From: an uncultured Nitrospiraceae bacterium
GTDB lineage: Bacteria > Nitrospirota > Nitrospiria > Nitrospirales > UBA2166
Length of the DNA: 64,000 nt
Assembly (NCBI GenBank): GCA_964463965.1
Contig: CAYXED010000002.1
Span: forward strand, 155,387 to 219,386
Direction of reading: 5' to 3'
Under the pieces are notes generated by a model. The model did not search any database, was not told the origin of the DNA, and saw nothing but the letters and a program-made list of their open reading frames with translations. Positions 1 to 64,000 of the stretch are shown here, one piece after another (positions within the stretch are counted from its first letter, which is position 1; the number at the start of each line of letters is the position of its first letter). The position numbers and the translations under genes were made by a program.

Positions 1-663
1 TCATTGTTGGATATTCCAAGAAAAATTCTTGGAGAATTTTGTCTTTCTGAATACAAAATTATTTCTTCATATTCATCAGAAAGCTTTCAGTATTGGTGGC
101 ATCGAGACCACCCTTATCAGTGGGTACAGGAAGGTGAGGAGGTATCTGTTTTGAATGTCGGTATCCTCATACCTTGTATTGATTTTAAATTAGAAAATGG
201 CCCTACTGTAATTATTCCTGGTTCACATCGCCTGACAAATAGGCCTCTAGGGTTGCATGCCACGGAATCGTATAAACATGAACAATGTGTTGGTACAAGC
301 CAAGGAGATATTTTTGTATATCATGGTAATTTATGGCATTCCGGTACTGCTAACAGATCAGGTGTAATGCGAAATCTTATATCGATGCATTTCGTAAAAA
401 AATATCTGACGCCTTGTGAAGACATGAGTCTCCAATACTTTCAGTTACAGATAGATAACGTTGAGTTAAAATCTTTGATGACAGGTTACCATGTCCCTCA
501 TGTGAATAAATTTGGGGCCAATCGAGGTTGGGTGTCAACTGTTTGGTGGCTTTGGTTTCTACGTTATCCTTTTTGGATAATGTTGAACATTAAAAGGGTT
601 TACTGGAGACTTAGAAGACGCTTATATCGTGCCATTCTCAGTATATTTATAGATGCTCAATAG
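1..663 (+). CDS. Phytanoyl-CoA dioxygenase (PhyH)-family Fe(II)/2-oxoglutarate oxygenase, 5'-truncated by the window edge
   Basis: The ORF is open to base 1 in frame 1. HRDHP (HxD iron ligands), IIPGSH and LWHSGTANRS (distal His plus Arg) fit the PhyH pattern. The first iron motif lies about 35 aa from the edge, so the N-terminus is outside the window. The C-terminal tail is Trp/Arg-rich. Confidence 0.7.
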   Translation, partial: SLLDIPRKILGEFCLSEYKIISSYSSESFQYWWHRDHPYQWVQEGEEVSVLNVGILIPCIDFKLENGPTVIIPGSHRLTNRPLGLHATESYKHEQCVGTSQGDIFVYHGNLWHSGTANRSGVMRNLISMHFVKKYLTPCEDMSLQYFQLQIDNVELKSLMTGYHVPHVNKFGANRGWVSTVWWLWFLRYPFWIMLNIKRVYWRLRRRLYRAILSIFIDAQ

Positions 664-761
664 TGTGATTGTGTAGTCGAGGCCTTCCTTTATTCCTCAC
701 GATTCAAAGATGAAAATTTTTGATCTCATCTGGCAACATCCAGAACATATAAACACGGAAA

Positions 762-2621
762 ATGTTTTTCTCTAAACAATCAGTTGATAAAGTATTCGAT
801 ACGCTTGGTATAGGAGCTTTGTATTGGCGTGTCCTGATTCTTCCTCATTCTGGAAAAGCTGTAGTGTTGTTGTTTCTGATGTTAGGAGGGGCTTTATTTG
901 AAGCTATGACCATTGGAATGGCTGTGCCTATTTTAGATACAGCGTCCAGTCAGGATAACTTACATGACAATAAGGTGGCTATTGAGGTGATAGCTATTCT
1001 CAAGAGTGCGGGCCTTCCATCGACTCAGGTGGCTGTCGTTTTTTCTCTTATTGTGTTGGCCGCGGTGCTTTTTTTGTTGCGTGCTGTAGTGGTATTTGTC
1101 CAACATTATACGGTTACATTTATGGCTACTGATATTTATCGTGAAACCAAATCTAGGCTTTTTCAACGAATGCTGACATCTCATTATGATTTTTTTTCCA
1201 AAAAAAGCCGTGGTGCATTAATGACGGATATGACTCAACCCGTTGAGGCCGTTCATACCAGTTTTGTGCAGTTGGGAGTTTTTGTGACAGGCATGGTTAA
1301 CTGTGCCGCGCTGTTTGCTCTAATGTTATATCTATCAAGTTGGACAACCGTTTTCATAGGGGTTCTTGGGGTGGCGGGATTTTCGTGGTGGAATAAAATT
1401 CTTTCACCTCGAGCATTTCGACGAGGTCGTGAGCTATATGAATTGCATAGGCAAGAATCGAAAGTTGAGCTTGATGCAATTGATGGGATCAAAGTCGTTA
1501 AATCAAATGTTTTAGAGGATGAGCTAGTTCGACAGCATCAAAGACTCTTGCAACAGGAAATTCAGCCAAGGTTAAGGATGGCAATCTTTCAACGTGGACC
1601 TGCGCTTGTTAATGAATTTGTTATTGTTCTTGTTGTCGTTGGTCTCAGCCTAATTGCGTTCTCTCCTTTTGCTGGGGGATTAACCTTTGCCACGCTGATT
1701 GCCTTATTATTCGCATTGCGAAGGGCTAGTGCGAGTATTTCGAGTGTCACGGCCGCATCAGTTGCTTTAAAAAAGTGGTGTCGCGCTGTTGAAGTTTTAG
1801 AGGAGATTGATCAACTTATTCCTCAAGAGCCTAGTGATGGGAAGCCCGTTGGTATGGTAGGTGAAATTGTCTTTGATCAAGTGTCTTTTTTTTACGATTC
1901 TCGACCGGATCAGTGGGTGTTGAGGGATGTTACTCTTAAATTACGTAAAGGGACGGTGACTGCAATCGTTGGTTTGACGGGTGCAGGTAAGAGCACAATT
2001 GCTGACCTAATGATTAGGCTTTATGATCAGAAACAAGGAGTCATTCTCGCTGATCAAGCTAATATTGGATCGTTGAACCTTAAGCTGTGGAGGAGCAAGA
2101 TCGGTTATCTTTCTCAGGATGTTTTTATCTTTAATGAAACCTTACGCGACAATATTGTTCTCTGGAGAGAAAACGTTTCTGATGACACTCTTCGATGGGC
2201 GTTACGTTCTGCAAAACTTGATGATTTTGTTTCGAGTCTCGATCAAGGTTACGATACTATTTTGGGAGATCGGGGCCTTCGCTTGTCTGGTGGGCAACGT
2301 CAGCGTGTTGCGATTGCAAGGGCCATTATAGCAAATCCTGAAATACTCATTTTAGATGAGGCTACTAGTGCGCTTGATAATGTAACGGAGAAGTTCGTCT
2401 ACAATGCGATTCGTGAAGCTAGCCAAAATATGATTGTTATTGTGATTGCACATCGTTTGGAAACAATTCGTGATGCGGATCAAATTGCCGTACTTCATGA
2501 GGGTAAGATTGTTGAGCAGGGCAGCCATGAAGAGTTGCTAGTTAAGCGAGGTGTGTACTCGAGGCTCTATGAAAACGAAGATTCAAAGAAGGAAGATGTG
2601 CCGCTTGAGGTAAGCCAGTAG
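762..2621 (+). CDS. ABC exporter half-transporter (fused TMD-NBD, MsbA/PglK-type)
   Basis: 619 aa. A hydrophobic N-terminal half is followed by an NBD with Walker A GLTGAGKST, signature LSGGQRQR, Walker B ILILDEATSALD and H-loop IAHRL. Confidence 0.9.
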   Translation: MFFSKQSVDKVFDTLGIGALYWRVLILPHSGKAVVLLFLMLGGALFEAMTIGMAVPILDTASSQDNLHDNKVAIEVIAILKSAGLPSTQVAVVFSLIVLAAVLFLLRAVVVFVQHYTVTFMATDIYRETKSRLFQRMLTSHYDFFSKKSRGALMTDMTQPVEAVHTSFVQLGVFVTGMVNCAALFALMLYLSSWTTVFIGVLGVAGFSWWNKILSPRAFRRGRELYELHRQESKVELDAIDGIKVVKSNVLEDELVRQHQRLLQQEIQPRLRMAIFQRGPALVNEFVIVLVVVGLSLIAFSPFAGGLTFATLIALLFALRRASASISSVTAASVALKKWCRAVEVLEEIDQLIPQEPSDGKPVGMVGEIVFDQVSFFYDSRPDQWVLRDVTLKLRKGTVTAIVGLTGAGKSTIADLMIRLYDQKQGVILADQANIGSLNLKLWRSKIGYLSQDVFIFNETLRDNIVLWRENVSDDTLRWALRSAKLDDFVSSLDQGYDTILGDRGLRLSGGQRQRVAIARAIIANPEILILDEATSALDNVTEKFVYNAIREASQNMIVIVIAHRLETIRDADQIAVLHEGKIVEQGSHEELLVKRGVYSRLYENEDSKKEDVPLEVSQ

Positions 2622-2803
2622 TGTTTGATTAAAATGGCTATATAATGATGACCACATTAAAAATGTTTGTAGTATCTCTTTGCCTTCCAAGTAAATTCTG
2701 GATTTTTAACACATAACGTGATGTTCCACTCACTTCTATTTTCTATGGGGCCAAAGCTTGAAGCTCCATGTATGCTGTTTGATTCTATCTACTGAGCTTA
2801 AGG

Positions 2804-4756
2804 ATGTTTCCATTTTTCATTATTTGTTTGTTTGCTTTTGGTGTTTTTGTAGTGTGTCTTTATTATTTAAGGGAGTTGCCTGTTGATGGACATAACTCTG
2901 ACGGTGTGAAGCAAATTCGCGGCGCAGCTAAAGCAGGAGAGTGGAAGTGGCCATCAGATATGCATAAGGCAATTCCTATGAAAGCACGAATGAAGGATGT
3001 TGGTGTGTTGAGTCTTGTTTTATTGCAACGGCTGTTGAATGACCGGAATACATTTTGGCCACTGAGTAGTGTGTCTGCCGCATATCATGCTGGGTCAATT
3101 GTTTTGATATATTTTGTGTCGAGTCATTACTGGGGAATGAGTGCAGCTCTCATTGTAACCGGCTTGTTCTCGTTTTCGGTATGGCCATTTCAGATTATTT
3201 TGAGGGGTGGGTATCAAGGTGTTTCTGTGTTCTTTGTATTGCTTGCTGTGTTGTGTCTCCAGTTGGCTACTGCGTATTCTGATTTATATGAGGTTTTATT
3301 GTATTGTGCGGCAGGTTTTTTCTTTGGTTTGATGATGTTTTCTTCATCATCATGTCGAAAGCTCATTCCATTGTTTCTAGCGGCGACGATTTATTCTTTG
3401 CAGAACTCAATTGTCCCCTTAAATATTACATTTGAAAATCTTTCAAGATTACATATTGAGATTCTTGGCAATCCTTTGCTTTTAGCTGGATGCGTTATCG
3501 CGGTTGGAGTAGGCGTGGTAGGGTTGTTTGCGTGTCTTATGTATAACCGCATTATTGCAGCTGTGTACTATGGATATATTCCCAGGTTCGTAGTTGGAAA
3601 TCTTTTGGCAAGACGCAAGGAGGCATCGATCGAGAAGTATCTTCGGCATCGACACAAAGTTTGTAATGTGGCCACCAGTGTATGTAGAAGTTATGTGGCA
3701 TATCTTGTGGTCTGCATTTTTCTCTCAAGAGAGAAAGTATTTTATGAAATGCAGGCTTCAATTATTTTAGGGTTTATTTTAGCCGCCCTTTTGCTGCTCC
3801 TTCCAAATGTTGTGCGTAGTCTTGCAGGGTATATTGAGTGGTGGACGGATGCTACGGTGATTAACCATTTTCTGCCTTATGGAGATAGGTTTTTGAATGC
3901 GAGGATGCCTTTTGACCACAAAAAAAATGGTGTTGGGTGGCGCTGGCACCCTAGGTTTTTTTTAAGAATGGCTCCATTTTTGTGGGGAGGATTTCTTTGT
4001 TCCATAGTGCTATTAATTATAGAGTTTCTTAAAGAGCCATCTTACAGCCACTTTATTGGTTATTTCTCCTTATTATGCGTCTCACTCTCCCCAATAATTT
4101 GGGGAGAGGTTACTCACGCACCACAAGAAGCTCGAAGCTATTATCCTTCTGTTCTGGGGTTATTAGTCTTAATCGGTTGGAGTGTTTCAGTTTTTGATTC
4201 ATCTTCTATCTTATTTATAGGCCTCACTGGGGCATTTGTACTCGCAGCTTTAATATGGAATATTCGCATGTTAGTGACTGATGTTTGGCCAGCTCGTATG
4301 GCTGTTCTGTCACTTATGAAAACGCTTGATCGTTTAGATGTAAAACGTTTGTATACCTATGACACGCCATTTAACCATATGTTTGTCTCTGCGCTTCCAG
4401 TTGAATATATGCAGCGATTAGAGGTTTGTTTTATACGGACTTTATCAGATATTTCAGAGGGTTATGTTGCAATCCCTGCTACGAGTGAAAAAGGAGTCAC
4501 TATGGTAGGTAACAGTGTTGCAATCAATCGAGGAGATTTTCGTGATGATCCTATCCTTAATTCTCTTCTCGATTCACGTTCCATCAATGATGTTGCTGTG
4601 GAAATGTTTAAGACTGAAAACTCTAGCCGGTTCTGGGTGCACGAAGATCAAGTAACAAGTTATCGTGATCTTATATTGAACGAGATTTTTGACGAAGATC
4701 GATGGCGTGGTAATGGATGGTTACTTGATGTAAGGAAAATTCACGCATTGGGTTGA
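2804..4756 (+). CDS. Large multi-pass membrane protein with soluble C-terminal domain (possible GT-C-fold glycosyltransferase; function unknown)
   Basis: 650 aa. About 12-14 hydrophobic segments span residues 1-500, followed by a soluble tail of about 150 aa. The first loop is acidic (PVDGHNSDG). There is no diagnostic catalytic motif. A taagg sequence lies upstream of the ATG. Confidence 0.5.
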   Translation: MFPFFIICLFAFGVFVVCLYYLRELPVDGHNSDGVKQIRGAAKAGEWKWPSDMHKAIPMKARMKDVGVLSLVLLQRLLNDRNTFWPLSSVSAAYHAGSIVLIYFVSSHYWGMSAALIVTGLFSFSVWPFQIILRGGYQGVSVFFVLLAVLCLQLATAYSDLYEVLLYCAAGFFFGLMMFSSSSCRKLIPLFLAATIYSLQNSIVPLNITFENLSRLHIEILGNPLLLAGCVIAVGVGVVGLFACLMYNRIIAAVYYGYIPRFVVGNLLARRKEASIEKYLRHRHKVCNVATSVCRSYVAYLVVCIFLSREKVFYEMQASIILGFILAALLLLLPNVVRSLAGYIEWWTDATVINHFLPYGDRFLNARMPFDHKKNGVGWRWHPRFFLRMAPFLWGGFLCSIVLLIIEFLKEPSYSHFIGYFSLLCVSLSPIIWGEVTHAPQEARSYYPSVLGLLVLIGWSVSVFDSSSILFIGLTGAFVLAALIWNIRMLVTDVWPARMAVLSLMKTLDRLDVKRLYTYDTPFNHMFVSALPVEYMQRLEVCFIRTLSDISEGYVAIPATSEKGVTMVGNSVAINRGDFRDDPILNSLLDSRSINDVAVEMFKTENSSRFWVHEDQVTSYRDLILNEIFDEDRWRGNGWLLDVRKIHALG

Positions 4757-4768
4757 TCAGGTAATGCT

Positions 4769-5476
4769 ATGAAAGATTATCGCGCATTAGTTACTGGAGG
4801 CACGCGAGGCATTGGAGAAGCTATTGCCATTGCACTTGTTGATGGTGGCTATGAAGTTTTTGTGAGCGGTATTTCGCCAAATGGACAAGGGCCTTCTGGA
4901 AGCACGTATTTGCCATGTGACTTTTCTGATCCCTCTTCGCTTTCAAGCTTTGCTGATAAGGTTAAAGCATTGGATCTTTCAGTTCTTGTTAATAATGCAG
5001 GGATTAACAAAGTGGGTCCCTTTGAAAAATATGATCCATCAGATTTTGCTCGTCTTCAGCAAGTTAATGTCACTGCACCGTTTACTTTGTGTCGAGCTGT
5101 AATTGCTGGTATGCGACGACAAAAATTTGGAAGAATTGTAAACATCACGTCAGTATTCAGTGTTGTGAGCAAGGCTGAGCGTGCTGCGTATTCAACGACA
5201 AAATTTGCGTTATTTGGAATGAGTCGAGCGCTTGCGCTTGAGGTTGCACCCGACAATGTCTTGGTTAATTGCGTAGCACCTGGATTTGTTGATACAGACC
5301 TAACTCGGCGTATTTTGGGACAGGATGGAATTGAGATGATAGTGAAAGGCGTTCCCATAGGGCGTCTTGCAGAACCCAAGGAAATTGCAAATTTTGTAAA
5401 GTTTTTAGTGAGTAAAGATAATTCATATATGACCGGACAAAATATTGTTGTTGACGGTGGTTATACTAGTGCCTAA
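4769..5476 (+). CDS. Short-chain dehydrogenase/reductase (FabG-like)
   Basis: 235 aa with TGGTRGIGEAIA, NNAG and catalytic YSTTKFA (YxxxK). Confidence 0.9.
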   Translation: MKDYRALVTGGTRGIGEAIAIALVDGGYEVFVSGISPNGQGPSGSTYLPCDFSDPSSLSSFADKVKALDLSVLVNNAGINKVGPFEKYDPSDFARLQQVNVTAPFTLCRAVIAGMRRQKFGRIVNITSVFSVVSKAERAAYSTTKFALFGMSRALALEVAPDNVLVNCVAPGFVDTDLTRRILGQDGIEMIVKGVPIGRLAEPKEIANFVKFLVSKDNSYMTGQNIVVDGGYTSA

Positions 5477-6536
5477 TTTACTAATTCAATCCCACGTTGG
5501 TTCATATCAAGTTCATTTTGGAAATTTATTTTATGGGCTTGAATCCGGATTGCACGATCATGAACACCTTATTATTGATGCGAAGGTTGCTGAGTTGTAT
5601 GCGGCGCAGCTAGCTATAGCACTTAATGCGCGATCGGTGATTCGTATTGAGGCCAATGAAAAAAATAAATCTTTAGAAATGGTTCCCAGCTATGTAACAA
5701 AGCTCTTGGAAAACGGGATTAAGCGAGACCACGTTCTGATTGCTGTGGGGGGTGGCATCATACAAGACATTACTGCATTTATTGCGGCAACGTTATTTCG
5801 AGGGATTGCGTGGAGATTTTTTCCAACAACCTTGTTAGCTCAAGCTGATAGCTGTATTGGGTCTAAATCATCAATTAATATTGGGAAATACAAAAATCAG
5901 ATAGGTACTTTTACTCCCCCTCAAGACATTTGGATATCTATTGATGTTTTGGACACATTGGATGAGAGTGATATTCGATCGGGTATTGGAGAGATGATCA
6001 AGGTTCACATTATTTCTGGATGGGATGATGCAAGATCCATTACAGCGAATTACTCTAAGCTTCTAACAGATAGGGTAACTCTTGAAAATTACATTCTCAA
6101 TTCACTCAAAATCAAACAACAAAAAATTGAGGTAGATGAATTTGATAAAGCAGAGCGCCTGATTATGAATTATGGACATAGTTTTGGACATGCTATTGAA
6201 AGTGCAACAAATTATAAAATCCCTCATGGGATTGCTGTAACTATTGGAATGGATATGGCTAATTATGTCTCGTGGAAATTTGGGCTTGCTGCGCAGTCTG
6301 TATACGAAGAATTGCATTTAGTGCTAGCAGCTAATTATAAGGGATTTGATCAAATCAAAATTCCAGAAAAACAGTTTTTTTCTGCACTAGCTAGAGATAA
6401 GAAAAACATAGGATCAGATCTTTCGTTAATTCTTTTGCATGCTCCAGGGGAAGTGTTTCGTGATAGGTATCCAAACGATGGCCAATTGCATAATATTTGT
6501 AGGGAGTTTTGGAATTTACCACGCGTCCGCACTTAA
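5445..6536 (+). CDS. 3-dehydroquinate synthase-family enzyme (AroB-like / sugar-phosphate cyclase superfamily)
   Basis: GGGIIQDITAFIAAT, ADSCIGSKSSIN, GIGEMIKV, NYGHSFGHAIE and PHGIAVTIGM match the nucleotide-binding and metal-ligand motifs of the family. ATG 5445 overlaps the upstream gene by 32 nt. GTG 5469, preceded by ggtgg, is an alternative start. Confidence 0.8.
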   Translation: MLLTVVILVPNLLIQSHVGSYQVHFGNLFYGLESGLHDHEHLIIDAKVAELYAAQLAIALNARSVIRIEANEKNKSLEMVPSYVTKLLENGIKRDHVLIAVGGGIIQDITAFIAATLFRGIAWRFFPTTLLAQADSCIGSKSSINIGKYKNQIGTFTPPQDIWISIDVLDTLDESDIRSGIGEMIKVHIISGWDDARSITANYSKLLTDRVTLENYILNSLKIKQQKIEVDEFDKAERLIMNYGHSFGHAIESATNYKIPHGIAVTIGMDMANYVSWKFGLAAQSVYEELHLVLAANYKGFDQIKIPEKQFFSALARDKKNIGSDLSLILLHAPGEVFRDRYPNDGQLHNICREFWNLPRVRT

Positions 6537-6563
6537 ATTCCTATATCAAAGGGAACCGATAGA

Positions 6564-7550
6564 GTGATTAAGGTTGGCATTATAGGTTTTGGAAAAATGG
6601 GACGTATACGTTATGACACAATTCTTGATGATAGTGAAGCAAGGGTTGTTGCTATTGCAGAGCCTAGCCAAGAAATTAAACTGCCTAGAGTTAAGTTATA
6701 TTCTGACCCTGAAGCAGTAATTCGCTCCCCAGATGTTGATGCAGTATTTATTTGCACACCAAACTATCTAAATCATTCATTAACCTTACAAGCATTAGCA
6801 GCAAATAAGCATGTGTTTTGTGAAAAGCCTCCAGCGTTTTCTTCAAAAGATGTGGAGCAGGTTATTGATGCTGAGAGGATATCCTCTGGTATTACGCTTA
6901 TGTATGGGTTTAATCATCGCCATCACGATAGTATAAAATTTGCAAAAGATTTAATTGATTCTCAATCTCATGGGCGCTTGTTATGGATGCGTGGACGCTA
7001 CGGAAAAAGTGTCGATGAAAGTTTTTATCAGAATTGGAGATCAAAAAAGGAGTTTGCTGGGGGAGGAATATTAATGGATCAGGGGATCCATATGGTAGAT
7101 CTTTTTCTCATGATGGCAGGAGACTTTCATGATGTGAATGCATATGTATCAAATGTCTATTGGAAATTAGATGTCGAAGATAATGTTTTTGCAATTCTTC
7201 GTAATGATGAAGGGGTTGTCGCTTCATTGCATTCTACCATGACACAATGGAGACATTTGTTCTCTTTAGAAATGTTTTTGGAAAAAGGATATATTGTTAT
7301 TAATGGGCTGTTGACTTCTTCTGGGACATATGGTGAAGAAGCGGTAACAATAGCAAAAAATAGAACAACCGCTCCTGCCGCTGCATGGAGTGATGAAGAA
7401 CACATACGTTTTGAGGTAAATAATTCATGGAAGTATGAAGTTCAACATTTCTTTCAATCAATTAGAGATAAGACGCCTATACAAACTGGAAATTCTCAAG
7501 ATGCACTAAAATTGATGCGTGTAATTGACAAGATTTATGCACAGGACTGA
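6564..7550 (+). CDS. Gfo/Idh/MocA-family NAD(P)-dependent oxidoreductase
   Basis: 328 aa with GIIGFGKMGR Rossmann loop, VFCEKPP, FGFNHRHH and GGGILMDQGIHMVDLF. It is a clear paralogue of 37049-38101. Confidence 0.9.
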   Translation: MIKVGIIGFGKMGRIRYDTILDDSEARVVAIAEPSQEIKLPRVKLYSDPEAVIRSPDVDAVFICTPNYLNHSLTLQALAANKHVFCEKPPAFSSKDVEQVIDAERISSGITLMYGFNHRHHDSIKFAKDLIDSQSHGRLLWMRGRYGKSVDESFYQNWRSKKEFAGGGILMDQGIHMVDLFLMMAGDFHDVNAYVSNVYWKLDVEDNVFAILRNDEGVVASLHSTMTQWRHLFSLEMFLEKGYIVINGLLTSSGTYGEEAVTIAKNRTTAPAAAWSDEEHIRFEVNNSWKYEVQHFFQSIRDKTPIQTGNSQDALKLMRVIDKIYAQD

Positions 7551-7560
7551 TAGAAGCTAA

Positions 7561-8124
7561 ATGAACGATCACAAATTTCTTCAAGATTATTTTTCTCGCT
7601 ACCGTACCGCAATTTTTGGACCTGATATTTCAGAGAATCTTATTGCATTAAGAAACCTTATGATTCAAGCACGCGAAGCAAATCATAAGACGATTATTGC
7701 TGGTAATGGTGGTAGTGCGGCAATTGCTAGTCATTGTGCTGTAGATTTTAGTAAAAATGCGAAAACTCGGTGTGTGAATTTTAATGAGCCTAGTCTTGTT
7801 ACGTGCCTTGCCAATGATTATGGATATGAGAGATGGTTAGAAAAAGCATTTGAGTTGTACTCTGATGATGGGGATGTTGCAATTTTGATTAGCTCTAGTG
7901 GGCAATCAGAAAATATGTTGCGGGCAGCTGAGTATGCACAAGTCCAAGGGTTGCCTGTTGTAACTTTCACCGGTTTTTCTCCTGACAACCCTCTTCAAAA
8001 ATACGGAACGTTAAACTTTTGGGTTGATAGTAAGGCATACAATATTGTTGAAATGACCCATCAGATTTGGCTACTAGCAGTATGTGATTTAATTATTGGC
8101 GCTGCTGAATATAGTGCATCTTGA
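7561..8124 (+). CDS. SIS-domain sugar-phosphate isomerase-like protein (GmhA/DiaA type)
   Basis: 187 aa with IIAGNGGSAAIASHCAVDF and AILISSSGQS, the patterns of the SIS fold. Confidence 0.8.
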   Translation: MNDHKFLQDYFSRYRTAIFGPDISENLIALRNLMIQAREANHKTIIAGNGGSAAIASHCAVDFSKNAKTRCVNFNEPSLVTCLANDYGYERWLEKAFELYSDDGDVAILISSSGQSENMLRAAEYAQVQGLPVVTFTGFSPDNPLQKYGTLNFWVDSKAYNIVEMTHQIWLLAVCDLIIGAAEYSAS

Positions 8125-8223
8125 TCGTTGCGATTGTGACACGTACATGGTTAAAAAAATCATTTTTGGAAGGATATGCAGTTTTGGTCTTAGTAATTTC
8201 TAGCGGTCAATGGGGGTAGTCTT

Positions 8224-8892
8224 ATGAGGACAGTAGTGGTAATTTCTCCTCATCCCGATGATGAAACGCTTGGATGTGGTGGCACAATATTGAGGCATGT
8301 TGCTGAGGGGGATTCCGTACATTGGGTTATTGTTACGTGTGTGGCTGAGGAGCTTGGATATACATCCCAGGCAATTACCGATCGTGCCGAAGAAATTCAA
8401 CGTGTTGCGGATTTCTATCGATTTTCAACAGTGACTCAGTTGGGGTTCTTGACTACAAGATTAGATGTAGTGCCGCGTGCAGATATAATTGAAAAGCTAA
8501 GTGATGTTTTTGTAGAAGTTAAGCCGGAAACTCTGTATGTGCCTTACGGAGGTGATGTTCATAGTGATCATGTTGTCGTTGCCGATGCAAGCATTGCATG
8601 CACAAAATCATTTAGGTTTTCATCAGTCAAGCAAGTCAGGGCTTATGAGGTATTATCAGAAACTGAGTTTGGAATTTCTCCCAATGTTCCAGGGTTTCGC
8701 CCAAATCTCTTTATTGATATTGGACCATACCTTGAGAAAAAAATTGAAGTGATGCATCTTTATAAGGGTGAAATGGGAGTGTTGCCATTTCCTCGCTCTG
8801 TAGAGGCTATTCGTGCGCTAGCAACAGTTCGAGGTACTACTTCGGGTTGTTCTTCTGCCGAGGCTTTTATGACTTTGAGAGAAATACTTTAA
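8224..8892 (+). CDS. PIG-L/LmbE-family N-acetylglucosaminyl deacetylase
   Basis: 222 aa with VISPHPDDETLGCGGT and HSDH zinc-ligand motifs. Confidence 0.85.
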   Translation: MRTVVVISPHPDDETLGCGGTILRHVAEGDSVHWVIVTCVAEELGYTSQAITDRAEEIQRVADFYRFSTVTQLGFLTTRLDVVPRADIIEKLSDVFVEVKPETLYVPYGGDVHSDHVVVADASIACTKSFRFSSVKQVRAYEVLSETEFGISPNVPGFRPNLFIDIGPYLEKKIEVMHLYKGEMGVLPFPRSVEAIRALATVRGTTSGCSSAEAFMTLREIL

Positions 8893-8966
8893 AGACATGT
8901 AGTTTAGTAATTCATCTTTTTTCAATTGGTATTTGATTTGCTCATATTACTTCCTACCTTTTTACC

Positions 8967-10013
8967 GTGAATATTCAAAAATCTCATGAAAGTGGATTAG
9001 TCGTTCCTCCTAATATTGCTGGAACCGTTGTGATTGTTGATGGGCTTCCTGGATGTGGAAAAACAATGTTGACGGCAATCATTGGAACGCTGGCAAGAGT
9101 CCAGTTAATGAAATTTAATTATCACTTCGAGCATGTGTGTGCCCTTCATCATCTAAATTTGATTGATGAAAACACGGCAGCTGCATTGCTTCGGATACAA
9201 ACGGATCTTGATTTGCACAACGGCATGATGGCGAGAGATACTAACTTTAGATTTTCTGATTTATCATCCGTTTGGAGTCATTCGAAGGCATTACAGTATC
9301 TTATTCGAGCCTTTGGGCCTGGTGATGCAGCGGTAATTCCTAGAATTCAACGCGAAAACCCTATTTTCCATCTTGCAACGCATGCGGCATTGGGGGTCAG
9401 TGAACCCATATTTGCGGCATTGGGAAATAGGCTTCGTATGGTTGAAGTGGTTCGGCATCCATTGTACATGCTTAAACAGTGGTGTATTTGGATGCCTCGT
9501 GCAGGTGTTGACCCAAGAATGTTTGGCCTTTGGGTTCGGTATGGAAATCATTCGGTCCCCTCTTTTGCACATGGCTGGGAAGACCTTTTTCTCAGGTCAA
9601 ACATTATGGATCGAAGTATCTACGGAATAGAAAATCGATGGAGCCTTGGAGTGAGGCGGCTTAGTCAGCTTTCCGAGGAAGACCGGAGTTTGGTTATGAT
9701 GATTCCGTTTGAGAAATTTGTTATAGATCCAAAGCCTTTTATTCAAAATCTGGAAAACTTTATTGGTACCACAACCACATCCAGTACAAAACGGACAATG
9801 AAACAGCAAAAGGTTCCTAGGACAATGTATGCCGAAGGAGTCGGTTTTAGTATCTACAAACAGTATGGTTGGGAACCGCCAGATCCAGGTGCTACTGAGC
9901 AGCAAGAATTAGATAAGAGGATGGCATTTGCAGAATCAGAAGCGAGTCCTGAGGCATTGGCGGTACTTAAAAGGTTATGTGAGCGTTATGAGGCGGAATA
10001 TCTTCCACAATGA
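8967..10013 (+). CDS. P-loop protein with sulfotransferase-like pattern (tentative)
   Basis: 348 aa. GTG start with no clear RBS. GLPGCGKT lies near the N-terminus. VVRHPL and the C-terminal IPFEKFVIDPKPFIQNLENFIG resemble sulfotransferase PAPS-binding and C-terminal patterns. A kinase is also possible. Confidence 0.4.
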   Translation: MNIQKSHESGLVVPPNIAGTVVIVDGLPGCGKTMLTAIIGTLARVQLMKFNYHFEHVCALHHLNLIDENTAAALLRIQTDLDLHNGMMARDTNFRFSDLSSVWSHSKALQYLIRAFGPGDAAVIPRIQRENPIFHLATHAALGVSEPIFAALGNRLRMVEVVRHPLYMLKQWCIWMPRAGVDPRMFGLWVRYGNHSVPSFAHGWEDLFLRSNIMDRSIYGIENRWSLGVRRLSQLSEEDRSLVMMIPFEKFVIDPKPFIQNLENFIGTTTTSSTKRTMKQQKVPRTMYAEGVGFSIYKQYGWEPPDPGATEQQELDKRMAFAESEASPEALAVLKRLCERYEAEYLPQ

Positions 10014-10112
10014 TTGTGATAGAGCTCAGTTTTGGTCGTGAGACGGTGTAATGTCTTTACTATATTGTCATATGGCTAGCAGTTGGACTAGTATTACTGG
10101 TATGGGTGTGGA

Positions 10113-12284
10113 GTGGGTGACAATGTTGTTATGAGTGCGCTCAATATACTAAAGGATGTTCCGCTAAAGGTGTATATCTGCGACCTTACTCATGATACCG
10201 TTGTTTTAGTGTCCGATACTATCCCTATCAATGTTGGGTTTATCGGTGCATATGCGAAGAAAACTCACGGTGATGCCATTGATACGGCTCTGTTTAAATA
10301 CCCTCAAGCAGTTATTGAGGCAATTAAGGCCAATCCTCCAGATGTAATTGCTCTGAGTAATTACTCGTGGAATAGCAGGCTTTCAGAACGTATTGCACGA
10401 TTCGCAAAGGAATGCAACCCTAAAGTGGTTACGGTGCAAGGTGGAACAAACTTTCCTCACACCGAACAGCAGCAGCTTGAATTTTTACGCTCGCGTCCTT
10501 CGACAGATGTGTATGTAGAATTGGAAAGTGAAATGGCGTTTGCAGGGTTGATTTCTAAAATATTAGCTTGTAAGGATTCGAGGGAAACGATTTTTGAGAG
10601 TTTGATCCCCGGATGTGTATTCATCGAGCCTTCGACACGCCATAAGAGTAGCCCAGTTCTTCGCCGAGGGGAGTTGCTTCCACGTTTTGATAATCTCGAT
10701 GATATTCCATCACCTTATCTTACTGGAACACTAGACCATTTTTTTGATGGTCGATTGACACCCTTTATTGAGACTAATCGAGGTTGTCCATTTTTATGTA
10801 CTTTCTGTCACACTGGGGCGGAATATTTTAACAAAACGAAAATGTTTTCTTTTGAACGTGTTGCAGAAGAGATTAACTATATTGCCCCTCGTGTTGCGGA
10901 TCTTGGTATTGTCAATCTTCATCTTGCTGATACAAACTTTGGAATGTATCAACGTGACCGAGAGATTTGTGAGGCATTGCTGAGGAGTCAGGAAACATTT
11001 GGTTGGCCACGACAGATCATGGCTACCACTGGGAAAAATAACAAGGCACGAGTGATAGATATTACGAAAATTATGGGAACAGTGTTTTCGGTTAATATGT
11101 CTGTTCAGTCAATGGATCAAAAGGTATTGTCGAATATTAAACGAGATAATATTCGAATTGAGGATTATACCAAGGTCACTCAACATTTAAATGAAGTTGG
11201 CCGTGCTACAAAAGCAGAACTTATTTCTGGTCTTCCTGGGGAAACCCGTGAATCGTATGTTCGAGGTGTGAAGCAGGTAATGGAGTCAGGAGCGAGTAAT
11301 ATAGGCTCTTATACTTTGATGCTTCTTCATGGGACAGAATTTAAGGAGCCTGAGTATCGTACTAAGTTTGCGATAGAGGGAAAGTATAGGATTGTTCCTC
11401 TCGATTTTGGGGAATATGAAGGTGAGAAGGTTTTTGATACCGAAGAAGTATGTATTGCAACAAATACAATGACATTTGATGATTATGTTTGGATTCGAGG
11501 GTTATGTTTATTTGTTGAGGTTATGCACAATAATAGACCATTTGATGAGTTGATACGATATGGCATTGGTTGTGGGCTTACAAGGTTTGAGATTATTACT
11601 CGCGCGTATGATGAAATTAAAAATTCTCCGGCTCAAGTGCGTGAGATTGTTGATGCGTTTATGGATGAGACTCGTCGAGAATTATGGGATTCTGATGAGG
11701 AATTAATGGCATGGTTTGAGCGTGATGAAAACTATGCGAGGCTTGTTCGAGGCGAAGTTGGTGGGAATCTAATTTATAAATATAAGGCGATGAGTTTAGC
11801 ATTTCATAGTGATGAGTGGGTTGAGTTTCTTAGCTCCATCATCAGGCAACTTGTTCAAGAAATTAGACCTCAACTTGATGCGACGAAGCAATTGGAGCGA
11901 GAACTTGGATTGCTTGTGACATATGTCAAAAATAAACTAGCTGGAATTTTAAATTGTGAGGGGGATGAAGAGCCTCGTTCTATGGAGTCAGGCTTTGATA
12001 TAAAGAAGTGGGTTAAAAGTCCAGAAGGAAGTTCCTTGGAAAGCTTTGCTTTGACGAACTCTCTTACTTATACTTTTGAATATTCTCCAGATCAGTTTGT
12101 GGCCAGGCGAGATTATTTTAAGCGATATGGTACTGATGTTAATGCGTTAAGTAAAATTGTAACTCGCGTCAGTAATGTGGAAAGTCTATTCCGGACGATT
12201 CATGTAAAAAGCTCTGAGGGTACTGCATTAGTTACAGATTACGAACAAAAAGACGAGTTTACTCGGTATACCCTTTTTAACTGA
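10113..12284 (+). CDS. B12-binding-domain radical SAM enzyme (class B)
   Basis: 723 aa. The N-terminal segment is B12-binding-like (DVIALSNYSWN ... VVTVQGG). The 4Fe-4S motif is CPFLCTFC (CxxxCxxC). A C-terminal extension of about 250 aa has no motif I recognise. The start is GTG 10113 or ATG 10131. Confidence 0.85.
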   Translation: MGDNVVMSALNILKDVPLKVYICDLTHDTVVLVSDTIPINVGFIGAYAKKTHGDAIDTALFKYPQAVIEAIKANPPDVIALSNYSWNSRLSERIARFAKECNPKVVTVQGGTNFPHTEQQQLEFLRSRPSTDVYVELESEMAFAGLISKILACKDSRETIFESLIPGCVFIEPSTRHKSSPVLRRGELLPRFDNLDDIPSPYLTGTLDHFFDGRLTPFIETNRGCPFLCTFCHTGAEYFNKTKMFSFERVAEEINYIAPRVADLGIVNLHLADTNFGMYQRDREICEALLRSQETFGWPRQIMATTGKNNKARVIDITKIMGTVFSVNMSVQSMDQKVLSNIKRDNIRIEDYTKVTQHLNEVGRATKAELISGLPGETRESYVRGVKQVMESGASNIGSYTLMLLHGTEFKEPEYRTKFAIEGKYRIVPLDFGEYEGEKVFDTEEVCIATNTMTFDDYVWIRGLCLFVEVMHNNRPFDELIRYGIGCGLTRFEIITRAYDEIKNSPAQVREIVDAFMDETRRELWDSDEELMAWFERDENYARLVRGEVGGNLIYKYKAMSLAFHSDEWVEFLSSIIRQLVQEIRPQLDATKQLERELGLLVTYVKNKLAGILNCEGDEEPRSMESGFDIKKWVKSPEGSSLESFALTNSLTYTFEYSPDQFVARRDYFKRYGTDVNALSKIVTRVSNVESLFRTIHVKSSEGTALVTDYEQKDEFTRYTLFN

Positions 12285-12446
12285 TTTATTGAGAATTTTA
12301 CCTTCCGTGATGTAGGGAAGCGTTAGCTTTTGTTCCCAGGGTGCTGTTCTGTGAGCGCTTGTGAGAACGAGTTGTCGCGGGCACCTTTTTACTCCACTAG
12401 TCATATCACATGTATTCTGACCGATTGAAGTATTCGTGGGTTTTTT

Positions 12447-13565
12447 GTGGTTGCTTGCTACGAGAAACCTCTCTGCAGTCTGATGTTGAAAATGGATGAA
12501 AATTACCTTAAGGAAGTTAACTCTATTCAATTTTCCGGACGTGCTGTCGGTTCAGGTTTTCCATGTTTTATTATTGCTGAAGCGGGCGTAAATCATAATG
12601 GTAGTCTTGATATGGCAAGACAGCTAATTGATGCAGCGGCAGAAGCCGGTGCAGATGCAGTGAAGTTCCAGACCTTTAATGCGGAGAAACTTGTTGGTTC
12701 TGGAGTATCAAAAGCAGAATATCAATTGAAAACAACAGACCCAGATGAGTCACAGTTGACAATGTTGCGTCGCCTTGAATTTTCAATGGATTCGCACCGT
12801 GTTTTGCGTGACTATAGTGATGAAAAAGGCATTCTTTTCTTGTCAACGCCATTTGACCAAGAGTCTGTGGATCTTCTTGATCAGTTGGGTATACCTGTTT
12901 TCAAGATCAGCTCTGGGGATATTACTAATTGGCCTCTCTTAAAATATATTGCTAAGAAGGGGAAGCCTATTATTCTCTCTACTGGAATGTCTTATCTTGA
13001 AGAGGTCAGTGAAGCTATACGTTTAATTTTTGAAACAGGTAATGATCAAGTAAGTGTGTTGCACTGTGTTTCGAATTACCCTGCGAATCCTGAGGATATA
13101 AACTTACAAGCAATGGCAACGATGGCAAAGTCCTTTCGTCTTCCCGTGGGTTATTCAGACCATACTTTAGGCATTGAAATTTCGTTTGCTGCGGTAGCAT
13201 GTGGAGCGTGTATTATTGAAAAGCACTTCACGTTAGATAGGGCGCTGCCAGGGCCGGACCATGCTATCTCCATATTACCTCAGGAGCTTGCAGCGTTAAC
13301 CCGTGGGGTGAGGTTGATTTCAGGCGCATTAGGCAATGGCGAAAAAATTCCAGCAAAAAGCGAAAAAAAATCTCGTGAGGTTGCTAGAAGAAGCTTGGTG
13401 GCCTCTTGTGATATTGCACCTGGCACTGTCATTGAAGAGCCGATGATTCTGTGCATGCGACCTGGTACTGGGCTATCTCCAATATATTGTGATTGGGTTA
13501 TTGGGCGGAGAGCTAAGGTCAAGATTATGGCTAATCAGTTGATAGCAAGAGAAATGTTCGAATGA
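12447..13565 (+). CDS. neuB: N-acetylneuraminate/legionaminate synthase family (NeuB/LegI-like), canonical paralogue
   Basis: FIIAEAGVNHNGSLDMA, KFQTF, GYSDHTLG and EKHFTLDR are present, with a C-terminal SAF-like domain. The maximal ORF starts at GTG 12447. ATG 12483 or 12492 is the more likely true start. Confidence 0.9.
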   Translation: MVACYEKPLCSLMLKMDENYLKEVNSIQFSGRAVGSGFPCFIIAEAGVNHNGSLDMARQLIDAAAEAGADAVKFQTFNAEKLVGSGVSKAEYQLKTTDPDESQLTMLRRLEFSMDSHRVLRDYSDEKGILFLSTPFDQESVDLLDQLGIPVFKISSGDITNWPLLKYIAKKGKPIILSTGMSYLEEVSEAIRLIFETGNDQVSVLHCVSNYPANPEDINLQAMATMAKSFRLPVGYSDHTLGIEISFAAVACGACIIEKHFTLDRALPGPDHAISILPQELAALTRGVRLISGALGNGEKIPAKSEKKSREVARRSLVASCDIAPGTVIEEPMILCMRPGTGLSPIYCDWVIGRRAKVKIMANQLIAREMFE

Positions 13566-14473
13566 ATATTCTAATAGAGGCCGCAGGGAGTAAGGTTTGG
13601 GGAACTCTTTTGCCTTACTTGAGAACCGTTTCAAGTAAAATTGTTGGATTAGATATTGATGCGTTTTCGTGTGGACTCTATATGGTCAATCAAGGATATG
13701 TGGTTCCACGATATGATGAGGTGGGATGTTTCGAAAAAATACTTAAAATTTGCAGAAATGAAAAGATTGAATTGGTTCTTCCCTCAATTAATGAAGGGTT
13801 GCTGGAGTGGGCAAAGCAGCGCGTTTCTCTCCAAAGGGAGGGAATTAAGGTCTTAATATCTCCACCTGAATCTATTGCAATATGTCAGGATAAGTGGGAG
13901 ACGTATCAATTTTTTTCTGACAATAAAATTCCAACCCCGCCTACCTCGCTTAGGCATGAATATGATCTTGTGAAGCCTCGAATAGGGCGAGGGGGAACTG
14001 GGATTGAACGTATTAGCCCCACCAAAAAAATTAATATGGAAGGATATATCTCGCAGCAATTTATCAATGGTGAAGAGTTTTCGGTTGATGCCTTGTGCGA
14101 TTTTGATGGAAATGTTGTTTATGTTGTGCCACGAAAGCGACTTGCTGTTGAATCTGGGCTTTCTGTGAAAGGTCAAGTCGTAAATGATTCAGAGATTGAA
14201 ATGTATGTTCGGAAAATTTTAAGCTTAACCCCTTTTATTGGTCCCATTGATATTCAATGTTTTAAAGTTGACTCTGATATATTTTTTACTGAGATAAACC
14301 CTCGTATTGCAGGTGGATTGTCTCTTTCAATGGCCGCAACTGAAAACTGGTTTGAGGCAGTTGTGGAGATGGGGAAGGGAGTTTCTATTAATCCTGTTAA
14401 GGTCAATTATGGTTTACTCACAATGAGATACCTATCTGACTGCATAATCCATGAACGCGATTTACTTTTATGA
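13562..14473 (+). CDS. ATP-grasp family ligase
   Basis: 303 aa with KPRIGRGGTGI, EFSVDAL and TEINPRIAGG. The start makes an ATGA overlap with the upstream stop. Confidence 0.8.
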   Translation: MNILIEAAGSKVWGTLLPYLRTVSSKIVGLDIDAFSCGLYMVNQGYVVPRYDEVGCFEKILKICRNEKIELVLPSINEGLLEWAKQRVSLQREGIKVLISPPESIAICQDKWETYQFFSDNKIPTPPTSLRHEYDLVKPRIGRGGTGIERISPTKKINMEGYISQQFINGEEFSVDALCDFDGNVVYVVPRKRLAVESGLSVKGQVVNDSEIEMYVRKILSLTPFIGPIDIQCFKVDSDIFFTEINPRIAGGLSLSMAATENWFEAVVEMGKGVSINPVKVNYGLLTMRYLSDCIIHERDLLL

Positions 14474-15159
14474 TTCTTGCTGCAGGTTTTGACCTAGATG
14501 ATACGTTATATGAGCACCAGCAGTATATTGAAGGTGCCTATTGGGACATTGCTTTGGAAGTTGAGAGGAGAAAGGGTATTTCAGGTAAGAAGTTTTTTAA
14601 GCGTATTTTGTCTGATTGGACAAAGCTTACTAGTCAATCTAATACTATTTTTTCGAAAGCCTTGTCAGATTATAATATTTATTCTTTGGAACTTGAATCC
14701 GACTTACTGAATGTTTATCGTGCACATGAGCCGACACTGACACCTTACCCCGGCGTTGTTCAGGGGTTGCAAGAGTTAAAAAATAAAGGGGTTCGTCTTG
14801 GTTTACTTACGGATGGACAGCTTCAAGTCCAGCAACGTAAGCTGAATGTTTTAGGTTTGGAACAATTTTTTGATGTAAAAGTGTATACCGGAAGTTTCGG
14901 GGTTGATTTTTATAAACCCCATCCTCGGGGGTTTCAAAGTCTTGTAGCTGGCCTTAAAGTGCCTTTTGGAAAAATTGCGTATTTAGGAGACAATCCGTCA
15001 ACGGATTTCCAAGTGCCTAAGGAAATTGGTATGCAAACAATACGTTTACAGACGGGGCAGTATAAAAATCTTAAGTTGAACGCGCATTCTGTTGATCAAG
15101 TATTCTCGAGTATCTCTCAAGCAATCCATTGGTTGATTGAAAATAAAGGAACAGCTTGA
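14470..15159 (+). CDS. HAD-superfamily hydrolase/phosphatase
   Basis: 229 aa with FDLDDTLY (DxDxT), LLTDG and GDNPSTD. Confidence 0.85.
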   Translation: MILAAGFDLDDTLYEHQQYIEGAYWDIALEVERRKGISGKKFFKRILSDWTKLTSQSNTIFSKALSDYNIYSLELESDLLNVYRAHEPTLTPYPGVVQGLQELKNKGVRLGLLTDGQLQVQQRKLNVLGLEQFFDVKVYTGSFGVDFYKPHPRGFQSLVAGLKVPFGKIAYLGDNPSTDFQVPKEIGMQTIRLQTGQYKNLKLNAHSVDQVFSSISQAIHWLIENKGTA

Positions 15160-15160
15160 T

Positions 15161-16330
15161 ATGAGGAAGCGTAAGTTAGTTGTTGCTTTGACGGGTATTC
15201 GCTCAGAGTATGATATTTTTTTCTCGCCTTTAAAAGCCATTCATGAGCATCCTGATTTGGAGCTTCGCCTTATAGTTGCAGGCGCACACTTGGCTTCACG
15301 TTATGGAATGACGGTAAGGCAAATTGAAGAAGATGGGTTTTCTATTGCAGAGCGAATTGAAAGTTTGCTTGATTCTGATACTTCAAGTGGACGAATAAAA
15401 TCTGCAACTGTTGAATTAATGGGTGTAGTCAGTGCACTAGACCGGTTAAATCCTGATTATCTTTTAGTATGTGGTGACAGAGAAGAAGCAATAGTAGGCG
15501 CTTTGGCAGGAGCATACATGAATATTGCTGTTGCACACATTGGTGGTGGGGATGTGGTAGTTGGAAATGTAGATGATTCTGTTCGTCATGCTGTTACGAA
15601 GCTATCGCACTTGCACTTTGCATTCAGCAAAAACAGTGCGGACAGAATTTGCTCTATGGGAGAAGAATCTTGGCGTGTGCATCTTGTGGGTAATCCTGCT
15701 TTAGACCGCTTTGGTGTACTCCCTAAGTTGTCGCGAAAAGAGTTGAGTGATCGCTTGCATTTTGATGTTACAAAGGCTCCGGTTTTATTGGTTATACAGC
15801 ATAATATTAGCAGTGAAATTGAGAGTTCTGGCGTTCAAATGCAAACTACGATAGAAGCTATTAAAGAACTAGGGTATCCGACCTTGCTAAGCTATCCAAA
15901 TTCTGATGCTGGAAGTCGTGATATTATTAAGGTTATTGATGAACGTGCAAGGCATTTGCCTAATGTCAAGGTCTACCAAAGTCTTCCAAGGCTTGAGTTT
16001 GTTAATCTTTTACAAATAGCAGATGTATTGATAGGGAATTCAAGTTTGGGGCTTCTTGAAGCGCCATTTTTAAAGCTTCCCGCAGTGAACGTAGGCAATA
16101 GGCAGAAAAAGCGGGAACATGCCGATAATGTTTTATTTGTCTCTCACGATAAAGAAGCCATAAAAGAGTCTGTCAATATGGCATTGCATGATTCAAAGTT
16201 TCTTCAGCGGCTTAATGCGTGCTCGTGTCCATTTGGTGATGGGAAGGCTGGTCAGAAGATTGCAAGCGTGCTTGCAAAAACTGAGCTTGCTCCCGTACTC
16301 GTGAATAAAGATTGGGCATTTAAAGTATAA
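15161..16330 (+). CDS. neuC: UDP/GDP-N-acetylglucosamine-type 2-epimerase (hydrolysing), NeuC/LegG-like
   Basis: TGIRSEYDI, CGDREE, HIGGGD and IGNSS give the family pattern. ATG 15161 is preceded by aaagga. The track ORF starts at TTG 15137, inside the upstream gene. Confidence 0.85.
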   Translation: MRKRKLVVALTGIRSEYDIFFSPLKAIHEHPDLELRLIVAGAHLASRYGMTVRQIEEDGFSIAERIESLLDSDTSSGRIKSATVELMGVVSALDRLNPDYLLVCGDREEAIVGALAGAYMNIAVAHIGGGDVVVGNVDDSVRHAVTKLSHLHFAFSKNSADRICSMGEESWRVHLVGNPALDRFGVLPKLSRKELSDRLHFDVTKAPVLLVIQHNISSEIESSGVQMQTTIEAIKELGYPTLLSYPNSDAGSRDIIKVIDERARHLPNVKVYQSLPRLEFVNLLQIADVLIGNSSLGLLEAPFLKLPAVNVGNRQKKREHADNVLFVSHDKEAIKESVNMALHDSKFLQRLNACSCPFGDGKAGQKIASVLAKTELAPVLVNKDWAFKV

Positions 16331-16458
16331 TTTTTCACTGATTTAACCTTATAACCTCAACCATGTACTGTCTTTATGATATGAGTGGGAAAAGTCAATT
16401 TCCCCTTGTAATATTGAATACGACTTCAGTGCATTTGATTGACTAGTAAGGGTTTAAG

Positions 16459-17484
16459 ATGCGACAAAAAAAGAACTCATTATTGACATCAAGCTCTGTA
16501 TATATTATCGCAGAAATGGCTTGTTCCCACGAAGGCGATGTTGTTTTAGGCCAATCAATAATTGATGCCGCCGGGTCTGCTGAGGCGAATGCAATTCAAT
16601 TTCAGGTTTGGTCTCTTTCGGATATGGTCGTTCCTCATCATCCAGCGTATGAAATGCTTTCAAGTATTGAGTTGTCTCGTGATTCTTGGACTAACCTTTT
16701 TCACTATGCCAGAAAAAAATTTCCTGAGATGGAAATTATCGCATGCGTTTATGAGCGTGGGAGTGTTGATTTCTGTGAGTCTCTTGGGATTGATGCATAT
16801 AAAATTCACTCTGCTGATCTTTCAAACCCTTACCTTATAAAACATATTGCACGTACAGGTAAGCCTATTGATCTAAGTGTTGGGGCGTCGACTCTTAATG
16901 AAATTCAGACTGCAGTTGAATGGATTGGCAGCAGCTCTGAATCACCAATTTGGCTTATGTATGGATATCAAGATTTCCCTACGAAAACCGATGATGTCCA
17001 TTTGAGATATATGATGAATCTCAAGCGGCTTTTTGGATTGCCTGTTGGCTATCAGGATCATAGTGATGCCGAGACTGAGGCTTCATTTTGGCTTCCAGCT
17101 GTCGCGGTGGGTATGGGTATTGATGTCCTAGAAAAACACATTACACATGATAGATCATTGAAGGGAGTAGATCATGAGGCAGCCCTAAACCCTCAAGAAT
17201 TTTCCAGTTTTGTAGGTATGGTGCGTGAAATTGAATGTGCGCTTGGAGTCTCAACTCCGAAGGAATTTTCTAAAAATGAGATTGAATATCGTCGATCATC
17301 AAAGAAGAGCCTCGTCGCAGCTCGGGCATTAGATACGGGCACGATACTCACCGAGAAAGATTTTATTTTTATGAGGGCTGAGACTTTAGGGGTTCCTCCT
17401 GATAAAGCTCATTGGTTGATTGGGAAAAAGTTAAAAAATCCAATTGCTGCATTTCATCTCATTCTTTATGAAGATCTTGAATGA
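16459..17484 (+). CDS. NeuB-family ulosonic acid synthase, divergent second paralogue
   Basis: 341 aa. GYQDHS, LEKHITHDR and a C-terminal SAF-like domain are conserved. The N-terminal active-site strand reads IIAEMACSHEGD where the canonical paralogue has IIAEAGVNHNG. Confidence 0.8.
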   Translation: MRQKKNSLLTSSSVYIIAEMACSHEGDVVLGQSIIDAAGSAEANAIQFQVWSLSDMVVPHHPAYEMLSSIELSRDSWTNLFHYARKKFPEMEIIACVYERGSVDFCESLGIDAYKIHSADLSNPYLIKHIARTGKPIDLSVGASTLNEIQTAVEWIGSSSESPIWLMYGYQDFPTKTDDVHLRYMMNLKRLFGLPVGYQDHSDAETEASFWLPAVAVGMGIDVLEKHITHDRSLKGVDHEAALNPQEFSSFVGMVREIECALGVSTPKEFSKNEIEYRRSSKKSLVAARALDTGTILTEKDFIFMRAETLGVPPDKAHWLIGKKLKNPIAAFHLILYEDLE

Positions 17485-19247
17485 AAACCTGTTTCCTTAT
17501 TACTGCACGACTGAAATCAACTCGCCTACCAAAGAAGTTGTTGCTAGAAGTTTGTGGAAAACCATTGCTTGCCCATATGATAGACAGAATTAAAGAAGCA
17601 AGGCTTATTGACGAAATTGTTGTTTGCACTTCGACCAACAGCGAAGACGATCCCTTATGTGATTTAGCCTCTGTAGAAAATGTGTCTTATTTTAGGGGAG
17701 ATGAAGAAGATGTAGTTAAAAGACTATATGATGCTTCTTTAAAGTTTGAGGCAGATTATATTTTAAATATTACAGGCGATTGTCCTTTTGTTGATCCTGT
17801 TTATATTGATCGCATTGTAGAAGTTAATCAAACGATCAAGGCAGACTTAGTTCGTGCGTTGGAATTGCCTCATGGAGCGTATGCCTATGGTGTCTACCCA
17901 TCAGCTATAAAGACAATCCTTGATATTAAAAGTTCAAAAGACTCTGAAGTGTGGACCCCATATTTTACAGATACTAACTTATTTTCTGTCTATGATCTTC
18001 CAATTGATAATCCCCATCACCGTAGATCTCATCTTCGCATGACATTAGACTACCCTGAAGATTTGAAGTTTTTTGAGGCCGTATTTTCTCACTTATACAA
18101 TGTTGAGAGAGTTTTTAGTTTGGATGAAATTTTAGAACTTTTGAAAAATAATCCAGAGATAGTTGCTCTTAATGACCACTGTTCATTGCCATATAAAAAA
18201 CGATGGACTAGGCAATCTGTAATTGGTTTGAAGCCTAGGTGTGAAGTGAATTCTGCAGTCATTGTTGGGTGTGGTTCGATAGGAAAGAGGCATATCAAAA
18301 ATTTGTCTTCGCTGGGCATTACTGAAATTACAGCATTGAGAACTTTTCATGGTTATACCAAGGCACTCCCAGAAGAATATAATGTGATCGAAGTAGGAGA
18401 TATTGACTCTCTCAAAAAGGTATCTCCTGATATAGCCATTATTAGTAATCCAACAAGTCTCCACATTGAAACTGCAAGAACATTGCTTCAATATGTTAAG
18501 GGAGTGTTTATTGAAAAGCCTTTAGCCGCATCACTCGATGGAGTATCTGAATTTATTGATGAGGTTTATGATAGAGGCATTGTATCGTTTGTAGGATATA
18601 ACCTTGAATTTCACCCTGCAATATGCACGATTCGTGACTTGATTACATCCGGAAGTTTTGGAACTCCCATGATATTTCAATGTCAGGTCGGACAATGGTT
18701 ACCTGATTGGCATCCATACGAAGAGTATAAAGATGCGTACTATGCCCGTAAATCATTGGGTGGTGGTGCAATGTTGACTCTCAATCATGAACTTCATTTA
18801 GCAGAGTCACTTATTGGACCTTCTCAGTCTGTTGGATGCTTTCTTCCCCACACAGATCTTTTGGAAGTCGATGTTGAAACTGTTGCTGATTTGATGATCA
18901 AGCATGTTTCAGGCGCAGTTAGCCAGGTTCATTTGGATTTTATCCAGAAGCCATCTCATCGAGTTGGCGTGCTTTCATGTGAGCGTGGACGGGTGAACTA
19001 TGATTTAAGCGCAAATCAGGTGTTTGCAAGCTCTGGAGACTCTAAAGCTCCCAGGTTGGTTTGGGAAGATCCTTTGTACGATATTAATGATTCATATGTT
19101 GGAGAGATGAAAAAGTTTTTAGAGTATGTGAGAGAAGGAAGAATGCGTCATGAGTTTGATGTATGTAGGGCAAAACGTGATATGGAAGTTGTCGAAGCCG
19201 CTTTTGAATCTCACAAGTTAGGACGCTTTGTTCAATTGACTAGTTGA
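17481..19247 (+). CDS. Fusion protein: SpsF/NeuA-family cytidylyltransferase (N-terminal) plus Gfo/Idh/MocA oxidoreductase (C-terminal)
   Basis: 588 aa. Residues 1-245 carry ITARLKSTRLPKKLL and GDCPFVD. Residues 255-588 carry VIVGCGSIGKRH and FIEKPL. The start makes an ATGA overlap with the upstream gene. Confidence 0.8.
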   Translation: MKTCFLITARLKSTRLPKKLLLEVCGKPLLAHMIDRIKEARLIDEIVVCTSTNSEDDPLCDLASVENVSYFRGDEEDVVKRLYDASLKFEADYILNITGDCPFVDPVYIDRIVEVNQTIKADLVRALELPHGAYAYGVYPSAIKTILDIKSSKDSEVWTPYFTDTNLFSVYDLPIDNPHHRRSHLRMTLDYPEDLKFFEAVFSHLYNVERVFSLDEILELLKNNPEIVALNDHCSLPYKKRWTRQSVIGLKPRCEVNSAVIVGCGSIGKRHIKNLSSLGITEITALRTFHGYTKALPEEYNVIEVGDIDSLKKVSPDIAIISNPTSLHIETARTLLQYVKGVFIEKPLAASLDGVSEFIDEVYDRGIVSFVGYNLEFHPAICTIRDLITSGSFGTPMIFQCQVGQWLPDWHPYEEYKDAYYARKSLGGGAMLTLNHELHLAESLIGPSQSVGCFLPHTDLLEVDVETVADLMIKHVSGAVSQVHLDFIQKPSHRVGVLSCERGRVNYDLSANQVFASSGDSKAPRLVWEDPLYDINDSYVGEMKKFLEYVREGRMRHEFDVCRAKRDMEVVEAAFESHKLGRFVQLTS

Positions 19248-19277
19248 GTTGATAATCTGAATTAAAATGTGAAGAGT

Positions 19278-20111
19278 ATGAGTAAAACTGCATTTGATCT
19301 TACAGAAAAAACTGCTTTGGTAGTCGGGGGTAATGGGTTTCTCGGATGTCGTTTGTGTAACGAATTAATTCAGCACGGTGCCACAGTATATGCGGCAGAT
19401 TTGCGCGAATCATCTTTGGCGGCTTCTCGAGATGACTCCCTTGTCCTTGAAAAGAAGGTTTTGCAACGCACAGTTGATGTTGCTGATTCGACGTCGGTGG
19501 TCAATCTTGTTGATGGGATTATCGAAGAGGCAAAGAAGATTGATATTCTTGTTTACAGTGTTACCGCAAAGCCGCACGATTTTTATAAACCGTTTACAGA
19601 GTGTTCACTTGAAGGTTGGCAATCTCTTATGCGTATGGAGTTGGATGGGCTTTTTCTCATTTCAAAGCATGTCGGGAAGTATATGGAGGCTGCAGGTGAA
19701 GGTAGTATGGTTTTTCTTTCCTCCATCTATGGGATAGTTGGTAATGATCAGAGAATATATGAAGAGGCAAATCTTGCAACATTGTATGCTGGTATAGATA
19801 AGGATGAGGCAAAAAAAATCTACTCGCATGCGGGATATGCCGTTGCCAAAGGAGGAGTTATCGCTCTAACGCGCTTTCTTGCAGCGTACTGGGGAAAGGC
19901 TGGAATTAGAGTGAACTGTGTTTCTCCAGGAGGCATTTCGCATCCAGGGGAAGATGATGGCTTTGTTCAGCGTTATTCGTTTCGAGTGCCGATGGGCCGT
20001 AAGGGGTTGCCTTCAGAGGTTGGAGGTGCAGTTGTGTACTTATCATCGAATGCCGCTAGTTACGTGACAGGTCACAACCTTGTAGTAGATGGTGGGTGGA
20101 CATCCTGGTAA
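19278..20111 (+). CDS. Short-chain dehydrogenase/reductase
   Basis: VVGGNGFLGCRL and catalytic YAVAKGG. GTG 19269 is a possible alternative start. Confidence 0.85.
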   Translation: MSKTAFDLTEKTALVVGGNGFLGCRLCNELIQHGATVYAADLRESSLAASRDDSLVLEKKVLQRTVDVADSTSVVNLVDGIIEEAKKIDILVYSVTAKPHDFYKPFTECSLEGWQSLMRMELDGLFLISKHVGKYMEAAGEGSMVFLSSIYGIVGNDQRIYEEANLATLYAGIDKDEAKKIYSHAGYAVAKGGVIALTRFLAAYWGKAGIRVNCVSPGGISHPGEDDGFVQRYSFRVPMGRKGLPSEVGGAVVYLSSNAASYVTGHNLVVDGGWTSW

Positions 20112-20174
20112 TTATTATTGTTGGTTTTTGAATTTGTGGTTGCTAGGTACTTTTTTCTCTAGCACGTTGTTTTC

Positions 20175-20846
20175 TTGCATGTACTTTTGGAGAACTTTTT
20201 GAAGAATATAACTGCTGACTGTGTGATTTTAGGAGGTGGTGGGCATGCAGCTGTTATTCTCGATGCTATTCATGCTAGCGTCGGAAGTCTTTCGTGTGTT
20301 GTGCTAGATAAAAATCGCGATCATTGGGGAACAAAATTTTTAAATGTTGAAATCCTTGGAGACGATACCTTATTGCCAGAGTTGCTTGAGGCGGGTGTTT
20401 TGAGTTTTATTGTTGGAGTTGGAGGAGTAGGGGACAATCAGTTGCGGAAAGATTTATTTGAGCAAGGAGTTAGGCATGGATTGAAACCTATGATGGTGCA
20501 GCATCCAGCAGCAGTTCGATCTGAATGGGCCACAATTGATGCTGGGACTGTTCTTCTTGCAACATCAGTTGTTGGGCCAAGGGCAATCATTGGAGAAAAT
20601 GTGATTGTCAATACTGGAGCGATTGTTGAACATGATTGTCAAGTTGGTGATCATGCGCACATATCTATTGGTGCTCAGCTGGCAAGTGCGGTGCATGTTG
20701 GGTCAATGGCTCATGTCGGAGTTGGTGCTTCTGTAAGGCAAAGTGTTTCAATTGGAGAGGGAGCTATTGTTGGAGCTGGAGCAGTGGTTGTAAAAGATGT
20801 TGCTGATTGGAGCACTGTTTGTGGTGTTCCAGCTGATGTTATCTAG
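20175..20846 (+). CDS. PglD/NeuD/LegH-family sugar N-acetyltransferase (left-handed beta-helix)
   Basis: N-terminal ILGGGGHAAVILDAI domain followed by hexapeptide repeats (IGENVIVNTGAIVEHDCQVGDHAHISIGAQL...). The TTG start is uncertain. Confidence 0.8.
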   Translation: MHVLLENFLKNITADCVILGGGGHAAVILDAIHASVGSLSCVVLDKNRDHWGTKFLNVEILGDDTLLPELLEAGVLSFIVGVGGVGDNQLRKDLFEQGVRHGLKPMMVQHPAAVRSEWATIDAGTVLLATSVVGPRAIIGENVIVNTGAIVEHDCQVGDHAHISIGAQLASAVHVGSMAHVGVGASVRQSVSIGEGAIVGAGAVVVKDVADWSTVCGVPADVI

Positions 20847-20961
20847 TAAGGTATTATGAGGAAATATTATTATGGTAAGGCGTTATATTTATGCTTCCTT
20901 TCAGGGTGTTATGTAGGATATATGTTGCAGGATCAGTCTATTCCCAACAGAGGAGGCTCTA

Positions 20962-21663
20962 ATGCCTGGAAGTGAAGTGGATCTGGCAAAACGCTGGAAC
21001 CAAGTGTACAGCGAAAAACATATGACAAACTGGTATCCTAGCTATGATATCTTACGTTTTTGTTCAAAATTTATTCAAAAGCGTCTCACCTATGATACCT
21101 ATGATGTGAAAAAAAATGTAAAAAGTGTTCTTGATCTTGGTTCGGGAAATGGGCGGCATGTAATTTTTTTTGCAAATCAAGGATTTGAAGTTTCAGGCAT
21201 TGATATTTCTGATGATGCTATCAAGCTTTCAAAAGAGTGGTGTGCAAGAGAAGGCTTAGATGCTGATTGTCGCGTTGGAGATATCACTCACCTTCCTTAT
21301 AAAGATGCTTCGTTTGATCTTGTTGTTTCACATGGGGTTTTGGACCATGTTCATATGAGTGATGCTTGCTCTGCGGTAAACGAGGTAAACAGGGTGTTGA
21401 CTCCTTCAGGACTATTCTACTGTGATCTCAGAGGCACAGAGGACTTTGAGTTTGAGATTGGCGAAAAAATTTCATTCAATACATTTATGATCCCAGAAGG
21501 TTTTGAAAAGGGGCTGATTCAGCATTTTTTTTCATTGAAGGAAGTGCATGAGTTATTTGATGAGCATTTCAAGATAATCTATATTGAAAAAAGTGAACAT
21601 GTGTATGGCCCTGATTTTACAAAAAGAAATTCTCGGTGGATAGTTGGGGCTCAGAAACTGTGA
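20962..21663 (+). CDS. Class I SAM-dependent methyltransferase
   Basis: 233 aa with VLDLGSGNGRH motif I and DLVVSHGVLDH. gaggagg RBS upstream. Confidence 0.85.
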   Translation: MPGSEVDLAKRWNQVYSEKHMTNWYPSYDILRFCSKFIQKRLTYDTYDVKKNVKSVLDLGSGNGRHVIFFANQGFEVSGIDISDDAIKLSKEWCAREGLDADCRVGDITHLPYKDASFDLVVSHGVLDHVHMSDACSAVNEVNRVLTPSGLFYCDLRGTEDFEFEIGEKISFNTFMIPEGFEKGLIQHFFSLKEVHELFDEHFKIIYIEKSEHVYGPDFTKRNSRWIVGAQKL

Positions 21664-21801
21664 TCTCCGTAGCTAAACAACAGTAGAAATAGACCAATTC
21701 AATAATTTTTCAAGTGGCTTTACCATGATTTCTATATTTAGCCGCTCTGCACGCCTTAATTAGCTGTATTTTTTAAGTGATTATTTAAAGAGGAAATTAG
21801 T

Positions 21802-22950
21802 ATGGCAAGATACGTTGCAATGATCCCAGCTCGTTTGGGAAGTAAGCGTGTTAAAAAGAAAAACTTGAGGCTTTTGGGTGAGAAGCCATTAATTGCGTAT
21901 GCAATTGAAGTTGCCTGTGCATCAAGGGCTTTTGATGAAGTATATGTGAATTCTGAATCAGAAGTTTTTAAGGAAATAGCAGAGCGATATGGCGCAAAGT
22001 TTTATCAGCGCCCAGTAGAATTTTCAACTGATCACGCAACAAACGATGGTTTTGCTCAGGAATTCATGGATAATGTAATGTGCGATGTTTTAGTTCAAAT
22101 TAACCCTACGTCTCCTTTTATTGGAGTGGAGGATATTCAAAAGGCAAAGGCGTTATTTGAACAAGATGGCTACGATACTGTTTTGTCAGTCAAAGAACTT
22201 CGTATTGAAGGGTTACTAAAAAATACGCCATTGAACTTTAATCCCAAACAACAGATGCCTCCTTCGCAAGACCTTGAACCGCTATATGTATTTTGTAATG
22301 GTATCTTAGCGTGGAGAACGGAAATATTTCTCAAAAATATGAAGGAATATGGTTGTGCGGTCTATGGGGGAGAAGGGAAAACGGGGTACTGTGTTTTAAG
22401 TGGTGATGCAACGCTGGATATTGATGAAGGTAGCGATTTTTCTCAAGCAGAACTTGTTTTAGAGAGGCGAAGGCAGCGAGTGCTGCCTGCCCGCTATTGG
22501 GATTGTGGTGACTCTCCTGGAGAGCACTCTGAGACAACTGTTGGAGATATCCTAAAAAAAGATGGAGTTGTAAAAATTGATTTAGAGGATGTAAATCACG
22601 AGATCACGAACATTCCAAAGTTGTTGTCTGATGGGAGTAATGCTAGGTCGTGGAGTAAGCGAATTATCAATTCGAAGAGCAATTGCGTAACTTTAATTAG
22701 TCAAATGCCTGGAGATGGGAACAGATTGCACTACCATTATGATTGGGATGAATGGTGGTTTATTCTTGAAGGAGAATGGGAATACGAAGTAGAAGAAAAA
22801 ATACATCGTGTTAGTCAAGGTGATGTAGTGTTTATTGAGCGCAACCGATTGCATAAAGTAACAGCTAAAGGAGCATCGAGAGCCGTTCGCATGGCGGTCA
22901 GTTTTGATGGCGTGGCTCACGTGTATCCTGCTGAAGAAGAGACTGTATAG
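21802..22950 (+). CDS. Fusion protein: acylneuraminate cytidylyltransferase (NeuA/LegF-like) plus C-terminal cupin domain
   Basis: 382 aa with N-terminal AMIPARLGSKRVKKKNL. The C-terminal ~100 aa carry cupin motifs HYHYDWDEWWFILEGEWEY and FIERNRLHKV. Confidence 0.8.
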   Translation: MARYVAMIPARLGSKRVKKKNLRLLGEKPLIAYAIEVACASRAFDEVYVNSESEVFKEIAERYGAKFYQRPVEFSTDHATNDGFAQEFMDNVMCDVLVQINPTSPFIGVEDIQKAKALFEQDGYDTVLSVKELRIEGLLKNTPLNFNPKQQMPPSQDLEPLYVFCNGILAWRTEIFLKNMKEYGCAVYGGEGKTGYCVLSGDATLDIDEGSDFSQAELVLERRRQRVLPARYWDCGDSPGEHSETTVGDILKKDGVVKIDLEDVNHEITNIPKLLSDGSNARSWSKRIINSKSNCVTLISQMPGDGNRLHYHYDWDEWWFILEGEWEYEVEEKIHRVSQGDVVFIERNRLHKVTAKGASRAVRMAVSFDGVAHVYPAEEETV

Positions 22951-22983
22951 ATAGTAATGTGTTCAAATTTTTCTGCTAGATGA

Positions 22984-24213
22984 GTGAGCATAGTTATGCA
23001 TAGAACCAGCATGTTTAACCTCAAATTGGATATCTCTAAGAGCCATGGATCTTTTTTATTTGATATCAATCAACAAGAAGAACTACTTGACCTTTTTGGT
23101 CTTTATTCCTCTTTGCCACTAGGTTACAACCATCTTATTTTTAAAAACCAAGAGTTTCGTGAAGCTATTCTTCTGTCTGCCAATGTCAAAGTTCCAAATT
23201 GTGAACTGGATACGCCAGAGGCGGAAAAATTTTTACACGAATTTACTACACATCCTTCCATGCGGGACTTTTCATTTTTTCATTTTTCATGCACTGGGGC
23301 ATTAGCTATTGAAGCCTCTATTAAGACTGCTATTGATTATAAGAGGGCTTCAGATCCACAAATAATTACCTTTAAGGGAAGTTTCCATGGGATCAATAGT
23401 TATGGAGGGTTTTTAACTGATCGCTCTGGAAGTTCGAGTCGACGATTAGAAGGTATGCCGGGTGGTCTTTTTGGAGAACCACTGCCTAATCCTGTAATGT
23501 CGTGTCGTGATGGACAACTATTTGTTGATGACTCTTTAACGGATAGAACTTTGGAGGAAGTTGAATTCCGTTTTCGAAGAGATGAGCAGTCGATATGTGC
23601 TGTTCTTCTTGAACCTATTCAATGTACTGCAGGCGATCTTCTTTTTGATCTTCGGTTTCTTAAAGGAATACGCGATTTATGCAGTCAGTTTAATGTTCCT
23701 CTGATTTTTGATGAGGTTCAAACTGGATTTGGGGGCACTGGGACCATGTGGTACTTTGAACAATGTGGTATCGTCCCTGATATTGTTGTTTTTGGAAAAA
23801 AGTCACAGGTATCAGGGATTATGGTAAGGGAACAATTTGGAGAAATATTTAAAAATGCTCTTCGGCTGGAAGTCACATGGGATGGTGATCTTCTTGATAT
23901 GATTAGGTGTCGTTGGATTCTTCAGGCGTTTCAGAAATTTAATATTTTAGAGAATGTGATATCTCGTGGTAAGCAGTTAGGGACTGCTCTTCGAGAGATA
24001 GCATCTGTTGAAAATGTCCGTCAGGTTGGACTCCTTATCGCTTTTGATTTCAAGGATACTGGAGTTCGTGATGAGTACGTACGTTCAATGAGACATCATA
24101 AAACCATAGTTTTGCCGACGCAAGAAAAGTCAATTAGATGGAGGCCTAACCTTGCGATGACTGATGCGGAGGCAAAACTCGCGATTTCTCGTTCAGCAAA
24201 ATGTTATTCTTGA
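22984..24213 (+). CDS. Class III PLP-dependent aminotransferase (lysine 6-aminotransferase-like subgroup)
   Basis: 409 aa with LLEPIQCTAGD, FDEVQTGFGGTG and a PLP-lysine context FGKKSQVSG. The start is GTG 22984 or ATG 22996. Confidence 0.8.
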   Translation: MSIVMHRTSMFNLKLDISKSHGSFLFDINQQEELLDLFGLYSSLPLGYNHLIFKNQEFREAILLSANVKVPNCELDTPEAEKFLHEFTTHPSMRDFSFFHFSCTGALAIEASIKTAIDYKRASDPQIITFKGSFHGINSYGGFLTDRSGSSSRRLEGMPGGLFGEPLPNPVMSCRDGQLFVDDSLTDRTLEEVEFRFRRDEQSICAVLLEPIQCTAGDLLFDLRFLKGIRDLCSQFNVPLIFDEVQTGFGGTGTMWYFEQCGIVPDIVVFGKKSQVSGIMVREQFGEIFKNALRLEVTWDGDLLDMIRCRWILQAFQKFNILENVISRGKQLGTALREIASVENVRQVGLLIAFDFKDTGVRDEYVRSMRHHKTIVLPTQEKSIRWRPNLAMTDAEAKLAISRSAKCYS

Positions 24214-24235
24214 CGCTTCATGCTTGGAGAGAGTG

Positions 24236-25321
24236 ATGCTTCCTAAAGGAATTCAGAGCATTTCTGAGCTTTGTGTGCCTCCTACCTTCTCCGTTCGAGA
24301 GGTGATGGAGCAGATGAATGTGACACGTGTCGGCATCGCTTTGGTTGTTGTTGAGGATGATGTACTTGTAGGTACCGTCACCGATGGTGATTTACGGAGA
24401 GCTATGCTTGCATCTGTAGATTTTGATGGATCTGTCCAGCAGTTATTGGATAGAAAATCACTTGCAGGAACCTCAGATCCCGTTGTTGCACAGGTTGGAA
24501 TTTCTCATGCCGGTTTGCTCGCGATGTTGCAGGAGTCATGTGTTAGTCACTTACCTATTGTCGATGTGAAAATACGTGTGGTTGGGCTTGCTACTCGAAG
24601 TGAGTTTTTGCCTGACCCTACTGTAAAAACACAGGCAGTGATTATGGCAGGTGGATTTGGAACACGTCTTCAGCCACTCTGTGATGAAATTCCAAAACCC
24701 ATGCTTCCTGTTGGTGAGCGCCCCTTGATGGAGCTGATCATTGAACGTTTACGAGACTCTGGAATTAAGCAAGTCAATGTAAGTACCCATTATAAGAGGG
24801 AAAAAATTATGTCTCACTTCGGAAATGGAGGAGACTTTGGTGTTGAAATATCATATGTCGAGGAAGACAGCCCACTTGGAACTGCTGGGGCAATTGGTCT
24901 TATGAAGACTCCCGAGGAAACGTTGCTTGTGATGAACGGTGATATTCTCACTCACGTTGATTTTCGTGCGATGTCATTTTTTCATCAAGAGCACAAAGCT
25001 GACTTTACAGTTGCAGTTCGTGCGTATGATGTTGAAGTCCCCTATGGCGTTATTGAATGTGAAGATATTTGGGCATTTGCATTGACTGAAAAACCCAAAC
25101 AAACACATTTTATTAATGCGGGAATTTATTTGTTGGAGCCTGTGGTTCATCAATATATCCCCAAAGGGCGTCATTTTGACATGACCGATCTAATTCAATG
25201 TTTAATTACGAACAAAAAGCGTGTAGCAACTTTCCCTATTCAAGAGTACTGGGTTGATATTGGACAGCACGCTGATTATGCGAGGGCTAAAGAATATATT
25301 GAGGGAAAGGGTACTTTGTAG
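24236..25321 (+). CDS. ptmE: CBS-domain sugar-1-phosphate nucleotidyltransferase (PtmE-like, probable GDP-sugar forming)
   Basis: N-terminal CBS pair (VGTVTDGDLRRAM, HLPIVD) and C-terminal AVIMAGGFGTRLQPL. ATG 24236 is preceded by ggagag. The track's 5' extension overlaps the upstream gene. Confidence 0.7.
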   Translation: MLPKGIQSISELCVPPTFSVREVMEQMNVTRVGIALVVVEDDVLVGTVTDGDLRRAMLASVDFDGSVQQLLDRKSLAGTSDPVVAQVGISHAGLLAMLQESCVSHLPIVDVKIRVVGLATRSEFLPDPTVKTQAVIMAGGFGTRLQPLCDEIPKPMLPVGERPLMELIIERLRDSGIKQVNVSTHYKREKIMSHFGNGGDFGVEISYVEEDSPLGTAGAIGLMKTPEETLLVMNGDILTHVDFRAMSFFHQEHKADFTVAVRAYDVEVPYGVIECEDIWAFALTEKPKQTHFINAGIYLLEPVVHQYIPKGRHFDMTDLIQCLITNKKRVATFPIQEYWVDIGQHADYARAKEYIEGKGTL

Positions 25322-25346
25322 GGGTTAATTATAGCCAAGGGATGCA

Positions 25347-26351
25347 ATGGTTGTGACTGGAGATATAAAAGAGCTTATTGGTAAATCTGTCCTAGTGACT
25401 GGGGGAGGAGGGTTTATTGGAAGTCATTTGGTTGAGCAGCTTGTTGAGCTTGGCGTAAAGACACGTGCTTTTGTTCACTACAGAAGTGATGGGTCATGGG
25501 GTTGGCTCGATCAGTCTCCATGTAAAGATGACGTTGAAGTAATTGCGGGAGACTTACGTGATCGTGACAATGTAGCCACTGCAGTGAAAAATGTTGATAT
25601 TGTGTATCATTTGGCAGCATTAATTGCGATTCCATATTCCTATAGTTCACCTGGCTCATTTATACAGGCAAATGTTGAGGGTACCTTTAATATTGTTCAG
25701 GCTTGTCGAGACTTTAATATTCAGAAAATGATTCATACATCCACAAGCGAAGTGTATGGTACGGCTCAGCGTGTGCCGATTGATGAAATGCATCCGTTGC
25801 AGGCACAATCCCCATATGCAGCAAGCAAAATTGCTGCCGATAAGATTGTAGAATCATTTCATCTCTCATTTGGACTACCAACAATTACAGTACGTCCCTT
25901 CAATACATTTGGTCCCCGTCAGTCTTCTAGGGCAGTAATTCCAACTATCATTGCTCAGGCATTGACCAGTGAAAAAATTCGGCTGGGGAATGTTCATCCC
26001 ACGCGGGATTTGAATTATGTGGCAAATACTGTTGATGGTTTTGTGCGTGCGGCTTTGAGCAAGAGTGGAGTTGGCTGGACAGTAAACCTTGGATCTGGAG
26101 TTGAGGTGAGTGTTGGGGATCTTGCTAAGATGATTTCACGCCTTGTGGGAAAAGAAGCGGTTATTGAAGTCGATGAGCAACGTGTCCGTCCACAAAGAAG
26201 TGAGGTTGATCGGTTGCTTGCTGACAACGCTCTAGCACAATCAAAACTGAAGTGGAAACCTGTTGTTTCTCTAGAGCAAGGGCTGATTAATACAATTGAA
26301 TGGATGCGTAAGTATATAGATAAATATCGCCCATCTTCGTACGTTGTATGA
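25347..26351 (+). CDS. legB: NAD-dependent nucleotide-sugar 4,6-dehydratase (LegB-like extended SDR)
   Basis: 334 aa with VTGGGGFIGSHLV, STSEVYG and YAASKIAADK. It sits between the PtmE-like and LegC-like genes. Confidence 0.75.
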   Translation: MVVTGDIKELIGKSVLVTGGGGFIGSHLVEQLVELGVKTRAFVHYRSDGSWGWLDQSPCKDDVEVIAGDLRDRDNVATAVKNVDIVYHLAALIAIPYSYSSPGSFIQANVEGTFNIVQACRDFNIQKMIHTSTSEVYGTAQRVPIDEMHPLQAQSPYAASKIAADKIVESFHLSFGLPTITVRPFNTFGPRQSSRAVIPTIIAQALTSEKIRLGNVHPTRDLNYVANTVDGFVRAALSKSGVGWTVNLGSGVEVSVGDLAKMISRLVGKEAVIEVDEQRVRPQRSEVDRLLADNALAQSKLKWKPVVSLEQGLINTIEWMRKYIDKYRPSSYVV

Positions 26352-27539
26352 ATGCCTGAGAAGTCAATGCCTCACACAAAAATTCCCTTGAGTGCTCCAG
26401 AGCTCAGTGGTAATGAATGGAAATATGTCAAGGAAGGTCTTGATTCTGGCTGGGTATCATCTGTTGGACCTTTTGTTGATCGGTTTGAATCAGAATTAGC
26501 TCAATATGTTGACGTAGCGCATGCTGTGGCTATGGTAAATGGAACGGCCGCACTCCATATAGCTTTACAAGTTATAGGGGTGAAGCCTGACGACGAGGTT
26601 CTTGTTTCCAATCTCACATTTATCTCCCCTGTAAACGCAATACGATATTGTCAGGCACATCCAGTACTTATGGATGTACATCCTGATACGTGGCAGATAG
26701 ACCACAATAAACTAGATGAGTTTTTAGAGCATAATTGTGAAATTAGAGGAGATGAATGTTTTAACCGTTTATCTGGGAGACGTGTTCGTGCAATTCTTCC
26801 CGTTCATATTCTTGGACTTGCTTGTGAAATTGATGTGATCATGAATATTGCAAAACGTTATCATTTGCATGTTTTAGAAGATGCAGCTGAGGGTATGGGG
26901 GTACGCTACCGTGGACGGCATGTAGGTACCTTTGGGGATATAGGCGTGTTTAGTTTTAATGGGAATAAAATTATGACTACTGGTGGGGGGGGGATGCTCG
27001 TCACCAATGATGAAGAGAAAGCTAAACATGCACGCTACTTATCAACGCAGGCAAAGGATAACCTAGTCGAATCTATACATAATTGTGTTGGGTATAACTA
27101 CAGATTAACTAATATCCAGGCCTGTATTGGTGTAGCTCAACTAGAGCAGCTTGATGAGTTTGTCTCAAAAAAACGCACTATTGCTTCACAATATAGTGAG
27201 GCATTTCGAGAGCTACCGCAGGTGTATGTCATGCCTTCCCCTCCGCATACAGAACCAAGCTACTGGTTATATACAATTCTTCTCGGAGAATCTTTTAGGA
27301 TCGAAGATCGTAAGGCTATTATTGAGAGGTTGAATCGGAGTGGAATTTCTGCAAGACCGTTATGGCATACGATTCACAACCTTAGGCCATACCGTAATTG
27401 CCTTTCTTATAAAGTTCAATGTTCTGTGGCATTATATGAACGAGGAATTAGTCTTCCCTCAAGTGTTAGTCTTAAACAGCACGAAGTTGCTGCCTGTATT
27501 GATGCTGTTCACGACAGTGTCAAATCTCTTTTAACTTAA
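26352..27539 (+). CDS. legC: DegT/DnrJ/EryC1-family aminotransferase (LegC-like)
   Basis: 395 aa with the PLP lysine in FSFNGNKIMTTGGGGM. The start codon directly abuts the upstream stop. Confidence 0.75.
   Translation: MPEKSMPHTKIPLSAPELSGNEWKYVKEGLDSGWVSSVGPFVDRFESELAQYVDVAHAVAMVNGTAALHIALQVIGVKPDDEVLVSNLTFISPVNAIRYCQAHPVLMDVHPDTWQIDHNKLDEFLEHNCEIRGDECFNRLSGRRVRAILPVHILGLACEIDVIMNIAKRYHLHVLEDAAEGMGVRYRGRHVGTFGDIGVFSFNGNKIMTTGGGGMLVTNDEEKAKHARYLSTQAKDNLVESIHNCVGYNYRLTNIQACIGVAQLEQLDEFVSKKRTIASQYSEAFRELPQVYVMPSPPHTEPSYWLYTILLGESFRIEDRKAIIERLNRSGISARPLWHTIHNLRPYRNCLSYKVQCSVALYERGISLPSSVSLKQHEVAACIDAVHDSVKSLLT
26985..26993 (+). repeat. G9 homopolymer inside the LegC-like coding sequence
   Basis: Direct count gives ggt ggg ggg ggg, encoding GGGG of TTGGGGM. 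It is the longest G/C run I found in the window. Confidence 0.95.
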
Positions 27540-27564
27540 TTCTCACGTTTAACATCAGGTAAAC

Positions 27565-29652
27565 ATGGCAGTTGTTTTTATTGAGCACCTTTCGTTGCGT
27601 GTGTGGTTCTTCAATGTATGGCCACATTTGGTCGTGAGGCGTTTGAGTGGCGCTGCAAGGGTAGAACAATGTTTTGTTTTTGACGCAAATCAATGTTCAC
27701 TATGGCTGGCAGGTGTGATTTCACGGATGCTTGGCTGTAAGGTATTGAGGTTAAAATTTAGGCGTGTAGATGTGCAGGATGATGCTGGAAATATGATTGA
27801 AGAACGATTGAGGTTTTTTGACTTATTTGAAACACAAGAAGCAATGAGAGATATTTTCAGGGCTTCGCTAGCACAATATGACTTTTACTCACCCATTAGA
27901 ACTTTTCTTGAAAAGGAGTTTGTTGCAGCTGTGAGGCGACATGTGCTACTCGTGCAGGTTTCTTTATGGAAAGCAAAGAAAATACACTGTGCTGAAACAC
28001 CAACACTATTTATTGCATGTGAGAGCGGATTTTCTGCGATCGCTGCATATGCAAAACTTCATGGTGTTCAGGTTGTCGGATTTCGAAAGCCTTGGAGACC
28101 AATCAATTTCTTAAGGCATCTGGTCGGATGGGAAGGAGTCCCTCTTTTTCGTTCTATACGGCATTATCTAGCTGTTCTTTTTATTTTACTGCGATGGTGG
28201 TTGACTAAAAATCCTAGAAGTTGCTCAGGCTTCGAATTAAAGCCTGCAGGAACAAAACAGCTTGATGATGATCAAGGGTTAAATCAGAAAATTAAATTAG
28301 CTCTCCAGCAATATGGCCAATTGCACCTAGAAAGCCCTGAAAAGGCTTCTGACCTTTTCTTTTGGCAACAATCAGAAATTTTAGCTGAAGACATGCTTGT
28401 ACTTTTGAACTCTCGGCGTTCCATTCAGGATGAACAGGGAATGGATGCTGCTGGAATTTCTAGACTTGCATTGTCACCTCAAGGGCTTATCACTTCAAAG
28501 ACCCCTTCGTATATTTTTTGGTCAGATATTCAGAATAAAAGACTGCCTTCTCGTAATGGCCTTCTTTCTTCTCTAGAATCACTGTGGCTCACTAGTAAAA
28601 TTAATGCCTATCACGAGATGAAGTCTTACTGGAAAACACTGTTTTCTACTGAGCAGGTAAAAATTTTTTGTACGTGGCAACGATTTAATGCGCAGCACTG
28701 TCCTATCACTGATGCTTTGAGAGAATGTGGAGGGATTATGGCCATGTATCCTCGTGCATATAATCCTCACCCATGCCCGCTCACAGCTGTGTCAATTGAT
28801 GTGTGTTTTTCATATTCAAAGTTGGATGCTGATGTTGAACGTCGATCGTATTCGAATATCCCTTATCATGTTGTCACTGGTTTTATTGGGGACCACAGGT
28901 TTTCTCTTGTGAAACCTGAAGCCAATCGTGTGCGAATGATGTTGCAAGGTAATGGTGCTAAGAAAATAATTGCGTTGTTTGATGAAAACTCAGGTGACGA
29001 TCCACGGTGGCATACAGACCACGAATTTACCAAAGGCAACTATATTGTTTTGCTCGAGAAAGTTCTTCAGGAGCCATGGCTTGCTTTGGTTATCAAACCA
29101 AAAGTTCCTGGAACTCTCCGTCGTCGACTTGGTGATGTTACTCATATTTTGGATAGAGCAATTGCGACGGGTCGATGTTATATCTATGAGGAGAGTGGGA
29201 CCGCTACGTCCTATTCGCCTGCGATTGCAGCATTGTCCGCTGATATTGCTGTGCATGCTCATTTATGTGCAGGTACTGCTGGAGTTGAATCAGCGTTGGC
29301 AGGAGTGCCTACTTTATTGGTTGACCGGGAAGGATGGTCCGTCAGTCCTCTCTATGAATTGGGGGTAGGCCGTGTGGTGTTTCGAGATTGGGATACTTTG
29401 TGGAATGCCTGTTTGGATCATTGGGCGAGCCCTGGTGGGATACCAGGTTTTGGTAGTTGGGCATCGATAATCAATACAATTGATCCTTTTCGTGATGGAC
29501 GTGCTGCCGAAAGGATGGGTACTTATCTCAAATGGATCCTTGATGATTTGAAGGATGGGCTTTCCCGTGAGATGGCGATGGCTAATGCGGCAGAACGCTA
29601 TTGTATGATCTGGGGACAAGATAAAATTTCAGAAGTTTCTCGACTGGTATGA
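27565..29652 (+). CDS. Hypothetical protein, 695 aa (candidate novel glycosyl/nonulosonate transferase)
   Basis: Long uninterrupted ORF with an ATG start and no motif I recognise. It lies immediately downstream of the PtmE/LegB/LegC block. Confidence 0.6.
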   Translation: MAVVFIEHLSLRVWFFNVWPHLVVRRLSGAARVEQCFVFDANQCSLWLAGVISRMLGCKVLRLKFRRVDVQDDAGNMIEERLRFFDLFETQEAMRDIFRASLAQYDFYSPIRTFLEKEFVAAVRRHVLLVQVSLWKAKKIHCAETPTLFIACESGFSAIAAYAKLHGVQVVGFRKPWRPINFLRHLVGWEGVPLFRSIRHYLAVLFILLRWWLTKNPRSCSGFELKPAGTKQLDDDQGLNQKIKLALQQYGQLHLESPEKASDLFFWQQSEILAEDMLVLLNSRRSIQDEQGMDAAGISRLALSPQGLITSKTPSYIFWSDIQNKRLPSRNGLLSSLESLWLTSKINAYHEMKSYWKTLFSTEQVKIFCTWQRFNAQHCPITDALRECGGIMAMYPRAYNPHPCPLTAVSIDVCFSYSKLDADVERRSYSNIPYHVVTGFIGDHRFSLVKPEANRVRMMLQGNGAKKIIALFDENSGDDPRWHTDHEFTKGNYIVLLEKVLQEPWLALVIKPKVPGTLRRRLGDVTHILDRAIATGRCYIYEESGTATSYSPAIAALSADIAVHAHLCAGTAGVESALAGVPTLLVDREGWSVSPLYELGVGRVVFRDWDTLWNACLDHWASPGGIPGFGSWASIINTIDPFRDGRAAERMGTYLKWILDDLKDGLSREMAMANAAERYCMIWGQDKISEVSRLV

Positions 29653-29705
29653 TGTGATAAAAATAACACAGCGTTTCTATTTTATTCCTATTATGGTGAG
29701 GAGAT

Positions 29706-30530
29706 ATGGCTAAAGAGGATTTGAGGGCAGCGTGGCAAGAAACATCTCATGCACAATACTTTGATGCATGGGCAGAATTTAGCAATAATAGGTTGCGTGG
29801 GGTGTGTGAAAGTTTTAATGAGGTTAGGTCTTTTTTGAAAAATAAGCACACAATTCAGGGGAGAGATTTACTTGAAATTGCCTGTGCAACTGGAGAGTTC
29901 AGTCGTTATATAAACACGTATCATTCTGAATTCCACTACAGGGGACTTGATATATCTGAACCTGCAATTCATCGAGCAAGAGCAAAGTATCCGACTGCCA
30001 GCTTTGACTTATGTCGGCCTGATCTCTCAGATGTTGTGTCATCCGGTATTAGCCCCACGGTCGTATGGGCGCGTGATGTCGTCCATCATCAACCAGATCC
30101 CTTTGAGTACCTCTCAACCTTGTTGTCGATTGCGAAGGAGGTCACCATTCTTCGTATTCGTACTCGAGACAATGGTTCGAGTATTATAGACCCAGAGATA
30201 TCTTGTCAGTGGCACTATAATCATTGGGTCCCCTACATCATACTAAATATTGATGAAGTTATTGGGTTCATTCAAAAAACTATTTCGGTAAAAAAAATAT
30301 TTGTTGCAAAACGATATGTTCAGCTTGGTGGGTTATATAATCGTTTTGTACCGAAAGATTGTTACTACCCTGAGACAGGTACCGCAGAAACTGCTCTGTA
30401 TATAGAGCATTCAAGTGTTTTGGTGAATAGTCCTGAGATTGTTGTTTCTCAGAAGGAAGATACTGATTATGTTGCTCCGCTGTGGTTGCGAGGGGTGACA
30501 TATATGCGGCGTAAGTATTTTTTAAAATAA
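29706..30530 (+). CDS. Class I SAM-dependent methyltransferase-like protein
   Basis: 274 aa with LLEIACATGEFS (motif I-like) and RDVVHH. ggtgaggag RBS upstream. Confidence 0.65.
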   Translation: MAKEDLRAAWQETSHAQYFDAWAEFSNNRLRGVCESFNEVRSFLKNKHTIQGRDLLEIACATGEFSRYINTYHSEFHYRGLDISEPAIHRARAKYPTASFDLCRPDLSDVVSSGISPTVVWARDVVHHQPDPFEYLSTLLSIAKEVTILRIRTRDNGSSIIDPEISCQWHYNHWVPYIILNIDEVIGFIQKTISVKKIFVAKRYVQLGGLYNRFVPKDCYYPETGTAETALYIEHSSVLVNSPEIVVSQKEDTDYVAPLWLRGVTYMRRKYFLK

Positions 30531-30625
30531 TATTTTTTGAAATATTTCTAAAGACATGCCTGCTATATCATTTTTGTACACGCGATGCTTACTCGGAGTG
30601 CGTAGCTGTGGGGAGAACTTGATCC

Positions 30626-31807
30626 TTGGAAGATAAGTTTGAAGTTATTAATGTAGGGGATAAGGCCGACATTACTCATATCATTTCTGAGAATGATGTT
30701 GACCGATATGCAGATATTACTGGGGACACTAACCCCCTTCATATGAGTGAGGAGTATGCTTCGACGACATCGTTTAAAAAGCGAGTTGTCCATGGGATGC
30801 TGACAGCATCATTTATTTCCAACATCATTGGAACCAAGCTCCCAGGGACTGGGGCTCTATGGTATGAGTTGAACATTAGGTTTATTGCACCTGTGCGTAT
30901 TGGTGATGAGATCACAGTGCATGCAGAGGTTATAAGAAAATCACGCGCTTTACGTGTTGTATCATTGGACATTCACGTACAACTAAAAAACTCTCAACGA
31001 GTAATTGAAGGACAGGCAAAAGTAAAAATATTGGAGCAAAAAAAAAAAGGTGAAGCCATCATGAATTCAGGAGCGGTAATTATTACAGGGGCAAGTCGTG
31101 GAATTGGTGCAGCAACGGCACGTTTATTGGCGTCTACTGGAATTCCTGTTGTTGTTAATTACCTGAAAAGTGAGGAGAAGGCACGTGCATTGGTTAATTC
31201 TCTCGCACAGGACGGCCATCAGGCAATTGCTGTTGCGGGGGATGTTTGTTCCTCTCAGGATATGATTGGTCTTGTTGAAGCTGCCATATCTAAATTTGGG
31301 TCACTTAGAGGTATTGTCAACAATGCTTCAGCTTACCCTCAAAGTAAAGCTTTCGATGATTTAAGCTGGAGTAATTTTCAAGAGCAAATTGATGTACAGA
31401 TCAAAGGGGCTTTTCATTTATGCCAGGCAGCAATGCCATGGTTTTTGAAACAGGGGAGCGGCTCAATTGTTAACATAGGATCTATTTTTTCTGATGGCAT
31501 TCCTCCTTCGTTTTTAATGCCATATGTGGTTTCGAAAGCGGCGTTAAATGCGTTTACGAAATCACTTGCTGCAGAGTATGGGCCAAAAAATATTAGAGTA
31601 AATTCTGTTGCTCCAGGGATGACTGATACCGATTTTATTGCAGATGTTCCTGAGAAGACACGGATGTTGAACAAAATGCAGGCCCCACTTCGCCGATTAG
31701 CTGAACCAGAAGATACTGCTGGGGCAGTGGCATATTTGTTAAGCCATCAGTCAAAATTTGTTACTGGGGAGACAATTAGAGTTTGTGGTGGGATTGTGAT
31801 GTGCTGA
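30626..31807 (+). CDS. MaoC-like (R)-hydratase/dehydratase fused to a FabG-like SDR
   Basis: 393 aa. Residues 1-140 carry the hydratase-2 motif ADITGDTNPLHMSEEYAS. Residues 150-393 carry IITGASRGIGAATA and YVVSKAALNAF. The TTG start is preceded by ggggag. The fusion depends on the length of the A11 tract. Confidence 0.8.
   Translation: MEDKFEVINVGDKADITHIISENDVDRYADITGDTNPLHMSEEYASTTSFKKRVVHGMLTASFISNIIGTKLPGTGALWYELNIRFIAPVRIGDEITVHAEVIRKSRALRVVSLDIHVQLKNSQRVIEGQAKVKILEQKKKGEAIMNSGAVIITGASRGIGAATARLLASTGIPVVVNYLKSEEKARALVNSLAQDGHQAIAVAGDVCSSQDMIGLVEAAISKFGSLRGIVNNASAYPQSKAFDDLSWSNFQEQIDVQIKGAFHLCQAAMPWFLKQGSGSIVNIGSIFSDGIPPSFLMPYVVSKAALNAFTKSLAAEYGPKNIRVNSVAPGMTDTDFIADVPEKTRMLNKMQAPLRRLAEPEDTAGAVAYLLSHQSKFVTGETIRVCGGIVMC
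31038..31048 (+). repeat. A11 homopolymer at the MaoC/SDR domain junction
   Basis: Direct count gives caa aaa aaa aaa (QKKK). It is the longest homopolymer I found in the window. Confidence 0.95.
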
Positions 31808-31830
31808 CATATGGGTATGAGTAGATAATT

Positions 31831-33639
31831 GTGTACAATTTGACCTATGCAGAAATCCAGGCAGAGCTTGCAGGGCGGGATCTTTCCTGGTTACAAAAAT
31901 TTAACATAGCCGTTTTGAGAAATATTACTGTTGAGTCGATTGAGCCGCTATTGAGATATGAAGCAGCTCACTTAGGCCTCAATGCGGCGGTGTCTTTTGG
32001 TCAATTTGACAATATCTTCCAAGAGACTGTTGGAGAGGACGAAGAGTTACTACAATCAGCTGATTGTATTTTAGTTTTTACCCATCTTGAAACTCTTTCA
32101 CCTGCATTTTCTATGAGTTTTTCTTCTTTAGGAAAAGATGACATCAAGGGTGAGCTTGAGCGAAATTTTGAATATTTCAGGAGTGTTTTAGCTGGGATTA
32201 GGAAAAAAACTGAATCAGTCGTTCTGTGGCATGGCGTAGTTGCGCCAGCACATCCATCGTTTGGAATTGCTGATTGGATTGTTGAATGTGGGCAACGAAA
32301 AACTATAAATCAACTGAATGAATTGTTACGAGAAGCTTTGAGCGAAGTAAAGAGTGCATATTATGTAGATATGGATGCGTGTGCCGCTCGTGTGGGTCAT
32401 GAGAATTTTTTTGATGCTAGGTTTTGGCATATTGGGAAAGCACCGTATCACCGCAGAGCCCTTATGGAAATTGCGAGGGAAGATTTTGTATTTATTCGTG
32501 GGTTTATAGGAAAAACAAAAAAATGTCTTGTGCTTGACTGTGATAATACGCTGTGGGGTGGGATTCTTGGCGAAGATGGGATTCAAAATATCCAGCTTTC
32601 TCAATCACATCCTGGTTCATCGTTTTGGGAGTTCCAACGAGAAATAGTCAATCTACATAATAGGGGAGTTTTGATAGCACTTTGCAGTAAAAACAATGAA
32701 GCAGATGTCTGGGAAGTTTTTGATACCCATCCCGACATGGTGTTGAAGCGGGAGCATATTTCTTCGGCTCAGATTAATTGGGAAGACAAGGCTAGCAATA
32801 TTAAGCGAATTGCTGATGAGTTGAATATTGGACTTGACAGTCTCGTATATCTCGATGACTCAGCCTTTGAAATTAATTTAATTGAATGTGAGGTGCCAGA
32901 GGTAATGGCGATACAGCTGATGCCTGAACAAGCGGTGAAATATAGAAAAATTTTGTCTTCCGGAGGATGGTTCGACCGTCTAAGTGTTACTGAGGAAGAC
33001 AAACAGCGTGGAGCAATGTATCGTGCAGAAATCAAACGAAAAAAATTACGTGGCCAAACTACAGATTTAACAGAGTATTATAGATCTTTAAATATGAACT
33101 TAGAAATACGGTTTATTACTGAGGCTACATTACCTCGCATTACACAGTTAACACAAAAAACCAATCAGTTTAATTTGACTACCAAGCGCTACACTGAAAC
33201 TGAAATTCATAGTTTTATGACGTCCAAAGAGCATGATATCTTAGGCGTTCGCTTGAATGACCGTTTTGGTGATTCAGGAATTATAGGAGTAGGAATTCTC
33301 GATCGTAGCGGACATCCTAATGAGGCTAGGATCGACACTTTCTTATTGTCGTGCCGTGTATTGGGACGGGGTGTTGAGGACATGGTTCTTGCCCACCTTA
33401 TGCGTTTGGCCGCTGCGCGGGGAGTCTCAAGAGTTGTGGGTGTTTATGTGCAGACTAAAAAAAATGAGCAAGTTAAAGAGTTTTATCCTCGTCATGGGTT
33501 TATATCTGAACCTCTCAGTCTAGAGATACAAGAGGGGAGAGGGCTTTCTTCTAATCTCTTCTCTGCAGATCTTGGAGTGTATAGTAGCAATGTCCCTGAT
33601 TTTTTTGATTCAGTAATTTCAGATGTTGACTATGTTTGA
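31831..33639 (+). CDS. FkbH-like HAD-IIIC phosphatase/acyl-loading enzyme with C-terminal GNAT-like region
   Basis: 602 aa with LVLDCDNTLWGG (DxDxT), LCSKNNE and YLDDS. GTG start. Confidence 0.8.
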   Translation: MYNLTYAEIQAELAGRDLSWLQKFNIAVLRNITVESIEPLLRYEAAHLGLNAAVSFGQFDNIFQETVGEDEELLQSADCILVFTHLETLSPAFSMSFSSLGKDDIKGELERNFEYFRSVLAGIRKKTESVVLWHGVVAPAHPSFGIADWIVECGQRKTINQLNELLREALSEVKSAYYVDMDACAARVGHENFFDARFWHIGKAPYHRRALMEIAREDFVFIRGFIGKTKKCLVLDCDNTLWGGILGEDGIQNIQLSQSHPGSSFWEFQREIVNLHNRGVLIALCSKNNEADVWEVFDTHPDMVLKREHISSAQINWEDKASNIKRIADELNIGLDSLVYLDDSAFEINLIECEVPEVMAIQLMPEQAVKYRKILSSGGWFDRLSVTEEDKQRGAMYRAEIKRKKLRGQTTDLTEYYRSLNMNLEIRFITEATLPRITQLTQKTNQFNLTTKRYTETEIHSFMTSKEHDILGVRLNDRFGDSGIIGVGILDRSGHPNEARIDTFLLSCRVLGRGVEDMVLAHLMRLAAARGVSRVVGVYVQTKKNEQVKEFYPRHGFISEPLSLEIQEGRGLSSNLFSADLGVYSSNVPDFFDSVISDVDYV

Positions 33640-33666
33640 AAACGTGCCTGGTTCTCAGCTACTGTT

Positions 33667-33906
33667 ATGACTATTAAAGACCGTGTGATTAAAGTTGTGA
33701 GTATGACGCTCCAAGTGCCAGCGAGCAGTATTAATGAAGCTTCATCACCAGACAATATTGAGCAATGGGATTCGATGCAGCACATGAATCTTATTTTGGG
33801 GCTTGAAGAAGAGTTTTCTGTACAATTTACAGATCAGCAAGTTGTTGATCTTTTAAATGTTGAGTTAATCGTGATGACGCTTGTAGAGTTGGGGGTTAGT
33901 GATTAA
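33667..33906 (+). CDS. Acyl carrier protein
   Basis: 79 aa, acidic, with an ACP pattern and a candidate phosphopantetheine Ser in EQWDSMQHMNLI. Confidence 0.8.
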   Translation: MTIKDRVIKVVSMTLQVPASSINEASSPDNIEQWDSMQHMNLILGLEEEFSVQFTDQQVVDLLNVELIVMTLVELGVSD

Positions 33907-34513
33907 TCAACCACAGCAGCGTACGTTGAGACGTGTTATCACGCACGAATGCTCTGAGTGGTTTAAGTATACAGTGATATATTTTCCTGGGAGTATCGGG
34001 TTCCGATTGCGAAGAGCATATTATGGGTTCTTTCTTAAGGGAAGGCTAGGGGAATATCCAACTATCGGTTTTGGTACTTGTCTTGAAAACTTAGATGGCC
34101 TGATTGTAGGGGATGGCTTGTTAACAGGACCGTTTGTGCATATTGTGCCTGGTGCTTGTCTTGGTATTCGTATTGGCAATCACGTTTCTATTGCTGATGG
34201 GGCATTTATTCGGTCGGCAAATCACTCTTATTTTGATCTTGATAAAAGAATACAGGATCAAGGCCATTTTAGTAAGGAAGTCAAGACATCTAAGGGGGAG
34301 AGTGCAAGTATTATCATTGAAGATAACGTACATATTGGTGCAAGGTGTATTATTCTCTCTGGGGCAAAAATTGGTGAAGGCAGCATTGTCGCTGCAGGCG
34401 CAGTTGTCTCTTCAGAGATCCCAGAAAACTCAATTGTTGCAGGAAACCCAGCAAGAGTGATTGCTAGTCGCGAAAAACTTTCGTTTTCAAAAAATATTAT
34501 TCAAACACCATGA
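33899..34513 (+). CDS. Hexapeptide-repeat (LbH) acyltransferase
   Basis: 204 aa with IGNHVSIADGAFI and IEDNVHIGARCIILSGAKIGEGSIVAAGAVV. The GTG start overlaps the ACP stop by 8 nt. Confidence 0.8.
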   Translation: MINQPQQRTLRRVITHECSEWFKYTVIYFPGSIGFRLRRAYYGFFLKGRLGEYPTIGFGTCLENLDGLIVGDGLLTGPFVHIVPGACLGIRIGNHVSIADGAFIRSANHSYFDLDKRIQDQGHFSKEVKTSKGESASIIIEDNVHIGARCIILSGAKIGEGSIVAAGAVVSSEIPENSIVAGNPARVIASREKLSFSKNIIQTP

Positions 34514-34600
34514 ATATGATAATGTTTAATCGATCTACTCACATTTTTGGCTTTTGGCTATTTATGCAGATTGGCTATGGGATGGTAGAGGTATAGATAC

Positions 34601-35380
34601 GTGTCGAGTTATATAACTACACTTTTCAATGTGAAAGGAAAAGTAGCAGCTCTCACAGGTGCTGCTGGATACCTTGTTGGAGAGATTGCGTCTGGATTTA
34701 TAAAGGCTGGGGCAAAAGTTGCTCTATTGGATAAGGATTCGGATCGACTTGAAAAAGTATTTAAGAAAATTAAGGCTGACGGAGGTGATGCGCTTGTATT
34801 ACCGACTGATGTTACCAGTAAAGAATCATTTGAGGGAGCCTTAGAGAAAGTACTTGAGCGATACAATGATGTTGATTTTCTTGTAAATGGCGCTGGTTTT
34901 AATGCGCCCACTCCCTTCCTCGATATTACTGTTGATGAATGGAATAGTATTATCAGTGTGCAGCTTACAGGTACAATGCTAGGTTGCCAAGTATTTGGTG
35001 GTTATATGGTCTCTCAAGGGAAGGGTTCCATTATTAACATTTCTTCTGCATCAGCTGGCCCACCACTTTCAAAAGCATTTACATATTCAGTTGCTAAAGC
35101 TGGAGTGAAAAACCTCACGGAAAACTTAGCGCGTGAATGGGCAATCTCTGGAGTGAGAGTCAACGCGTTACGACCAGGGTTTTTTCCAACGGAATGGAGC
35201 AAAAAACATTTTTTATCTGCAGACCGTGTTGAGGCTATTCTCAACCATACTCCCATGAAGAGATTTGGGGAGCCTCACGAATTAGTTGGTACCGTGCTAT
35301 GGTTGTGTGCAGAGTCTTCAAGTTTTGTGACTGGAGCAGAAATTAAAGTTGACGGTGGTTTTTCCGCGATGACTATATGA
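34601..35380 (+). CDS. Short-chain dehydrogenase/reductase
   Basis: 259 aa with LTGAAGYLVGEIA, NGAG and YSVAKAGVKNL. GTG start. Confidence 0.85.
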   Translation: MSSYITTLFNVKGKVAALTGAAGYLVGEIASGFIKAGAKVALLDKDSDRLEKVFKKIKADGGDALVLPTDVTSKESFEGALEKVLERYNDVDFLVNGAGFNAPTPFLDITVDEWNSIISVQLTGTMLGCQVFGGYMVSQGKGSIINISSASAGPPLSKAFTYSVAKAGVKNLTENLAREWAISGVRVNALRPGFFPTEWSKKHFLSADRVEAILNHTPMKRFGEPHELVGTVLWLCAESSSFVTGAEIKVDGGFSAMTI

Positions 35381-36135
35381 CCCTTCCTCAAACTATTATT
35401 GTGACTGGAGGCACAAAAGGCATAGGAGCCGAAATATCAAGTGCCTTTTGTAAGTCAGGGGCATCAGTTCTTATTGGTGCTAGGCATGATAATGGTTTTG
35501 TAAAAGATCTCGGCAAAACAGCCCGTTTTCAGTGCATCGATGTGTGTAGGCCTAATGATCACAAAATGCTAGTTGAAGCAGCATTAGAATGGACAGGGCG
35601 TATTGACGTGTTTATTAATTGTGCGGGTTATTCAGCATGGAAGCCTGTAGTGGGAATTGATGAGCATTTCTGGGATCAAATGATTGATACTAATCTAAAA
35701 GGCACATTTTTTGGCTGCCAAGCAGCAGCAGAGCATCTTCAAAGTCCAGGTGGATCAATTATCAACATATCAAGCTTAGCTGGAAAGCGTGGGAGTGCAA
35801 ACAATTCTGTCTATTGTGCCTCAAAGTTTGGAGTTAACGGACTGACTCAAGCTTTAGCAAAAGAACTTGGGCCACGTGGAATTAGGGTAAATGCTGTGTG
35901 CCCTGTTTATGTGCAGACCCCTGGACTGCTTAATGCGCTTCAAGATATTCATGCCCCTCCACTAGGTACAGATGTTACTCAGTATTTAGAAACGTTCACC
36001 GAAGGAAATTCGGCCTTATCTCGCTTGCCTTCTGGTAATGAAGTTGCGAAAGCTTGTATCTTTTTAGCATCTAAGGAATCGTCGGCGATTACTGGGCAAT
36101 GTATTAATGTCGATTGTGGTGTGTTACCTCAATAA
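35377..36135 (+). CDS. Short-chain dehydrogenase/reductase
   Basis: 252 aa with VTGGTKGIGAEIS and YCASKFGVNGL. ATGA overlap with the upstream gene. Confidence 0.9.
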   Translation: MTLPQTIIVTGGTKGIGAEISSAFCKSGASVLIGARHDNGFVKDLGKTARFQCIDVCRPNDHKMLVEAALEWTGRIDVFINCAGYSAWKPVVGIDEHFWDQMIDTNLKGTFFGCQAAAEHLQSPGGSIINISSLAGKRGSANNSVYCASKFGVNGLTQALAKELGPRGIRVNAVCPVYVQTPGLLNALQDIHAPPLGTDVTQYLETFTEGNSALSRLPSGNEVAKACIFLASKESSAITGQCINVDCGVLPQ

Positions 36136-36272
36136 ACTACCTACTTTCTTATTAGAGACCATATGACCAATATGGGTTTTCTATGTAGTGGCAAAGGCAG
36201 ATACCTCCCCCCCTCTATTTAATTGATGAGTAAAGTTTATCTTCCAATGAAAATTTATTAGTTGAGGCATCC

Positions 36273-37052
36273 GTGAAGGGGAAAAAAGTTATAGCTATAG
36301 TGCCAGCCAGAATGGCCTCATCGCGCTTTCCAGGTAAGCCACTCACAATGATCCATGGTTTGGCGATGGTTGAACATGTTCGCCGGAGAGCTTTGTTGGC
36401 TAATGGTATTGATGAGGTTGTTGTTGCGACGTGTGATAAAGTTATTGCTGATACCGTTATTTCCGCAGGAGGTGAAGCAGTTATGACCTCGGATAAACAT
36501 GAGCGTTCAACTGAACGTGTTGCTGAGGCAATGCAATCTCTTACTGGAGATGTTGTTGTAGTTGTTCAGGGGGATGAGCCTCTGCTTTTGCCGCACACTG
36601 TTGAACGTGTGGCAAACCCTTTAGTTGAAAGAGATGATGTTCAATGTGCAGCGTTTCTCTCAAATATTAAGCATGAAAGCGATTATGATAACCCGAATAT
36701 TGTGAAGGCAGCATGTGATCAGAGAGATTTTGTCTTCTTTTTGTCTCGGGCAAGAATCCCCTATGTTCGACGGCCAGGTTCTTTGCCTATATATCGCGAG
36801 ACTGGAATTAGGGCATTTAAATCCACTTTTCTTCCTGTCTATGCACAGTTAAGGGAAACACCTCTTGAGAAAGCAGAGGAAGTCGATATGCTGCGTATAT
36901 TGGAACATCGATACTCAATCTTGGGTGTTTTAGGAGATGAAGAAACGATTGGCGTAGACCATAAAGAGGATATTGAAGGTATTGAATGTAGCTTGAAAAC
37001 AGATCCTGTACAAATAGCCCTACACAAGGCTATTACCGGAGGCAGTGCATGA
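36273..37052 (+). CDS. KdsB-like 3-deoxy-ulosonate cytidylyltransferase
   Basis: 259 aa with AIVPARMASSRFPGKPL and VVQGDEPLL, closely following the KdsB pattern. GTG start. Confidence 0.8.
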   Translation: MKGKKVIAIVPARMASSRFPGKPLTMIHGLAMVEHVRRRALLANGIDEVVVATCDKVIADTVISAGGEAVMTSDKHERSTERVAEAMQSLTGDVVVVVQGDEPLLLPHTVERVANPLVERDDVQCAAFLSNIKHESDYDNPNIVKAACDQRDFVFFLSRARIPYVRRPGSLPIYRETGIRAFKSTFLPVYAQLRETPLEKAEEVDMLRILEHRYSILGVLGDEETIGVDHKEDIEGIECSLKTDPVQIALHKAITGGSA

Positions 37053-38101
37053 AAGCGGTCATTATTGGATACGGATATATGGGGGAAATTCGAAAGCGTG
37101 TTATAGACACGATTGATGGGCTTACCCTTGAAGCAATTTGTGATCCAAATTTAAATTCTAATGATACAAATCATGATTGCCCCATTTACGATGATTATCG
37201 TGAGGTAATTGACAAGGTATGCCCTGATATAGTTTTTGTTTGTACCCCTAATAGGTTTTCTCCAGAAGTTTGTGTATACGCTATGGAGCGAGGGCATCAT
37301 GTCTTTTGTGAAAAACCCCCTGGAAGAAATCTTCAGGATATTAGGAAAATTATTGCTGCAGAACAGGGAGCTCAAAATGTGAAATTGATGTTTGGGTTCA
37401 ATCATCGCCATCATCCAGCCATTCTTGAGGCAAAGGCTTTGGTTGATGCTGGGCGAATGGGGCGTATTATGTGGTTACGTGGAGTATATGGGAAATCTGG
37501 TGGATTTGGGAGTAGTTTTGAAAGTTCATGGCGTAATGATCCTGCTATTTCTGGTGGTGGGATTCTTTTAGATCAAGGAATTCATATGCTTGATCTGTTT
37601 AGGTTTTTTTGTGGTGATTTTGAGCATGTTCAAGGATTATTAACAACGGCATGCTGGGATATTCCTGTTGAGGATAATGCGTTTGTACTGTTACGCAATA
37701 AGCAGGGACAGATTGCTCAACTCCACTCTTCGGCGACATTATGGAAACATACTTTTCATATAGAACTTGGGCTAGAGAGAGGATATTTAATCGCCCATGG
37801 GCTTCTGTCAAAGACCGGAAGCTATGGGAGAGAGACATTGATTATTGGGCGTAAGCCTGCCACTGCTGATGAAGCTGCCGTGGGTAACCCTCGAGAAGAA
37901 ATTATTTATTTTGATAAAGATTTGTCGTGGGATGTACAAGTTCTAGAGTTATTGCACTGTATAGAGAATGATTGCCCTGTGGTTGAAAGTTCATCGAGTG
38001 ATGCCTTGAAGGTAATGGAGCTGATTGATGCCGTATATCGGGAAGCAGGAGCAAATGTTGAGCTATCGGTTGCGTCGATGACTGCAGAGGAACGGTCATG
38101 A
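37049..38101 (+). CDS. Gfo/Idh/MocA-family oxidoreductase (paralogue of 6564-7550)
   Basis: 350 aa with VIIGYGYMG, VFCEKPP, FGFNHRHH and GGGILLDQGIHMLDLF. Confidence 0.9.
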   Translation: MKAVIIGYGYMGEIRKRVIDTIDGLTLEAICDPNLNSNDTNHDCPIYDDYREVIDKVCPDIVFVCTPNRFSPEVCVYAMERGHHVFCEKPPGRNLQDIRKIIAAEQGAQNVKLMFGFNHRHHPAILEAKALVDAGRMGRIMWLRGVYGKSGGFGSSFESSWRNDPAISGGGILLDQGIHMLDLFRFFCGDFEHVQGLLTTACWDIPVEDNAFVLLRNKQGQIAQLHSSATLWKHTFHIELGLERGYLIAHGLLSKTGSYGRETLIIGRKPATADEAAVGNPREEIIYFDKDLSWDVQVLELLHCIENDCPVVESSSSDALKVMELIDAVYREAGANVELSVASMTAEERS

Positions 38102-39123
38102 AAACTGTTGTTTTTGAGCAAAACTGTATGGAGTTTGAAATCAAACCTCATGAAATGTTGGGGAAATATCTTGCCTTGAGTGGAAGAGAGATTGAGTCAT
38201 GGCTTTTAGATTCTGACCAATTGGTAGAGTGTGTTTGTCCAGGATGCCAAGAGAGTAAGAGTGTTATCGCATTTGAAAAGCTTGGTCTGACATATCGTGA
38301 GTGCGTTCATTGTAGGTCTGTGTATGTAACGCCTCGACCACAGGAAACGCTCCTTGTTGATTTCTATAGAAACTCACGTGCTGCAAGATTTTGGAGAGAG
38401 AGTATTCTTTTAGAAACAAAAAATATGAGACGAGAAAAAGTCTTTAAGCCTCGTGCTCAATGGTTGTTGGGAGTAGTGGATCGTTATTATCCATCGGCTG
38501 CTAAAGGTATTGTTATTGGTTATCATAATGACTTGCTCATTCAGGAGCTTTCGTCCCAAGAAAAACATCTTTTTGAAATGATAGTTACTAATCCAATTGC
38601 AGATATTGAATATGAAAAAACGAACTTTCAGAATGTCCGTATTTGCCCTGAGAATATTGTAGATGTACCTTCACATGGACCTGTCGAGCTGTTTTTGGCA
38701 TTTGACATATTAGATCGTTGTTATGATGTTAATACAGTACTTTCAACTGCAAGTCAGGTTTTGTCTCCAGGAGGGCTCCTTCTGGGTAGTACGGTGTTAA
38801 GTACTGGGTTTGATATACAAGTATTATGGGATCGCTCTGAAAATACATATCCCCCTGACCGGCTTAATCTTCTTTCAGTTGAAGGCTTAACTACGTTGTA
38901 TGAACGACATGGCTTTGAGGCAATTGAATTTAGCACCCCGGGTATGTTTGATGTTGAGGTTGTTGAACGAGCAATACGTTCAAGCTCGGAAGAGAACTGG
39001 CCAAAATTTATTCGTTATGTACTTGAAAGTAGGAACGAAGAGGCTAAAAGTGATCTTCAAGAATACCTTCAGCGGTATCGTTTGAGCTCATTTGCACGAT
39101 TTGTTTTGAGGAAGAAAAGCTAA
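38098..39123 (+). CDS. Zn-ribbon plus class I methyltransferase-like protein
   Basis: 341 aa. N-terminal CPGC...CVHC four-Cys ribbon. The later segment VELFLAFDILDRCYDVNTVLSTASQVLSPGGLLLGS resembles MTase motifs II-III. The glycine-rich SAM loop is not obvious. Confidence 0.5.
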   Translation: MKTVVFEQNCMEFEIKPHEMLGKYLALSGREIESWLLDSDQLVECVCPGCQESKSVIAFEKLGLTYRECVHCRSVYVTPRPQETLLVDFYRNSRAARFWRESILLETKNMRREKVFKPRAQWLLGVVDRYYPSAAKGIVIGYHNDLLIQELSSQEKHLFEMIVTNPIADIEYEKTNFQNVRICPENIVDVPSHGPVELFLAFDILDRCYDVNTVLSTASQVLSPGGLLLGSTVLSTGFDIQVLWDRSENTYPPDRLNLLSVEGLTTLYERHGFEAIEFSTPGMFDVEVVERAIRSSSEENWPKFIRYVLESRNEEAKSDLQEYLQRYRLSSFARFVLRKKS

Positions 39124-39127
39124 ATTT

Positions 39128-39937
39128 TTGAATGGTGACAATATGTTAGCAGAAAAAATACACAAAATTTTCCAAGAAGGAAAAGTTAGTATTGGATCTT
39201 GGATGTCTATGGCTCATGTTTCAATTGCTGAAATTTTAGCAGGAGCTGGGTTTGATTGGGTCGTGATTGAGACGGAGCATACTGCTATTGATGTGTCAGA
39301 AGTATTGCGTCTTATCATTGCGCTTGAAGGAGAAGGGACTGTCCCGTTGGTGCGGCTTGCTTGGAATGATCCTATCCAAGCTAAAGCAGTATTGGATTCA
39401 GGGGCAGCTGGTGTTTTAGTTCCCAATGTCAATACCAAGGAAGATGCTGAATTAGCCGTTAGTAGTGTCAAGTATCCTCCATTAGGTTCTCGTGGTGTCG
39501 GTCTTGCACGGGCGCAAAGATATGGAGAAGATCTGCAGCACTATGTTGAGCGTGCGAATCGAGACAGTTTACTTATGGTGCAGATTGAACATATTGATGC
39601 TGTGAATAATATTGACAGTATTCTTTCCGTGCCTGGTATTACTGGCACATTTATTGGTCCATATGATTTATCTTTATCTATGGGGCTAGTAGGGCAATTG
39701 TCTCACCCTAAAGTGCAGGCGGCCAAACAGCGTGTATTGGAAGCGACTAAGGATCATGGGCTGGTTCCTGGAATTCATTTAGTACACTCAGATACTGCAG
39801 CCGAAGAATTTAAGCAATGTGTAGAAGTGGGCTATAAATTCATCGCCTTAGGTACTGATATTTTATTTCTTGGAAACTCTTGCCGTGATCTTCACGCTAA
39901 AACGCGTAACTTCCTCAAAAAAATAACAGTCAATTGA
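39128..39937 (+). CDS. HpcH/HpaI-family class II (pyruvate) aldolase
   Basis: SWMSMAHVSIAEILAGAGFDWVVIETEHTAIDV and VRL...GVLVPNV match the family pattern. The start is TTG 39128 or ATG 39143. Confidence 0.8.
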   Translation: MNGDNMLAEKIHKIFQEGKVSIGSWMSMAHVSIAEILAGAGFDWVVIETEHTAIDVSEVLRLIIALEGEGTVPLVRLAWNDPIQAKAVLDSGAAGVLVPNVNTKEDAELAVSSVKYPPLGSRGVGLARAQRYGEDLQHYVERANRDSLLMVQIEHIDAVNNIDSILSVPGITGTFIGPYDLSLSMGLVGQLSHPKVQAAKQRVLEATKDHGLVPGIHLVHSDTAAEEFKQCVEVGYKFIALGTDILFLGNSCRDLHAKTRNFLKKITVN

Positions 39938-40593
39938 CCGTACTTCGTGCCATCGTTTTGGACTTTGATGGTGTGCTCGCCGAGTCTAACGAAGTCAAGG
40001 AGCATGCCTTTGAAGACTTATTTGCGCTATATCCGCTCTATCAAGAGGACATGCGGAACTATCATAGAGAGCACTACTCCATGCCACGTGAAGAGAAGTT
40101 TAAATATTATGTTTCAAATTTCATGGGGAGAAAAAATGATTTGGCTATGACCTCAACTATGTCAAAGCAGTTCTCAGACTTTGTAAAACCTCTCGTAATT
40201 AGTGCTCCGGATGTGCCTGGAGCTAGGGAATTTCTTAACGAGTTTTCAACAAAAATTCCCCTATATATCTCATCTGTGACTCCGCAATCTGAATTATTAG
40301 AAATTGTTGCTGCAAGAGGGATAGCTCCTATGGTTCAGGGAATTTTTGGAAATCCGCCATGGAGAAAACCCGATGCAATATGTGAGATTTTGAAACGTGA
40401 AAATGCAGATCCGTCAGAGGTTGTATTTATTGGGGATTCTCCGTCAGATTTTTATTCCGCAAAAGAAGTTGGAGTAAGGTTTATTGGGCGAGACAGTGGA
40501 GTGCTATTTGATGGCATTGAGGTGAAGCTACATAAAAATTTATTTATAATTTCAAGCATTGTACGAGAATTGGTAAAGGGGCGAGATGACTGA
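39934..40593 (+). CDS. HAD-superfamily phosphatase (phosphoglycolate-phosphatase-like)
   Basis: 219 aa with VLDFDGVLAES (DxDG) and IGDSPSD. TTGA overlap with the upstream gene. Confidence 0.8.
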   Translation: MTVLRAIVLDFDGVLAESNEVKEHAFEDLFALYPLYQEDMRNYHREHYSMPREEKFKYYVSNFMGRKNDLAMTSTMSKQFSDFVKPLVISAPDVPGAREFLNEFSTKIPLYISSVTPQSELLEIVAARGIAPMVQGIFGNPPWRKPDAICEILKRENADPSEVVFIGDSPSDFYSAKEVGVRFIGRDSGVLFDGIEVKLHKNLFIISSIVRELVKGRDD

Positions 40594-41521
40594 CGTCGAT
40601 ATTTTTGTAACATTATCTACTTTTTGCGAAGACTCTGATGAACCAATGATGGTTTTGGAACAAAGTGGTTTTACTTTCAATGTAAACTCTCTTGCACGGC
40701 GTATGACTTCTGGGGAAGTAATTGAATTAGGAGGGAAGGCGAGGGCGTTTGTTGCGGGTCTAGAGAAATATGATGCAGAAACCATTTCACAAATGCCTAA
40801 TATATCTTGCATAAGTCGCTGCGGGGTTGGGATTGATAATATTGATTTGAAAGTTGCAGAACAGAGAAATATTGAAATTTTAAATACTCCTGAGGAGCCT
40901 ATCATTGCGGTAGCCGAAATGACATTGGCCATGATGCTTGCGTTGCTTCGTCAGCTTCCCCGTGTGAATGCTTTAATGAGGGATAGAAAGTGGAAACGTG
41001 TGCGAGGAAACCTTCTTGCGGGCAAGACAATTGGAATCATCGGAATGGGGCGTATTGGGAAGCGTGTAATTGAGCTTGTTAGGGCATTCCGTGCACGTGC
41101 TATTGTGGTAGATCCTTTCCCTGATATTAATTGGGCACGTGAGAATGAGGTGGAGCTGGTCGATATGAATGAGCTCCTTCAGCGCGCTGAAATTATTTCC
41201 ATTCACGCATCTCCATCCGGGGACAATGTGTGTTTATTGGATGAAGAAAATATCCAGAAAATTCGTCCTGGAGCGTGGTTAATTAATATGGCTAGGGGAG
41301 ATATGGTAAATGATGTAGCCCTCGCTAGTGCGCTTTTATCCGGACAACTGAGCGGTGTTGGTATGGATGTGTTTTCTACCGAACCTTATAGTGGCGTTCT
41401 CTGTGATAGTGATCGTGTGATGCTATCTCCACACCAAGCAACATTAACTGTAGAAACTCGTGAAAAAATGGAACTTAAGGCAGTCAAAAATGCTGTTGAC
41501 TACCTTAAAGCACACGGTTGA
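40586..41521 (+). CDS. D-isomer-specific 2-hydroxyacid dehydrogenase (phosphoglycerate dehydrogenase-like)
   Basis: 311 aa with GKTIGIIGMGRIGKRV and the Arg/Glu/His triad context (MARGDMV, DVFSTEP, SPHQA). Confidence 0.85.
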   Translation: MTDVDIFVTLSTFCEDSDEPMMVLEQSGFTFNVNSLARRMTSGEVIELGGKARAFVAGLEKYDAETISQMPNISCISRCGVGIDNIDLKVAEQRNIEILNTPEEPIIAVAEMTLAMMLALLRQLPRVNALMRDRKWKRVRGNLLAGKTIGIIGMGRIGKRVIELVRAFRARAIVVDPFPDINWARENEVELVDMNELLQRAEIISIHASPSGDNVCLLDEENIQKIRPGAWLINMARGDMVNDVALASALLSGQLSGVGMDVFSTEPYSGVLCDSDRVMLSPHQATLTVETREKMELKAVKNAVDYLKAHG

Positions 41522-43137
41522 CTTTTTTAAAGGCTCTGGATATGACAGAAGAGCAGTTTAGCTATGTTACCGCTGCATGCGACAGAATTCTAACCCGATC
41601 AAATGTTCCTCTTGAGTGGGTAGCCATCCCCTGGCTTCATGTGCATTGTGGCCATCCACATTATCTGGCCAACTACATGGGTCTTTTAAAAAGTATGCAT
41701 GTTTCTGATTGCCAGGGGAATGATGCCTATGATAAGGGCATGAGTTTAGAAAAACTCTTCAGCGCAACGTATAAAATAGGGAAGACTGCAAAAAATATAT
41801 TATGGGGATCTCCATATAAAAAAAGTAAATCTTCATGCAAGTTGGATTTCGGGCACACCAATCAGATAGATATTATTATAGTGTCATGGCTAGTCAATAC
41901 CGCTCATCTTGAGCATCAAGATGATTTCTATTTTGGGAGCCTTCAGTCACTTCTAGCTGGGAGAGGCCTAAATTCACTGCTTGTGTTGAAGAATCAGACA
42001 GGACTTCCTACTTATTCTCTCCTTGATCGTGCGCGACGCATTGGGGCTAGCGCAAGGATAATGCTTCCAGATACAAATACTCTTTTTAGGGAGCTTGGTT
42101 ACCTTAAGCGTGTTGTTGGGGCACGATATCAACTTAATGTTTTAGAGAATGAGGCATTCTCTATCATAGAGAAAAACGTGTGCCGGGAGGCAAAACAACG
42201 TGTTGTGTCAAATGGCACAATTGCTAATCTTCGTTTGCATGACCAGATGGTTGATTTGTGTCAGCAGGTTCGACCATCTATCGTAATTTCCTTGTATGAA
42301 GGATACTCTTGGGAACGATGCCTTTGGAGAGCAGTTCGAGATTCTAAGGTGTCTGCCTGTCGTGTGGGGTATCAACATACAGTATTACGGAAACATGCGC
42401 ACTCTGCTATCCGGACATTTGGGCAAACCAATCAATATGATCCAGATATTATTCTTGCTCTCGGCGAGATAACACAAAATATATTACAAAGGAAAGATGC
42501 CACTAAAAACTCTCCAGTATTTTCCTTTGGATCTCATCGACGTATGCCACGTAAAGTATTAGATGGTAAACCAAGTTTTATCTCAACGTTTCTTGTGCTG
42601 CCTGAGGGTATGCCAACAGAAGCAATTTTTCTCTTTGAATTTGCGATCACTTGTGCAAAACGATTAGAGAAAGTTAAATTTATTTTTCGTACTCACCCTA
42701 ATTTAGACTTTCTAAGCATTAAAGGGAATATTCGGGGATTTGATGATGAATTGCATAATGTTGAAGTGAGTAACAAACAACTACTTGAAGATGATTTAGA
42801 GAGGTCAGGTTACGTAATGTATCGGGGGTCGTCATCAGTCCTATATGCAGTAATTGCAGGATTGAAGCCATTTTATATTGAAAAATTTGGTGAAATGTCA
42901 ATTGATCCATTGTACGAATTAAAGACATGGAGAGAAACTATTCATTCCATAGATGATTGGGAAAGTATATTTTTGAAATCTCAGATTGATAAAGATAAAA
43001 ATGGTGATCAGGGTTGGGAATCTGCTCGAGCGTACTGTGATAGGTATGCTCCGCCTGTTCAAGGACTAGCAATTGACAGTATGTTGAAGGCGGCAATTGG
43101 TTTTAAAAACACACCGCCTGTGCAGCATAGAGGATGA
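41518..43137 (+). CDS. Hypothetical protein, 539 aa (candidate transferase)
   Basis: Long ORF with no motif I recognise. The start is TTG 41518 (TTGA overlap) or ATG 41542. Confidence 0.6.
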   Translation: MTFLKALDMTEEQFSYVTAACDRILTRSNVPLEWVAIPWLHVHCGHPHYLANYMGLLKSMHVSDCQGNDAYDKGMSLEKLFSATYKIGKTAKNILWGSPYKKSKSSCKLDFGHTNQIDIIIVSWLVNTAHLEHQDDFYFGSLQSLLAGRGLNSLLVLKNQTGLPTYSLLDRARRIGASARIMLPDTNTLFRELGYLKRVVGARYQLNVLENEAFSIIEKNVCREAKQRVVSNGTIANLRLHDQMVDLCQQVRPSIVISLYEGYSWERCLWRAVRDSKVSACRVGYQHTVLRKHAHSAIRTFGQTNQYDPDIILALGEITQNILQRKDATKNSPVFSFGSHRRMPRKVLDGKPSFISTFLVLPEGMPTEAIFLFEFAITCAKRLEKVKFIFRTHPNLDFLSIKGNIRGFDDELHNVEVSNKQLLEDDLERSGYVMYRGSSSVLYAVIAGLKPFYIEKFGEMSIDPLYELKTWRETIHSIDDWESIFLKSQIDKDKNGDQGWESARAYCDRYAPPVQGLAIDSMLKAAIGFKNTPPVQHRG

Positions 43138-43146
43138 GGAGGAAGC

Positions 43147-43743
43147 ATGGTATATGCAGCTCAGTATTTGGCGGAAACTGCTCAGATTGTTGAGAAACTC
43201 GACCCTAATGCCATTGAAAAGCTTGCACGGATGATTGTTGAGATGCGTGCACAAGGAGGACGGTTATTTATTTTGGGTGTTGGTGGAGGTGCTGGGCATG
43301 CTTCTCATGCTGTATGTGATTTCAGGAAGATTGCTGGCATTGAGTGTTATGCGCCAAGTGATAATGTATCGGAGTTGACTGCTCGAGTAAATGATGAAGG
43401 GTGGGATACTACATATGCAGAGTGGCTTAAAATTAGCCGTCTTTGTGGCAATGATCTTATCCTTATTTTTTCCGTTGGAGGAGGTGACCGAGAGAGGAAT
43501 GTAAGTCAAAACATTGTGTGTGCAATCGATTATGCTCAGAAAGTAAGGGCAAAGGTCATGGGGATTGTTGGGCGTGATGGGGGGTACACTGCAAAGGTTG
43601 CAGATGCGTGTGTGATAGTTCCCACTGTAAATCCAAAATCTGTGACGGTTCATACTGAAGGGTTTCAAGCACTTCTCTGGCATCTATTAGTGTCACACCC
43701 TGATGTGCAAAAGGGTCCTATGAAATGGGAGACACTCCAATAA
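43147..43743 (+). CDS. SIS-domain isomerase (GmhA-like phosphoheptose isomerase family)
   Basis: 198 aa with LFILGVGGGAGHASHAVCDF and ILIFSVGGG. Confidence 0.8.
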   Translation: MVYAAQYLAETAQIVEKLDPNAIEKLARMIVEMRAQGGRLFILGVGGGAGHASHAVCDFRKIAGIECYAPSDNVSELTARVNDEGWDTTYAEWLKISRLCGNDLILIFSVGGGDRERNVSQNIVCAIDYAQKVRAKVMGIVGRDGGYTAKVADACVIVPTVNPKSVTVHTEGFQALLWHLLVSHPDVQKGPMKWETLQ

Positions 43744-43759
43744 TTGGAGGTATGGGAAA

Positions 43760-44443
43760 ATGCCAATTTTTCTAGACTCAAGTAACCTTGATGAAATTAA
43801 GCCATTCCATCGGATGGGTATCGTGCGAGGGGTAACCACCAATCCAACCATTATGCTTAAAGACGGAGTTGCTGGAGGCATGCAGGCAATTGAAGAGAGA
43901 TCAAAAGCAATTGCTACGCTTATTGCCCCTTATCCTCTTTCTGTTGAAGTGACTACAAATGATAGGAAAAAAATGCTTGAACAGGCTAGGGCGTATGCTG
44001 AGTGGGCAGATAACATTGTGGTCAAAATTACCATTCATGGACCAGAGGGAGAACTTGAGAACATGGAAGTTATTCATGAACTAGAGACTGTTCATGATGT
44101 TCGTGTCAATGTCACAGCCATGATGAGTGCTCAGCAATGCTTATTAGCCGCAATGGCGGGAGCAACATATGTGTCACTTTTTGGTGGGAGAGTCAACAAT
44201 ATGGGTTATAACGCTTGTGGAGAAATTCGGAGACTTCGACAGGTTCTAGATGATTTTGATCTTCCTGCAAAAATTATTGTTGGGTCGACGAGAGAGGTTC
44301 TTAATGTTATTGAATGGTTAGAAGCAGGTGCACACATTGTAACGACTGTTCCAAATTTGATACGTGGTATGCTCGTCCACCCGTATTCAAAAGAAACAGT
44401 CCAAATGTTTCTTCGGGATGCCAAGAAGTCCGAAGAATTATAA
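43760..44443 (+). CDS. Transaldolase-family protein, short type (TalC / fructose-6-phosphate aldolase-like)
   Basis: 227 aa with N-terminal FLDSSNLDEIKPFHRMGIVRGVTTNPTI and a Schiff-base lysine context NIVVKITIHG. Confidence 0.85.
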   Translation: MPIFLDSSNLDEIKPFHRMGIVRGVTTNPTIMLKDGVAGGMQAIEERSKAIATLIAPYPLSVEVTTNDRKKMLEQARAYAEWADNIVVKITIHGPEGELENMEVIHELETVHDVRVNVTAMMSAQQCLLAAMAGATYVSLFGGRVNNMGYNACGEIRRLRQVLDDFDLPAKIIVGSTREVLNVIEWLEAGAHIVTTVPNLIRGMLVHPYSKETVQMFLRDAKKSEEL

Positions 44444-44453
44444 GGAGTCAGTG

Positions 44454-45224
44454 ATGAAAGTTGTGCTTCTCTGTGGAGGTTTTGGTACTAGACTTCAGGA
44501 AGAAACTGAAGTTAAGCCAAAGCCAATGATCGAGATAGGGAGAAAGCCAATCTTGTGGCATATCATGAAAAACTATGAGTCGCAGGGCTTTAATAACTTT
44601 GTTGTTGCTCTTGGCTATAAGGGAGAATTAATTAAAGAATACTTCATGCATTATAGATACCGGTTTGGGAGTATGTCTATCCGCTTAAAAACTGGGGATG
44701 TGATGGAGTCTGGTACTCCCGATGAAGATTGGCTGATTCATCTGTTAGATACAGGGTTGCATACTCAAACTGGAGGTCGTGTCAAACGTGCGGCACAGTA
44801 TATTGGTAATGATGCATTCATGATGACATATGGGGATGGTCTTTCAAATGTTAACTTGGCGAAGCTTCTTGAGTTTCACAAAAGCCATGGGAAGTTGGCA
44901 ACTATGACAGCAGTACGACCTCCAGCTCGGTTTGGCGGCATCAGTTTAAATGGGGATCATGTTGTGAGATTTGAAGAAAAACCTCAGATTGGAGAAGGAT
45001 GGATCAATGGAGGTTTTTTCATTTTTGAATCTAAAATTATTGAATATATTGAGAGAGATGAAACCATCTTAGAGAGGGAGCCTCTCGAACGCCTGGCAAA
45101 GGAAGGACAATTGATGGCATATCGACATGAAGGTTTTTGGCAATGTATGGATACTCTCCGTGATGTTAGGCTTTTAGAGGCACTTTGGGAAAAAGGTACT
45201 CCCGCGTGGAAAAACTGGGAGTAG
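44454..45224 (+). CDS. rfbF: Glucose-1-phosphate cytidylyltransferase
   Basis: MKVVLLCGGFGTRL, with typical length and C-terminus (WQCMDTLRD). ATG 44454 is preceded by aaggag. The track's 5' extension lies inside the upstream gene. Confidence 0.9.
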   Translation: MKVVLLCGGFGTRLQEETEVKPKPMIEIGRKPILWHIMKNYESQGFNNFVVALGYKGELIKEYFMHYRYRFGSMSIRLKTGDVMESGTPDEDWLIHLLDTGLHTQTGGRVKRAAQYIGNDAFMMTYGDGLSNVNLAKLLEFHKSHGKLATMTAVRPPARFGGISLNGDHVVRFEEKPQIGEGWINGGFFIFESKIIEYIERDETILEREPLERLAKEGQLMAYRHEGFWQCMDTLRDVRLLEALWEKGTPAWKNWE

Positions 45225-45240
45225 GGAAGGACATTGGACA

Positions 45241-46227
45241 ATGAGCGCGACTTTTTGGAAGGGCCATAAGGTATTTGTTACCGGAGCAACTGGAATGGTT
45301 GGTTCATGGCTGGTCAAGCAGTTGTTGAGTGCCAAAGCTGATGTAGTAGCGTTGATTCGAGATGCAGATCCTCATTCAGAGCTTCTTAGGAGTGGGGATC
45401 TGCATCGTCTATCTGTCGTAAATGGAGCATTAGAGGATTATCATACAGTTGAACGTGCCATTAATGAGCATGAGATTGATACAGTATTTCATCTTGGAGC
45501 CCAGACAATTGTAGGTGTTGCTCATCGTTCACCTCTGCAGACATTTGAGGCAAATATTCGTGGTACTTATAATTTACTTGATGCATGTCGAGTACACGGA
45601 GAAAAGGTAAAGCGAGTAATAATTGCTTCAAGTGACAAGGCATATGGAGCACAGGAGAATCTTCCTTATACTGAGGCTACTCCTTTGACAGGTAATCACC
45701 CTTATGAAATTTCAAAAAGTTGTGCTGATAGGCTCGCACAAGCATATCATCATACATATGGTTTGCCTGTCACCATCGCACGATGTGGGAATGTTTATGG
45801 TGGAGGTGATCTAAACTGGAGTCGAATCGTTCCAGGAAGTATCAGATCGTTCTTTCTTGGAGATTCACCTATCATTCGCAGTGATGGAACCTATGTAAGG
45901 GATTTCATATACGCAAAAGATGCAGTATTAGCCTATTTGACTCTTGGGGAAAAGCTCACAAATAACGATGTCTGTGGGCAGGCTTTTAATTTTAGCAATG
46001 AAACACCACTCACAGTTCAGGAAATACTATCAATAATTCAGAAAGCAATGGGATGTGAAGATATTAAACTAGATATACGTAATGATTCAAAAGGAGAGAT
46101 ACATTCACAATATCTTTCCGCTAAAAAATCTAAAGATATTTTAAAATGGAAACCTACATATACGCTTGAATCAGGTTTAGCAGAAACCATTGAATGGTAT
46201 AAGAATTTTCTTGAAGAGAGGGTGTGA
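45241..46227 (+). CDS. rfbG: CDP-glucose 4,6-dehydratase
   Basis: 328 aa with VTGATGMVGSWL and YEISKSCADR. It lies immediately downstream of rfbF. Confidence 0.9.
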   Translation: MSATFWKGHKVFVTGATGMVGSWLVKQLLSAKADVVALIRDADPHSELLRSGDLHRLSVVNGALEDYHTVERAINEHEIDTVFHLGAQTIVGVAHRSPLQTFEANIRGTYNLLDACRVHGEKVKRVIIASSDKAYGAQENLPYTEATPLTGNHPYEISKSCADRLAQAYHHTYGLPVTIARCGNVYGGGDLNWSRIVPGSIRSFFLGDSPIIRSDGTYVRDFIYAKDAVLAYLTLGEKLTNNDVCGQAFNFSNETPLTVQEILSIIQKAMGCEDIKLDIRNDSKGEIHSQYLSAKKSKDILKWKPTYTLESGLAETIEWYKNFLEERV

Positions 46228-46676
46228 TGATTGAAGGAGTACTAGTTCATTCACTTAAGCAGTTTCCAGATGAACGTGGAAGTGTCATGCATATGCTTCG
46301 TTCGGACGCCCCTCATTTCCAAAAATTTGGAGAGATTTATTTTTCCGTTGTGTACCCTGGGGTAGTCAAGGGATGGCATCTTCACAAGGAAATGACACTA
46401 AATTATGCCGTTATTTCTGGAAAAATTAAATTGGTTCTTTACGATGACAGAGCTAACTCTTCCACTCACGGGGAGGTAAATGAGTTATTCATAGGGGATT
46501 CAAATTATGTTTTAGTACAAATTCCTTTTGGCATTTGGAATGGCTTTAAGGGGGTTGGAGTAACTCCGGGAATAGTCGCAAATTGTTCGACGATACCTTA
46601 CCGGGAAGATGAAATTGTTCGCCGAGATCCCTTTGATCCTTCAATTCCATACACTTGGGATTTAAAACATCAATGA
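46224..46676 (+). CDS. RmlC-like cupin sugar epimerase (4-keto-6-deoxyhexose 3,5- or 5-epimerase family)
   Basis: 150 aa with FPDERGSVMHM and GEIYFSVVYPGVVKGWHLHKEM. The start (GTG 46224 or ATG 46227) overlaps the upstream gene by 1-4 nt. Confidence 0.75.
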   Translation: MMIEGVLVHSLKQFPDERGSVMHMLRSDAPHFQKFGEIYFSVVYPGVVKGWHLHKEMTLNYAVISGKIKLVLYDDRANSSTHGEVNELFIGDSNYVLVQIPFGIWNGFKGVGVTPGIVANCSTIPYREDEIVRRDPFDPSIPYTWDLKHQ

Positions 46677-47539
46677 AAAAAAAAGTTCTTATTGTAGGTG
46701 GTAGGGGAATGTTAGCCTCAGACTTTGAAAAGACTGCTCTTGCACAGGGGCATGATGTTTTATCGCTTTCTCACCAAGATCTTGACATCACAAGCCCGCA
46801 GTCTGTGCAGAAAACTATACAAGACTTTACTCCTTGCTGTGTTCTTGATGCAGCTGGCGTAGATGTTGATACATGTGAAATTGACCCAAATCATGGCTAT
46901 CGGACTCATACGTGGGGAGCAATGCTCCTTGCGCAGGCCTGTGAGCGCATTGGTGCCACATTTGTTTATGTCAGCTCATGTGGCTTATTTGGAGATGACC
47001 TAGTATTTCATTCTGAGTACGACTCAGTAGTCTTAAAAACAAAATACTCCAAATCAAAGTACTTTGGTGAGCTGGAGGCAAAAAACTGGTGTCGGCGAGT
47101 ATTTATTATTAGGTGCGGATGGTTATTTGGAGGAACACCAGATCACCGAAGAAATTTTGTTGTACAGCGTATTAAAGAAGCACAAAGCAAAAATGTGATT
47201 AACAGCGCTGGAGATAAGTATGGTAGCCCTACACTAACGAGTGACTTGTCTGAAAAAATTCTCCAGCTTCTTGAAACTAATCTCTATGGAACTTACCACA
47301 TTTCAAATGTAGGAGGTTGTTCGAGATATGAATATACATCCTTCATACTTCATACCTTTGGGCTGGGCACCCATGTTGACAAAGTTGACTCCTCTTCATT
47401 CCCTCGTCCTGCTTCAACGCCTAACTCCGAAATGCTTGAAAATGCAAATCTTCAATTTTCAAATATTGGTGTTTTAACGCCCTGGCAAGAGGCAATTGAG
47501 CGTTATATCAGAACATTGAAAGATAAAACGTTTGTATGA
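46673..47539 (+). CDS. RmlD-like 4-keto-6-deoxyhexose reductase (SDR)
   Basis: MKKKVLIVGGRGMLASDF. ATG 46673 makes an ATGA overlap with the upstream stop. Confidence 0.75.
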   Translation: MKKKVLIVGGRGMLASDFEKTALAQGHDVLSLSHQDLDITSPQSVQKTIQDFTPCCVLDAAGVDVDTCEIDPNHGYRTHTWGAMLLAQACERIGATFVYVSSCGLFGDDLVFHSEYDSVVLKTKYSKSKYFGELEAKNWCRRVFIIRCGWLFGGTPDHRRNFVVQRIKEAQSKNVINSAGDKYGSPTLTSDLSEKILQLLETNLYGTYHISNVGGCSRYEYTSFILHTFGLGTHVDKVDSSSFPRPASTPNSEMLENANLQFSNIGVLTPWQEAIERYIRTLKDKTFV

Positions 47540-48624
47540 TGCCAGCTATAAGCGTCCTCATGACTGTGTACAATGGGGAATCCTTTTTATCTGATGCAAT
47601 AAAGAGCATCTTAAATCAAACGTTTAATGATTTTGAATTTATTATTGTTGACAATGCTAGTACTGATAGTTCTGTAAAAATTATAGAGTCATTTGTTGAC
47701 TCTCGCATACGTCTTGTAAAAAATATTTCAAACCAAGGACAAACTAAGGCATTAAATATTGGATTGAGGGTAAGCCGTGGGCGGTATATCGCGAGAATTG
47801 ATGCTGATGATGTGGCTCGAGCACATCGCTTAGAAACTCAATTTAATTTCCTTGAAAAGCAGACTAAATATTCTGTTGTTGGAAGCCATGTTTGTTTAAT
47901 TGATTCTCGTGGAGCACAATGGCACACACTGTATTTTCCTGTGAACTATGAAGATATTACTTGGGTAGCCTTGCATGCAAGCCCCGTTGCACATTCAGCA
48001 GTTTTGATGAGAAGTTCAGTAATACTTGAACTTGGAGGCTATGATGAAAGTTTTGTTATAACCCAAGATTATGCTTTGTGGACTGCTTTGATAGGCAAGG
48101 GACACCACATTACAAATTTTGATAATGTTTTGACTTGTCTTAGGGTTCACCCTGGGCAGTTGTCTCGAGGGGATGCTCAGTCAAAATTAGTTAATGAGAC
48201 AACACGTCTTATTAGGAAGAATGTCGCGAGTCAACTGAATATTTATGCTAGTGATGAAGAAACTAAAGGTTTGTTTTGCTTGTTACGACACTCTGCAAGT
48301 GTGTCCAGCTATCCCATTGAGACATCGCTCAAGTTGTTCTATAGAATTTCTTCGGTTTTCAAATATCGAGTGAATCAGAACTCTTTTTTTTATGTTAAGA
48401 CTCTAGTTCGGCTGGCAATTCTTCGAAAAGAACTGCCATTTTTAGTCAGGGGAAAAATTCTTTTTAGAGCAGTGTTTTCACTTTTTTTTACTAAGAATGC
48501 ATATAGTGCTGCCTTTTTTATTTGTAGGTGGATTTTTACAGGAAAATTTTTTGGTGCACTTCGAATGGAATTGTGGCGGAGAAGAAGGCAAGATTTAGGC
48601 AAGCATTTATCGGAATTACAATAG
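47536..48624 (+). CDS. Family 2 glycosyltransferase
   Basis: ISVLMTVYNGESFL...QTFNDFEFIIVDNASTDSS and ARIDADD (DxD). The C-terminal tail is amphipathic and hydrophobic. Confidence 0.9.
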   Translation: MMPAISVLMTVYNGESFLSDAIKSILNQTFNDFEFIIVDNASTDSSVKIIESFVDSRIRLVKNISNQGQTKALNIGLRVSRGRYIARIDADDVARAHRLETQFNFLEKQTKYSVVGSHVCLIDSRGAQWHTLYFPVNYEDITWVALHASPVAHSAVLMRSSVILELGGYDESFVITQDYALWTALIGKGHHITNFDNVLTCLRVHPGQLSRGDAQSKLVNETTRLIRKNVASQLNIYASDEETKGLFCLLRHSASVSSYPIETSLKLFYRISSVFKYRVNQNSFFYVKTLVRLAILRKELPFLVRGKILFRAVFSLFFTKNAYSAAFFICRWIFTGKFFGALRMELWRRRRQDLGKHLSELQ

Positions 48625-48690
48625 AAATATTTTGACATGGAAGAGTTAAAGTTATTTGGATAAAAACTTTATCAGGTAAAACTTGCAGGG

Positions 48691-49590
48691 ATGAAAAGTT
48701 TATACTTAATTCATACAGGACGATCATATTTGCCTGAACTTGAAGCCTATAAGCGATTTTTTGGGCAGGCGTATACACTGAATGTTGTGGAAAAGGGGAC
48801 TTTTCCTCCTGGGGACTATAAGTCATCTGTTTTATGGTTTTTCATGGGTTTGTATCCGAATAAGTATAGGGCTGATTTCATCATCCATGATTATAGATCT
48901 CTTTCAACTGGGTATTTCCCACGCATAAAGAATCAAATCAAAAAAACATTAAATCAGAGGCCAGATTTGAGGGTTTTCTTAAATGAGAGAGGGGCTCGAG
49001 AATATAATTTTAATGATAAGGTGCCTTTCGTATTTATTGACATGGGTATTCACGAACACCTACGTCCTCAAGTACAAGGTGCCAAAGATAAATTTTTATA
49101 TGACTTTTGCTATGTTGGAGATGTTTTTTACAAGAGACAAATTGATAGGTTGTTAGAGAGTTTTTCAAAAACTTACAGTTACAGGACATTGGTGCTAGTG
49201 GGGCGTTATGACCCGAGTATTAAGGAAGCCTTTAAGGCTAATGAGAATATATTATTTCTTGGGAAACGTACTCTGAGGGATACATACAAAATTATATCTG
49301 ACAGCGAATTTGCTTTATGTTATTTGCCAAATAAATACCCTTACTTCTTTCAAACGCCCACGAAATTATTGGAATATGCAGCATTAGGAAAAAAAATCAT
49401 TGTGAATGATGTTGCTTCAAATATTTTGACCTGTACTAAATATAATATCAACGTAGAGGTTGTAAAAGGCCATGATATTCCTGATGGTAAATCGCTGAAA
49501 ACTCTCAAGGATAATAGTTGCTTTGATTCATCGTGTATTGCTTGGGAAGGTATAATTAAAAGGAGTGGGGTGTTAGATTATTTAATGTGA
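48691..49590 (+). CDS. Putative GT-B-type glycosyltransferase
   Basis: 299 aa. The C-terminal half (LVLVGR..., FLGKR..., TKLLEYAALGKKIIVND) resembles the GT4 nucleotide-sugar-binding domain. Confidence 0.5.
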   Translation: MKSLYLIHTGRSYLPELEAYKRFFGQAYTLNVVEKGTFPPGDYKSSVLWFFMGLYPNKYRADFIIHDYRSLSTGYFPRIKNQIKKTLNQRPDLRVFLNERGAREYNFNDKVPFVFIDMGIHEHLRPQVQGAKDKFLYDFCYVGDVFYKRQIDRLLESFSKTYSYRTLVLVGRYDPSIKEAFKANENILFLGKRTLRDTYKIISDSEFALCYLPNKYPYFFQTPTKLLEYAALGKKIIVNDVASNILTCTKYNINVEVVKGHDIPDGKSLKTLKDNSCFDSSCIAWEGIIKRSGVLDYLM

Positions 49591-49680
49591 TAGCTTAGGG
49601 TTTTGTTGTGTTGCATGAGAGAAGAAAAGTAAATTTCAATGATGGGATTGGAAAGTTTAAGGTAGATTGTTGAGCATACT

Positions 49681-50949
49681 ATGATTCATGGTTTTGCGTG
49701 GATTCTTCTCCTCTATAGTTTTCTCCCAATTATTTTGGGCATGAAGTTTGTGCGAGGAACGCGCATGAGTCTTGCCTTTATTGCAGTAATGGGTTTTCAC
49801 CATGTTATTGCAGTATTAAATTCTTTTGTCTCCACGGTGAGAGGTGCTGGAAAAGATGGAGAGCGGTTTCATTACATAGCAGATGGGATAGCTCAAAATC
49901 AGGATTTTTATTTTTCTATTGGGCCTGATTTATATCACAACTTTCTTGCTATTTCTTATTTCGTTTTTGGGAGCTCTCGGTTTTTGGGCGCAGAGCTTTC
50001 AGTAATGGCATTTGGATTTTCGTTTCTATTGTTAGTAAAGCTTATGGATATATTGGAAATTAGTCGGTACCGTGTGAGTGTCTTGCTTTTATTTGGGCTA
50101 CTTCCTACGGCCTTAATTCACACGTCAGTTACACTTAGAGAGTCGTGGGAAATTTTATTCTTCATGTCTACGGTTTATTTTGGGTTGCGTTACCAGTTTT
50201 ATAGAAAGTGGAAATATATTTTTCTGGCAATAGCTGCTGTAGCTGCTTTTGGTAGCCTTCATCATGGGATGCTTGCTTTTTCTGTGTTTCTGCTTCCTTG
50301 TGTGCTTCTTTGGCCAATTGGGCATCGTAGTATGTCGAGAGCCTTTGTAACTCGGCCACGTGCTATTTTTGCGCTGTTAGGTTGTTTTGGAGCGCTTGCA
50401 GTAGCTCTCGCTCTAACTACCAAAAATTTTAATGTTGAGTTAGCATCAAGCCTAATGCAAGGGGAAGTCTTAGAATATTCATCAGGATTTAGAGAAGGCA
50501 CTGCTACTAGTCGCGCAACATATGATGCACCTCTTGAGCTATCTTCAGTTTCTGGTTTTTTGCTTTCTTTTGCCATGATTATTCTCCATTATGTACTAGA
50601 GCCTTTTCCATGGAAGATTATGAATATAGTTGATTTATACGCATTTTTTGAGGTTTTACTTAGAGTGCTTCTTTTCATGTTTTCATGGTGGGCAATAACT
50701 CAAGAGCATGGTGCAAAGAAACAGGTTATGAAAATGTTGCTTGTTTTATATGTTGTACTTTCAATCATTTGGGCTCTTGGGACGACAAACTATGGTACTG
50801 CAATTAGGCATCATCTTGTAGGTTATTGGATCATTCTTCTTCTTGGAGCTCCACAAATGTTTCGTGCTATTAGTGCTTTACATCTTGTTGTGTTTCCACC
50901 TCTTGCTCGAGTTCAAAAGTGGTATCGGAACTCTCTTCCAAACCCCTAA
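49681..50949 (+). CDS. Multi-pass membrane protein, O-antigen polymerase/ligase (Wzy-like)
   Basis: 422 aa with about 10-12 hydrophobic segments and one larger loop (residues ~255-290). It sits among glycosyltransferase genes. Confidence 0.55.
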   Translation: MIHGFAWILLLYSFLPIILGMKFVRGTRMSLAFIAVMGFHHVIAVLNSFVSTVRGAGKDGERFHYIADGIAQNQDFYFSIGPDLYHNFLAISYFVFGSSRFLGAELSVMAFGFSFLLLVKLMDILEISRYRVSVLLLFGLLPTALIHTSVTLRESWEILFFMSTVYFGLRYQFYRKWKYIFLAIAAVAAFGSLHHGMLAFSVFLLPCVLLWPIGHRSMSRAFVTRPRAIFALLGCFGALAVALALTTKNFNVELASSLMQGEVLEYSSGFREGTATSRATYDAPLELSSVSGFLLSFAMIILHYVLEPFPWKIMNIVDLYAFFEVLLRVLLFMFSWWAITQEHGAKKQVMKMLLVLYVVLSIIWALGTTNYGTAIRHHLVGYWIILLLGAPQMFRAISALHLVVFPPLARVQKWYRNSLPNP

Positions 50950-50981
50950 AATGGTTTTTTCAAAGTAAGGGATAGATTGTC

Positions 50982-52943
50982 ATGTGTGGGATTGTTGGGT
51001 TTTTTGATTTAGCCAAACGATATAGTGCCGATAGATCTTTGGAAATTATGAAGGTGATGTCAGAGAAACTTTTTAATCGTGGGCCTGATGATAGTGGTAC
51101 TTGGATAGACAGTATGGATCACGTCACCTTAGGACATCGTCGACTCAGTGTTATTGACCTCTCTCCACAGGGTAGGCAGCCGATGCTTTCGTCTACTGGA
51201 CGCTATGTAATTGTTTACAATGGAGAAATTTATAATTATCAGAAAATCCGTCTTGAGCAGGAAGCAAATGGCTACTCCTTTTCAGGTTCTTCAGATACAG
51301 ACGTACTTCTAAATACAATAGAGCAGACCGGACTTTTCGAAACATTATCTCGCCTGGTTGGAATGTTTGCTTTTGGGTTGTGGGATCGTGAACAAAAGAA
51401 ACTTCATCTGGTACGAGATCGCATTGGTATTAAGCCTCTGTATTATGGTTGGGCAGGGAAAAACTTTTTATTCGGGTCTTCATTGCAGGCTTTGAGGGCT
51501 CATCCACAGTTTGAGAAGAAAATTAATAATGAGGCAGTGGCTCTTATGTTGCGCTACGGGTCTGTTCCAGCTCCGTTATCTATTTATGAAAACATTTTTA
51601 AGTTATTGCCCGGTTCCGTATTAACTGTTAGCCATTTGGAACTAGAAAAGAAAGAATCCGGTGTTGTCGTGCCTTATTGGTCACCTGAAAGTATTGTAAG
51701 GCAAGGTATAGAGTCTCCATTTGAAGGTAATGATGAAGATGCTATTGATACTTTAGAGGACCTTCTCAAAGATGCTATAGCACAGAGAATGATTGCTGAT
51801 GTTCCTCTAGGAGCATTTCTTTCTGGAGGTGTTGATTCTTCCACAGTTGTTGCACTTATGCAGGCACAGGCTACCAACCCTGTAAAGACGTTTACTATTG
51901 GTTTCCAAGAACAAGCATATAACGAGGCAAAATATGCTAAGGATGTGGCTCGACACTTGGGTACTGATCATCATGAGCTATATGTTACGCCGCAAGATAC
52001 CCTCTCTGTTATCCCGAAGTTACCTTTATTATACGACGAACCATTTTCAGATTCATCTCAGATCCCTACTTACCTTGTATCAAAGTTAGCGAGAACAAAG
52101 GTTACAGTAGCACTATCTGGGGATGGAGGAGATGAATTGTTTGGTGGCTATAATCGTCATATCTGGGGGCCGCGTATCTGGAAGAGATTTGGGTCCGTTC
52201 CTTTTTCATTAAGAAAAGCAGGCTCTGCTGCAATTAATCTTATTTCACCTGTTACCTGGAATAAGATAGCTTATAGCGCACAATCATTGTTTCCTAATAT
52301 TGATCTTCCGAGGGCACCTGGAGATAAATTGTACAAAATTGCAAGTGTTTTAGAGTCTCCAACGTCTCAGCAGGTCTATGAGCAACTAGTATCGCATTGG
52401 GGAAACTCTGAAGTATTAGCATTAAAGTCACTGGAGCAGCAGAAAAAAACTGTCGATCAAGGTTCAAGTTTTGAATTTAAAGATATGTCGGAGATGATGA
52501 TGTATCGCGATTTGGTGTCTTACCTTCCAAACGATATTTTGACAAAGTTGGATAGGGCAAGTATGGGTGTTAGTTTAGAAGCGAGAGTGCCTATTCTTGA
52601 CCATCGTGTGGTTGAATTTTCATGGAAGCTTTCAGGAAAATCTATGAGAATTAGAAATGGCACAGGGAAATGGTTGTTGAGGCAGGTTCTTCATAGATAT
52701 GTGCCTATGTCACTGATTGAGAGGCCAAAAGTAGGTTTTGGTGTTCCACTTGATCATTGGTTGAGGGGCCCTCTTCGAGAGTGGGCGGAATCGCTTATTG
52801 AAGAATCTCGATTAGAGCGGGAAGGGTTTTTCGATCCCAAAATAGTTCGTGAAAAATGGAACTCACATCTATCAAAAAGTCAAAATTTGCAGCATCAGTT
52901 GTGGGATATTCTTATGTTTCAAGCGTGGTTGGAAGCGAACTGA
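50982..52943 (+). CDS. asnB: Asparagine synthase (glutamine-hydrolysing)-family amidotransferase
   Basis: 653 aa with the MCGIVGF Ntn nucleophile and FLSGGVDSS PP-loop. Confidence 0.9.
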   Translation: MCGIVGFFDLAKRYSADRSLEIMKVMSEKLFNRGPDDSGTWIDSMDHVTLGHRRLSVIDLSPQGRQPMLSSTGRYVIVYNGEIYNYQKIRLEQEANGYSFSGSSDTDVLLNTIEQTGLFETLSRLVGMFAFGLWDREQKKLHLVRDRIGIKPLYYGWAGKNFLFGSSLQALRAHPQFEKKINNEAVALMLRYGSVPAPLSIYENIFKLLPGSVLTVSHLELEKKESGVVVPYWSPESIVRQGIESPFEGNDEDAIDTLEDLLKDAIAQRMIADVPLGAFLSGGVDSSTVVALMQAQATNPVKTFTIGFQEQAYNEAKYAKDVARHLGTDHHELYVTPQDTLSVIPKLPLLYDEPFSDSSQIPTYLVSKLARTKVTVALSGDGGDELFGGYNRHIWGPRIWKRFGSVPFSLRKAGSAAINLISPVTWNKIAYSAQSLFPNIDLPRAPGDKLYKIASVLESPTSQQVYEQLVSHWGNSEVLALKSLEQQKKTVDQGSSFEFKDMSEMMMYRDLVSYLPNDILTKLDRASMGVSLEARVPILDHRVVEFSWKLSGKSMRIRNGTGKWLLRQVLHRYVPMSLIERPKVGFGVPLDHWLRGPLREWAESLIEESRLEREGFFDPKIVREKWNSHLSKSQNLQHQLWDILMFQAWLEAN

Positions 52944-52947
52944 GGCA

Positions 52948-54087
52948 ATGAAAAAACCATGTGTTATTTTCGTAGCTAACCGTGGGTATGGTCTGTTTAG
53001 TTCTCGCTTGATTTTGATGAAATATTTTTTATCTCACGGTTGGACAGTGGTTGCTGCAGCAGCTCCGGATATATACTTAGAAAAATTGAACGATGTTGGT
53101 ATTACTATTGAGCCTGTGCCGTTCTACCGAGGAGGACTCTCTTTGGAGAACGACTGGAAGGCTTTTGAAAAATTACTTCGCGTCTACAAGAAATTCTCTC
53201 CTCATTTGGTACATCATTTTCAGGCAAAGCCCATTATTATGGGAACTATAGCCGCAAAAAAAAATTGTAAAGCAAAGATTGTAAATACTGTGACAGGCTT
53301 GGGACATGCATTTATCCATGGAGGTATAGTCAAGTATCTTGCTTCATTGGGGTATAGGTTGTGTCTCAGTCGTAGTGATATGACTGTATTTCAGAACCAC
53401 GATGATCTTAATTTTTCTCTTACAAAGAAGTGGGTTTCTATAGAAAAAACAAAATTGATAATAGGCTCTGGAGTTGATATTCAACGTTTTAAACCGACAC
53501 AAATTTTTGATTATAAATCTACCCCTCGTATTCTTATGGTTGCTCGACTGTTGTGGCAAAAGGGAGTATTAGAGTTTGTAGAGTCCGCAAAACTACTTAA
53601 GAAAATCTTTCCAAATGTTTTATTTCAGTTAGTTGGTGAACGAGACCTTATTCACCCTGATGCCGTATCAGAAAAGTGGATTCAAGATGTTGTTGACCAG
53701 GAGATAATTCAATATCTAGGGTATATCACGGATATTTATTCAATCCTTTCTTCTTCCTATCTTGTCGTACTTCCTTCCTATCGTGAAGGTTTGCCTCGTA
53801 TACTTCTAGAAGCGGCAGCATGTGGGGTTCCTGCAGTTACAACTAGTGCGCCGGGATGTAGGGAGGCAGTAGTTGATGGTGAAACGGGATGGTTAGTTCC
53901 TCCAAGAGATAGTGGGGCATTAGCCCAAGCAATTTCAAGAGTGATAGAGGATCCAGTGTTAAGGTCTAGGGCGGGAAGGTCTGCACGAAAAAGAATTGAA
54001 AAAATGTTTGACATTCAAATCATTGCAGAGCAACAGATTGCAGTTTACCGGGAGATTGGTATTCAGATTGATATGGCATTAGAGTGA
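52948..54087 (+). CDS. Family 4 (GT-B) glycosyltransferase
   Basis: EGLPRILLEAAACGVPAV (E-x7-E). ATG 52948 lies just after the asnB stop. The track's 5' extension overlaps asnB. Confidence 0.9.
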   Translation: MKKPCVIFVANRGYGLFSSRLILMKYFLSHGWTVVAAAAPDIYLEKLNDVGITIEPVPFYRGGLSLENDWKAFEKLLRVYKKFSPHLVHHFQAKPIIMGTIAAKKNCKAKIVNTVTGLGHAFIHGGIVKYLASLGYRLCLSRSDMTVFQNHDDLNFSLTKKWVSIEKTKLIIGSGVDIQRFKPTQIFDYKSTPRILMVARLLWQKGVLEFVESAKLLKKIFPNVLFQLVGERDLIHPDAVSEKWIQDVVDQEIIQYLGYITDIYSILSSSYLVVLPSYREGLPRILLEAAACGVPAVTTSAPGCREAVVDGETGWLVPPRDSGALAQAISRVIEDPVLRSRAGRSARKRIEKMFDIQIIAEQQIAVYREIGIQIDMALE

Positions 54088-54971
54088 TGAACAGTCCACG
54101 CTACAGTAATTTATATCATCAGCCAGTTATTATCATCGGGGCAGGGCGGTCAGGTACAAATATGTTGAGAGATGTTTTAGTCCAACTGCCAGGGTTTGGA
54201 ACTTGGCCGTGTGATGAAATCAATTATATTTGGAGGCATGGGAACGTACGCTATCCTTCTGATGAATTTCTTCCTGAGCAGGCATTATTTGAGGTGAAGA
54301 AATATATTCGAGAGTCATTTTCAAATTTGGCACGAAAGCATCGTTTAACATATGTGGTAGAAAAAACCTGTGCTAACTCTCTTCGTGTTGATTTTGTGAG
54401 ACAAGTTTTTCCAAATGGTAAGTTTATTTTTATTGTTCGAGATGGGAGAGATGTTATTGCTTCAGCAATGAAGAGGTGGACTGCAAGTTTTGATCTTCCA
54501 TATGTATTGAGAAAAGCCTGGTATGTTCCAATATCGGACCTTCCGTATTATGGGGTTAAATATTTTTTGAATCATCTTCATAGAGCATGGTCTCGTGATG
54601 GAAAGCTCGCCTATTGGGGCCCATGTTTTGAGGGGATGAAGGATATATTGCATTCTAAATCATTGTCAGAAATTTGTGCGATGCAATGGGTTCGTTGTGT
54701 TGAGAAAGCAGAGCAGGGTTTGTGTAAAGTTGACCCATCAAGTGTATATCAGTTGAGGTATGAAGATTTTGTCAAACAACCAAGCTTGGAAGTTGATCGC
54801 TTGGCGACGTTTTTAGGGATTGATGCTCCTTCAACAGAGTGGTTTCAGCAGTGCTTGATGGATGTTAAACCTCAGTATATTGGAAAGTGGAAAAGTGAAC
54901 TTGATAATAGGGATTTATCTCGTGTGCAACCTCTCATTCAGAGCACATTGCAGCGGCATGGCTATGTATAG
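54084..54971 (+). CDS. Sulfotransferase-family protein
   Basis: 295 aa with IIIGAGRSGTNMLRD (5'-PSB-like) and FIFIVRDGRDVIAS (3'-PB-like). GTGA overlap with the upstream gene. Confidence 0.8.
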   Translation: MMNSPRYSNLYHQPVIIIGAGRSGTNMLRDVLVQLPGFGTWPCDEINYIWRHGNVRYPSDEFLPEQALFEVKKYIRESFSNLARKHRLTYVVEKTCANSLRVDFVRQVFPNGKFIFIVRDGRDVIASAMKRWTASFDLPYVLRKAWYVPISDLPYYGVKYFLNHLHRAWSRDGKLAYWGPCFEGMKDILHSKSLSEICAMQWVRCVEKAEQGLCKVDPSSVYQLRYEDFVKQPSLEVDRLATFLGIDAPSTEWFQQCLMDVKPQYIGKWKSELDNRDLSRVQPLIQSTLQRHGYV

Positions 54972-55014
54972 AAGAGTGTGCCATAGGCTGTTAGGGTAGG
55001 GTGGCTGTCTATGT

Positions 55015-56169
55015 ATGATTGTCGTATTCAGTTCTGTTTTGTATGGTATAGGAGGTTTTTTTTCATTGAATACTAAATTCTTATTTTTTAAAGGACGGGT
55101 TGCGCTGTATGCAATTTTAAAATCTTTAAATATTGGGCCTGGTGACAAAGTCGTGCTTCCAGGTTTTACCTGCATTGTTGTGCCTAATGCGGTTCGGTAT
55201 GTTGGTGCGACGCCCGTTTACGTTGATATCGACCCTAAAACATTTAATATTGATATATCAAAGATTGATCAAAAATCTCTTTCAGGAGCACGTGCAATTG
55301 TTGTTCAGCATACATTTGGTATTCCAGCTGATGTTGATAGTGTAAAGAATATAGCAAGTCCTTTGGGTTGCGTTACTATTGAAGATTCTTGTCAGGCATT
55401 GGGTTCGAAGTACAAAGGGAAGGAAGTTGGGGCTTCTGGGGATTTTTCATTTTTTTCTTCCCAATGGTCAAAACCCGTAACTACTGGATTGGGTGGTTGG
55501 GCAGTTGTAAATAACCCAGAGTTTATCGGTAATATGGAGAGAATCTACCCTGAGTTTGATTTTCCATCTTGGGCAGAGGTTTTTGAGCTACGTGTACAAT
55601 ATTTTATGCATTCCATACTTTTCAGGCCTGCTTTATTTTGGTTTTTACAGGAACTTTATAGAGCACTTTCACTGCGTGGGATAATTATTAGTTCGTCAAG
55701 TATTGATGAACTAGAAGGACACATGCCTTTGAAATATGCTAAGTCAATGTCTCGATGGCAAAAATCTATCCTTTTACGAAAGCTTCAAGATTTTGATCGA
55801 CATATTGAGCATAGAAAATGGGTTGTTTCAATGTACGAAAAATATTTAGAAAATTTTGAAATAGATGTTGCAGTGCTTTCAAAATACCATGATCCTGTTT
55901 TTTTAAGGTATCCTGTAGTCTTAAAAAGACATGATAAGCAAGTAGTATTACAACATGCACGCAGAGCTGGAATTGAGTTGGGGGACTGGTTTCTTTCTCC
56001 AGTGCATCCAAACTGCAATACTTGGGGAAGTGTTGGTTATGAACGTGGAATGTGCCCTATAGCTGAGAGTGTTTGTGAAAGGATTGTCAATCTCCCATGT
56101 CATATTGGTGTGGGAGAAAAATATGTGAATCGTGTAGCAGACTTTCTTTCAGGCCAAGGGTTAAACTAA
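55015..56169 (+). CDS. DegT/DnrJ/EryC1-family aminotransferase-like protein (divergent)
   Basis: 384 aa with GDKVVLPGFTCIVVPNAV and a candidate PLP lysine in SSQWSKPVTTGLGG. The N-terminus is shorter than in canonical members. Confidence 0.7.
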   Translation: MIVVFSSVLYGIGGFFSLNTKFLFFKGRVALYAILKSLNIGPGDKVVLPGFTCIVVPNAVRYVGATPVYVDIDPKTFNIDISKIDQKSLSGARAIVVQHTFGIPADVDSVKNIASPLGCVTIEDSCQALGSKYKGKEVGASGDFSFFSSQWSKPVTTGLGGWAVVNNPEFIGNMERIYPEFDFPSWAEVFELRVQYFMHSILFRPALFWFLQELYRALSLRGIIISSSSIDELEGHMPLKYAKSMSRWQKSILLRKLQDFDRHIEHRKWVVSMYEKYLENFEIDVAVLSKYHDPVFLRYPVVLKRHDKQVVLQHARRAGIELGDWFLSPVHPNCNTWGSVGYERGMCPIAESVCERIVNLPCHIGVGEKYVNRVADFLSGQGLN

Positions 56170-56204
56170 CGAGTAATATTTAAAATGATGCCATATTGTA
56201 AAAC

Positions 56205-57443
56205 ATGGGCAGTGATCTTTCCGCTGAAAATTTGATGGTTTCACCAGACTCTCATTTAGAAAATATCTCTTCAAATATAGGCTCTCGAGATAAGTTTCTT
56301 CCGTTTCATATTCCTGATATTGGAGATGAAGAAATAAATGCAGTTATTGAAACATTAAAATCTGGTTGGTTAACTACTGGGCCAAAAGTACATCAGTTTG
56401 AGAAAGAATTTTCAGAATTCATTGGTGTACGCCATGCCATTGCCGTCAATTCCGGTACTGCAGCATTGCATTTGGCCTTAGCAGCGATTGGAGTTACTGA
56501 AGGTGACGAGATTATTGTGCCTACAATGACGTTCGGGGCTACCGCTGAGGTTGTATGTCACTTGAAGGCAAAACCAATATTTGTCGATTGTAACAAAAAG
56601 ACTATGAATATTGATCTTGATGGGGTTCAAAAAGCCATTACTTCAAAAACAAAAGCTATCATTCCAGTTCATATGGGGGGGCATCCGTGTGAAATGGACA
56701 AACTCTCAGCAATAAGCAGCGCTGCTTCAATTAAGGTCATTGAGGATGCTGCGCACGCATTTCCAGCACGGCATATGGGTGTAATGATAGGGAATATTAG
56801 TGATATTTCTTGTTTTTCATTTTATGCTACGAAAACGTTGACCACTGGAGAGGGTGGAATGGTTACGACAAATGATGATAAATGGGCCAATCAAATTCTG
56901 GCTATGAGTCAACATGGAATCAATAAGGGTGCTTGGAATCGATATGCTTCTCAGGGCTCTTGGTACTATGAAATTGCCACTCTCGGCTATAAGTATAATC
57001 TGTCGGATATGGCCGCAGCTATTGGCATTCAGCAGTTGAAAAAAACATCCTTGTTTTTAAAGGTACGTGAGAGAATCGCAGGCTTGTATACTAGGAGTTT
57101 TTCTGATTTACCTGAAATTAAAACTCCAGTTTGTTCAAGTGATATCAATCATGCGTGGCACCTGTATGTTATTCAGCTAGAGCTTGAAAGGCTGACTATA
57201 ACTAGAAACGAATTTATTGACTTATTGAAAGAAAAAAATATTGGAACATCTGTTCATTTCATTCCTCTACACTTACATCCTTTCTACCGAGACACCTTTG
57301 GGTATTCCTCAGAAAACTTCCCCAATGCCACAAGAACCTATGAGCGAATTATTTCATTGCCTATTTATTCTAAAATGAAAGATGATGATATTCATTATGT
57401 GATTGAGGTAGTGCGTAGTATTATTCAACGTTGTAAAAAATGA
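56205..57443 (+). CDS. DegT/DnrJ/EryC1-family nucleotide-sugar aminotransferase (PglE/WecE-like)
   Basis: 412 aa with GWLTTGPKV and the PLP lysine in FSFYATKTLTTGEGGM. Confidence 0.9.
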   Translation: MGSDLSAENLMVSPDSHLENISSNIGSRDKFLPFHIPDIGDEEINAVIETLKSGWLTTGPKVHQFEKEFSEFIGVRHAIAVNSGTAALHLALAAIGVTEGDEIIVPTMTFGATAEVVCHLKAKPIFVDCNKKTMNIDLDGVQKAITSKTKAIIPVHMGGHPCEMDKLSAISSAASIKVIEDAAHAFPARHMGVMIGNISDISCFSFYATKTLTTGEGGMVTTNDDKWANQILAMSQHGINKGAWNRYASQGSWYYEIATLGYKYNLSDMAAAIGIQQLKKTSLFLKVRERIAGLYTRSFSDLPEIKTPVCSSDINHAWHLYVIQLELERLTITRNEFIDLLKEKNIGTSVHFIPLHLHPFYRDTFGYSSENFPNATRTYERIISLPIYSKMKDDDIHYVIEVVRSIIQRCKK

Positions 57444-58030
57444 TTAAGAGACTTTTTGATGTGAGCATGGCTTTGACTGGGCTTGCTTTGCTGTTTCCTC
57501 TTTTGATTGCCGTGGCATGCCTTATAAAAATAGATTCCCTCGGTCCAGTGATTTTTAGGCAAGAACGTATCGGTCAGCGTTTTCAGCCCTTCATTATATA
57601 CAAGTTTCGTACAATGATTGCTGATACTTCGTCACAGGAAACTCAGGGATTGAGAAGTCAAAAACATCGAATCACTCATATTGGGAAATGGCTGCGTAAA
57701 ACAAAAATTGATGAACTGCCTCAACTACTGAACGTGTTCAAGGGAGACATGAGTTTAGTCGGTCCTCGTCCTGAAATCAGATTATATGTTGAAAGGTTTC
57801 GCAGTGATTATGAAGAGGTCCTTACAGTACAGCCTGGGATGACCGATCTTGCATCACTCAAATATCGGGATGAGGAGCGTGTTCTTGAGCTTTCTGTAGA
57901 TCCAGAAGAAGAATACATGCATAAGATTTTGCCAGAAAAAATTAGATTGGCTAAGGAATATATGAAACATTCGTCATTTCTTTTTGACTTAAGGCTAATA
58001 TTTCGAACATTGTTATGTCTTAGATATTAA
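57440..58030 (+). CDS. Small monotopic phosphoglycosyl transferase (PglC/WbaP C-terminal type, bacterial sugar transferase)
   Basis: 196 aa with N-terminal re-entrant helix KRLFDVSMALTGLALLFPLL and KIDELPQLLNVFKGDMSLVGPRP. Confidence 0.9.
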   Translation: MIKRLFDVSMALTGLALLFPLLIAVACLIKIDSLGPVIFRQERIGQRFQPFIIYKFRTMIADTSSQETQGLRSQKHRITHIGKWLRKTKIDELPQLLNVFKGDMSLVGPRPEIRLYVERFRSDYEEVLTVQPGMTDLASLKYRDEERVLELSVDPEEEYMHKILPEKIRLAKEYMKHSSFLFDLRLIFRTLLCLRY

Positions 58031-58062
58031 GTTTAGTAATATTTTTAGAAAATTCCCTGTAT

Positions 58063-58097
58063 TCCCGATGGTTTTATTGACCGTCGGGATTTTTTTT
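58063..58097 (+). terminator. Rho-independent terminator
   Basis: tcccgatgg (58063-58071) pairs with ccgtcggga (58081-58089). This gives 9 bp including one G-U, a 9-nt loop and then T8 (58090-58097). It starts 33 nt after the sugar-transferase stop. Confidence 0.8.
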
Positions 58098-58330
58098 GCT
58101 TTGAGTATAATCAGGTGTTTTAATATTTTTGTATCTATAGTAGTATTTTTTAGAAATAACTGTGTTATCTTAGATTCTGAACAATATAATACCTGTGGTA
58201 TGTCTATGAGGGGGATTGTAAGACATTTGTCTCTATTCAGGTTGATGACTTGAATCATTTTTAGTTTTTTGATGCGATGCTCTGATTATTTTCATAACGC
58301 GAAGGGAGTAGCCTTAACTTAGGAATAGGT

Positions 58331-60223
58331 ATGATGCAATTTCTTTTAGATTTTCGTCGGCCTATTATTGTGCTTTTGCATGTGGGCTTAATCGTTCTAG
58401 CCAACTTTATTGCATTTTGGTTGTTATATGGCCCGGTAGTTCCTCTCGCGTTACTAGGAAGCTATGTTGATTTATTACCATGGTTGGTAGTTATTCGTGG
58501 GCTTACTTTTATTCCTTTTAGGCTTTATGAAGGATTGTGGCGGTACGCTGGCATATATGATCTTCGAAATATTATTGGAGCAGTTTTTATTAGTACTTCA
58601 GTTTTTTATATGGTCGTTTACTGGGGTTTGAACGAGGATACATATCCAAAACCTGTTATCCTTATTGACGCACTTGTGCTGATCATCTTGCTCGGTGGAA
58701 GTAGAATGGCAAGACGTCTCTATCGTGATGCAGGAAGGGTAAAGCCTGGAAAACGTATATTAATATATGGTGCTGGTGGTGCTGGTGAACGAATTGTTAG
58801 GGACATGCAAAATAATCCATTTTATGAATTTGACCCTATTGGTTTCTTGGACGATGACCCATCAAAAGTTGGAGGTCATATTCATGGAGTCAAGGTATTA
58901 GGGACGCGTGGTGCGCTTGCTAAGGTGATAAGAAATACTGATCCTGATGCTATTCTAATTGCTATTCCTTCTGTGAAGCCAGTACCAATTCGGGAGATTC
59001 TTGAGGTTTTAGCGCCATTTAAAGTCCCAATTCAAACACTACCTAATGTTAGGGATATGCGTAAAGATGATGTCAATATGAGTCAAGTCAGGAGCCTTTC
59101 CATTAATGATTTGTTGGAACGTGCTCCGATAGGTCTTGATTCTAAACCTATTAAGGATCTTATACAGGGAAAGCGAATTTTAGTTACAGGTGCTGGTGGG
59201 TCTATCGGTGCTGAATTGTGCCGGCAGATTATTTCATTCCACCCATCTGCACTTGTTTTGTATGAAAGGTATGAATACGGCTTGTATACCGTTGCAAGCG
59301 AGTTAGCATCTGAAAATAAAGCTTGGCCCTTACATGCAGTTATAGGAGATGTTACGGATGCGCAGCGTATCCACGAGGTTTTTTTAGAGCATAGACCAGA
59401 AGTTATTTTTCATGCCGCTGCGCATAAGCATGTTCCACTTATGGAATTAAACCCTTGCGAAGCTGTAAAAAATAACATTAGTGGAACAAGAATGATGGCA
59501 GAGGCAGCGAAACGCCACCATGTGGAACGGTTCATTCTAATCTCAACAGATAAAGCTGTAAGTCCATCTAGTATAATGGGAGCTACAAAACGGGTTTCAG
59601 AGTTATTGATGCAAGGCATGCATCTAGAGAATGGCAATGCCTACAGTGGAGTACGGTTTGGAAATGTTCTTGGTAGTGCTGGAAGTGTGATCCCTAGGTT
59701 TTTGGAACAAATTAAGGCTGGTGGGCCAGTAACAGTTACCCATCCAGAGATGAGAAGGTATTTCATGTTGATTCCAGAGGCGGTACAGCTAGTCTTGTAT
59801 GCGGCAGCTTTAGCAAAAGGGGGGGAACTTTTTGTCCTAGAAATGGGGGAGTCAATCAAAGTTGTCGATTTGGCACGTAATATGATCCGCTTATCTGGTT
59901 TCGTTCCTGAAGAGGAGATGGCAATAACTTTTGTCGGACGAAGGCCTGGTGAAAAACTACAGGAAGAACTAATTGATAGCAATGAGACCCTTGAGTCTTC
60001 TTCAGTTGAACGTGTTTTTAAAATTCGTTCCAGTTATGTCCCTGAACCTTCTTTTCTATCTAAGACTGTGGAAGAGCTGGAGAAGCGTGCTGCCAGTGGC
60101 GATACTCGTGGCGTAATTGATGGTCTCAAAAGGCTTGTTCCAACCTATAGGCCTGCTGAAACGTCAGTATCAAATACATTGGCTCTTGGAGAAAAATCTA
60201 GAGATGTATCAGAGAAGATTTAA
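58331..60223 (+). CDS. Membrane-anchored nucleotide-sugar 4,6-dehydratase (PglF/CapD/WbpM-like)
   Basis: 630 aa with four N-terminal hydrophobic helices, two Rossmann loops (LIYGAGGAGERIV, LVTGAGGSIGAEL) and MGATKRVSE. Confidence 0.9.
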   Translation: MMQFLLDFRRPIIVLLHVGLIVLANFIAFWLLYGPVVPLALLGSYVDLLPWLVVIRGLTFIPFRLYEGLWRYAGIYDLRNIIGAVFISTSVFYMVVYWGLNEDTYPKPVILIDALVLIILLGGSRMARRLYRDAGRVKPGKRILIYGAGGAGERIVRDMQNNPFYEFDPIGFLDDDPSKVGGHIHGVKVLGTRGALAKVIRNTDPDAILIAIPSVKPVPIREILEVLAPFKVPIQTLPNVRDMRKDDVNMSQVRSLSINDLLERAPIGLDSKPIKDLIQGKRILVTGAGGSIGAELCRQIISFHPSALVLYERYEYGLYTVASELASENKAWPLHAVIGDVTDAQRIHEVFLEHRPEVIFHAAAHKHVPLMELNPCEAVKNNISGTRMMAEAAKRHHVERFILISTDKAVSPSSIMGATKRVSELLMQGMHLENGNAYSGVRFGNVLGSAGSVIPRFLEQIKAGGPVTVTHPEMRRYFMLIPEAVQLVLYAAALAKGGELFVLEMGESIKVVDLARNMIRLSGFVPEEEMAITFVGRRPGEKLQEELIDSNETLESSSVERVFKIRSSYVPEPSFLSKTVEELEKRAASGDTRGVIDGLKRLVPTYRPAETSVSNTLALGEKSRDVSEKI

Positions 60224-60253
60224 TTTTTTTGTAGTTTTTCCCTGGCTTCATTG

Positions 60254-62842
60254 TTAACAGTTTTCCATTAAAGCTTGGCCGGTATGTGAGTGCTTAGCTT
60301 TCATCATTTGCTGTGGATTTCCTGTAGCAATAATTTCCCCTCCCCGGTCTCCTCCTTCCGGTCCAAGGTCAATAATGTGGTCTGCATGTCTGATAATGTC
60401 GAGATTGTGTTCTATGACTATTACGCTGTTTCCCTCAGAAACAAGTCTGTCAAGAACATCAAGGAGCTTTTGAATGTCAACGAAGTGGAGTCCTGTTGTT
60501 GGTTCATCAAGAATATAAAGTGTTCGCCCTGTTGATCTTTTTGACAGTTCCCGTGCAAGTTTTACCCGTTGTGCTTCCCCTCCCGATAATGTGGTTGCTG
60601 GCTGACCTATACGCATATACCCTAACCCCACATCTCGAAGTGTCTCAAGTTTTTTTCTTATGAGAGGCAGTCTTTGAAAAGACTCAATGCCTTCTTCAAC
60701 CGTCAAGTTTAATACTTCAGCTATATTCATTCCCTGGTGTCTCACGTCAAGCGTTTCACGGTTATAACGCGCGCCATCGCATATTTCACATTTTACAAAA
60801 ATGTCAGGGAGAAAATGCATCTCGATTTTTATCATTCCATCACCATGGCAAGCCTCACAGCGACCCCCTTTAACGTTAAAGCTATATCGCCCTGGGCGGT
60901 AGCCGCGTATTCGAGAATCTGGGAGTTGAGCGAAAAAATCCCTGATGTATGTAAATAGACCTGTATATGTAGCAGGGTTTGAGCGTGGTGTTCTTCCAAT
61001 TGGATCCTGTGTAATATTAATGACTTTATCAATATACTCTATACCGGCAATAGTATGACAACCGGTAAGGCGATCAGCTTTGTTTGCTGATTTTCTAATT
61101 CTTCTCTTTCCATCTTTCTTGTATAAAGTTTTAACAAGAGATTTGTACAGGACATCAAAGATTAGAGAGCTTTTTCCCGACCCGGAGACTCCTGTTACAC
61201 AGGTCAGTGTCCCAAGAGGTATGGAGGCTGTAACGCTTTTAAGGTTATGGGTGTGGGCGCCTTCTACCTTTAGAAATCTTTTTGAACCTCGCTGACGGGA
61301 GGGGAGAGTGACGGTAGATTTTCCTGAGAGATATCTCCCTGTAATTGACGATGAGGTTTCCATAATTTCTGAGGGTGAGCCGCTAGCGACAATTTTCCCT
61401 CCGTGGATTCCAGCACCTGGGCCCATATCAAGTATATAGTCCGCACTGCGAATTGTATCGGTGTCATGTTCAACGACTACAACGGTGTTCCCAAGCTCTT
61501 GTAGTTCTTTGAGCGTAGTTAGGAGGCGTTTATTATCTCTCGGATGTAACCCAATGCTTGGTTCATCAAGAATATAGAGTACACCAACTAACCTGGATCC
61601 TATTTGTGTTGCAAGCCTAATTCTTTGACTTTCTCCGCCGGAAAGAGTGGCCGCTGTTCGATCAAGAGTGAGGTAATCAAGTCCCACATTTACAAGAAAA
61701 CCAAGGCGTTCAAGAATTTCTTTGAATATGCTTTTGGCGATGACGGTTTCACGGTCATTGAGAGCGAGATTTGTAAGATTTTTTTTTGCATCTCTGACTG
61801 AAAGTCTACAGACATCAGCAATATTAAGACCTCCGATGCGTACTGAAAGACTTTCGGGTTTCAATCGTTTTCCATCACAGGTCTGGCACTGAAGAAACTC
61901 ATCGTAACGGCGACCTGCTGATGTGCCTAGATCATCAGGTAACTCTGCGCGTAGTGTTCCAGAAGGTCTTAGTCCAAGCCCATCGCACGATGGACACGCT
62001 CCATATGGGCTATTAAATGAAAAGAAACGAGGGCTTATTTCTGGGTAACTCACCTTGCATGTGATGCATGCGAGTGTCTCACTAAATAGTAAATTATTTT
62101 TTTCATCGATGTAAATCCCTACAAGCCCTTTTGTTAGGTTTTTTGCAATTTCCATAGAATCTGCTAGGCGATGACGCAAACTGTCGTTTCTTTCAGATGG
62201 AAGAAGTAGCCTATCAACGACAATTTCAATGGTGTGCATGCGTTTTTTATCAAGTTCAATATTGTTGCTAAGGTCATGCAATTTTCCATCAATTCTCGCA
62301 CGTACAAATCCTTGCCGACGCATTTCAAGTAATTCTTTTCTGTATTCACCTTTTCGTTGTCTAACAATAGGGGCAAGGACCATGCATTTTTTTTCTCCAG
62401 GGGTGGCAAGTACTGTGTCTACCATTTGTTGTACTGTTTGTGCAGTGATTTCGTTGCCACATTGGAAACAAAATGGATGTCCTATACGAGCGAAGAGTAG
62501 GCGAAGGTAGTCATAAATTTCCGTTACTGTTCCAACGGTTGATCGAGGGTTACGAGATGCTGCCTTCTGTTCTATTGAAATTGCTGGAGACAGTCCTTCA
62601 ATACCGTCAACATCTGGTTTGTCCATCTGTTGTAAAAATTGCCTCGCATAGGCGGAGAGTGACTCGACGTATCGACGCTGGCCTTCAGCATAGATTGTGT
62701 CAAATGCAAGCGAGGACTTTCCAGATCCACTTGGGCCTGTGATTACAACAAGGCGATTACGAGGGATCTCCACATCAATATTGCGAAGATTGTGCTCCCT
62801 GGCGCCACGGATGGTTAGAAAAGATTGTCCAGACATAACCAT
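60254..62842 (-). CDS. uvrA: Excinuclease ABC subunit A (UvrA), short form
   Basis: [25 protein letters not shown], a second Walker [13 protein letters not shown], two LSGGE signatures and the Zn-module cysteines are present. The start is probably ATG 62842 or 62836; the track's TTG 62893 is less likely. Confidence 0.9.
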
Positions 62843-62920
62843 CCGGATGGTGGAGGATAGTTGAACAGCTCCAGGGTAACTTAGGAGCCTCAATAACTAT
62901 TTTTTAATACCGTGAAAAAG

Positions 62921-63223
62921 TTATTTCTTTTTAGAGCCGACGACTTTATCTTTACACGCTTTCGCGACTCTAAATTTGACCACCTTTTTGGCAGGTATTT
63001 TTATTGTTTCTCCCGTTTGAGGGTTGCGGCCTTTTCGTGCCTTGCGTTGTACGAGAACGAGCTTTCCAATGCCTGGAAGAGTAAATGCATTCTTGGCCTC
63101 TTTATAAGCAAGCGCGGCAATCTCATCTAGCAATTCAGTTGTTGCTTTTTTCGTCATACCGGATTTGGTGGCTAGATGTTCAACAATTGCAGATTTTGTC
63201 ATCGGTTTTGACGTAGTTGCCAT
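62921..63223 (-). CDS. hup: HU/IHF-family nucleoid-associated DNA-binding protein
   Basis: 100 aa with the GRNPQTGETIKIPAKKVVKFR arm motif. A short N-terminal extension and a Lys-rich C-terminus are present. aggggga RBS. Confidence 0.9.
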   Translation of the reverse strand: MATTSKPMTKSAIVEHLATKSGMTKKATTELLDEIAALAYKEAKNAFTLPGIGKLVLVQRKARKGRNPQTGETIKIPAKKVVKFRVAKACKDKVVGSKKK

Positions 63224-63279
63224 TGTATTACTCCCCCTTCGCCCGTATTACGTTAATGACTTTGTTAGCACTTTCGCGA

Positions 63280-63308
63280 AGAATAGCCGTCTATAGAAAA
63301 GTTGTCAA
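63280..63308 (-). promoter_or_regulatory. Candidate sigma70-type promoter for the HU gene
   Basis: On the - strand: TTGACA (63308-63303), a 17-nt spacer, then TATTCT (63285-63280). It lies about 55 nt upstream of the start codon. Confidence 0.45.
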
Positions 63309-63372
63309 TAGAAAATACGCCCGCTTAATTGACTGCAGATTCTCAAGTAGGTGAGGTATTTTTGACGCGTGT

Positions 63373-64000
63373 CTAAATAGCCCTTTGCAAAGATTTTTTG
63401 GAAAGAGGCCCAAGGACTGTAAGGGTTTGAGAGTCAGTATCAGAAATTTCATTTATCACACGCTCGATATCATGGTTTTTAACGTGGTCAATGGAAGACA
63501 TAATGGCTGCTAATGGAACGTGATTTCCAACATACATTTCATCTCGTGCTAATTTTGTCATTCGGCTACTTGTGCTTTCAAGGTTTAGCGCAATACTACC
63601 CTTCAGTTGAGACTTTGCACGCTTTAGTTCTTCAGTATTAGGAGGACGTGTTTGCATTTTTTTAAGTTCTTTGCCTATTAAACTTATAACGCGAGGAGCT
63701 TCATCGGCTTGCGTTGCAGCGTAGATTGTAAAGAGTCCAATATCTTCAAAGTGAGAAAGACTAGAGTAAATTGAGTAAACAAGGCCTCTTTTTTCCCTAA
63801 TTTCTAAAAATAGCCTAGAGCTTACACTTCCACCTAACATCGTGTTTACAAGACTTAGTGCATATCGGTCCTTATGCCCTCTTGGAAGGCCTTTCATACC
63901 AAGGCAGATGTGTGCCTGTGTGAGGTTTTTTTTCCGAACAAGCACTCCAGGTGTAATAGTAGGGTGATATCTACTTTTTGGAGAAGAGTCGTTTTTTTGA
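63373..64000 (-). CDS. M16 (pitrilysin)-family peptidase, C-terminal part (N-terminus outside the window)
   Basis: The frame stays open from 63945 to base 64000. LVNTMLGGSVSSRLFLEIREKRGLVYSIYS is the typical pattern of the second half of an M16 peptidase. Confidence 0.8.
   Translation of the reverse strand, partial: QKNDSSPKSRYHPTITPGVLVRKKNLTQAHICLGMKGLPRGHKDRYALSLVNTMLGGSVSSRLFLEIREKRGLVYSIYSSLSHFEDIGLFTIYAATQADEAPRVISLIGKELKKMQTRPPNTEELKRAKSQLKGSIALNLESTSSRMTKLARDEMYVGNHVPLAAIMSSIDHVKNHDIERVINEISDTDSQTLTVLGPLSKKSLQRAI

Follow-up and report, generated by a model that had tools for sequence, protein, structure and literature searches.

The window, a 64,000-nt stretch of DNA, contains two NeuB-family synthase genes, one NeuC gene and three CTP_transf_3 cytidylyltransferases (CTs), and it raises the question of whether such a locus makes more than one activated ulosonic acid. 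This gene tally, claimed by the initial annotation, is correct, as are its coordinates: five ORFs were confirmed on the + strand (12447-13565, 16459-17484, 17481-19247, 21802-22950 and 36273-37052), and the E-values of their Pfam domain matches are far beyond chance. The claim of a single NeuC-like epimerase also holds, because 15137-16330 was the only Epimerase_2/NeuC gene among all window ORFs of at least 150 aa. What we observed directly is family membership, the active-site signature, the coupling and fusion of genes, and synteny. We put at about even the chance that a Nitrospirota-related bacterium carries at 8-27.5 kb a legionaminic-acid (Leg)-type nonulosonic-acid (NulO) locus with two synthase branches, that NeuB2 is active with a rebuilt donor pocket, and that a third module is separate.

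The proposed canonical Leg branch

The genes of the 8-27.5 kb region are as follows.

8224..8892, + strand: PIG-L family de-N-acetylase (Pfam PIG-L, 79.7 bits)
10113..12284, + strand: B12-binding radical-SAM enzyme of the KedN5-like C-methyltransferase type, immediately 5′ of NeuB1 (Pfam B12-binding and Radical_SAM)
12447..13565, + strand: NeuB1, assigned as canonical PEP-dependent nonulosonate synthase of LegI/SpsE Leg type (TIGR03569, active-site residues, tree)
13562..14473, + strand: ATP-grasp ligase (Pfam ATP-grasp_3, PylC-like_N)
14470..15159, + strand: HAD-family hydrolase, phosphatase-like (Pfam Hydrolase, HAD_2)
15137..16330, + strand: NeuC/LegG-type hydrolysing NDP-sugar 2-epimerase (TIGR03568, 385 bits vs. 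cut-off 236)
16459..17484, + strand: NeuB2, of a sister clade of nonulosonate synthases, donor site rebuilt (Pfam NeuB and SAF, tree, signature)
17481..19247, + strand: fusion of a KdsB/SpsF-like CT (residues ~1-245) and a Gfo/Idh/MocA oxidoreductase (~255-588) (Pfam)
19269..20111, + strand: short-chain dehydrogenase (SDR), putative ElaC-like ketoreductase partner of the fusion (Pfam adh_short)
20175..20846, + strand: NeuD/PglD-type N-acetyltransferase, predicted LegH role (TIGR03570, 191 bits vs. cut-off 161)
20962..21663, + strand: SAM-dependent methyltransferase (Pfam Methyltransf_11, _25, _31)
21802..22950, + strand: NeuA/LegF-type CMP-nonulosonate synthetase fused to a metal-binding cupin (CTP_transf_3 85 bits, Cupin_2 45 bits)
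22984..24213, + strand: class-III aminotransferase (Pfam Aminotran_3, 182 bits)
24164..25321, + strand: CBS plus sugar-1-phosphate nucleotidyltransferase, PtmE-like, predicted for the NDP-hexosamine precursor (Pfam CBS and NTP_transferase)
25347..26351, + strand: LegB-type NDP-GlcNAc 4,6-dehydratase (TIGR04180, 443 bits, just under cut-off 475)
26352..27539, + strand: LegC-type aminotransferase (TIGR04181, 487 bits vs. cut-off 420)

The strand described earlier as canonical is present in the translation of NeuB1, which holds FIIAEAGVNHNG. NeuB1 matches Pfam NeuB with 326 bits (E 1.6e-97) together with SAF, clears TIGR03569 (447 bits vs. a cut-off of 400), has the complete set of canonical active-site residues in the alignment and groups with Leg-type partner synthases in the NJ tree; among solved structures, its closest relative is SpsE of B. 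subtilis (1VLI, 220 bits). Because homology sets in near residue 25, the true start is probably some 12-15 codons 3′ of the GTG at 12447. A Neu5Ac synthase was considered and rejected, since the LegB, LegC, PtmE-like, NeuD-like and NeuC neighbours point to the LegI type. By homology and neighbourhood, NeuB1 is the canonical Leg synthase within a complete Leg pathway. In this branch, the PtmE-like (also found in 34 NeuB2 loci), LegB, LegC and NeuD-like enzymes would produce an NDP-2,4-diamino-2,4,6-trideoxyhexose, NeuC would free and 2-epimerise it, NeuB1 would join the released sugar to PEP, and the NeuA-cupin enzyme would activate the product with CMP. The reported NeuA-cupin fusion is borne out by both Pfam domains; it scores 104 bits on the PseF model, under the cut-off, and its PDB matches are CMP-Neu5Ac synthetases and PseF (6IFD).

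The product of this branch may be tailored by the PIG-L deacetylase, the ATP-grasp ligase, the methyltransferases and the B12-radical-SAM enzyme. The PIG-L enzyme, which has a published analogue in Kuenenia and homologues within the NeuB2/Leg loci L004, L014, L027, L029 and L033, probably exposes an amino group of the Leg-type sugar so that it can be re-acylated, and the ATP-grasp ligase (weak homologues in L004 and L059) may attach an acyl or amino-acyl group to the sugar amine. Homologues of the methyltransferase at 20962..21663 occur in L014 and L033 (54-55% identity). The B12-radical-SAM enzyme (NCBIfam NF033712, 211 bits), the HAD hydrolase (TIGR02253, 107 bits) and the class-III aminotransferase (all of its best NCBIfam matches) score under the respective cut-offs.

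The NeuB2 clade and its cytidylyltransferase

NeuB2 is a family member according to Pfam (NeuB, 178 bits, E 2.4e-52, plus SAF), and the motifs listed for it previously, YIIAEMACSHEGD, GYQDHS and EKHITHDR, are all found in the translation. It scores 223 bits on TIGR03569 and falls under both the NeuB and the PseI equivalog cut-offs, and its best PDB sequence match reaches 124 bits; the best folds for its AlphaFold model, which is of moderate confidence (pLDDT 75.7), are PseI, NeuB and SpsE. The two paralogues do not share one specificity clade, a matter that had been left to phylogeny: the NJ tree and the model scores place NeuB1 and NeuB2 in different clades. The NeuB2 clade is monophyletic in that tree, with 27-34% identity to NeuB, SpsE, PseI and NeuB1, and its members come from over 60 genomes spread across many phyla. 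Its 884 homologues show approximately 65% identity across Chloroflexota, Acidobacteriota, Omnitrophota, Planctomycetota, Desulfobacterota and CPR, the mean column identity of the clade is 73%, and in a same-genome comparison NeuB2 was more conserved than the canonical partner synthase. A drifted copy was rejected because of this monophyly and distribution, and because the clade retains the residues that bind the metal, act as catalytic acids and contact the sugar. Judged by its sequence, NeuB2 is a variant from a conserved, so far uncharacterised sister clade of NeuB-family synthases.

The stop of NeuB2 overlaps the start of the 17481 fusion (ATGA), in agreement with NeuB2 having its own co-translated CT. 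A CT of the same KdsB/SpsF-like type lies directly 3′ of NeuB2 in 51 of 57 genomes, with a gap of at most 5 nt in 44 of those 51. The best 150 cluster representatives include 35 single NeuB2-like-SAF-CTP_transf_3 polypeptides, one fusion of a canonical NeuB, a NeuB2-like domain and a CT, and two NeuB2-like, CT and GT2 fusions; protein P0418 carries an extra N-terminal domain of ~320 aa, followed by a NeuB2-like domain and a CT. In our context survey, which covered 10-kb flanks on MAG contigs, a canonical synthase stands alongside NeuB2 in 37 of 42 loci and a second CT in 11 of 42. Most loci thus have two synthases and one CT; therefore, either the CT would serve both products or NeuB2 would work in series with the canonical synthase. 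In ~10% of loci (L010, L031, L053, L062), no canonical synthase lies within 10 kb of NeuB2, and in L053 and L010 it occurs without Leg genes nearby. The NeuB2 product would pass straight to the co-translated CT. NeuB2 has a rebuilt substrate pocket and is always tied to an activating enzyme of its own, so that several different acidic sugars are probably made and activated in the cell.

The donor site of NeuB2

Signature residues, with roles taken from PMC11339185, were counted in 55 NeuB2-clade members and 39 co-located canonical synthases. At the donor (PEP) site, NeuB2 departs from the characterised enzymes at positions where these do not vary (K53Q, S213Q, S/T110C, Y186F, N184Q). Across the clade, position 53 is Q in 54/55 members (K in 39/39 canonical synthases), position 213 is Q in 54/55 (S in 39/39), position 186 is F in 53/55 (Y in 39/39), position 110 is C in 53/55 (S/T in 39/39) and position 184 is Q in 55/55. 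A new His131 (G131H) is present in 50/55 members, with Asn in 4; S132 and S154 are relaxed, S132 being Ala in 9/55; and the beta2-alpha2 loop with the C6-OH ligand N74 is deleted in NeuB2. H215, E234, H236 and D247 are each kept in 55/55, and NeuB2 itself retains the Mn ligands H215 and H236, E25, E234, D134 and K129, together with Q55, D247 and R314, which contact the sugar and its N-acetyl group. Most members of the wider clade have Ala, Met, His or Leu at position 213, and the metal and sugar ligands are fixed.

The initial annotation had emphasised a divergent N-terminal strand and suggested a non-standard aldose. The divergence is real, but the strand (IAEMACSHEG) is one mark only, and the diagnostic changes affect the PEP-contacting K53, S213, N184 and T110, plus Y186; therefore, an altered donor site is at least as strongly indicated as a non-standard aldose, the divergence being on the donor and not the aldose side. 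We consider that NeuB2 may be an active metal-dependent aldol-type synthase yielding a 2-keto-3-deoxy acid. K53 and S213, two ligands of the donor site that every known synthase is said to share, are missing, and S132 and S154 are less strictly kept; PEP use by NeuB2 is therefore not assured.

There is a small but appreciable chance that NeuB2 dispenses with PEP and is a pyruvate aldolase that has the NeuB fold and depends on a metal. It would carry out a reversible pyruvate-based synthesis of the nonulosonate, or invert C4 of the NeuB1 product by cleaving and re-forming it (a retro-aldol 4-epimerase), with the co-translated CT pulling the equilibrium forward. The altered residues K53Q, S213Q and N184Q are exactly the PEP phosphate and carboxylate ligands, and the Ala variants at S132, the new His131 and the variable position 213 beside constant metal and sugar ligands agree with this proposal. 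Tight CT coupling or fusion is what an unfavourable equilibrium would require; the canonical synthase beside NeuB2 in 37/42 loci, mostly with one CT, and the triple fusion order (canonical NeuB, NeuB2-like, CT) point the same way. However, the NeuB, KDO8PS and DAHPS superfamily offers no precedent, Gln and His could still bind phosphate, K129 is retained and S132 and S154 mostly so, position 131 is Asn in four members, and the canonical partner is missing from ~10% of loci within 10 kb.

We also regard as unlikely that NeuB2 is an isozyme that uses PEP and builds the same backbone, making Leg from a 2,4-diamino-trideoxyhexose that carries other N-acyl groups or is not acetylated, so that one kind of CMP-Leg derivative and no chemically new ulosonate would result. 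The common precursor pathway with its single NeuC and usually single CT per locus, the conserved N-acetyl sugar holders R314, Q55 and D247, and the deacylase, ligase and methyltransferase genes of the window, taken as signs that N-acyl variants are made, favour this possibility. Nevertheless, it is the donor side that has changed, not the positions where N-acyl groups would bind, the clade is old, monophyletic and conserved beyond its partners, and NeuB2 also occurs without nearby Leg genes (L053, L010).

The NulO cluster of Leptospira interrogans may offer a parallel to the NeuB1/NeuB2 locus: it has a LegI-type and a second "distantly related" synthase and two CTs; Leptospira expresses di-N-acetyl NulO and Neu5Ac, and a neuraminic- or Kdn-type role was proposed for that second synthase (PMC3438082). 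It is improbable that NeuB2 likewise makes Neu5Ac, Neu5Ac-9-P or Kdn from ManNAc, mannose or their 6-phosphates: the HAD phosphatase-like gene adjoining NeuC and the domain arrangement of P0418 would suit such a synthase, but the window has no ManNAc or mannose kinase, the 223 bits of NeuB2 compare with a NeuB model cut-off of 400, and the N74 loop is deleted. A catalytically dead paralogue, acting only as scaffold or regulatory partner of the CT or NeuB1, is highly improbable. Residues held essential for PEP binding are lost, and the domain-swapped dimers that NeuB enzymes form make hetero-oligomers conceivable. However, the metal ligands, E25, E234, D134, K129, D247 and R314 vary little or not at all between phyla, and the replacement residues are just as fixed, which is what an active site that works, but differently, would show.

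Probable chemistry after activation and the third module

Returning to NeuB2 as an active synthase with a rebuilt donor pocket, its CT was described previously as an SpsF-like fusion. The KdsB/SpsF-like CT is indeed fused (CTP_transf_3, 82 bits; GFO_IDH_MocA, 54 and 46 bits), but this description left aside that ElaA/ElaC is a published analogue of the Gfo/Idh/MocA domain and the SDR. The ElaB-ElaA-ElaC triad has been proposed to 8-epimerise CMP-Leg, with ElaA and ElaC acting at C8. The likeness consists in the CT, Gfo, SDR gene order and in shared PDB relatives: the fusion matches 6OEW with its CT and 3EZY, the nearest structure reported for ElaA, and others with its oxidoreductase, and the best solved relative of the SDR is 6UH2 (113 bits, full length), the search model with which the ElaC structure was solved. 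In contrast to ElaB, which is PseF-like, the CT here is KdsB/SpsF-like. The fusion is also found 3′ of NeuB2 in nine other genomes, and the SDR after it is conserved (53-67% identity). Because of the published analogue, part of the extra chemistry probably takes place after activation and not at the synthase; following the Ela scheme, the fused oxidoreductase domain would oxidise a CMP-sugar hydroxyl and the adjacent SDR would re-reduce it, resulting in epimerisation. We infer all catalytic steps of the proposed scheme, the substrates and product of NeuB2 and the epimerised position.

The third CT lies in a module of its own.

34601..36135, + strand: two SDR oxidoreductases opening the module (Pfam adh_short)
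36273..37052, + strand: KdsB-type CT (TIGR00466, 163 bits vs. cut-off 155; NF003952, 233 vs. 193)
37049..39123, + strand: Gfo/Idh/MocA oxidoreductase, overlapping the CT stop, then a methyltransferase-like protein (Pfam)
39128..41521, + strand: HpcH/HpaI class-II pyruvate aldolase, HAD phosphatase, D-2-hydroxyacid dehydrogenase (Pfam)
41518..44443, + strand: conserved 539-aa protein, SIS sugar-phosphate isomerase, FSA/transaldolase-like aldolase (SIS_2, TAL_FSA)

The "KdsB-like" label of this CT (Pfam CTP_transf_3, 134 bits) stands, since the KdsB thresholds are passed, but the gene belongs to a separate HpcH aldolase module that is unrelated to either NeuB. This module probably makes yet another CMP-activated keto-deoxy acid, which its HpcH aldolase, HAD, SIS, KdsB-type CT, Gfo and SDR genes would produce by the logic of the Kdo pathway.

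Because of the separate NeuB clades, the NeuB2-CT coupling, the Ela-like fusion and the third CT module, we consider the prediction that the locus makes more than one CMP-ulosonate to be well supported. The initial annotation was therefore right in part: the separate clades and the own CT of NeuB2 are upheld, and more than one CMP-activated 2-keto-3-deoxy acid remains the most economical reading, whereas the type of NeuB1, the emphasis on the aldose and the context of the third CT required revision.

The 539-aa protein at 41518 gave no Pfam match at E<=1, and the HpcH/HpaI aldolase scores 214 bits on TIGR02311, under the cut-off. The module is syntenic as a block on L072-L074 (46-74% identity): the SDRs (63-65%) and the CT (61-62%) in L072 and L073, the Gfo/Idh/MocA (63-69%) and methyltransferase-like (47-51%) proteins and the HpcH/HpaI aldolase (72-74%) in L072-L074, and the genes of 41518..44443 again in L072 and L073.

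The glycan locus and its predicted legionaminic-acid-type branch

Positions 1-60223 of the window are an unusually large single-strand glycan locus. Every gene from 4 to 60223 lies on the + strand, giving 54 consecutive genes with a uniform positive GC skew, and the UvrA at the window end shares 67-68% identity with Nitrospirota proteins. By this similarity, the host would probably be a diderm related to Nitrospirota. The initial annotation reported two NeuB-family genes, three CTP_transf_3 cytidylyltransferases (CTs) and one NeuC-like epimerase. These ORFs are present, their Pfam domains agree, the quoted motifs occur in the translations, and a second Epimerase_2 gene is absent among all window ORFs of at least 150 aa. 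The observation is therefore confirmed.

Nonulosonate and cytidylyltransferase genes of the window
12447-13565, +, NeuB1 (Pfam NeuB, 326 bits, and SAF)
15137-16330, +, NeuC (Pfam Epimerase_2)
16459-17484, +, NeuB2 (Pfam NeuB, 178 bits, and SAF, 21.8 bits)
17481-19247, +, CT-Gfo fusion (Pfam CTP_transf_3 and GFO_IDH_MocA)
19269-20111, +, SDR (Pfam SDR)
20175-20846, +, acetyltransferase (Pfam PglD_N/hexapeptide)
20962-21663, +, methyltransferase (Pfam)
21802-22950, +, NeuA-cupin (Pfam CTP_transf_3 and Cupin_2)
36273-37052, +, KdsB-type CT (Pfam CTP_transf_3, 134 bits)

NeuB1 has the attributes of a LegI-type synthase. It scores 447 bits on TIGR03569 (cut-off 399.65), every canonical active-site residue is present, and its neighbours are of the LegB, LegC, LegG, LegH and PtmE types. 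Its closest solved relative is SpsE of B. subtilis (1VLI, 220 bits), and it resembles LegI of C. jejuni, SpsE 1VLI and NeuB of N. meningitidis (1XUZ) in fold, motifs, active-site residues and pathway neighbours. NeuC and the acetyltransferase exceed the cut-offs of TIGR03568 and TIGR03570, respectively, the product of 26352-27539 passes the LegC model (487 bits vs. 420), that of 25347-26351 is near but below the cut-off of the LegB model (443 bits vs. 475), and 24164-25321 encodes a CBS plus nucleotidyltransferase protein of the PtmE type. The locus is thus predicted from its gene content to encode a legionaminic-acid-type (Leg) pathway.

Interspersed among the Leg genes are others with apparent tailoring roles, which encode a PIG-L deacetylase, an ATP-grasp ligase, a HAD hydrolase, methyltransferases, a B12 radical-SAM enzyme and a class-III aminotransferase. 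For a similar cluster of Kuenenia, a recent preprint described free-amine, formylated and methylated CMP-nonulosonates. The B12-binding radical-SAM gene (10113-12284; KedN5-like C-methyltransferase type, below cut-off) lies directly 5′ of NeuB1, and another such enzyme is found at 6426-7988 of the metagenome contig L073, within an HpcH aldolase module. These enzymes could C-methylate ulosonic acids, an idea that recalls the C10 CMP-ulosonates reported without explanation in Magnetospirillum. The NeuA/LegF-type CMP-synthetase at 21802-22950 carries a C-terminal metal-binding cupin with an HxH...E...H motif, and this domain could be an epimerase, an isomerase or a dioxygenase acting on the CMP-sugar.

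The NeuB2 clade and its donor site

NeuB2 belongs to the NeuB family according to its TIM barrel and C-terminal SAF/antifreeze-like domain, both of which were recovered by Pfam; a fold search likewise gave the NeuB fold. The best folds matched by its AlphaFold model (pLDDT 75.7) were PseI (8H2C), NeuB (1XUU) and SpsE (1VLI), followed by DAHP and Kdo8P synthases. Its sequence is distant from characterised synthases: identity is 34% to NeuB1 and 27-30% to NeuB, SpsE, PseI and the Leptospira protein 6NCS, the best PDB sequence match is 124 bits, and the equivalog cut-offs of TIGR03569 (223 bits vs. 399.65) and of the PseI model TIGR03586 (166 vs. 340.25) are not reached. A database search with NeuB2 returned 884 homologues, and the best 120, at 61-67% identity and from many phyla, are annotated merely as "N-acetylneuraminate synthase family protein." A pattern scan with one genome per species yielded 67 NeuB2 loci. 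Neighbour-joining grouped the NeuB2 sequences in a single clade, outside the group that contains N. meningitidis NeuB, SpsE, Leptospira 6NCS, NeuB1 and the co-located canonical synthases. The phylogenetic check proposed in the initial annotation consequently places the two paralogues in different clades. One of the loci, L046 from a Desulfobacteraceae MAG, holds four NeuB-family genes within 21 kb: a Leg-type gene, NeuB2 with its CT, a PseI-like gene and a divergent one whose branch adjoins the NeuB2 clade.

For a comparison of active sites, N. meningitidis NeuB served as the alignment reference for 55 clade members and 39 canonical synthases from the same loci, and its numbering is used here.

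Active-site positions in the NeuB2 clade (n = 55) and in canonical synthases (n = 39)
E25: NeuB2 clade 54/55; canonical 39/39
K53: NeuB2 clade Q 54/55; canonical K 39/39
Q55: NeuB2 clade 54/55; canonical 39/39
S/T110: NeuB2 clade C 53/55; canonical S/T 39/39
K129: NeuB2 clade 54/55; canonical 39/39
Position 131: NeuB2 clade H 50/55; canonical P/A/G/S
S132: NeuB2 clade S 40, A 9, T 4; canonical S 39/39
E/D134: NeuB2 clade D 54/55; canonical E 27, D 9, H 3
N/S184: NeuB2 clade Q 55/55; canonical S 28, T 10, V 1
Y186: NeuB2 clade F 53/55; canonical Y 39/39
S213: NeuB2 clade Q 54/55; canonical S 39/39
H215: NeuB2 clade 55/55; canonical 39/39
E234: NeuB2 clade 55/55; canonical 39/39
H236: NeuB2 clade 55/55; canonical 38/39
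D247: NeuB2 clade 55/55; canonical 38/39
R314: NeuB2 clade 49/55; canonical 39/39

According to the published residue roles, the PEP phosphate is held by S132, S154 and S213, which are "fully conserved" in the bacterial and mammalian enzymes, and is likewise touched by N184; the PEP carboxylate is bound by K53 and K129, position 110 is always Ser or Thr, and ManNAc is held by Q55, Y186, D247 and R314 (PMC11339185). The NeuB2 clade retains the metal ligands (H215, H236) and the catalytic acids (E25, E/D134, E234), and it departs from the PEP-site residues at several positions (K53Q, S213Q, T110C and a relaxed S132), though K129 is kept. Compared with LegI, SpsE and NeuB, NeuB2 shares the NeuB TIM barrel and SAF domain, the metal ligands, the catalytic acids and R314, whereas it carries K53Q, S213Q, N184Q, T110C, Y186F and G131H and is without the N74 loop. 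The alignment points to a coordinated re-modelling of the NeuB2 pocket that is concentrated on the donor side. The strand IAEMACSHEG, in which the initial annotation located the divergence of NeuB2, is indeed present; however, when the signature is read together with the published residue roles, this strand is merely the most visible part of the re-modelling.

The same pattern extends well beyond the window. When 1.84 billion cluster representatives (50% identity) were searched with a profile, approximately 140 of the best 150 belonged to the NeuB2-like clade. Among the best 150, Gln184 is nearly universal, Ala, Gln, Met, His or Leu occupies position 213 in most, and the metal and sugar ligands are fixed; therefore, the atypical donor site is a trait of a large sister clade rather than of the window's protein alone. 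The idea that NeuB2 is a degenerate duplicate was ruled out because the clade is kept across phyla and its substituted residues are invariant. In a large phylogenetic survey, conservation of the catalytic residues is reported "with few exceptions" and a NeuB2-type clade goes unmentioned; the clade with its donor-site signature appears to be undescribed in the literature searched.

Coupling of NeuB2 to its cytidylyltransferase

In the window, 128 nt separate NeuC from NeuB2, and the NeuB2 stop overlaps the start of the next gene (ATGA). Among the 57 loci with at least 1.5 kb downstream, the same CT type lies immediately 3′ of NeuB2 in 51, with a gap of at most 5 nt in 44 of these; the CT-Gfo fusion was found in nine of the surveyed loci and the SDR in 14. 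Furthermore, 35 of the best 150 representatives are single polypeptides of 574-615 aa that join a NeuB2-like domain, SAF and CTP_transf_3, and their CT domains score 139-288 bits against an HMM of the CTs that follow NeuB2 in genomes. These natural fusions are strong comparative evidence that a NeuB2-type enzyme supplies the acid activated by this CT, which it would either make or hand over. Both the obligate coupling and the frequent fusion of NeuB2 to a KdsB/SpsF-like CT appear to be undescribed in the literature searched. What the comparison defines is a large, phylum-spanning clade of putative synthases that has a clean sequence signature, an obligate CT partner and natural fusions, which would be handy for expression work.

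Some representative proteins are more elaborate. P0370 (963 aa), the one protein of its kind, consists of a canonical NeuB, a NeuB2-like domain and a CT; P0448 and P0482 (1032-1045 aa) continue from NeuB2-like and CT domains into GT2 and a further C-terminal region; and P0418 (899 aa) begins with an N-terminal domain of approximately 320 aa without assignment, followed by NeuB2-like and CT domains. Upstream of NeuB2, no gene is conserved across the loci except an SGNH-like gene in 10 of them. This SGNH/GDSL-like family (approximately 225 aa) occurs in 11 loci (L003, L007, L009, L011, L029, L033, L034, L039, L040, L048 and L066), directly 5′ of NeuB2 in all but L007, where it lies elsewhere in the locus, and in P0397 the SGNH/GDSL-like domain is fused to a NeuB2-like domain. 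Some NeuA enzymes carry an O-acetyl-esterase domain, which this partner of NeuB2 recalls.

In most genomes, NeuB2 is an "extra" gene of a Leg-type pathway. Downstream sequence of at least 6 kb is available for 42 loci; a canonical synthase occurs in 37 of them and NeuC in 33, and a second CT of the NeuA or KdsB type is present in only 11. In Thiovibrio, the NeuB2-coupled CT is the only CT near a complete Leg operon, and in one complete genome, NeuB2 and a canonical synthase head a Leg operon with no CT nearby. With both synthases and mostly one CT present, either a single CT handles two products or NeuB2 and the canonical enzyme work one after the other. A second, NeuA-type CT, which is fused to a cupin, sets the window apart and makes two complete branches possible in it. 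In about 10% of loci, NeuB2 and its CT occur without Leg genes within 10 kb. Loci with NeuB2 and no canonical partner (L053, L010, L031 and L062) were considered as a clue to the substrate; L053 contains a CDP-3,6-dideoxyhexose-like set and transposases, which were uninformative.

A precedent for the genes downstream of NeuB2 was published in 2026. In the A. baumannii KL49 locus, ElaB, ElaA and ElaC are proposed on the basis of genetics, crystal structures and docking to form CMP-8-epi-Leg5,7Ac2: the CTP transferase ElaB produces CMP-Leg5,7Ac2, the Gfo/Idh/MocA enzyme ElaA is proposed to oxidize C8, and the SDR ElaC is proposed to reduce the ketone from the opposite face, which constitutes a Gfo/SDR epimerisation scheme (PMC13656337). 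The window similarly has a CT, a Gfo/Idh/MocA domain and an SDR in that order within a Leg locus (17481-19247 and 19269-20111), and the set was also found in 9-10 other genomes. The best solved relative of the window SDR is 6UH2 (113 bits, full length), the model that phased ElaC, and the Gfo domain matches 3EZY, the structure reported as nearest to ElaA. However, four differences are apparent. The CT and Gfo of the window form one polypeptide; the CT is KdsB/SpsF-like, whereas ElaB is PseF-like; the atypical NeuB2 comes before the triad; and a separate NeuA-cupin CT is present. The fused CT domain has 6OEW as its best PDB match and KdsB subfamilies, below cut-off, as its best NCBIfam models, and it gave no match to the PseF-type model used for ElaB; this comparison with ElaABC was made through solved structures. 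The fusion of CT to Gfo argues that the substrate of the oxidoreductase would be the CMP-sugar.

We propose that NeuB2 would be an active metal-dependent synthase of the aldol type, that its keto-deoxy acid product would be CMP-activated by the co-translated CT, and that Gfo and then the SDR would epimerise the CMP-sugar. The cell would then have two CMP-nonulosonates, this one and the tailored CMP-Leg from the NeuB1/NeuA-cupin branch, and module 3, the block at 34601-44443, would probably contribute a third CMP-acid. Our confidence in this scheme as a whole is about evenly divided. A new specificity of NeuB2, if true, would provide genes for orphan sugars and enzymes for the chemo-enzymatic synthesis of rare CMP-sugars.

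Alternatively, the NeuB2-like clade may have the NeuB fold but work without PEP, as a metal-dependent pyruvate aldolase that builds nonulosonic acids (NulOs), or that re-forms them with an inverted C4 as a retro-aldol C4 epimerase, pulled by CMP activation. The loss of phosphate ligands, the appearance of His131, the obligate CT coupling and the pattern of two synthases with one CT are all in its favour, but such a reaction is without precedent, and we consider it unlikely. If true, it would alter the textbook view of one mechanism for all NeuB-fold synthases and would add a new CMP-ulosonate route, a candidate source of unexplained isomers such as 4-epi-legionaminic acid. Slightly less likely again is the view that NeuB2 is a PEP-dependent isozyme that takes the same sugar with a different N-acyl group.

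It is more improbable still that NeuB2 is a Neu5Ac, Neu5Ac-9-P or Kdn synthase, as in the proposal made for a distant second synthase of Leptospira (PMC3438082). The NulO cluster of L. interrogans has a LegI-type synthase, a second, distantly related synthase and two CMP-synthetases; more than one NulO was inferred and partly shown, and phosphorylated substrates were proposed for the second synthase, which is fused to an endonuclease-like domain (PMC3438082). Likened by description, the Leptospira cluster and the window each combine a LegI-type synthase, a distant second synthase and duplicated CTs in one locus, whereas the endonuclease-like fusion is a feature of the Leptospira enzyme and not of NeuB2. 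The idea that duplicated synthases and CTs signal several nonulosonates is thus already known from Leptospira (PMC3438082) and is not new. That NeuB2 is a dead scaffold is highly improbable, and its clade keeps the metal ligands and catalytic acids.

NulOs, including sialic, legionaminic and pseudaminic acids and their epimers, occur on flagella, S-layers, capsules and LPS, where they shape phage and immune recognition. Mass-spectrometry surveys have found that environmental bacteria hold CMP-ulosonates outside every known pathway. The NeuB2 clade could account for such orphan CMP-ulosonates.

Module 3 and the remainder of the locus

The third CT, encoded at 36273-37052, exceeds the KdsB cut-offs (TIGR00466, 163.3 bits vs. 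155.2; NF003952, 233.5 vs. 193), and its stop overlaps a Gfo oxidoreductase gene. It lies within a block of approximately 10 kb.

Module 3
34601-44443, +, two SDRs, KdsB-type CT, Gfo, methyltransferase-like protein, HpcH/HpaI aldolase, HAD hydrolase, 2-hydroxyacid dehydrogenase, 539-aa protein, SIS isomerase and FSA/TAL-like aldolase

Three unrelated metagenome contigs (L072, L073 and L074), none with a NeuB gene, carry the block as well, at 46-74% identity. This synteny with the HpcH module weakens the idea that the third CT is a plain housekeeping KdsB, and no kdsA was found within the window. The conserved HpcH/HAD/SIS/Gfo block around 36273 argues for a dedicated substrate, with Kdo still possible. 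Similar to the Kdo pathway (KdsD, KdsA, KdsC and KdsB), module 3 combines an SIS isomerase and an aldol-forming enzyme with a HAD phosphatase and a CT that passes the KdsB models. However, its condensing enzyme is a class-II pyruvate aldolase of the HpcH/HpaI type and not the PEP-dependent KdsA, and it adds a Gfo, two SDRs, a methyltransferase-like protein, a 2-hydroxyacid dehydrogenase, an FSA-like aldolase and the conserved 539-aa protein. Judged by domain content only, module 3 would follow the logic of Kdo synthesis, with a class-II pyruvate aldolase taking the place of KdsA. It would represent a second case of a Kdo-like pathway with a different aldolase, open to testing, and the HpcH-based module appears to be undescribed in the literature searched.

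The glycan locus further holds a CDP-hexose branch (44364-47539), an AsnB-like amidotransferase, a sulfotransferase (54084-54971) and a PglF/PglE/PglC-like set (55015-60223). The upstream block at 4-8124 encodes a PhyH-like dioxygenase, an ABC exporter, a domainless 650-aa protein, an SDR, an AroB-related sugar-phosphate cyclase (TIGR04425, 460 bits vs. cut-off 400), a Gfo oxidoreductase and a GmhA-like isomerase, and together these genes point to a cyclitol or heptose-derived unit in this glycan. Five large ORFs (2804-4756, 27565-29652, 31831-33639, 41518-43137 and 49681-50949) encode proteins of 422-695 aa that have no Pfam match at E ≤ 1, except for a weak GNAT match in one, and they may be new glycosyltransferases or polymerases that use CMP-sugars. 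Two of the five have homologues in syntenic loci, unk539 in L073 and unk602 in L074.

Follow-up and report, generated by a model that had tools for sequence, protein, structure and literature searches.

One nucleotide in a linker A tract separates fused and split forms of a MaoC-SDR gene in otherwise identical assemblies

Gene fusion and fission are as a rule deduced from comparisons of distant genomes. In many bacteria, A/T runs are selected against from about 9 nt onwards and are likely to be hypermutable (PMC1088944). During expression such runs can also be slippery: in the E. coli PURE system robust ribosome sliding was observed with an A11 insert and little of it at A9 or A10 (PMC4363877), and transcriptional frameshifting at the A11 run of tssM1 in Citrobacter rodentium amounts to about 20-25% (PMC4256274). 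Glycan genes, moreover, offer familiar examples of phase-variable tracts (PMC7099621). In the locus described here, an A11 tract is found inside a single ORF, between two enzyme domains, within the 64-kb stretch of DNA that was analyzed (64,000 nucleotides, the window). The features of the locus are the following:

29706..30530, + strand, SAM-dependent methyltransferase, upstream neighbour
30626..31807, + strand, fused MaoC-SDR ORF, 393 aa, TTG start (Pfam; gene calls agree in three assemblies)
30626..31036, + strand, hot-dog/MaoC hydratase domain, residues 1-137 (PF01575, 7e-23)
31038..31048, + strand, A11 homopolymer, codons caA AAA AAA AAA, Q138 and K139-K141 of ORF 30626-31807
31047..31053, + strand, SD-like motif AAGGTGA, ending 7 nt 5' of the internal ATG 31061-31063
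31061..31064, + strand, ATGA, whose ATG is Met146 of the fusion or the first codon of the 248-aa SDR cistron (A10)
31061..31807, + strand, SDR domain or cistron (PF13561, 1e-59; TGASRGIG cofactor motif, NNAS)
31831..33639, + strand, FkbH-domain/HAD-IIIC protein, downstream neighbour (NCBIfam TIGR01686 FkbH, 2e-96)
33667..33906, + strand, acyl carrier protein, downstream (ACP models)

The Pfam matches of the fused ORF are MaoC_dehydratas, over residues 19-107, and adh_short/adh_short_C2, over residues 150-390. The MaoC domain carries the hydratase-2 motif ITGDTNPLH, with D34 and H39 invariant in the homologue alignment A1. The SDR domain shows the classical TGxxxGxG pattern of SDRs, its catalytic residues S286, Y300 and K304 are likewise invariant in the homologue alignment, and its nearest solved relatives in a PDB sequence search are FabG 3-oxoacyl-ACP reductases. 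That search returned single-domain SDR relatives only, and no structure with both domains in the hydratase-SDR order. In an AlphaFold2 model the hot-dog fold is confident and pLDDT falls below 50 solely at residues 140-146, the interdomain linker being disordered in the model. Taken on sequence grounds, ORF 30626-31807 is a genuine, evolutionarily old fusion and probably a bifunctional enzyme, in which a MaoC (R)-specific enoyl hydratase/dehydratase is joined to a FabG-like ketoreductase. Its FkbH and ACP neighbours, as annotated, make up an ACP-linked acyl-modification module within a large, predicted surface-glycan locus of the nonulosonic-acid type (legionaminic/nonulosonic).

The sequence of 31030-31070 is TTGGAGC-A11-GGTGAAGCCATCATGAATTCAG, with the A run at 31038-31048 on the + strand, and the frame across the junction reads caa aaa aaa aaa ggt gaa gcc atc atg (QKKKGEAIM). 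The tract encodes residues 138-141, whereas MaoC_dehydratas ends at 107 and adh_short starts at 150; therefore, it is located at the domain junction. The position exactly between MaoC and SDR claimed in the preliminary description is thus supported by the sequence, the frame and the Pfam borders, and so is the claim that this is the longest homopolymer of the window, since in the 64-kb scan no other run exceeded 9 nt (G9 at 26985-26993, A9 at 46676-46684 and at 53256-53264, and T9 at 61779-61787 come next). The SD/anti-SD duplex energy of AAGGTGA is -8.5 kcal/mol, which lies within the top 4.7% of positions in the fused gene.

The consequences of losing or gaining one A were simulated. With A10 the frame ends as ...EQKKKVKPS* after 145 aa, and its TGA (31062-31064) overlaps the ATG at 31061-31063 as ATGA; with A12 it ends as ...EQKKKR*, in the TGA at 31051-31053 that lies inside AAGGTGA. 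Both off-frames hit stops in 1-4 codons, beside the restart codon. Real A10 assemblies (loci L090 and L091) present the same organization, with genes called at 6001-6438 and 6435-7181 and a 4-nt stop/start overlap. Both predictions made beforehand, a stop in a TGA overlapping ATG 31061 for A10 and an immediate stop for A12, were reproduced in the simulation, the former in the assemblies as well. It should be noted that a complete MaoC ORF and a complete SDR ORF remain in the A10 state, and that this change of length does not amount to a predicted on/off event. The expected peptides are EQKKKGEAIMNSG for the junction of the fused form, MNSGAVIITGASR for the N-terminus of the SDR cistron, and a tail ...EQKKKVKPS for the A10 MaoC protein; the predicted masses are 43 kDa for the fused protein and 16 and 27 kDa for the split ones. 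Since the start codon and the SD-like motif are kept at the head of the SDR, the -1 frameshift would be a "soft" one. Judged by the anatomy of the ORFs and by its relatives, the -1 variant is probably functional, because relatives too exist as overlapping two-gene pairs, and we infer that both forms work.

Two public contigs carry the A10 version. Against the window, scaffold_13 of ENA SAMN10231918 (353 kb) presented 0 substitutions in 12.4 kb and JGI Ga0115658_1000031 (247 kb) presented 0 in 43.3 kb, the sole difference being one missing A in the tract; these two datasets are possibly non-independent, as the JGI dataset and SRR8062340/SAMN10231918 could share one library. The literature was also searched with the accessions of the runs, samples and contigs, and no publication was retrieved. 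Over the same 43.3 kb, 18 other long homopolymers were identical (minimum length 8 for A/T and 7 for G/C: the G9, one A9, one T9 and 15 others, so that of the three further A/T runs of 9 nt two are covered). A11 was seen with two assemblers, in ENA SAMN10231917 and in Logan SRR8062339. In Logan SRR8062340 the contig breaks within the tract, one end reading ...GAGC+A10 and the next start A10+GGTGAAG, and this is the pattern expected of an unresolved A10/A11 bubble; which BioSample goes with which SRR run is something that we infer. Exact look-ups in public collections retrieved both A10 products, the 145-aa MaoC protein (…EQKKKVKPS) and the 248-aa SDR (P0123). The products of A8, A9, A12, A13 and A14 were absent from those collections, and look-ups there of JGI-style L-start versions and of shifted sister-allele forms were negative. 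Assemblies that are otherwise identical differ, then, in having A10 or A11. A single ORF with the hydratase N-terminal and both domains present is found in the window and is not found in those assemblies of this genome that carry A10, in agreement with the proposal that tract length decides between one protein and two. Taken from these sequences, the A10/A11 difference would be biological.

A search with the fused protein yielded at least 120 homologues from diverse phyla (47-56% identity), all of about 393-433 aa and with both domains, and the catalytic residues of the two domains are invariant in their alignment. The fused state was observed in about 67 of 80 metagenomic loci. When the MaoC domain alone was the query, the nearest cluster representatives were again mostly of about 390-425 aa. 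The search of genome contigs with the fused protein as a single query gave distant SDRs only. In a sister allele with 97.5% nucleotide identity, which occurs in four assemblies made from different runs, the tract is A10+G, and this synonymous AAA>AAG change leaves the frame intact. Split relatives with an overlapping stop/start are found at loci L070 and L087 (both A8), L072, L076, and L088 and L089. Of these, L072 has A10 followed by ATGA and is 72% identical to the fused L029 and L033, and removing one A from the linker A-run of the fused L029, L033, L065, L037 and L015 likewise creates an ATGA junction. In the family alignment the sequence and length of the linker vary freely, and Met is concentrated at one fixed spacing from the SDR glycine motif, where 51 of 120 homologues have it. 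As judged by these sequence comparisons, the fusion of MaoC with SDR is of old date and occurs widely.

With regard to selection, 62% of the Lys codons in the window are AAA and the probability of A11 given the peptide QKKK is about 0.13; synonymous resampling of the window linker gave p=0.17, and the family median was unremarkable. These two values indicate that the existence of the tract is not beyond chance. The A11 is what a bias towards AAA codons gives in a disordered linker that is rich in Lys. When linkers were pooled, A-runs of A>=8 numbered 15 against 9.8±2.2 expected, about 2 sd with loci that are not independent, and outside linkers runs of A>=7 numbered 14 against 21.8±3.2, a modest deficit; because the pooled counts are not independent, we make no claim of selection. 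SD-like energy was enriched, 32% of 44 loci falling within the top 5% of their own gene. At the codon level, the choice between GAG and GAA in the linker (z=0.9) was negative for selection of the SD-like motif, and the share of linker Met codons that read on as ATGA (15/32 against a 35% background) was not significantly raised. For a selected internal ribosome-binding site, these tests are ambiguous. A structured recoding signal was also considered and was dropped: RNA folding around the tract (z=+1.21) revealed no stimulatory structure, Rfam gave no match at the tract and just two sub-threshold chance matches to a miRNA family ~220 nt downstream, and no internal promoter-like site was found near the junction. 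None of these tests gave evidence of a selected or programmed tract.

The most immediate alternative is that there is a single true tract length, and that A10 and A11 arose from library-PCR stutter, Illumina indels or the popping of assembler bubbles. Long A/T runs are error-prone, the A10 contigs may come from one library passed through several pipelines, and the Logan assemblies also break beside the G9 run at 26985, so that breaks at homopolymers can be technical. Nevertheless, each length was reproduced with two different assemblers, and one same pipeline (SPIRE-style ENA assemblies) gave A11 in one sample and A10 in its sibling. Also against an artefact, the 18 other runs were identical over 43.3 kb, with G9, A9 and T9 among them, lengths other than A10 and A11 were absent from the look-ups, and a flip of the consensus requires that a minority length turn into the majority. 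Homopolymer sequencing error is therefore a weakened explanation, and we regard an artefact as unlikely, while giving it appreciable weight. A very different possibility, raised in the preliminary description, is a genuine recent fusion, in which a +1 slip in the tract would only just have made one gene out of two ancestral ones in the window strain. The ATGA and the SD-like motif that are still present at the junction speak for it, together with the coexisting A10 two-gene form. The proposal was wrong, as far as can be judged from an architecture shared by at least 120 homologues, the most distant at 47% identity, and by about 67 of 80 loci, from the 97.5% allele, fused as well, and from the closest MaoC-domain relatives, mostly fused; we consider it very improbable.

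Two further explanations assume that the tract has been kept for a function. It could be an adaptive contingency locus, that is, a phase-variation switch of the acyl decoration on a surface nonulosonic-acid glycan. The gene does sit in a surface-glycan modification locus, the tract length differs in an otherwise clonal background, and tracts of this kind in glycan genes have precedent, as mentioned above. The -1 state, however, is predicted to consist of two complete, coupled cistrons that would leave the pathway untruncated, the run of the closest allele is interrupted in 4/4 assemblies, and the A12 "hard-off" form was absent from the look-ups; in addition, linker A-runs are, locus by locus, as Lys content and codon usage predict, with a pooled excess of ~2 sd. 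These points make a contingency locus improbable. Programmed recoding, in which a selected slippage or sliding site would hold fused enzyme and free hydratase (with reductase from re-initiation) in a constant proportion from one template, as in dnaX tau/gamma or tssM1, would agree with a run no shorter than those found slippery in experiments and with off-frames that stop in 1-4 codons beside a restart codon. Against it stand the lack of a stimulatory RNA structure (z=+1.21) and of an Rfam match, a run that is absent in the sister allele and not conserved in the family, and codon-level tests without clear selection, where the pooled excess of ~2 sd comes from non-independent loci. We hold programmed recoding to be quite improbable. 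The suggestion of a phase-variable or slippage-prone site consequently stands in its second part, which fits the A10/A11 difference best, and not in its first: classical ON/OFF phase variation is unsupported because the -1 form keeps both domains, with a coupled restart, and because the closest allele is interrupted.

We thus favour, as the probable explanation, a slippage-prone linker tract that generates a fused/split polymorphism in an old fusion whose -1 form is tolerated. With 11 nt, the tract is within the lengths at which A/T runs have been described as slippery (>=9 A/T; thresholds in PMC1088944, PMC4256274 and PMC4363877), the slippage figures being those of E. coli, Citrobacter and Thermus and the host here a different organism, probably of the Nitrospirota, to judge by a UvrA-like protein with 67-68% identity to Nitrospira proteins. 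Because of this length, A11 would be a slipped-strand hotspot, and the natural population of one clone would hold both A11 (fused) and A10 (two ATGA-overlapping genes). From A10, a complete 145-aa hydratase would be made and, via translational coupling, a complete 248-aa reductase. As the -1 frameshift would be soft, the polymorphism would be tolerated, with an effect close to neutral, and would not be an ON/OFF switch. By analogy with enzymes of the E. coli type, expression-level slippage may also take place: RNA polymerase would slip and ribosomes would slide on A11, and the fused allele would then give a certain amount of split product as well. A bolder hypothesis, which we find doubtful, is that MaoC-SDR linkers retain a functional internal ribosome-binding site and start codon, that lineages, this clone among them, pass back and forth between the fused enzyme and the ATGA-coupled gene pair by 1-nt slippage, and that the homopolymer is a reversible fusion/fission switch that tunes stoichiometry or channelling between hydratase and reductase, both forms being functional. 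If this were true, the Lys/A-rich slip stretch would also serve as the 5' portion, rich in A, of the ribosome-binding site.

For annotation, one base makes the difference between one 393-aa "glucose 1-dehydrogenase/FabG-like" protein and two genes, and both versions are already public. For evolution, the locus offers a tractable natural system in which to address the functional equivalence of fused and split forms and the ease of their interconversion, and there are relatives with the same geometry: an A-run, an SD-like motif and then ATG(A). The understanding of phase variation and recoding is unchanged unless the variation proves to be selected. On balance, we think that the tract is likely to be a genuine point of weakness, at which a fused gene can break into two and be joined again.

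In comparison with the poly-G contingency loci of flagellar glycosylation in C. jejuni, the tract is similarly a coding homopolymer in a glycan-modification gene, with a 1-nt difference within a clone that presumably arises by slipped-strand mispairing. Unlike in those loci, it is poly-A, the frameshift is predicted to split a fusion into two complete ATGA-coupled cistrons, and the tract shows neither conservation in the nearest allele nor evidence of selection. Thermus thermophilus dnaX (A9), C. rodentium tssM1 (A11) and poly(A) sliding in E. coli share with it a slippery A run, of the same length in tssM1, and as in dnaX and tssM1 a long and a short protein form are possible from one gene. 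The present heterogeneity differs from that of dnaX and tssM1 in that it is seen at the level of DNA and assemblies, without conservation or a stimulatory structure, and in that the downstream domain is predicted to be recoverable by re-initiation.

As regards the enzyme, a hot-dog (R)-hydratase is combined with an SDR for consecutive beta-carbon steps in peroxisomal MFE-2, in PhaJ + FabG pairs and in the DH-KR didomains of FAS/PKS. The order here, hydratase-SDR, is the reverse of that in MFE-2, and there is no SCP2; the linker has about 8-10 residues, and the context is FkbH/ACP glycan acylation and not beta-oxidation. Finally, as in the fusion and fission of ATGA genes in operons, fused and split states coexist in the family and a 1-nt indel interconverts them. 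What sets this locus apart from the usual cases is that both states are found at zero substitutions over tens of kb and at a defined homopolymer.

The A run at the junction of the hydratase (MaoC, hot-dog) and reductase (SDR, FabG-like) domains occupies positions 31038-31048, within a segment (31030-31070) that reads TTGGAGC-A11-GGTGAAGCCATCATGAATTCAG. In the frame of the fused ORF its codons (caa aaa aaa aaa ggt gaa gcc atc atg) specify QKKKGEAIM. As the preliminary description had stated, it is the longest homopolymer of the 64 kb, followed by runs of only 9 nt (one G9, two A9 and one T9). The features concerned are:

30626-31807, plus strand: fused MaoC-SDR ORF, 393 aa, TTG start
Residues 19-107 of the fused ORF: MaoC_dehydratas domain (Pfam)
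Residues 150-390 of the fused ORF: adh_short/adh_short_C2 domain (Pfam)

Since the first domain ends at residue 107 and the second starts at residue 150, the tract (residues 138-141) is located exactly at the domain junction. Simulation of a one-base change gave the stops and the overlap that had been predicted for it. With A10 the frame ends as ...EQKKKVKPS* (145 aa) in a TGA (31062-31064) that overlaps the ATG at 31061-31063 as ATGA, and with A12 it ends as ...EQKKKR* in the TGA at 31051-31053. The motif AAGGTGA (31047-31053), with 7 nt between its end and the ATG, has an anti-SD pairing energy of -8.5 kcal/mol, in the top 4.7% of positions within this gene. In the window genes 62% of Lys codons are AAA, and AAA-AAA pairs are not avoided; from this codon usage the probability of A11 given QKKK is ~0.13, and the presence of such a tract here is not improbable by chance.

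Public assemblies of one genome, otherwise identical, carry either A11 (fused) or A10 (an ATGA-coupled pair); these are comparisons of assembled contigs, with the pairing of SRR runs and BioSamples assumed. When hypothetical frameshift products were looked up by exact sequence in public collections, both A10 products were present, a 145-aa protein and a 248-aa SDR-only protein, so the anticipated split form does occur. Products of A8, A9, A12, A13 and A14, and the shifted forms of the closest allele (P0001), were absent by the same look-up. The A10 carriers are ENA SAMN10231918 scaffold_13 (353,614 bp) and JGI 3300008629 Ga0115658_1000031 (246,783 bp), and on both contigs gene callers placed two genes with a 4-nt overlap. 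The ENA contig is identical to the window over 12,438 bp apart from one A missing in the tract. The JGI contig, whose dataset and one of the SRR runs may derive from a single library, is identical over 43.3 kb (7481-37064 and 50254-64000), again with one A of the tract as the sole exception. Eighteen other long homopolymers were unchanged in the compared regions, including G9 at 26985, A9 at 53256 and T9 at 61779. A11 is carried by ENA SAMN10231917 scaffold_4 (586,671 bp) and by Logan SRR8062339, and the fused protein is listed in a public collection as held by NCBI. The Logan assembly of SRR8062340 is interrupted within the tract: contig _10026 ends with ...GAGC+A10 and _15263 begins with A10+GGTGAAG. 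This is the shape expected of an unresolved A10/A11 de Bruijn bubble, if both read types coexist, since ten A's belong to the common prefix and ten to the common suffix.

The A11 tract is a slippage-prone site, and we consider it fairly probable that A10/A11 is a real population polymorphism, tolerated because the frameshift is "soft": a -1 slip to A10 would leave two complete ATGA-coupled genes, and both lengths could thus be tolerated in the population. A homopolymer artefact behind the difference, for which it can be argued that Logan contigs start next to the G9 run too, seems less likely, and the A run was the only difference in the ENA and JGI comparisons. Of the readings first proposed, a slippage-prone site fits best with the two lengths in otherwise identical assemblies, but its phase-variable version, an adaptive switch, appears quite improbable.

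Programmed recoding would be just as improbable. The A runs of the family linkers (the stretches between both domains) can mostly be put down to Lys richness and to the codon usage of the gene concerned, and per-locus resampling gave no excess of A runs in linkers. Pooled counts gave a modest linker excess (15 vs 9.8±2.2 for A>=8), with A>=7 modestly depleted outside linkers. The longest homopolymer of the gene was in the linker at 20 of 63 loci vs 6.5% expected by length, a figure explained by linker composition. Neither a shift in GAG vs GAA usage in family linkers (z=0.9) nor a significant enrichment of ATGA after the linker Met in family loci was observed. Around the tract there was no RNA structure (z=+1.21) and no credible Rfam match (a miRNA family gave two chance matches below threshold, ~220 nt downstream), and no internal promoter-like site was found near the junction. 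In view of these null or weak results, we make no claim of selection, on the tract or on an internal ribosome-binding site, or of programmed recoding.

The MaoC-SDR fusion is genuine and ancient. The preliminary description had offered a genuine recent fusion, but recency is contradicted by the same architecture in at least 120 homologues (47-56% identity, all ~393-433 aa with both domains; Thermodesulfobacteriota, Deltaproteobacteria, Omnitrophota and others) and in ~67 of the 80 metagenomic loci recovered with the alignment. A recent fusion was accordingly rejected as a reading of the A11 junction, the fusion being old and widespread. A search of 1.84 billion cluster representatives with the MaoC domain alone gave mostly proteins of ~390-425 aa or truncated fusions as the nearest matches, and stand-alone MaoC proteins of ~140-160 aa predominated only at lower similarity. 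In an alignment of 26 homologues the hydratase-2 residues D34 and H39, the SDR glycine motif, NNAS and the S286/Y300/K304 triad are invariant; the linker, although Lys/Glu-rich, is variable in both length and sequence. The AlphaFold2 model of the fused protein (pLDDT 85.9, pTM 0.65) has two confident domains, and the tract is predicted to encode a disordered linker because pLDDT falls below 50 only at residues 140-146. The nearest solved structures of the SDR half are FabG 3-oxoacyl-ACP reductases; no chain with both domains in MaoC-then-SDR order was found among solved structures.

P0001 shares 98% protein and 97.5% DNA identity with the window gene, and its allele recurs in L004-L007, four assemblies made from different runs. 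Its tract is A10 followed by GGG, where the final A is replaced by G (synonymous AAA>AAG) without any indel. Thus, as P0001 keeps the frame with an interrupted run, the fused frame is conserved at the species level and the A run is not: the suggested comparison of orthologous junctions recovered the same fusion but not an uninterrupted A11.

Judging from ORF anatomy and relatives, function is probably retained in the A10 form. Neither domain is truncated; the hot-dog domain acquires a tail of 8 residues, and the SDR begins with MNSGAVIITGASRGIG, as is normal at the N-terminus of a classical SDR. Natural overlapping two-gene relatives, scattered among the fused ones, are the loci L088/L089 (overlap ATGAGTAA), L076, L070/L087 (A8 directly 5' of the ATG) and L072 (A10, then ...CAATGA), which suggests several independent fusion/fission transitions in the family. 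The split L072 shares 72% identity with the fused L029/L033, whose linkers also carry A10; deletion of one A makes these two fused genes ATGA-coupled, likewise the fused L065 (A10), L037 (A8) and L015 (A7). Among the 120 homologues listed, 51 have a Met 11-12 residues before the SDR glycine motif (TGxxxGIG) vs a 3% per-position background, and in 32% of 44 non-redundant loci the SD-like pairing upstream of a start codon in the linker ranks among the top 5% of its gene. SD-like GGAGG/GAGG is often found 5-10 nt upstream of the linker Met in the family (L010-L089). With its A-rich stretch, SD and ATG in succession, the family linker therefore has the look of an intercistronic junction, either fossil or still in use. 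In the homologue L083 (1615-1800) the MaoC domain is directly followed by a stop codon, after which a degenerate SDR start (…GRVIISGVAKGIAAATELK*) runs in the same frame to a premature stop; this may be a copy of the pair in decay.

The fusion gene is inside a ~58-kb single-strand glycan locus; over positions 1-60223 the plus strand carries 54 of the 56 ORFs of at least 150 aa. The enzymes of the locus include:

Two NeuB-type synthases, LegB-like 4,6-dehydratase, DegT aminotransferases
CBS-nucleotidyltransferase, KdsB-like cytidylyltransferase, glycosyltransferases, sulfotransferase
Immediate neighbours of the fusion gene: methyltransferase, FkbH-domain protein, ACP, hexapeptide acyltransferase, two further SDRs

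From these domain families, MaoC-SDR likely acts in beta-carbon processing of an ACP-bound short acyl destined for an amino sugar or nonulosonic acid. The locus also holds a radical SAM/B12 enzyme, an ATP-grasp enzyme, a PtmE-like enzyme and AsnB, as well as a 695-aa ORF (27565-29652, between aminotransferase and methyltransferase) for which neither Pfam nor NCBIfam gave a match and which is conserved in every assembly of this clone. The window has a strong base skew (G 23.9% vs C 17.0%; T 31.7% vs A 27.5%). A UvrA-like protein points to a probable place of the organism in Nitrospirota, its named relatives at 67-68% identity being from Nitrospira. The G9 run (26985-26993) is inside a DegT-family aminotransferase ORF (26352-27539) as GGT GGG GGG GGG, a Gly4 stretch; it is invariant across every assembly compared, Logan contig SRR8062339_42433 starts 4 nt before it, and it may be another assembly or heterogeneity weak point. 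The segment 46673-46684 (CAATGAAAAAAAAAG) holds another ATGA stop/start overlap, between ORF 46224-46676 and an RmlD-like ORF, with A9 (MKKKV...) directly after it; a slip in this A9 would shift the frame of the downstream gene within codons 2-4.

Slippage during expression has been described for similar runs. Ribosome sliding on an A11-encoded K3 insert yielded robust truncated product in the E. coli PURE system, and A9/A10 yielded little (PMC4363877); the A11 of Citrobacter rodentium tssM1 undergoes ~20-25% transcriptional frameshifting, yielding two required protein forms (PMC4256274). The A9 of Thermus dnaX gives ~50% short product, selection against A/T runs is evident from ~9 nt in many bacterial genomes, and hypermutability in replication is expected of such runs as well (PMC1088944). 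If the host enzymes behave alike, the A11 allele would yield some free hydratase beside the fusion, and possibly re-initiated reductase, and the A10 allele would yield some fused protein.

The A10/A11 tract resembles known homopolymer frameshift polymorphisms in that a change in run length shifts the frame in this gene. It differs in the outcome, which in those is usually on vs off and here is gene fusion vs fission: the unusual feature is that one base decides between a fused and a two-gene form.

Follow-up and report, generated by a model that had tools for sequence, protein, structure and literature searches.

Acyl groups other than acetyl, among them glyceroyl, lactyl and hydroxybutyryl, occur on bacterial surface sugars and influence antigenicity as well as recognition by phages and by the immune system. 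How the three-carbon (C3) hydroxyacyl groups among them are supplied is the question raised by the locus described here; to our knowledge, neither their donor nor their transferase has been established. A preliminary description of this DNA had remarked that the origin of the acyl donor is ill defined, and the source of the glyceroyl group on nonulosonic acids was indeed still called elusive in 2017-2018. Within the window (the whole stretch of DNA analysed, 64,000 nucleotides), a 60 kb surface-sugar ("sugar-coat") gene cluster encloses a cassette of four genes (30626-34513):

30626..31807, + strand, MaoC (hydratase-2) dehydratase fused to a FabG-like SDR (MaoC-SDR; Pfam)
31831..33639, + strand, stand-alone FkbH, glyceryl transferase/phosphatase family (TIGR01686 and HAD-IIIC)
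33667..33906, + strand, dedicated acyl carrier protein (ACP), 79 aa (orthologue profile match to ACPs)
33899..34513, + strand, left-handed beta-helix (hexapeptide) acyltransferase, LbH (Hexapep, E 2.5e-12)

Judging from sequence, we lean towards the view that this cassette would build a C3 hydroxyacyl group on the carrier protein and attach it to a surface-glycan sugar. Two SDR genes that follow directly are excluded from the cassette, and belong to a downstream module:

34601..35380, + strand, SDR1, first gene of the downstream sugar-acid module (nearest family D-mannonate oxidoreductase-like)
35377..36135, + strand, SDR2 of the same module, overlapping SDR1 by 4 nt (translationally coupled)
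36273..44443, + strand, further downstream genes, probable acceptor pathway (family models; -8 to +16 nt between genes)

The genes of this last interval encode a KdsB-like cytidylyltransferase, a GFO oxidoreductase, a methyltransferase-like protein and an HpcH/HpaI pyruvate aldolase, together with a HAD phosphatase, a PGDH-like 2-hydroxyacid dehydrogenase, a 539-aa protein without assignment, a GmhA-like SIS isomerase and an aldolase of the FSA type.

A carrier-protein cassette within a glycan locus

All six open reading frames from MaoC-SDR to SDR2 lie on the plus strand exactly where the preliminary description had placed them, and a public gene call made independently for the source scaffold agrees. 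Their lengths equal those of their homologues, so that none appears to be a pseudogene, and chance matches are excluded by the E-values of the domain assignments. Glycan genes make up the whole region to 60.2 kb. PKS genes, as had been described, and also NRPS genes are lacking from the window: none of its 56 ORFs with 150 aa or more has a ketosynthase (KS), acyltransferase (AT), condensation or adenylation domain. Nor did the window ORFs of this size yield an ACPS/Sfp (phosphopantetheinyl transferase, PPTase) domain; the PPTase for holo-ACP formation could sit elsewhere in the genome.

Three domains make up FkbH: one at the N terminus, a HAD-IIIC phosphatase and, at the C terminus, a GNAT-like domain in which a cysteine is conserved. 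It scores 322.8 bits against TIGR01686 (cut-off 146.65) over residues 229-558, and PDB 3slr aligns to residues 173-388. The DxDxT motif quoted previously, LVLDCDNTLWGG, is present. Across 72 sequences (34 stand-alone and 38 megasynthase-embedded), the phosphatase positions D236/D238/T240, S286, K320 and D342/D343 are conserved at 90% or above in both classes, as is the C-terminal S507-C508-R509...G512-R513 signature in stand-alone and PKS/NRPS-embedded FkbH alike. Every residue conserved across FkbH domains is retained here, those of the phosphatase motif as well as the C-terminal cysteine, which we take to be the site of the glyceryl-S-enzyme intermediate, as in OzmB.

More than 7,900 FkbH homologues were identified, the closest having ~53% identity and ~600 aa. 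Members of the stand-alone clade share 34-53% identity with one another and 30-33% with megasynthase-embedded domains, and their neighbours are ACPs (18), hexapeptide (13) or MBOAT (6) acyltransferases and sugar enzymes, with no PKS/NRPS domain among them. The glycan context of stand-alone FkbH is thereby upheld, the low-identity homologues being the PKS/NRPS-embedded ones. On the evidence of sequence and gene order, stand-alone FkbH-ACP pairs are common in glycan loci and distinct from the embedded FkbH domains. Separating this large glycan-associated clade from PKS/NRPS-associated FkbH matters for genome mining, because glycan loci could otherwise be mis-scored as secondary-metabolite clusters.

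As a single sequence, the ACP had no Pfam match and only sub-threshold NCBIfam ACP matches. A profile of 19 orthologues matched 110 ACP chains (best 2lml, 5e-15; E. coli ACP, E 1e-11), with W34, S36 and E47 invariant and the serine of the W-D-S motif aligned with the DSL serine of E. coli ACP. This profile and the invariant serine confirm the earlier designation of the 79-aa ORF as a true ACP, in which Ser36 is the predicted phosphopantetheine site. There is no second ACP in the window. Of the 72 genome loci with an FkbH ORF, 25 have an ACP BLAST homologue adjoining FkbH (24 of the 31 stand-alone loci); most metagenome loci have one there too.

Probable processing of the carrier-bound unit

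The MaoC-SDR protein combines a MaoC domain (PF01575, E 7e-23, residues 19-107) with an SDR part (PF13561, adh_short_C2, E 1e-59). Enzymes of the hydratase-2 family carry the motif [YF]-x(1,2)-[LVIG]-[STGC]-G-D-x-N-P-[LIV]-H-x5-[AS], with catalytic Asp and His, and the MaoC domain sequence YADITGDTNPLHMSEEYA matches this motif intact. Both D34 and H39 of the MaoC domain are invariant in 4 orthologues, as are the catalytic S286, Y300 and K304 of the reductase part, which also bears a TGASRGIG cofactor motif, finds its best PDB matches among FabG enzymes (E 2e-41) and is probably NADPH-type.

From the metagenome scan alone, 533 relatives of the fusion protein were identified. Among the 55 informative loci, defined as those with enough sequence downstream of the fusion, 49 had FkbH and then ACP directly downstream; FkbH-ACP lies directly upstream of the fusion in one further locus (L095), and FkbH ~3 kb upstream in another (L086). 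MaoC-SDR is linked to FkbH in ~93% of loci. The triad of MaoC-SDR, FkbH and ACP is present also in Pseudodesulfovibrio, Latescibacterota and a gammaproteobacterium. By this gene order, MaoC-SDR is a dedicated, almost obligate partner of FkbH, which suggests that the acyl group is probably processed beyond glyceroyl. Plain glyceroyl, one of the products put forward in the preliminary description, is thus less likely than a dehydrated and reduced C3 unit of the lactyl or pyruvoyl type, dehydration followed by ketoreduction being the most economical chemistry. Against a lactyl route, we know of no MaoC enzyme that dehydrates glycerate thioesters. The published precedent for glycerate dehydration on an ACP uses PKS-type DH domains, unlike the MaoC domain here. 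FabH-like, AMP-ligase and metallo-beta-lactamase genes, none of which occurs in the window, flank the triad in most metagenome relatives, and the product of the triad may therefore differ between contexts.

Proposed acyl transfer and the probable acceptor

The LbH gene begins at a GTG codon and overlaps the ACP stop by 8 nt, confirming an overlap noted earlier. Homologues with 49-52% identity adjoin MaoC(/SDR)-FkbH-ACP in four of the five closest traceable contexts (L168-L171), while the fifth adjoins an E1/E2 and PPTase acyl-loading set. Carrier-protein loading genes thus stand beside LbH homologues in 5/5 nearest contexts, and this physical linkage substantiates the proposed tie of LbH to FkbH-ACP. 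A PPTase is thus encoded in a related locus, that of the fifth homologue.

LbH has no close characterised relative. It matches WbbJ, DapH, QdtC and maltose O-acetyltransferase best; it reaches 71 bits against the WbbJ model, far under the cut-off of 243, and LpxA matches are no better than E 5e-6, placing LbH outside LpxA/LpxD. Residues 83-189 align with maltose O-acetyltransferases, 'SANHS...' falling on 'ATHP...' with H108 as the catalytic His, so that LbH shares the catalytic-His loop of maltose/galactoside O-acetyltransferases, a resemblance rather than an equivalence. In sequence it therefore resembles acetyl-CoA-dependent O-acetyltransferases and not the acyl-ACP-dependent LpxA/LpxD; it is synteny that suggests an acyl-ACP donor. 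This likeness makes an ester at least as likely as an amide, and the N-acylation envisaged previously is not favoured over O-acylation. What stands of that proposal is its core: in a glycan locus without PKS/NRPS genes, FkbH, a dedicated ACP and LbH would together make up an acyl-donor unit based on a carrier protein.

Other parts of the proposal fared less well, including the assignment of the two SDRs to acyl-unit synthesis. Homologues of SDR1 (64-74% identity) occur in L165-L167 together with SDR2, KdsB-like, GFO, HpcH and 2-hydroxyacid dehydrogenase genes and no adjacent FkbH-ACP, with SDR2 homologues (58-70% identity) directly after SDR1; no close SDR1 homologue stands beside FkbH in 79 genome loci. 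The methyltransferases at 29706 and 38098, suggested as O-methylators of the acyl group, both recur in loci without FkbH and show no tie to that group. The association is with the HpcH/KdsB-like module and not, as expected, with NeuB, which came as close as 8 kb in no more than 7 of 80 related loci. That downstream sugar-acid module recurs in L165-L171, and the LbH homologues of L168-L171 all lie near this aldolase/cytidylyltransferase module, not near NeuB, which points to the sugar acid of this module as the likely acceptor. The adjacent aldolase-based sugar-acid pathway appears undescribed.

Based on these observations, we propose the following route. FkbH, from its family membership and conserved catalytic residues, would take 1,3-bisphosphoglycerate, its HAD domain removing the 3-phosphate, and pass the glyceryl unit via the conserved cysteine to holo-ACP. 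The MaoC domain, as near-obligate gene linkage and chemistry suggest, may then dehydrate glyceryl-S-ACP across C2-C3 to the enol of pyruvoyl-S-ACP, whose 2-keto group the fused FabG-like reductase would turn into lactyl-S-ACP. Translational coupling and the conserved synteny of its clade point to LbH as the enzyme that would move the acyl group from ACP to a sugar hydroxyl or amino group, most likely of a CMP-activated sugar acid, or a precursor, from the adjacent HpcH-aldolase/KdsB-like module; the SDRs at 34601-36135 would serve this acceptor pathway and not acyl-unit synthesis. A broader and more tentative possibility is that MaoC/KR-FkbH-ACP constitutes a widespread module converting 1,3-bisphosphoglycerate to lactyl-type or other C3 acyl-ACP, served by a dedicated LbH clade with an acyl-ACP donor and, in this window, by an undescribed HpcH-built CMP-sugar-acid acceptor. 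If true, an HpcH pyruvate aldolase would stand in for a NeuB/KdsA-type synthase in acceptor synthesis, the LbH clade would use acyl-ACP and not acyl-CoA, and the module would decorate bacterial surface glycans.

Alternative readings and known systems

Two other routes would keep the cassette in glycan synthesis with a different fate for the C3 unit. Unprocessed glyceroyl-ACP, possibly O-methylated and with both SDRs tailoring the acyl group, might N-acylate a NeuB-derived nonulosonic acid: N-glyceroyl Pse is documented with its genes not assigned, aeruginosin-type NRPS FkbH domains load glycerate that is O-methylated afterwards, the window also carries two NeuB genes, Leg-type genes and methyltransferases, and one report places the FkbH-domain gene Cj1302 in the C. 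jejuni flagellar glycosylation locus. We regard this as improbable given the ~93% linkage of MaoC-SDR to FkbH, which points to further processing, the O-acetyltransferase-like LbH, the rarity of NeuB near the triad (7/80 loci), and the recurrence without FkbH both of the two methyltransferases and of SDR1 and SDR2, which travel with the KdsB-like/HpcH module. Alternatively, the ACP module could feed a C3 block (pyruvoyl, lactyl or aldehyde-level) into the sugar-acid backbone itself. An HpcH aldolase is found in the window and in all five nearest LbH contexts, KdsB-like and/or 2-hydroxyacid dehydrogenase genes lie beside the cassette in L168-L171 as in the window, and L170 and L171 are compact sets of only these genes; moreover, the 2-hydroxyacid dehydrogenase is PGDH/hydroxypyruvate-reductase-like and is thus predicted to act also at the glycerate level. 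However, the HpcH/KdsB-like module is complete without FkbH, ACP and LbH in L165 and L166, so that the cassette looks like an optional extra, which suits a decorating role; pyruvate aldolases of Class II take free 2-oxo acids, not thioesters, and LbH would have no obvious role in backbone assembly, leaving a backbone function improbable.

A further doubt concerns LbH, which might be an ordinary acetyl-CoA-dependent O-acetyltransferase whose substrate is either the glycan or the glyceryl hydroxyl carried by the ACP, with another protein unloading the ACP. Its maltose/galactoside O-acetyltransferase-like sequence with the catalytic His and the homologous LbH in L167 (29% identical, inside the SDR1 module, with no adjacent FkbH) are consistent with this, and an acetylation-elimination step would parallel tetronate pathways, where an acyltransferase and a dehydratase of the 'glycerate utilisation operon' act after FkbH-ACP (PMC7489565). 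Against it, the window shows no further acyltransferase, thioesterase or ligase within or beside the cassette, and the LbH clade is syntenic with carrier-protein loading genes in 5/5 nearest contexts. The tetronate acyltransferase, moreover, probably belongs to a different protein family from LbH, and we consider such a role for LbH to have a low probability. Least credible, to the point of being very improbable, is a hydroxymalonyl- or methoxymalonyl-type ACP (as in FK520 and zwittermicin) made for a cryptic small molecule and not for the glycan. FkbH, ACP, dehydrogenases and methyltransferases do resemble the methoxymalonyl-ACP gene set (PMC7489565), but the FkbK-type 3-hydroxyacyl-CoA dehydrogenase and FkbI-type acyl-CoA dehydrogenase of that set were not found in window ORFs, no KS, AT, C or A domain occurs in 64 kb, the region to 60.2 kb is all glycan genes, and PKS/NRPS-associated FkbH forms a separate, more distant group (30-33% identity).

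Taken as decoration of a sugar acid by an ACP-borne C3 group, the cassette offers a concrete four-protein hypothesis open to in vitro reconstitution, its conserved partners defining which genes belong together for testing. The FkbH-ACP glycolytic C3 route is known from antibiotic synthesis, and as far as the literature searched shows, it has not been demonstrated for bacterial glycans. With the polyketide, tetronate and NRPS pathways that rely on FkbH/OzmB/Tmn16-type glyceryl-ACP loading, the cassette shares the FkbH domain itself, whose conserved phosphatase and cysteine residues are all present, as well as a dedicated stand-alone ACP beside FkbH, as in the methoxymalonyl-ACP operon and tetronate 'glycerate utilisation operon' (PMC7489565). 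It differs in lacking KS, AT, a FabH-like condensing enzyme and FkbK/FkbI, in that its FkbH sequence falls in a separate stand-alone clade that resides in glycan loci, and in the LbH transferase proposed to take its output.

Work on FR901464 and bryostatin reportedly describes lactyl/pyruvoyl starter modules of the DH-KR-FkbH-ACP type, lankacidin being named as the same type. The predicted logic of FkbH, dehydratase and ketoreductase acting on ACP-bound glycerate is common to these trans-AT PKS modules and the cassette, in which a hot-dog hydratase-2 (MaoC) and a FabG-type SDR, fused as a discrete protein, replace PKS DH and KR domains, and the proposed product is destined for a glycan instead of a polyketide. 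Lactoyl/pyruvoyl-ACP has been described as derived from 1,3-bisphosphoglycerate (PMC6162330), and DH-MT-FkbH-ACP loading modules are also described (PMC4552970); a module of this kind occurs in a locus of our set (L077).

Among glycan systems, Cj1302 likewise has an FkbH domain and lies in a locus for nonulosonic-acid glycosylation, that of C. jejuni NCTC 11168 flagella; the text describing it names it as a pseudogene in one strain and gives neither function nor partner enzymes (PMC7099621). Aeromonas flagellin glycosylation islands contain ACP, FabG and ligase genes (PMC7874193). As proposed for the cassette, a dedicated ACP and fatty-acid-type enzymes in a glycan locus supply a non-acetyl acyl group in the Aeromonas, Vibrio cholerae and Pseudomonas syringae systems, some of which also include a hexapeptide transferase. 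The perosamine tetronate genes rfbK-O of V. cholerae O1 and vioR/S/T for modified viosamine in P. syringae are said to effect ACP-dependent acyl decoration of an amino sugar, and glyceroyl-type modifications are known on C. jejuni flagellin. In the V. cholerae, P. syringae and Aeromonas systems, fatty-acid or amino-acid precursors reach the ACP through ligases or FabH-type chemistry, whereas the ACP of the present cassette would be loaded from glycolysis by FkbH.

Gene organization of the glycan locus

The window holds one long, almost wholly plus-strand glycan locus, which at about 60.2 kb gives way to a minus-strand UvrA gene. GC skew is strongly positive (0.08-0.29) over the 60 kb of co-oriented genes and about 0 past 60 kb, where orientation switches. 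Publicly available gene calls for the source scaffold, SUTE22-1_SAMN10231917_METAG-scaffold_4 (586,671 bp), are identical, and the positions of the six ORFs that the preliminary description had assigned to an acyl-unit factory were confirmed exactly. The first four of these are here termed the cassette.

Genes of the proposed acyl-unit factory
30626-31807, plus strand, MaoC dehydratase (residues 19-107) fused to a FabG-like SDR (residues 150-392), by domain match
31831-33639, plus strand, FkbH (TIGR01686, 322.8 bits against a cut-off of 146.65), with the DxDxT motif quoted previously
33667-33906, plus strand, 79-aa ACP, which as a single sequence reaches only sub-threshold ACP scores
33899-34513, plus strand, left-handed beta-helix (LbH, hexapeptide) transferase with a GTG start and an 8-nt overlap with the ACP stop
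34601-36135, two SDRs (SDR1, 34601-35380; SDR2, 35377-36135)

The window encodes no ACP besides that at 33667-33906, and KS, AT, condensation and adenylation domains occur in none of its 56 ORFs of at least 150 aa, in agreement with the earlier statement that PKS genes are absent. Since no promoter-like or terminator-like sites were found in the intergenic gaps of the region, operon boundaries could not be set by such sites.

Further features were observed elsewhere in the locus. Two NeuB paralogues lie within 12447-20846. The one at 12447 bears a SAF domain and precedes genes for an ATP-grasp ligase and a HAD hydrolase; after the one at 16459 come a cytidylyltransferase-GFO fusion, an SDR and a PglD-like transferase. 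This arrangement suggests either two distinct nonulosonic acids or one decorated with an amino acid. Positions 1-12284 encode a PhyH-like dioxygenase, an ABC exporter, a 650-aa unknown, an SDR, a 3-dehydroquinate-synthase-like protein, a GFO oxidoreductase, a SIS isomerase, a PIG-L deacetylase and a B12-radical-SAM enzyme, and may represent a further unusual sugar or cyclitol pathway. The glycan may also be sulfated, given a sulfotransferase gene (54084-54971) amid glycosyltransferases. Behind it lie genes for two DegT aminotransferases, for an initiating transferase of PglC type and for a PglF-like dehydratase. Between a LegC-like aminotransferase and the cassette lies a 695-aa protein (27565-29652) with no Pfam or NCBIfam match. 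Because its 42%-identical homologue in another locus (L169:860-2917) has a LegC-like gene immediately on one side and FkbH on the other, this protein may be associated with the cassette, and it could serve to transfer the modified sugar.

The MaoC-SDR, FkbH and ACP triad

More than 7,900 homologues of the window FkbH were identified, and those in 79 genome loci fell cleanly into two classes: stand-alone proteins of 510-690 aa (34-53% identity to the window FkbH), and FkbH domains embedded in megasynthases of 1,300-5,500 aa (30-33% identity) that also bear condensation, adenylation, KS and carrier domains. When 34 stand-alone and 38 embedded homologues were aligned, the window FkbH was found to keep every residue conserved at ≥90% in both classes, including those of the HAD phosphatase (D236/D238, S286, K320, D342/D343) and the C-terminal region (T444-N448, D477/F479/G480, S507-C508-R509...G512-R513). 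The sole solved FkbH relative is 3slr, an uncharacterised Bacteroides fragilis protein. Alignment of the ACP with 18 orthologues adjoining FkbH genes elsewhere revealed invariant W34, S36 and E47, and the orthologue profile matched 110 solved ACP chains (E. coli ACP at E 1e-11), with S36 aligned on their phosphopantetheinylated serine. Both ACP and FkbH look functional.

A Pfam survey of genomic neighbours took in 222 ORFs lying no more than 3.3 kb from one of 31 stand-alone FkbH genes; short ACP genes in GC-rich loci were scored by BLAST/tblastn against the window proteins and from same-strand ORF sets. Frequent families comprised PP-binding (18), hexapeptide transferases (13), glyoxalase/VOC (8), MBOAT (6) and MaoC (5), together with methyltransferases, glycosyltransferases and NDP-sugar enzymes. 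As PKS/NRPS domains are absent from the frequent families in this census, and two annotated stand-alone FkbH loci are plain polysaccharide loci, relatives in the stand-alone clade do not keep company with PKS/NRPS genes in place of glycan genes, a pattern that the preliminary description had named as contrary to its proposal. Also observed in 8 of the 31 stand-alone loci (L001, L006, L081 and others) was a glyoxalase/VOC protein (PF13669) directly upstream of FkbH, mostly without MaoC and often preceded by a methyltransferase; this arrangement looks like another variant by which glycerate is tailored on the ACP. In the embedded class, the 4.2-Mb assembled chromosome OW818645.1 carries at least eight separate FkbH megasynthase loci (L025, L026, L034, L044, L045, L052, L068, L069) and the related Eubacteriales genome OY969939.1 at least four (L030, L036, L053, L059), an unusual multiplicity of glycerate-loading modules.

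The MaoC-SDR fusion retains an intact hydratase-2 motif (YADITGDTNPLHMSEEYA) and intact SDR catalytic residues, both invariant in its orthologues, and the best structural matches of its SDR half are FabG enzymes. A metagenome scan with the fusion sequence alone gave no match; repeated with a four-sequence alignment, it yielded 533 relatives, of which the best 80 were kept. Among these best 80, 55 loci had at least 2.2 kb of downstream sequence, and FkbH followed by ACP lay directly 3' of the fusion in 49. FkbH-ACP was directly upstream in L095, FkbH about 3 kb upstream in L086, and four of the 55 were without an FkbH or ACP partner. The triad also occurs in Pseudodesulfovibrio, a MAG of which carries locus L080. 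Given the linkage of about 93% between fusion and FkbH in the 55 loci, the FkbH product is almost certainly the substrate of the dehydratase and reductase. No MaoC- or SDR-like regions were detected at E ≤ 1e-8 in the FkbH-containing megasynthases.

Closer examination of 26 metagenome loci showed the triad flanked by genes for FabH-like KSIII (16), AMP-ligase (13), metallo-beta-lactamase (MBL; 13), GNAT (8) and hexapeptide transferases (4), as well as sugar genes. The typical order (L085-L164; e.g. L154:5599-14096) is SDR, MBL, FabH-like, MaoC/SDR, FkbH, ACP, AMP-ligase, one other ORF and a DegT-like aminotransferase. This combination of FkbH, ACP and FabH-like protein resembles the 'glycerate utilisation' set of tetronate pathways, but is placed among sugar genes. 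With flanks that vary between loci, and with FabH-like, AMP-ligase and metallo-beta-lactamase genes absent from the window, the triad behaves as a portable donor module serving different downstream enzymes. The window holds its simplest version, in which a transferase follows directly.

For the ACP-bound unit, the most economical chemistry, from which we infer the product, would be dehydration of glyceryl-S-ACP across C2-C3 to the enol of pyruvoyl-S-ACP, whose ketoreduction would give lactyl-S-ACP. Work on FR901464 and bryostatin reportedly follows the same logic. These steps have also been put forward for lactoyl/pyruvoyl starter units made from 1,3-bisphosphoglycerate (PMC6162330), and FkbH loading modules containing DH have been described (PMC4552970); one such module is carried by L077. 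A methoxymalonyl-type pathway was rejected, as the FkbK/FkbI families are absent. We hold the general mechanism of the cassette with moderate confidence, and the specific lactyl product and specific acceptor with less.

The transferase, the two SDRs and the probable acceptor

The LbH transferase has no close characterised relative. It aligns with maltose O-acetyltransferases over residues 83-189, catalytic histidine included; its alignment with N-acetyltransferases is confined to generic C-terminal coils. We examined the genomic contexts of its five closest traceable homologues. Four (L168-L171; 49-52% identity) lie directly beside MaoC(/SDR)-FkbH-ACP, and all four loci carry an HpcH aldolase with an adjoining KdsB-like cytidylyltransferase and/or 2-hydroxyacid dehydrogenase. 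The fifth (49% identical, P0289 locus) adjoins a 2-oxoacid-dehydrogenase-like pair, made up of a fused E1 and a lipoyl-domain E2, along with a phosphopantetheinyl transferase and part of an HpcH aldolase. These genes form a carrier-based acyl-loading set of another kind, which may be an alternative means of providing this transferase clade with a short hydroxyacyl unit. FkbH-ACP-LbH with overlapping genes was also found in Gemmatimonadota. Together, these contexts support the earlier proposal that LbH unloads the ACP, and from this synteny we infer acyl-ACP as the donor. The tie between LbH and cassette is qualified by L167, whose SDR1 module includes a 29%-identical LbH that has no FkbH beside it. 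Matches in L009 and L010 (53-55%) were rejected as close homologues since they span only 45-52 residues of the hexapeptide region.

The two SDRs had been counted among the enzymes of the acyl factory, an assignment that conserved synteny elsewhere overturns. Very close SDR1 homologues (64-74% identity, all about 259 aa) were identified, and on three independent contigs (L165-L167) SDR1 is followed by an SDR2 homologue, with a KdsB-like cytidylyltransferase, GFO oxidoreductase, methyltransferase-like protein, HpcH aldolase and 2-hydroxyacid dehydrogenase as neighbours, and HAD phosphatase, 539-aa unknown, SIS and FSA/transaldolase genes as locus-dependent extras. No FkbH, ACP or MaoC adjoins the module on these three contigs, and none of the 79 genome loci has a close SDR1 homologue adjoining FkbH. 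We therefore rejected SDR1 and SDR2 as acyl tailoring enzymes. In the window this gene set likewise stands downstream of SDR2, its genes spaced by only -8 to +16 nt.

Module of tightly coupled genes, 34601-44443
SDR
SDR
KdsB-like cytidylyltransferase
GFO oxidoreductase
methyltransferase-like protein
HpcH/HpaI pyruvate aldolase
HAD phosphatase
PGDH-like 2-hydroxyacid dehydrogenase
539-aa unknown
GmhA-like SIS isomerase
FSA-type aldolase

All or most of this module is present in seven unrelated contigs (L165-L171). Because L165 has a 60%-identical copy of the window's 29706 methyltransferase, placed two genes before SDR1, the window looks like the L165 order with the four-gene cassette inserted between this methyltransferase and SDR1. 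The module itself resembles a pathway for a CMP-activated 3-deoxy-ulosonic acid in which a pyruvate aldolase replaces a NeuB/KdsA-type synthase; to our knowledge, no such route has been described. The preliminary description had proposed an amino sugar or a nonulosonic acid as the acceptor. NeuB lies within 8 kb of the triad in only 7 of the best 80 of 533 loci. Going by the traced LbH contexts, the acceptor is more probably what the aldolase/cytidylyltransferase module makes than a NeuB-derived nonulosonic acid.

Relation to known systems

V. cholerae and P. syringae reportedly offer examples of ACP-based acyl supply in glycan loci. Such supply is known in outline, a further example being the Aeromonas flagellin islands (PMC7874193). 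FkbH-ACP loading is established in methoxymalonyl-ACP and tetronate pathways (PMC7489565) and for NRPS glycerate units (PMC10143770). In the open-access literature searched, FkbH was tied to no polysaccharide pathway or O-antigen, and its only glycan mention was Cj1302, an FkbH-domain gene of the C. jejuni flagellar glycosylation locus, noted without a function (PMC7099621). For the N-glyceroyl group on the pseudaminic acid of T. forsythia, the genes responsible have been called elusive (PMC5378307, PMC6120980). Set against these systems, the finding is real and of an interest beyond routine annotation, yet assembled from known parts.
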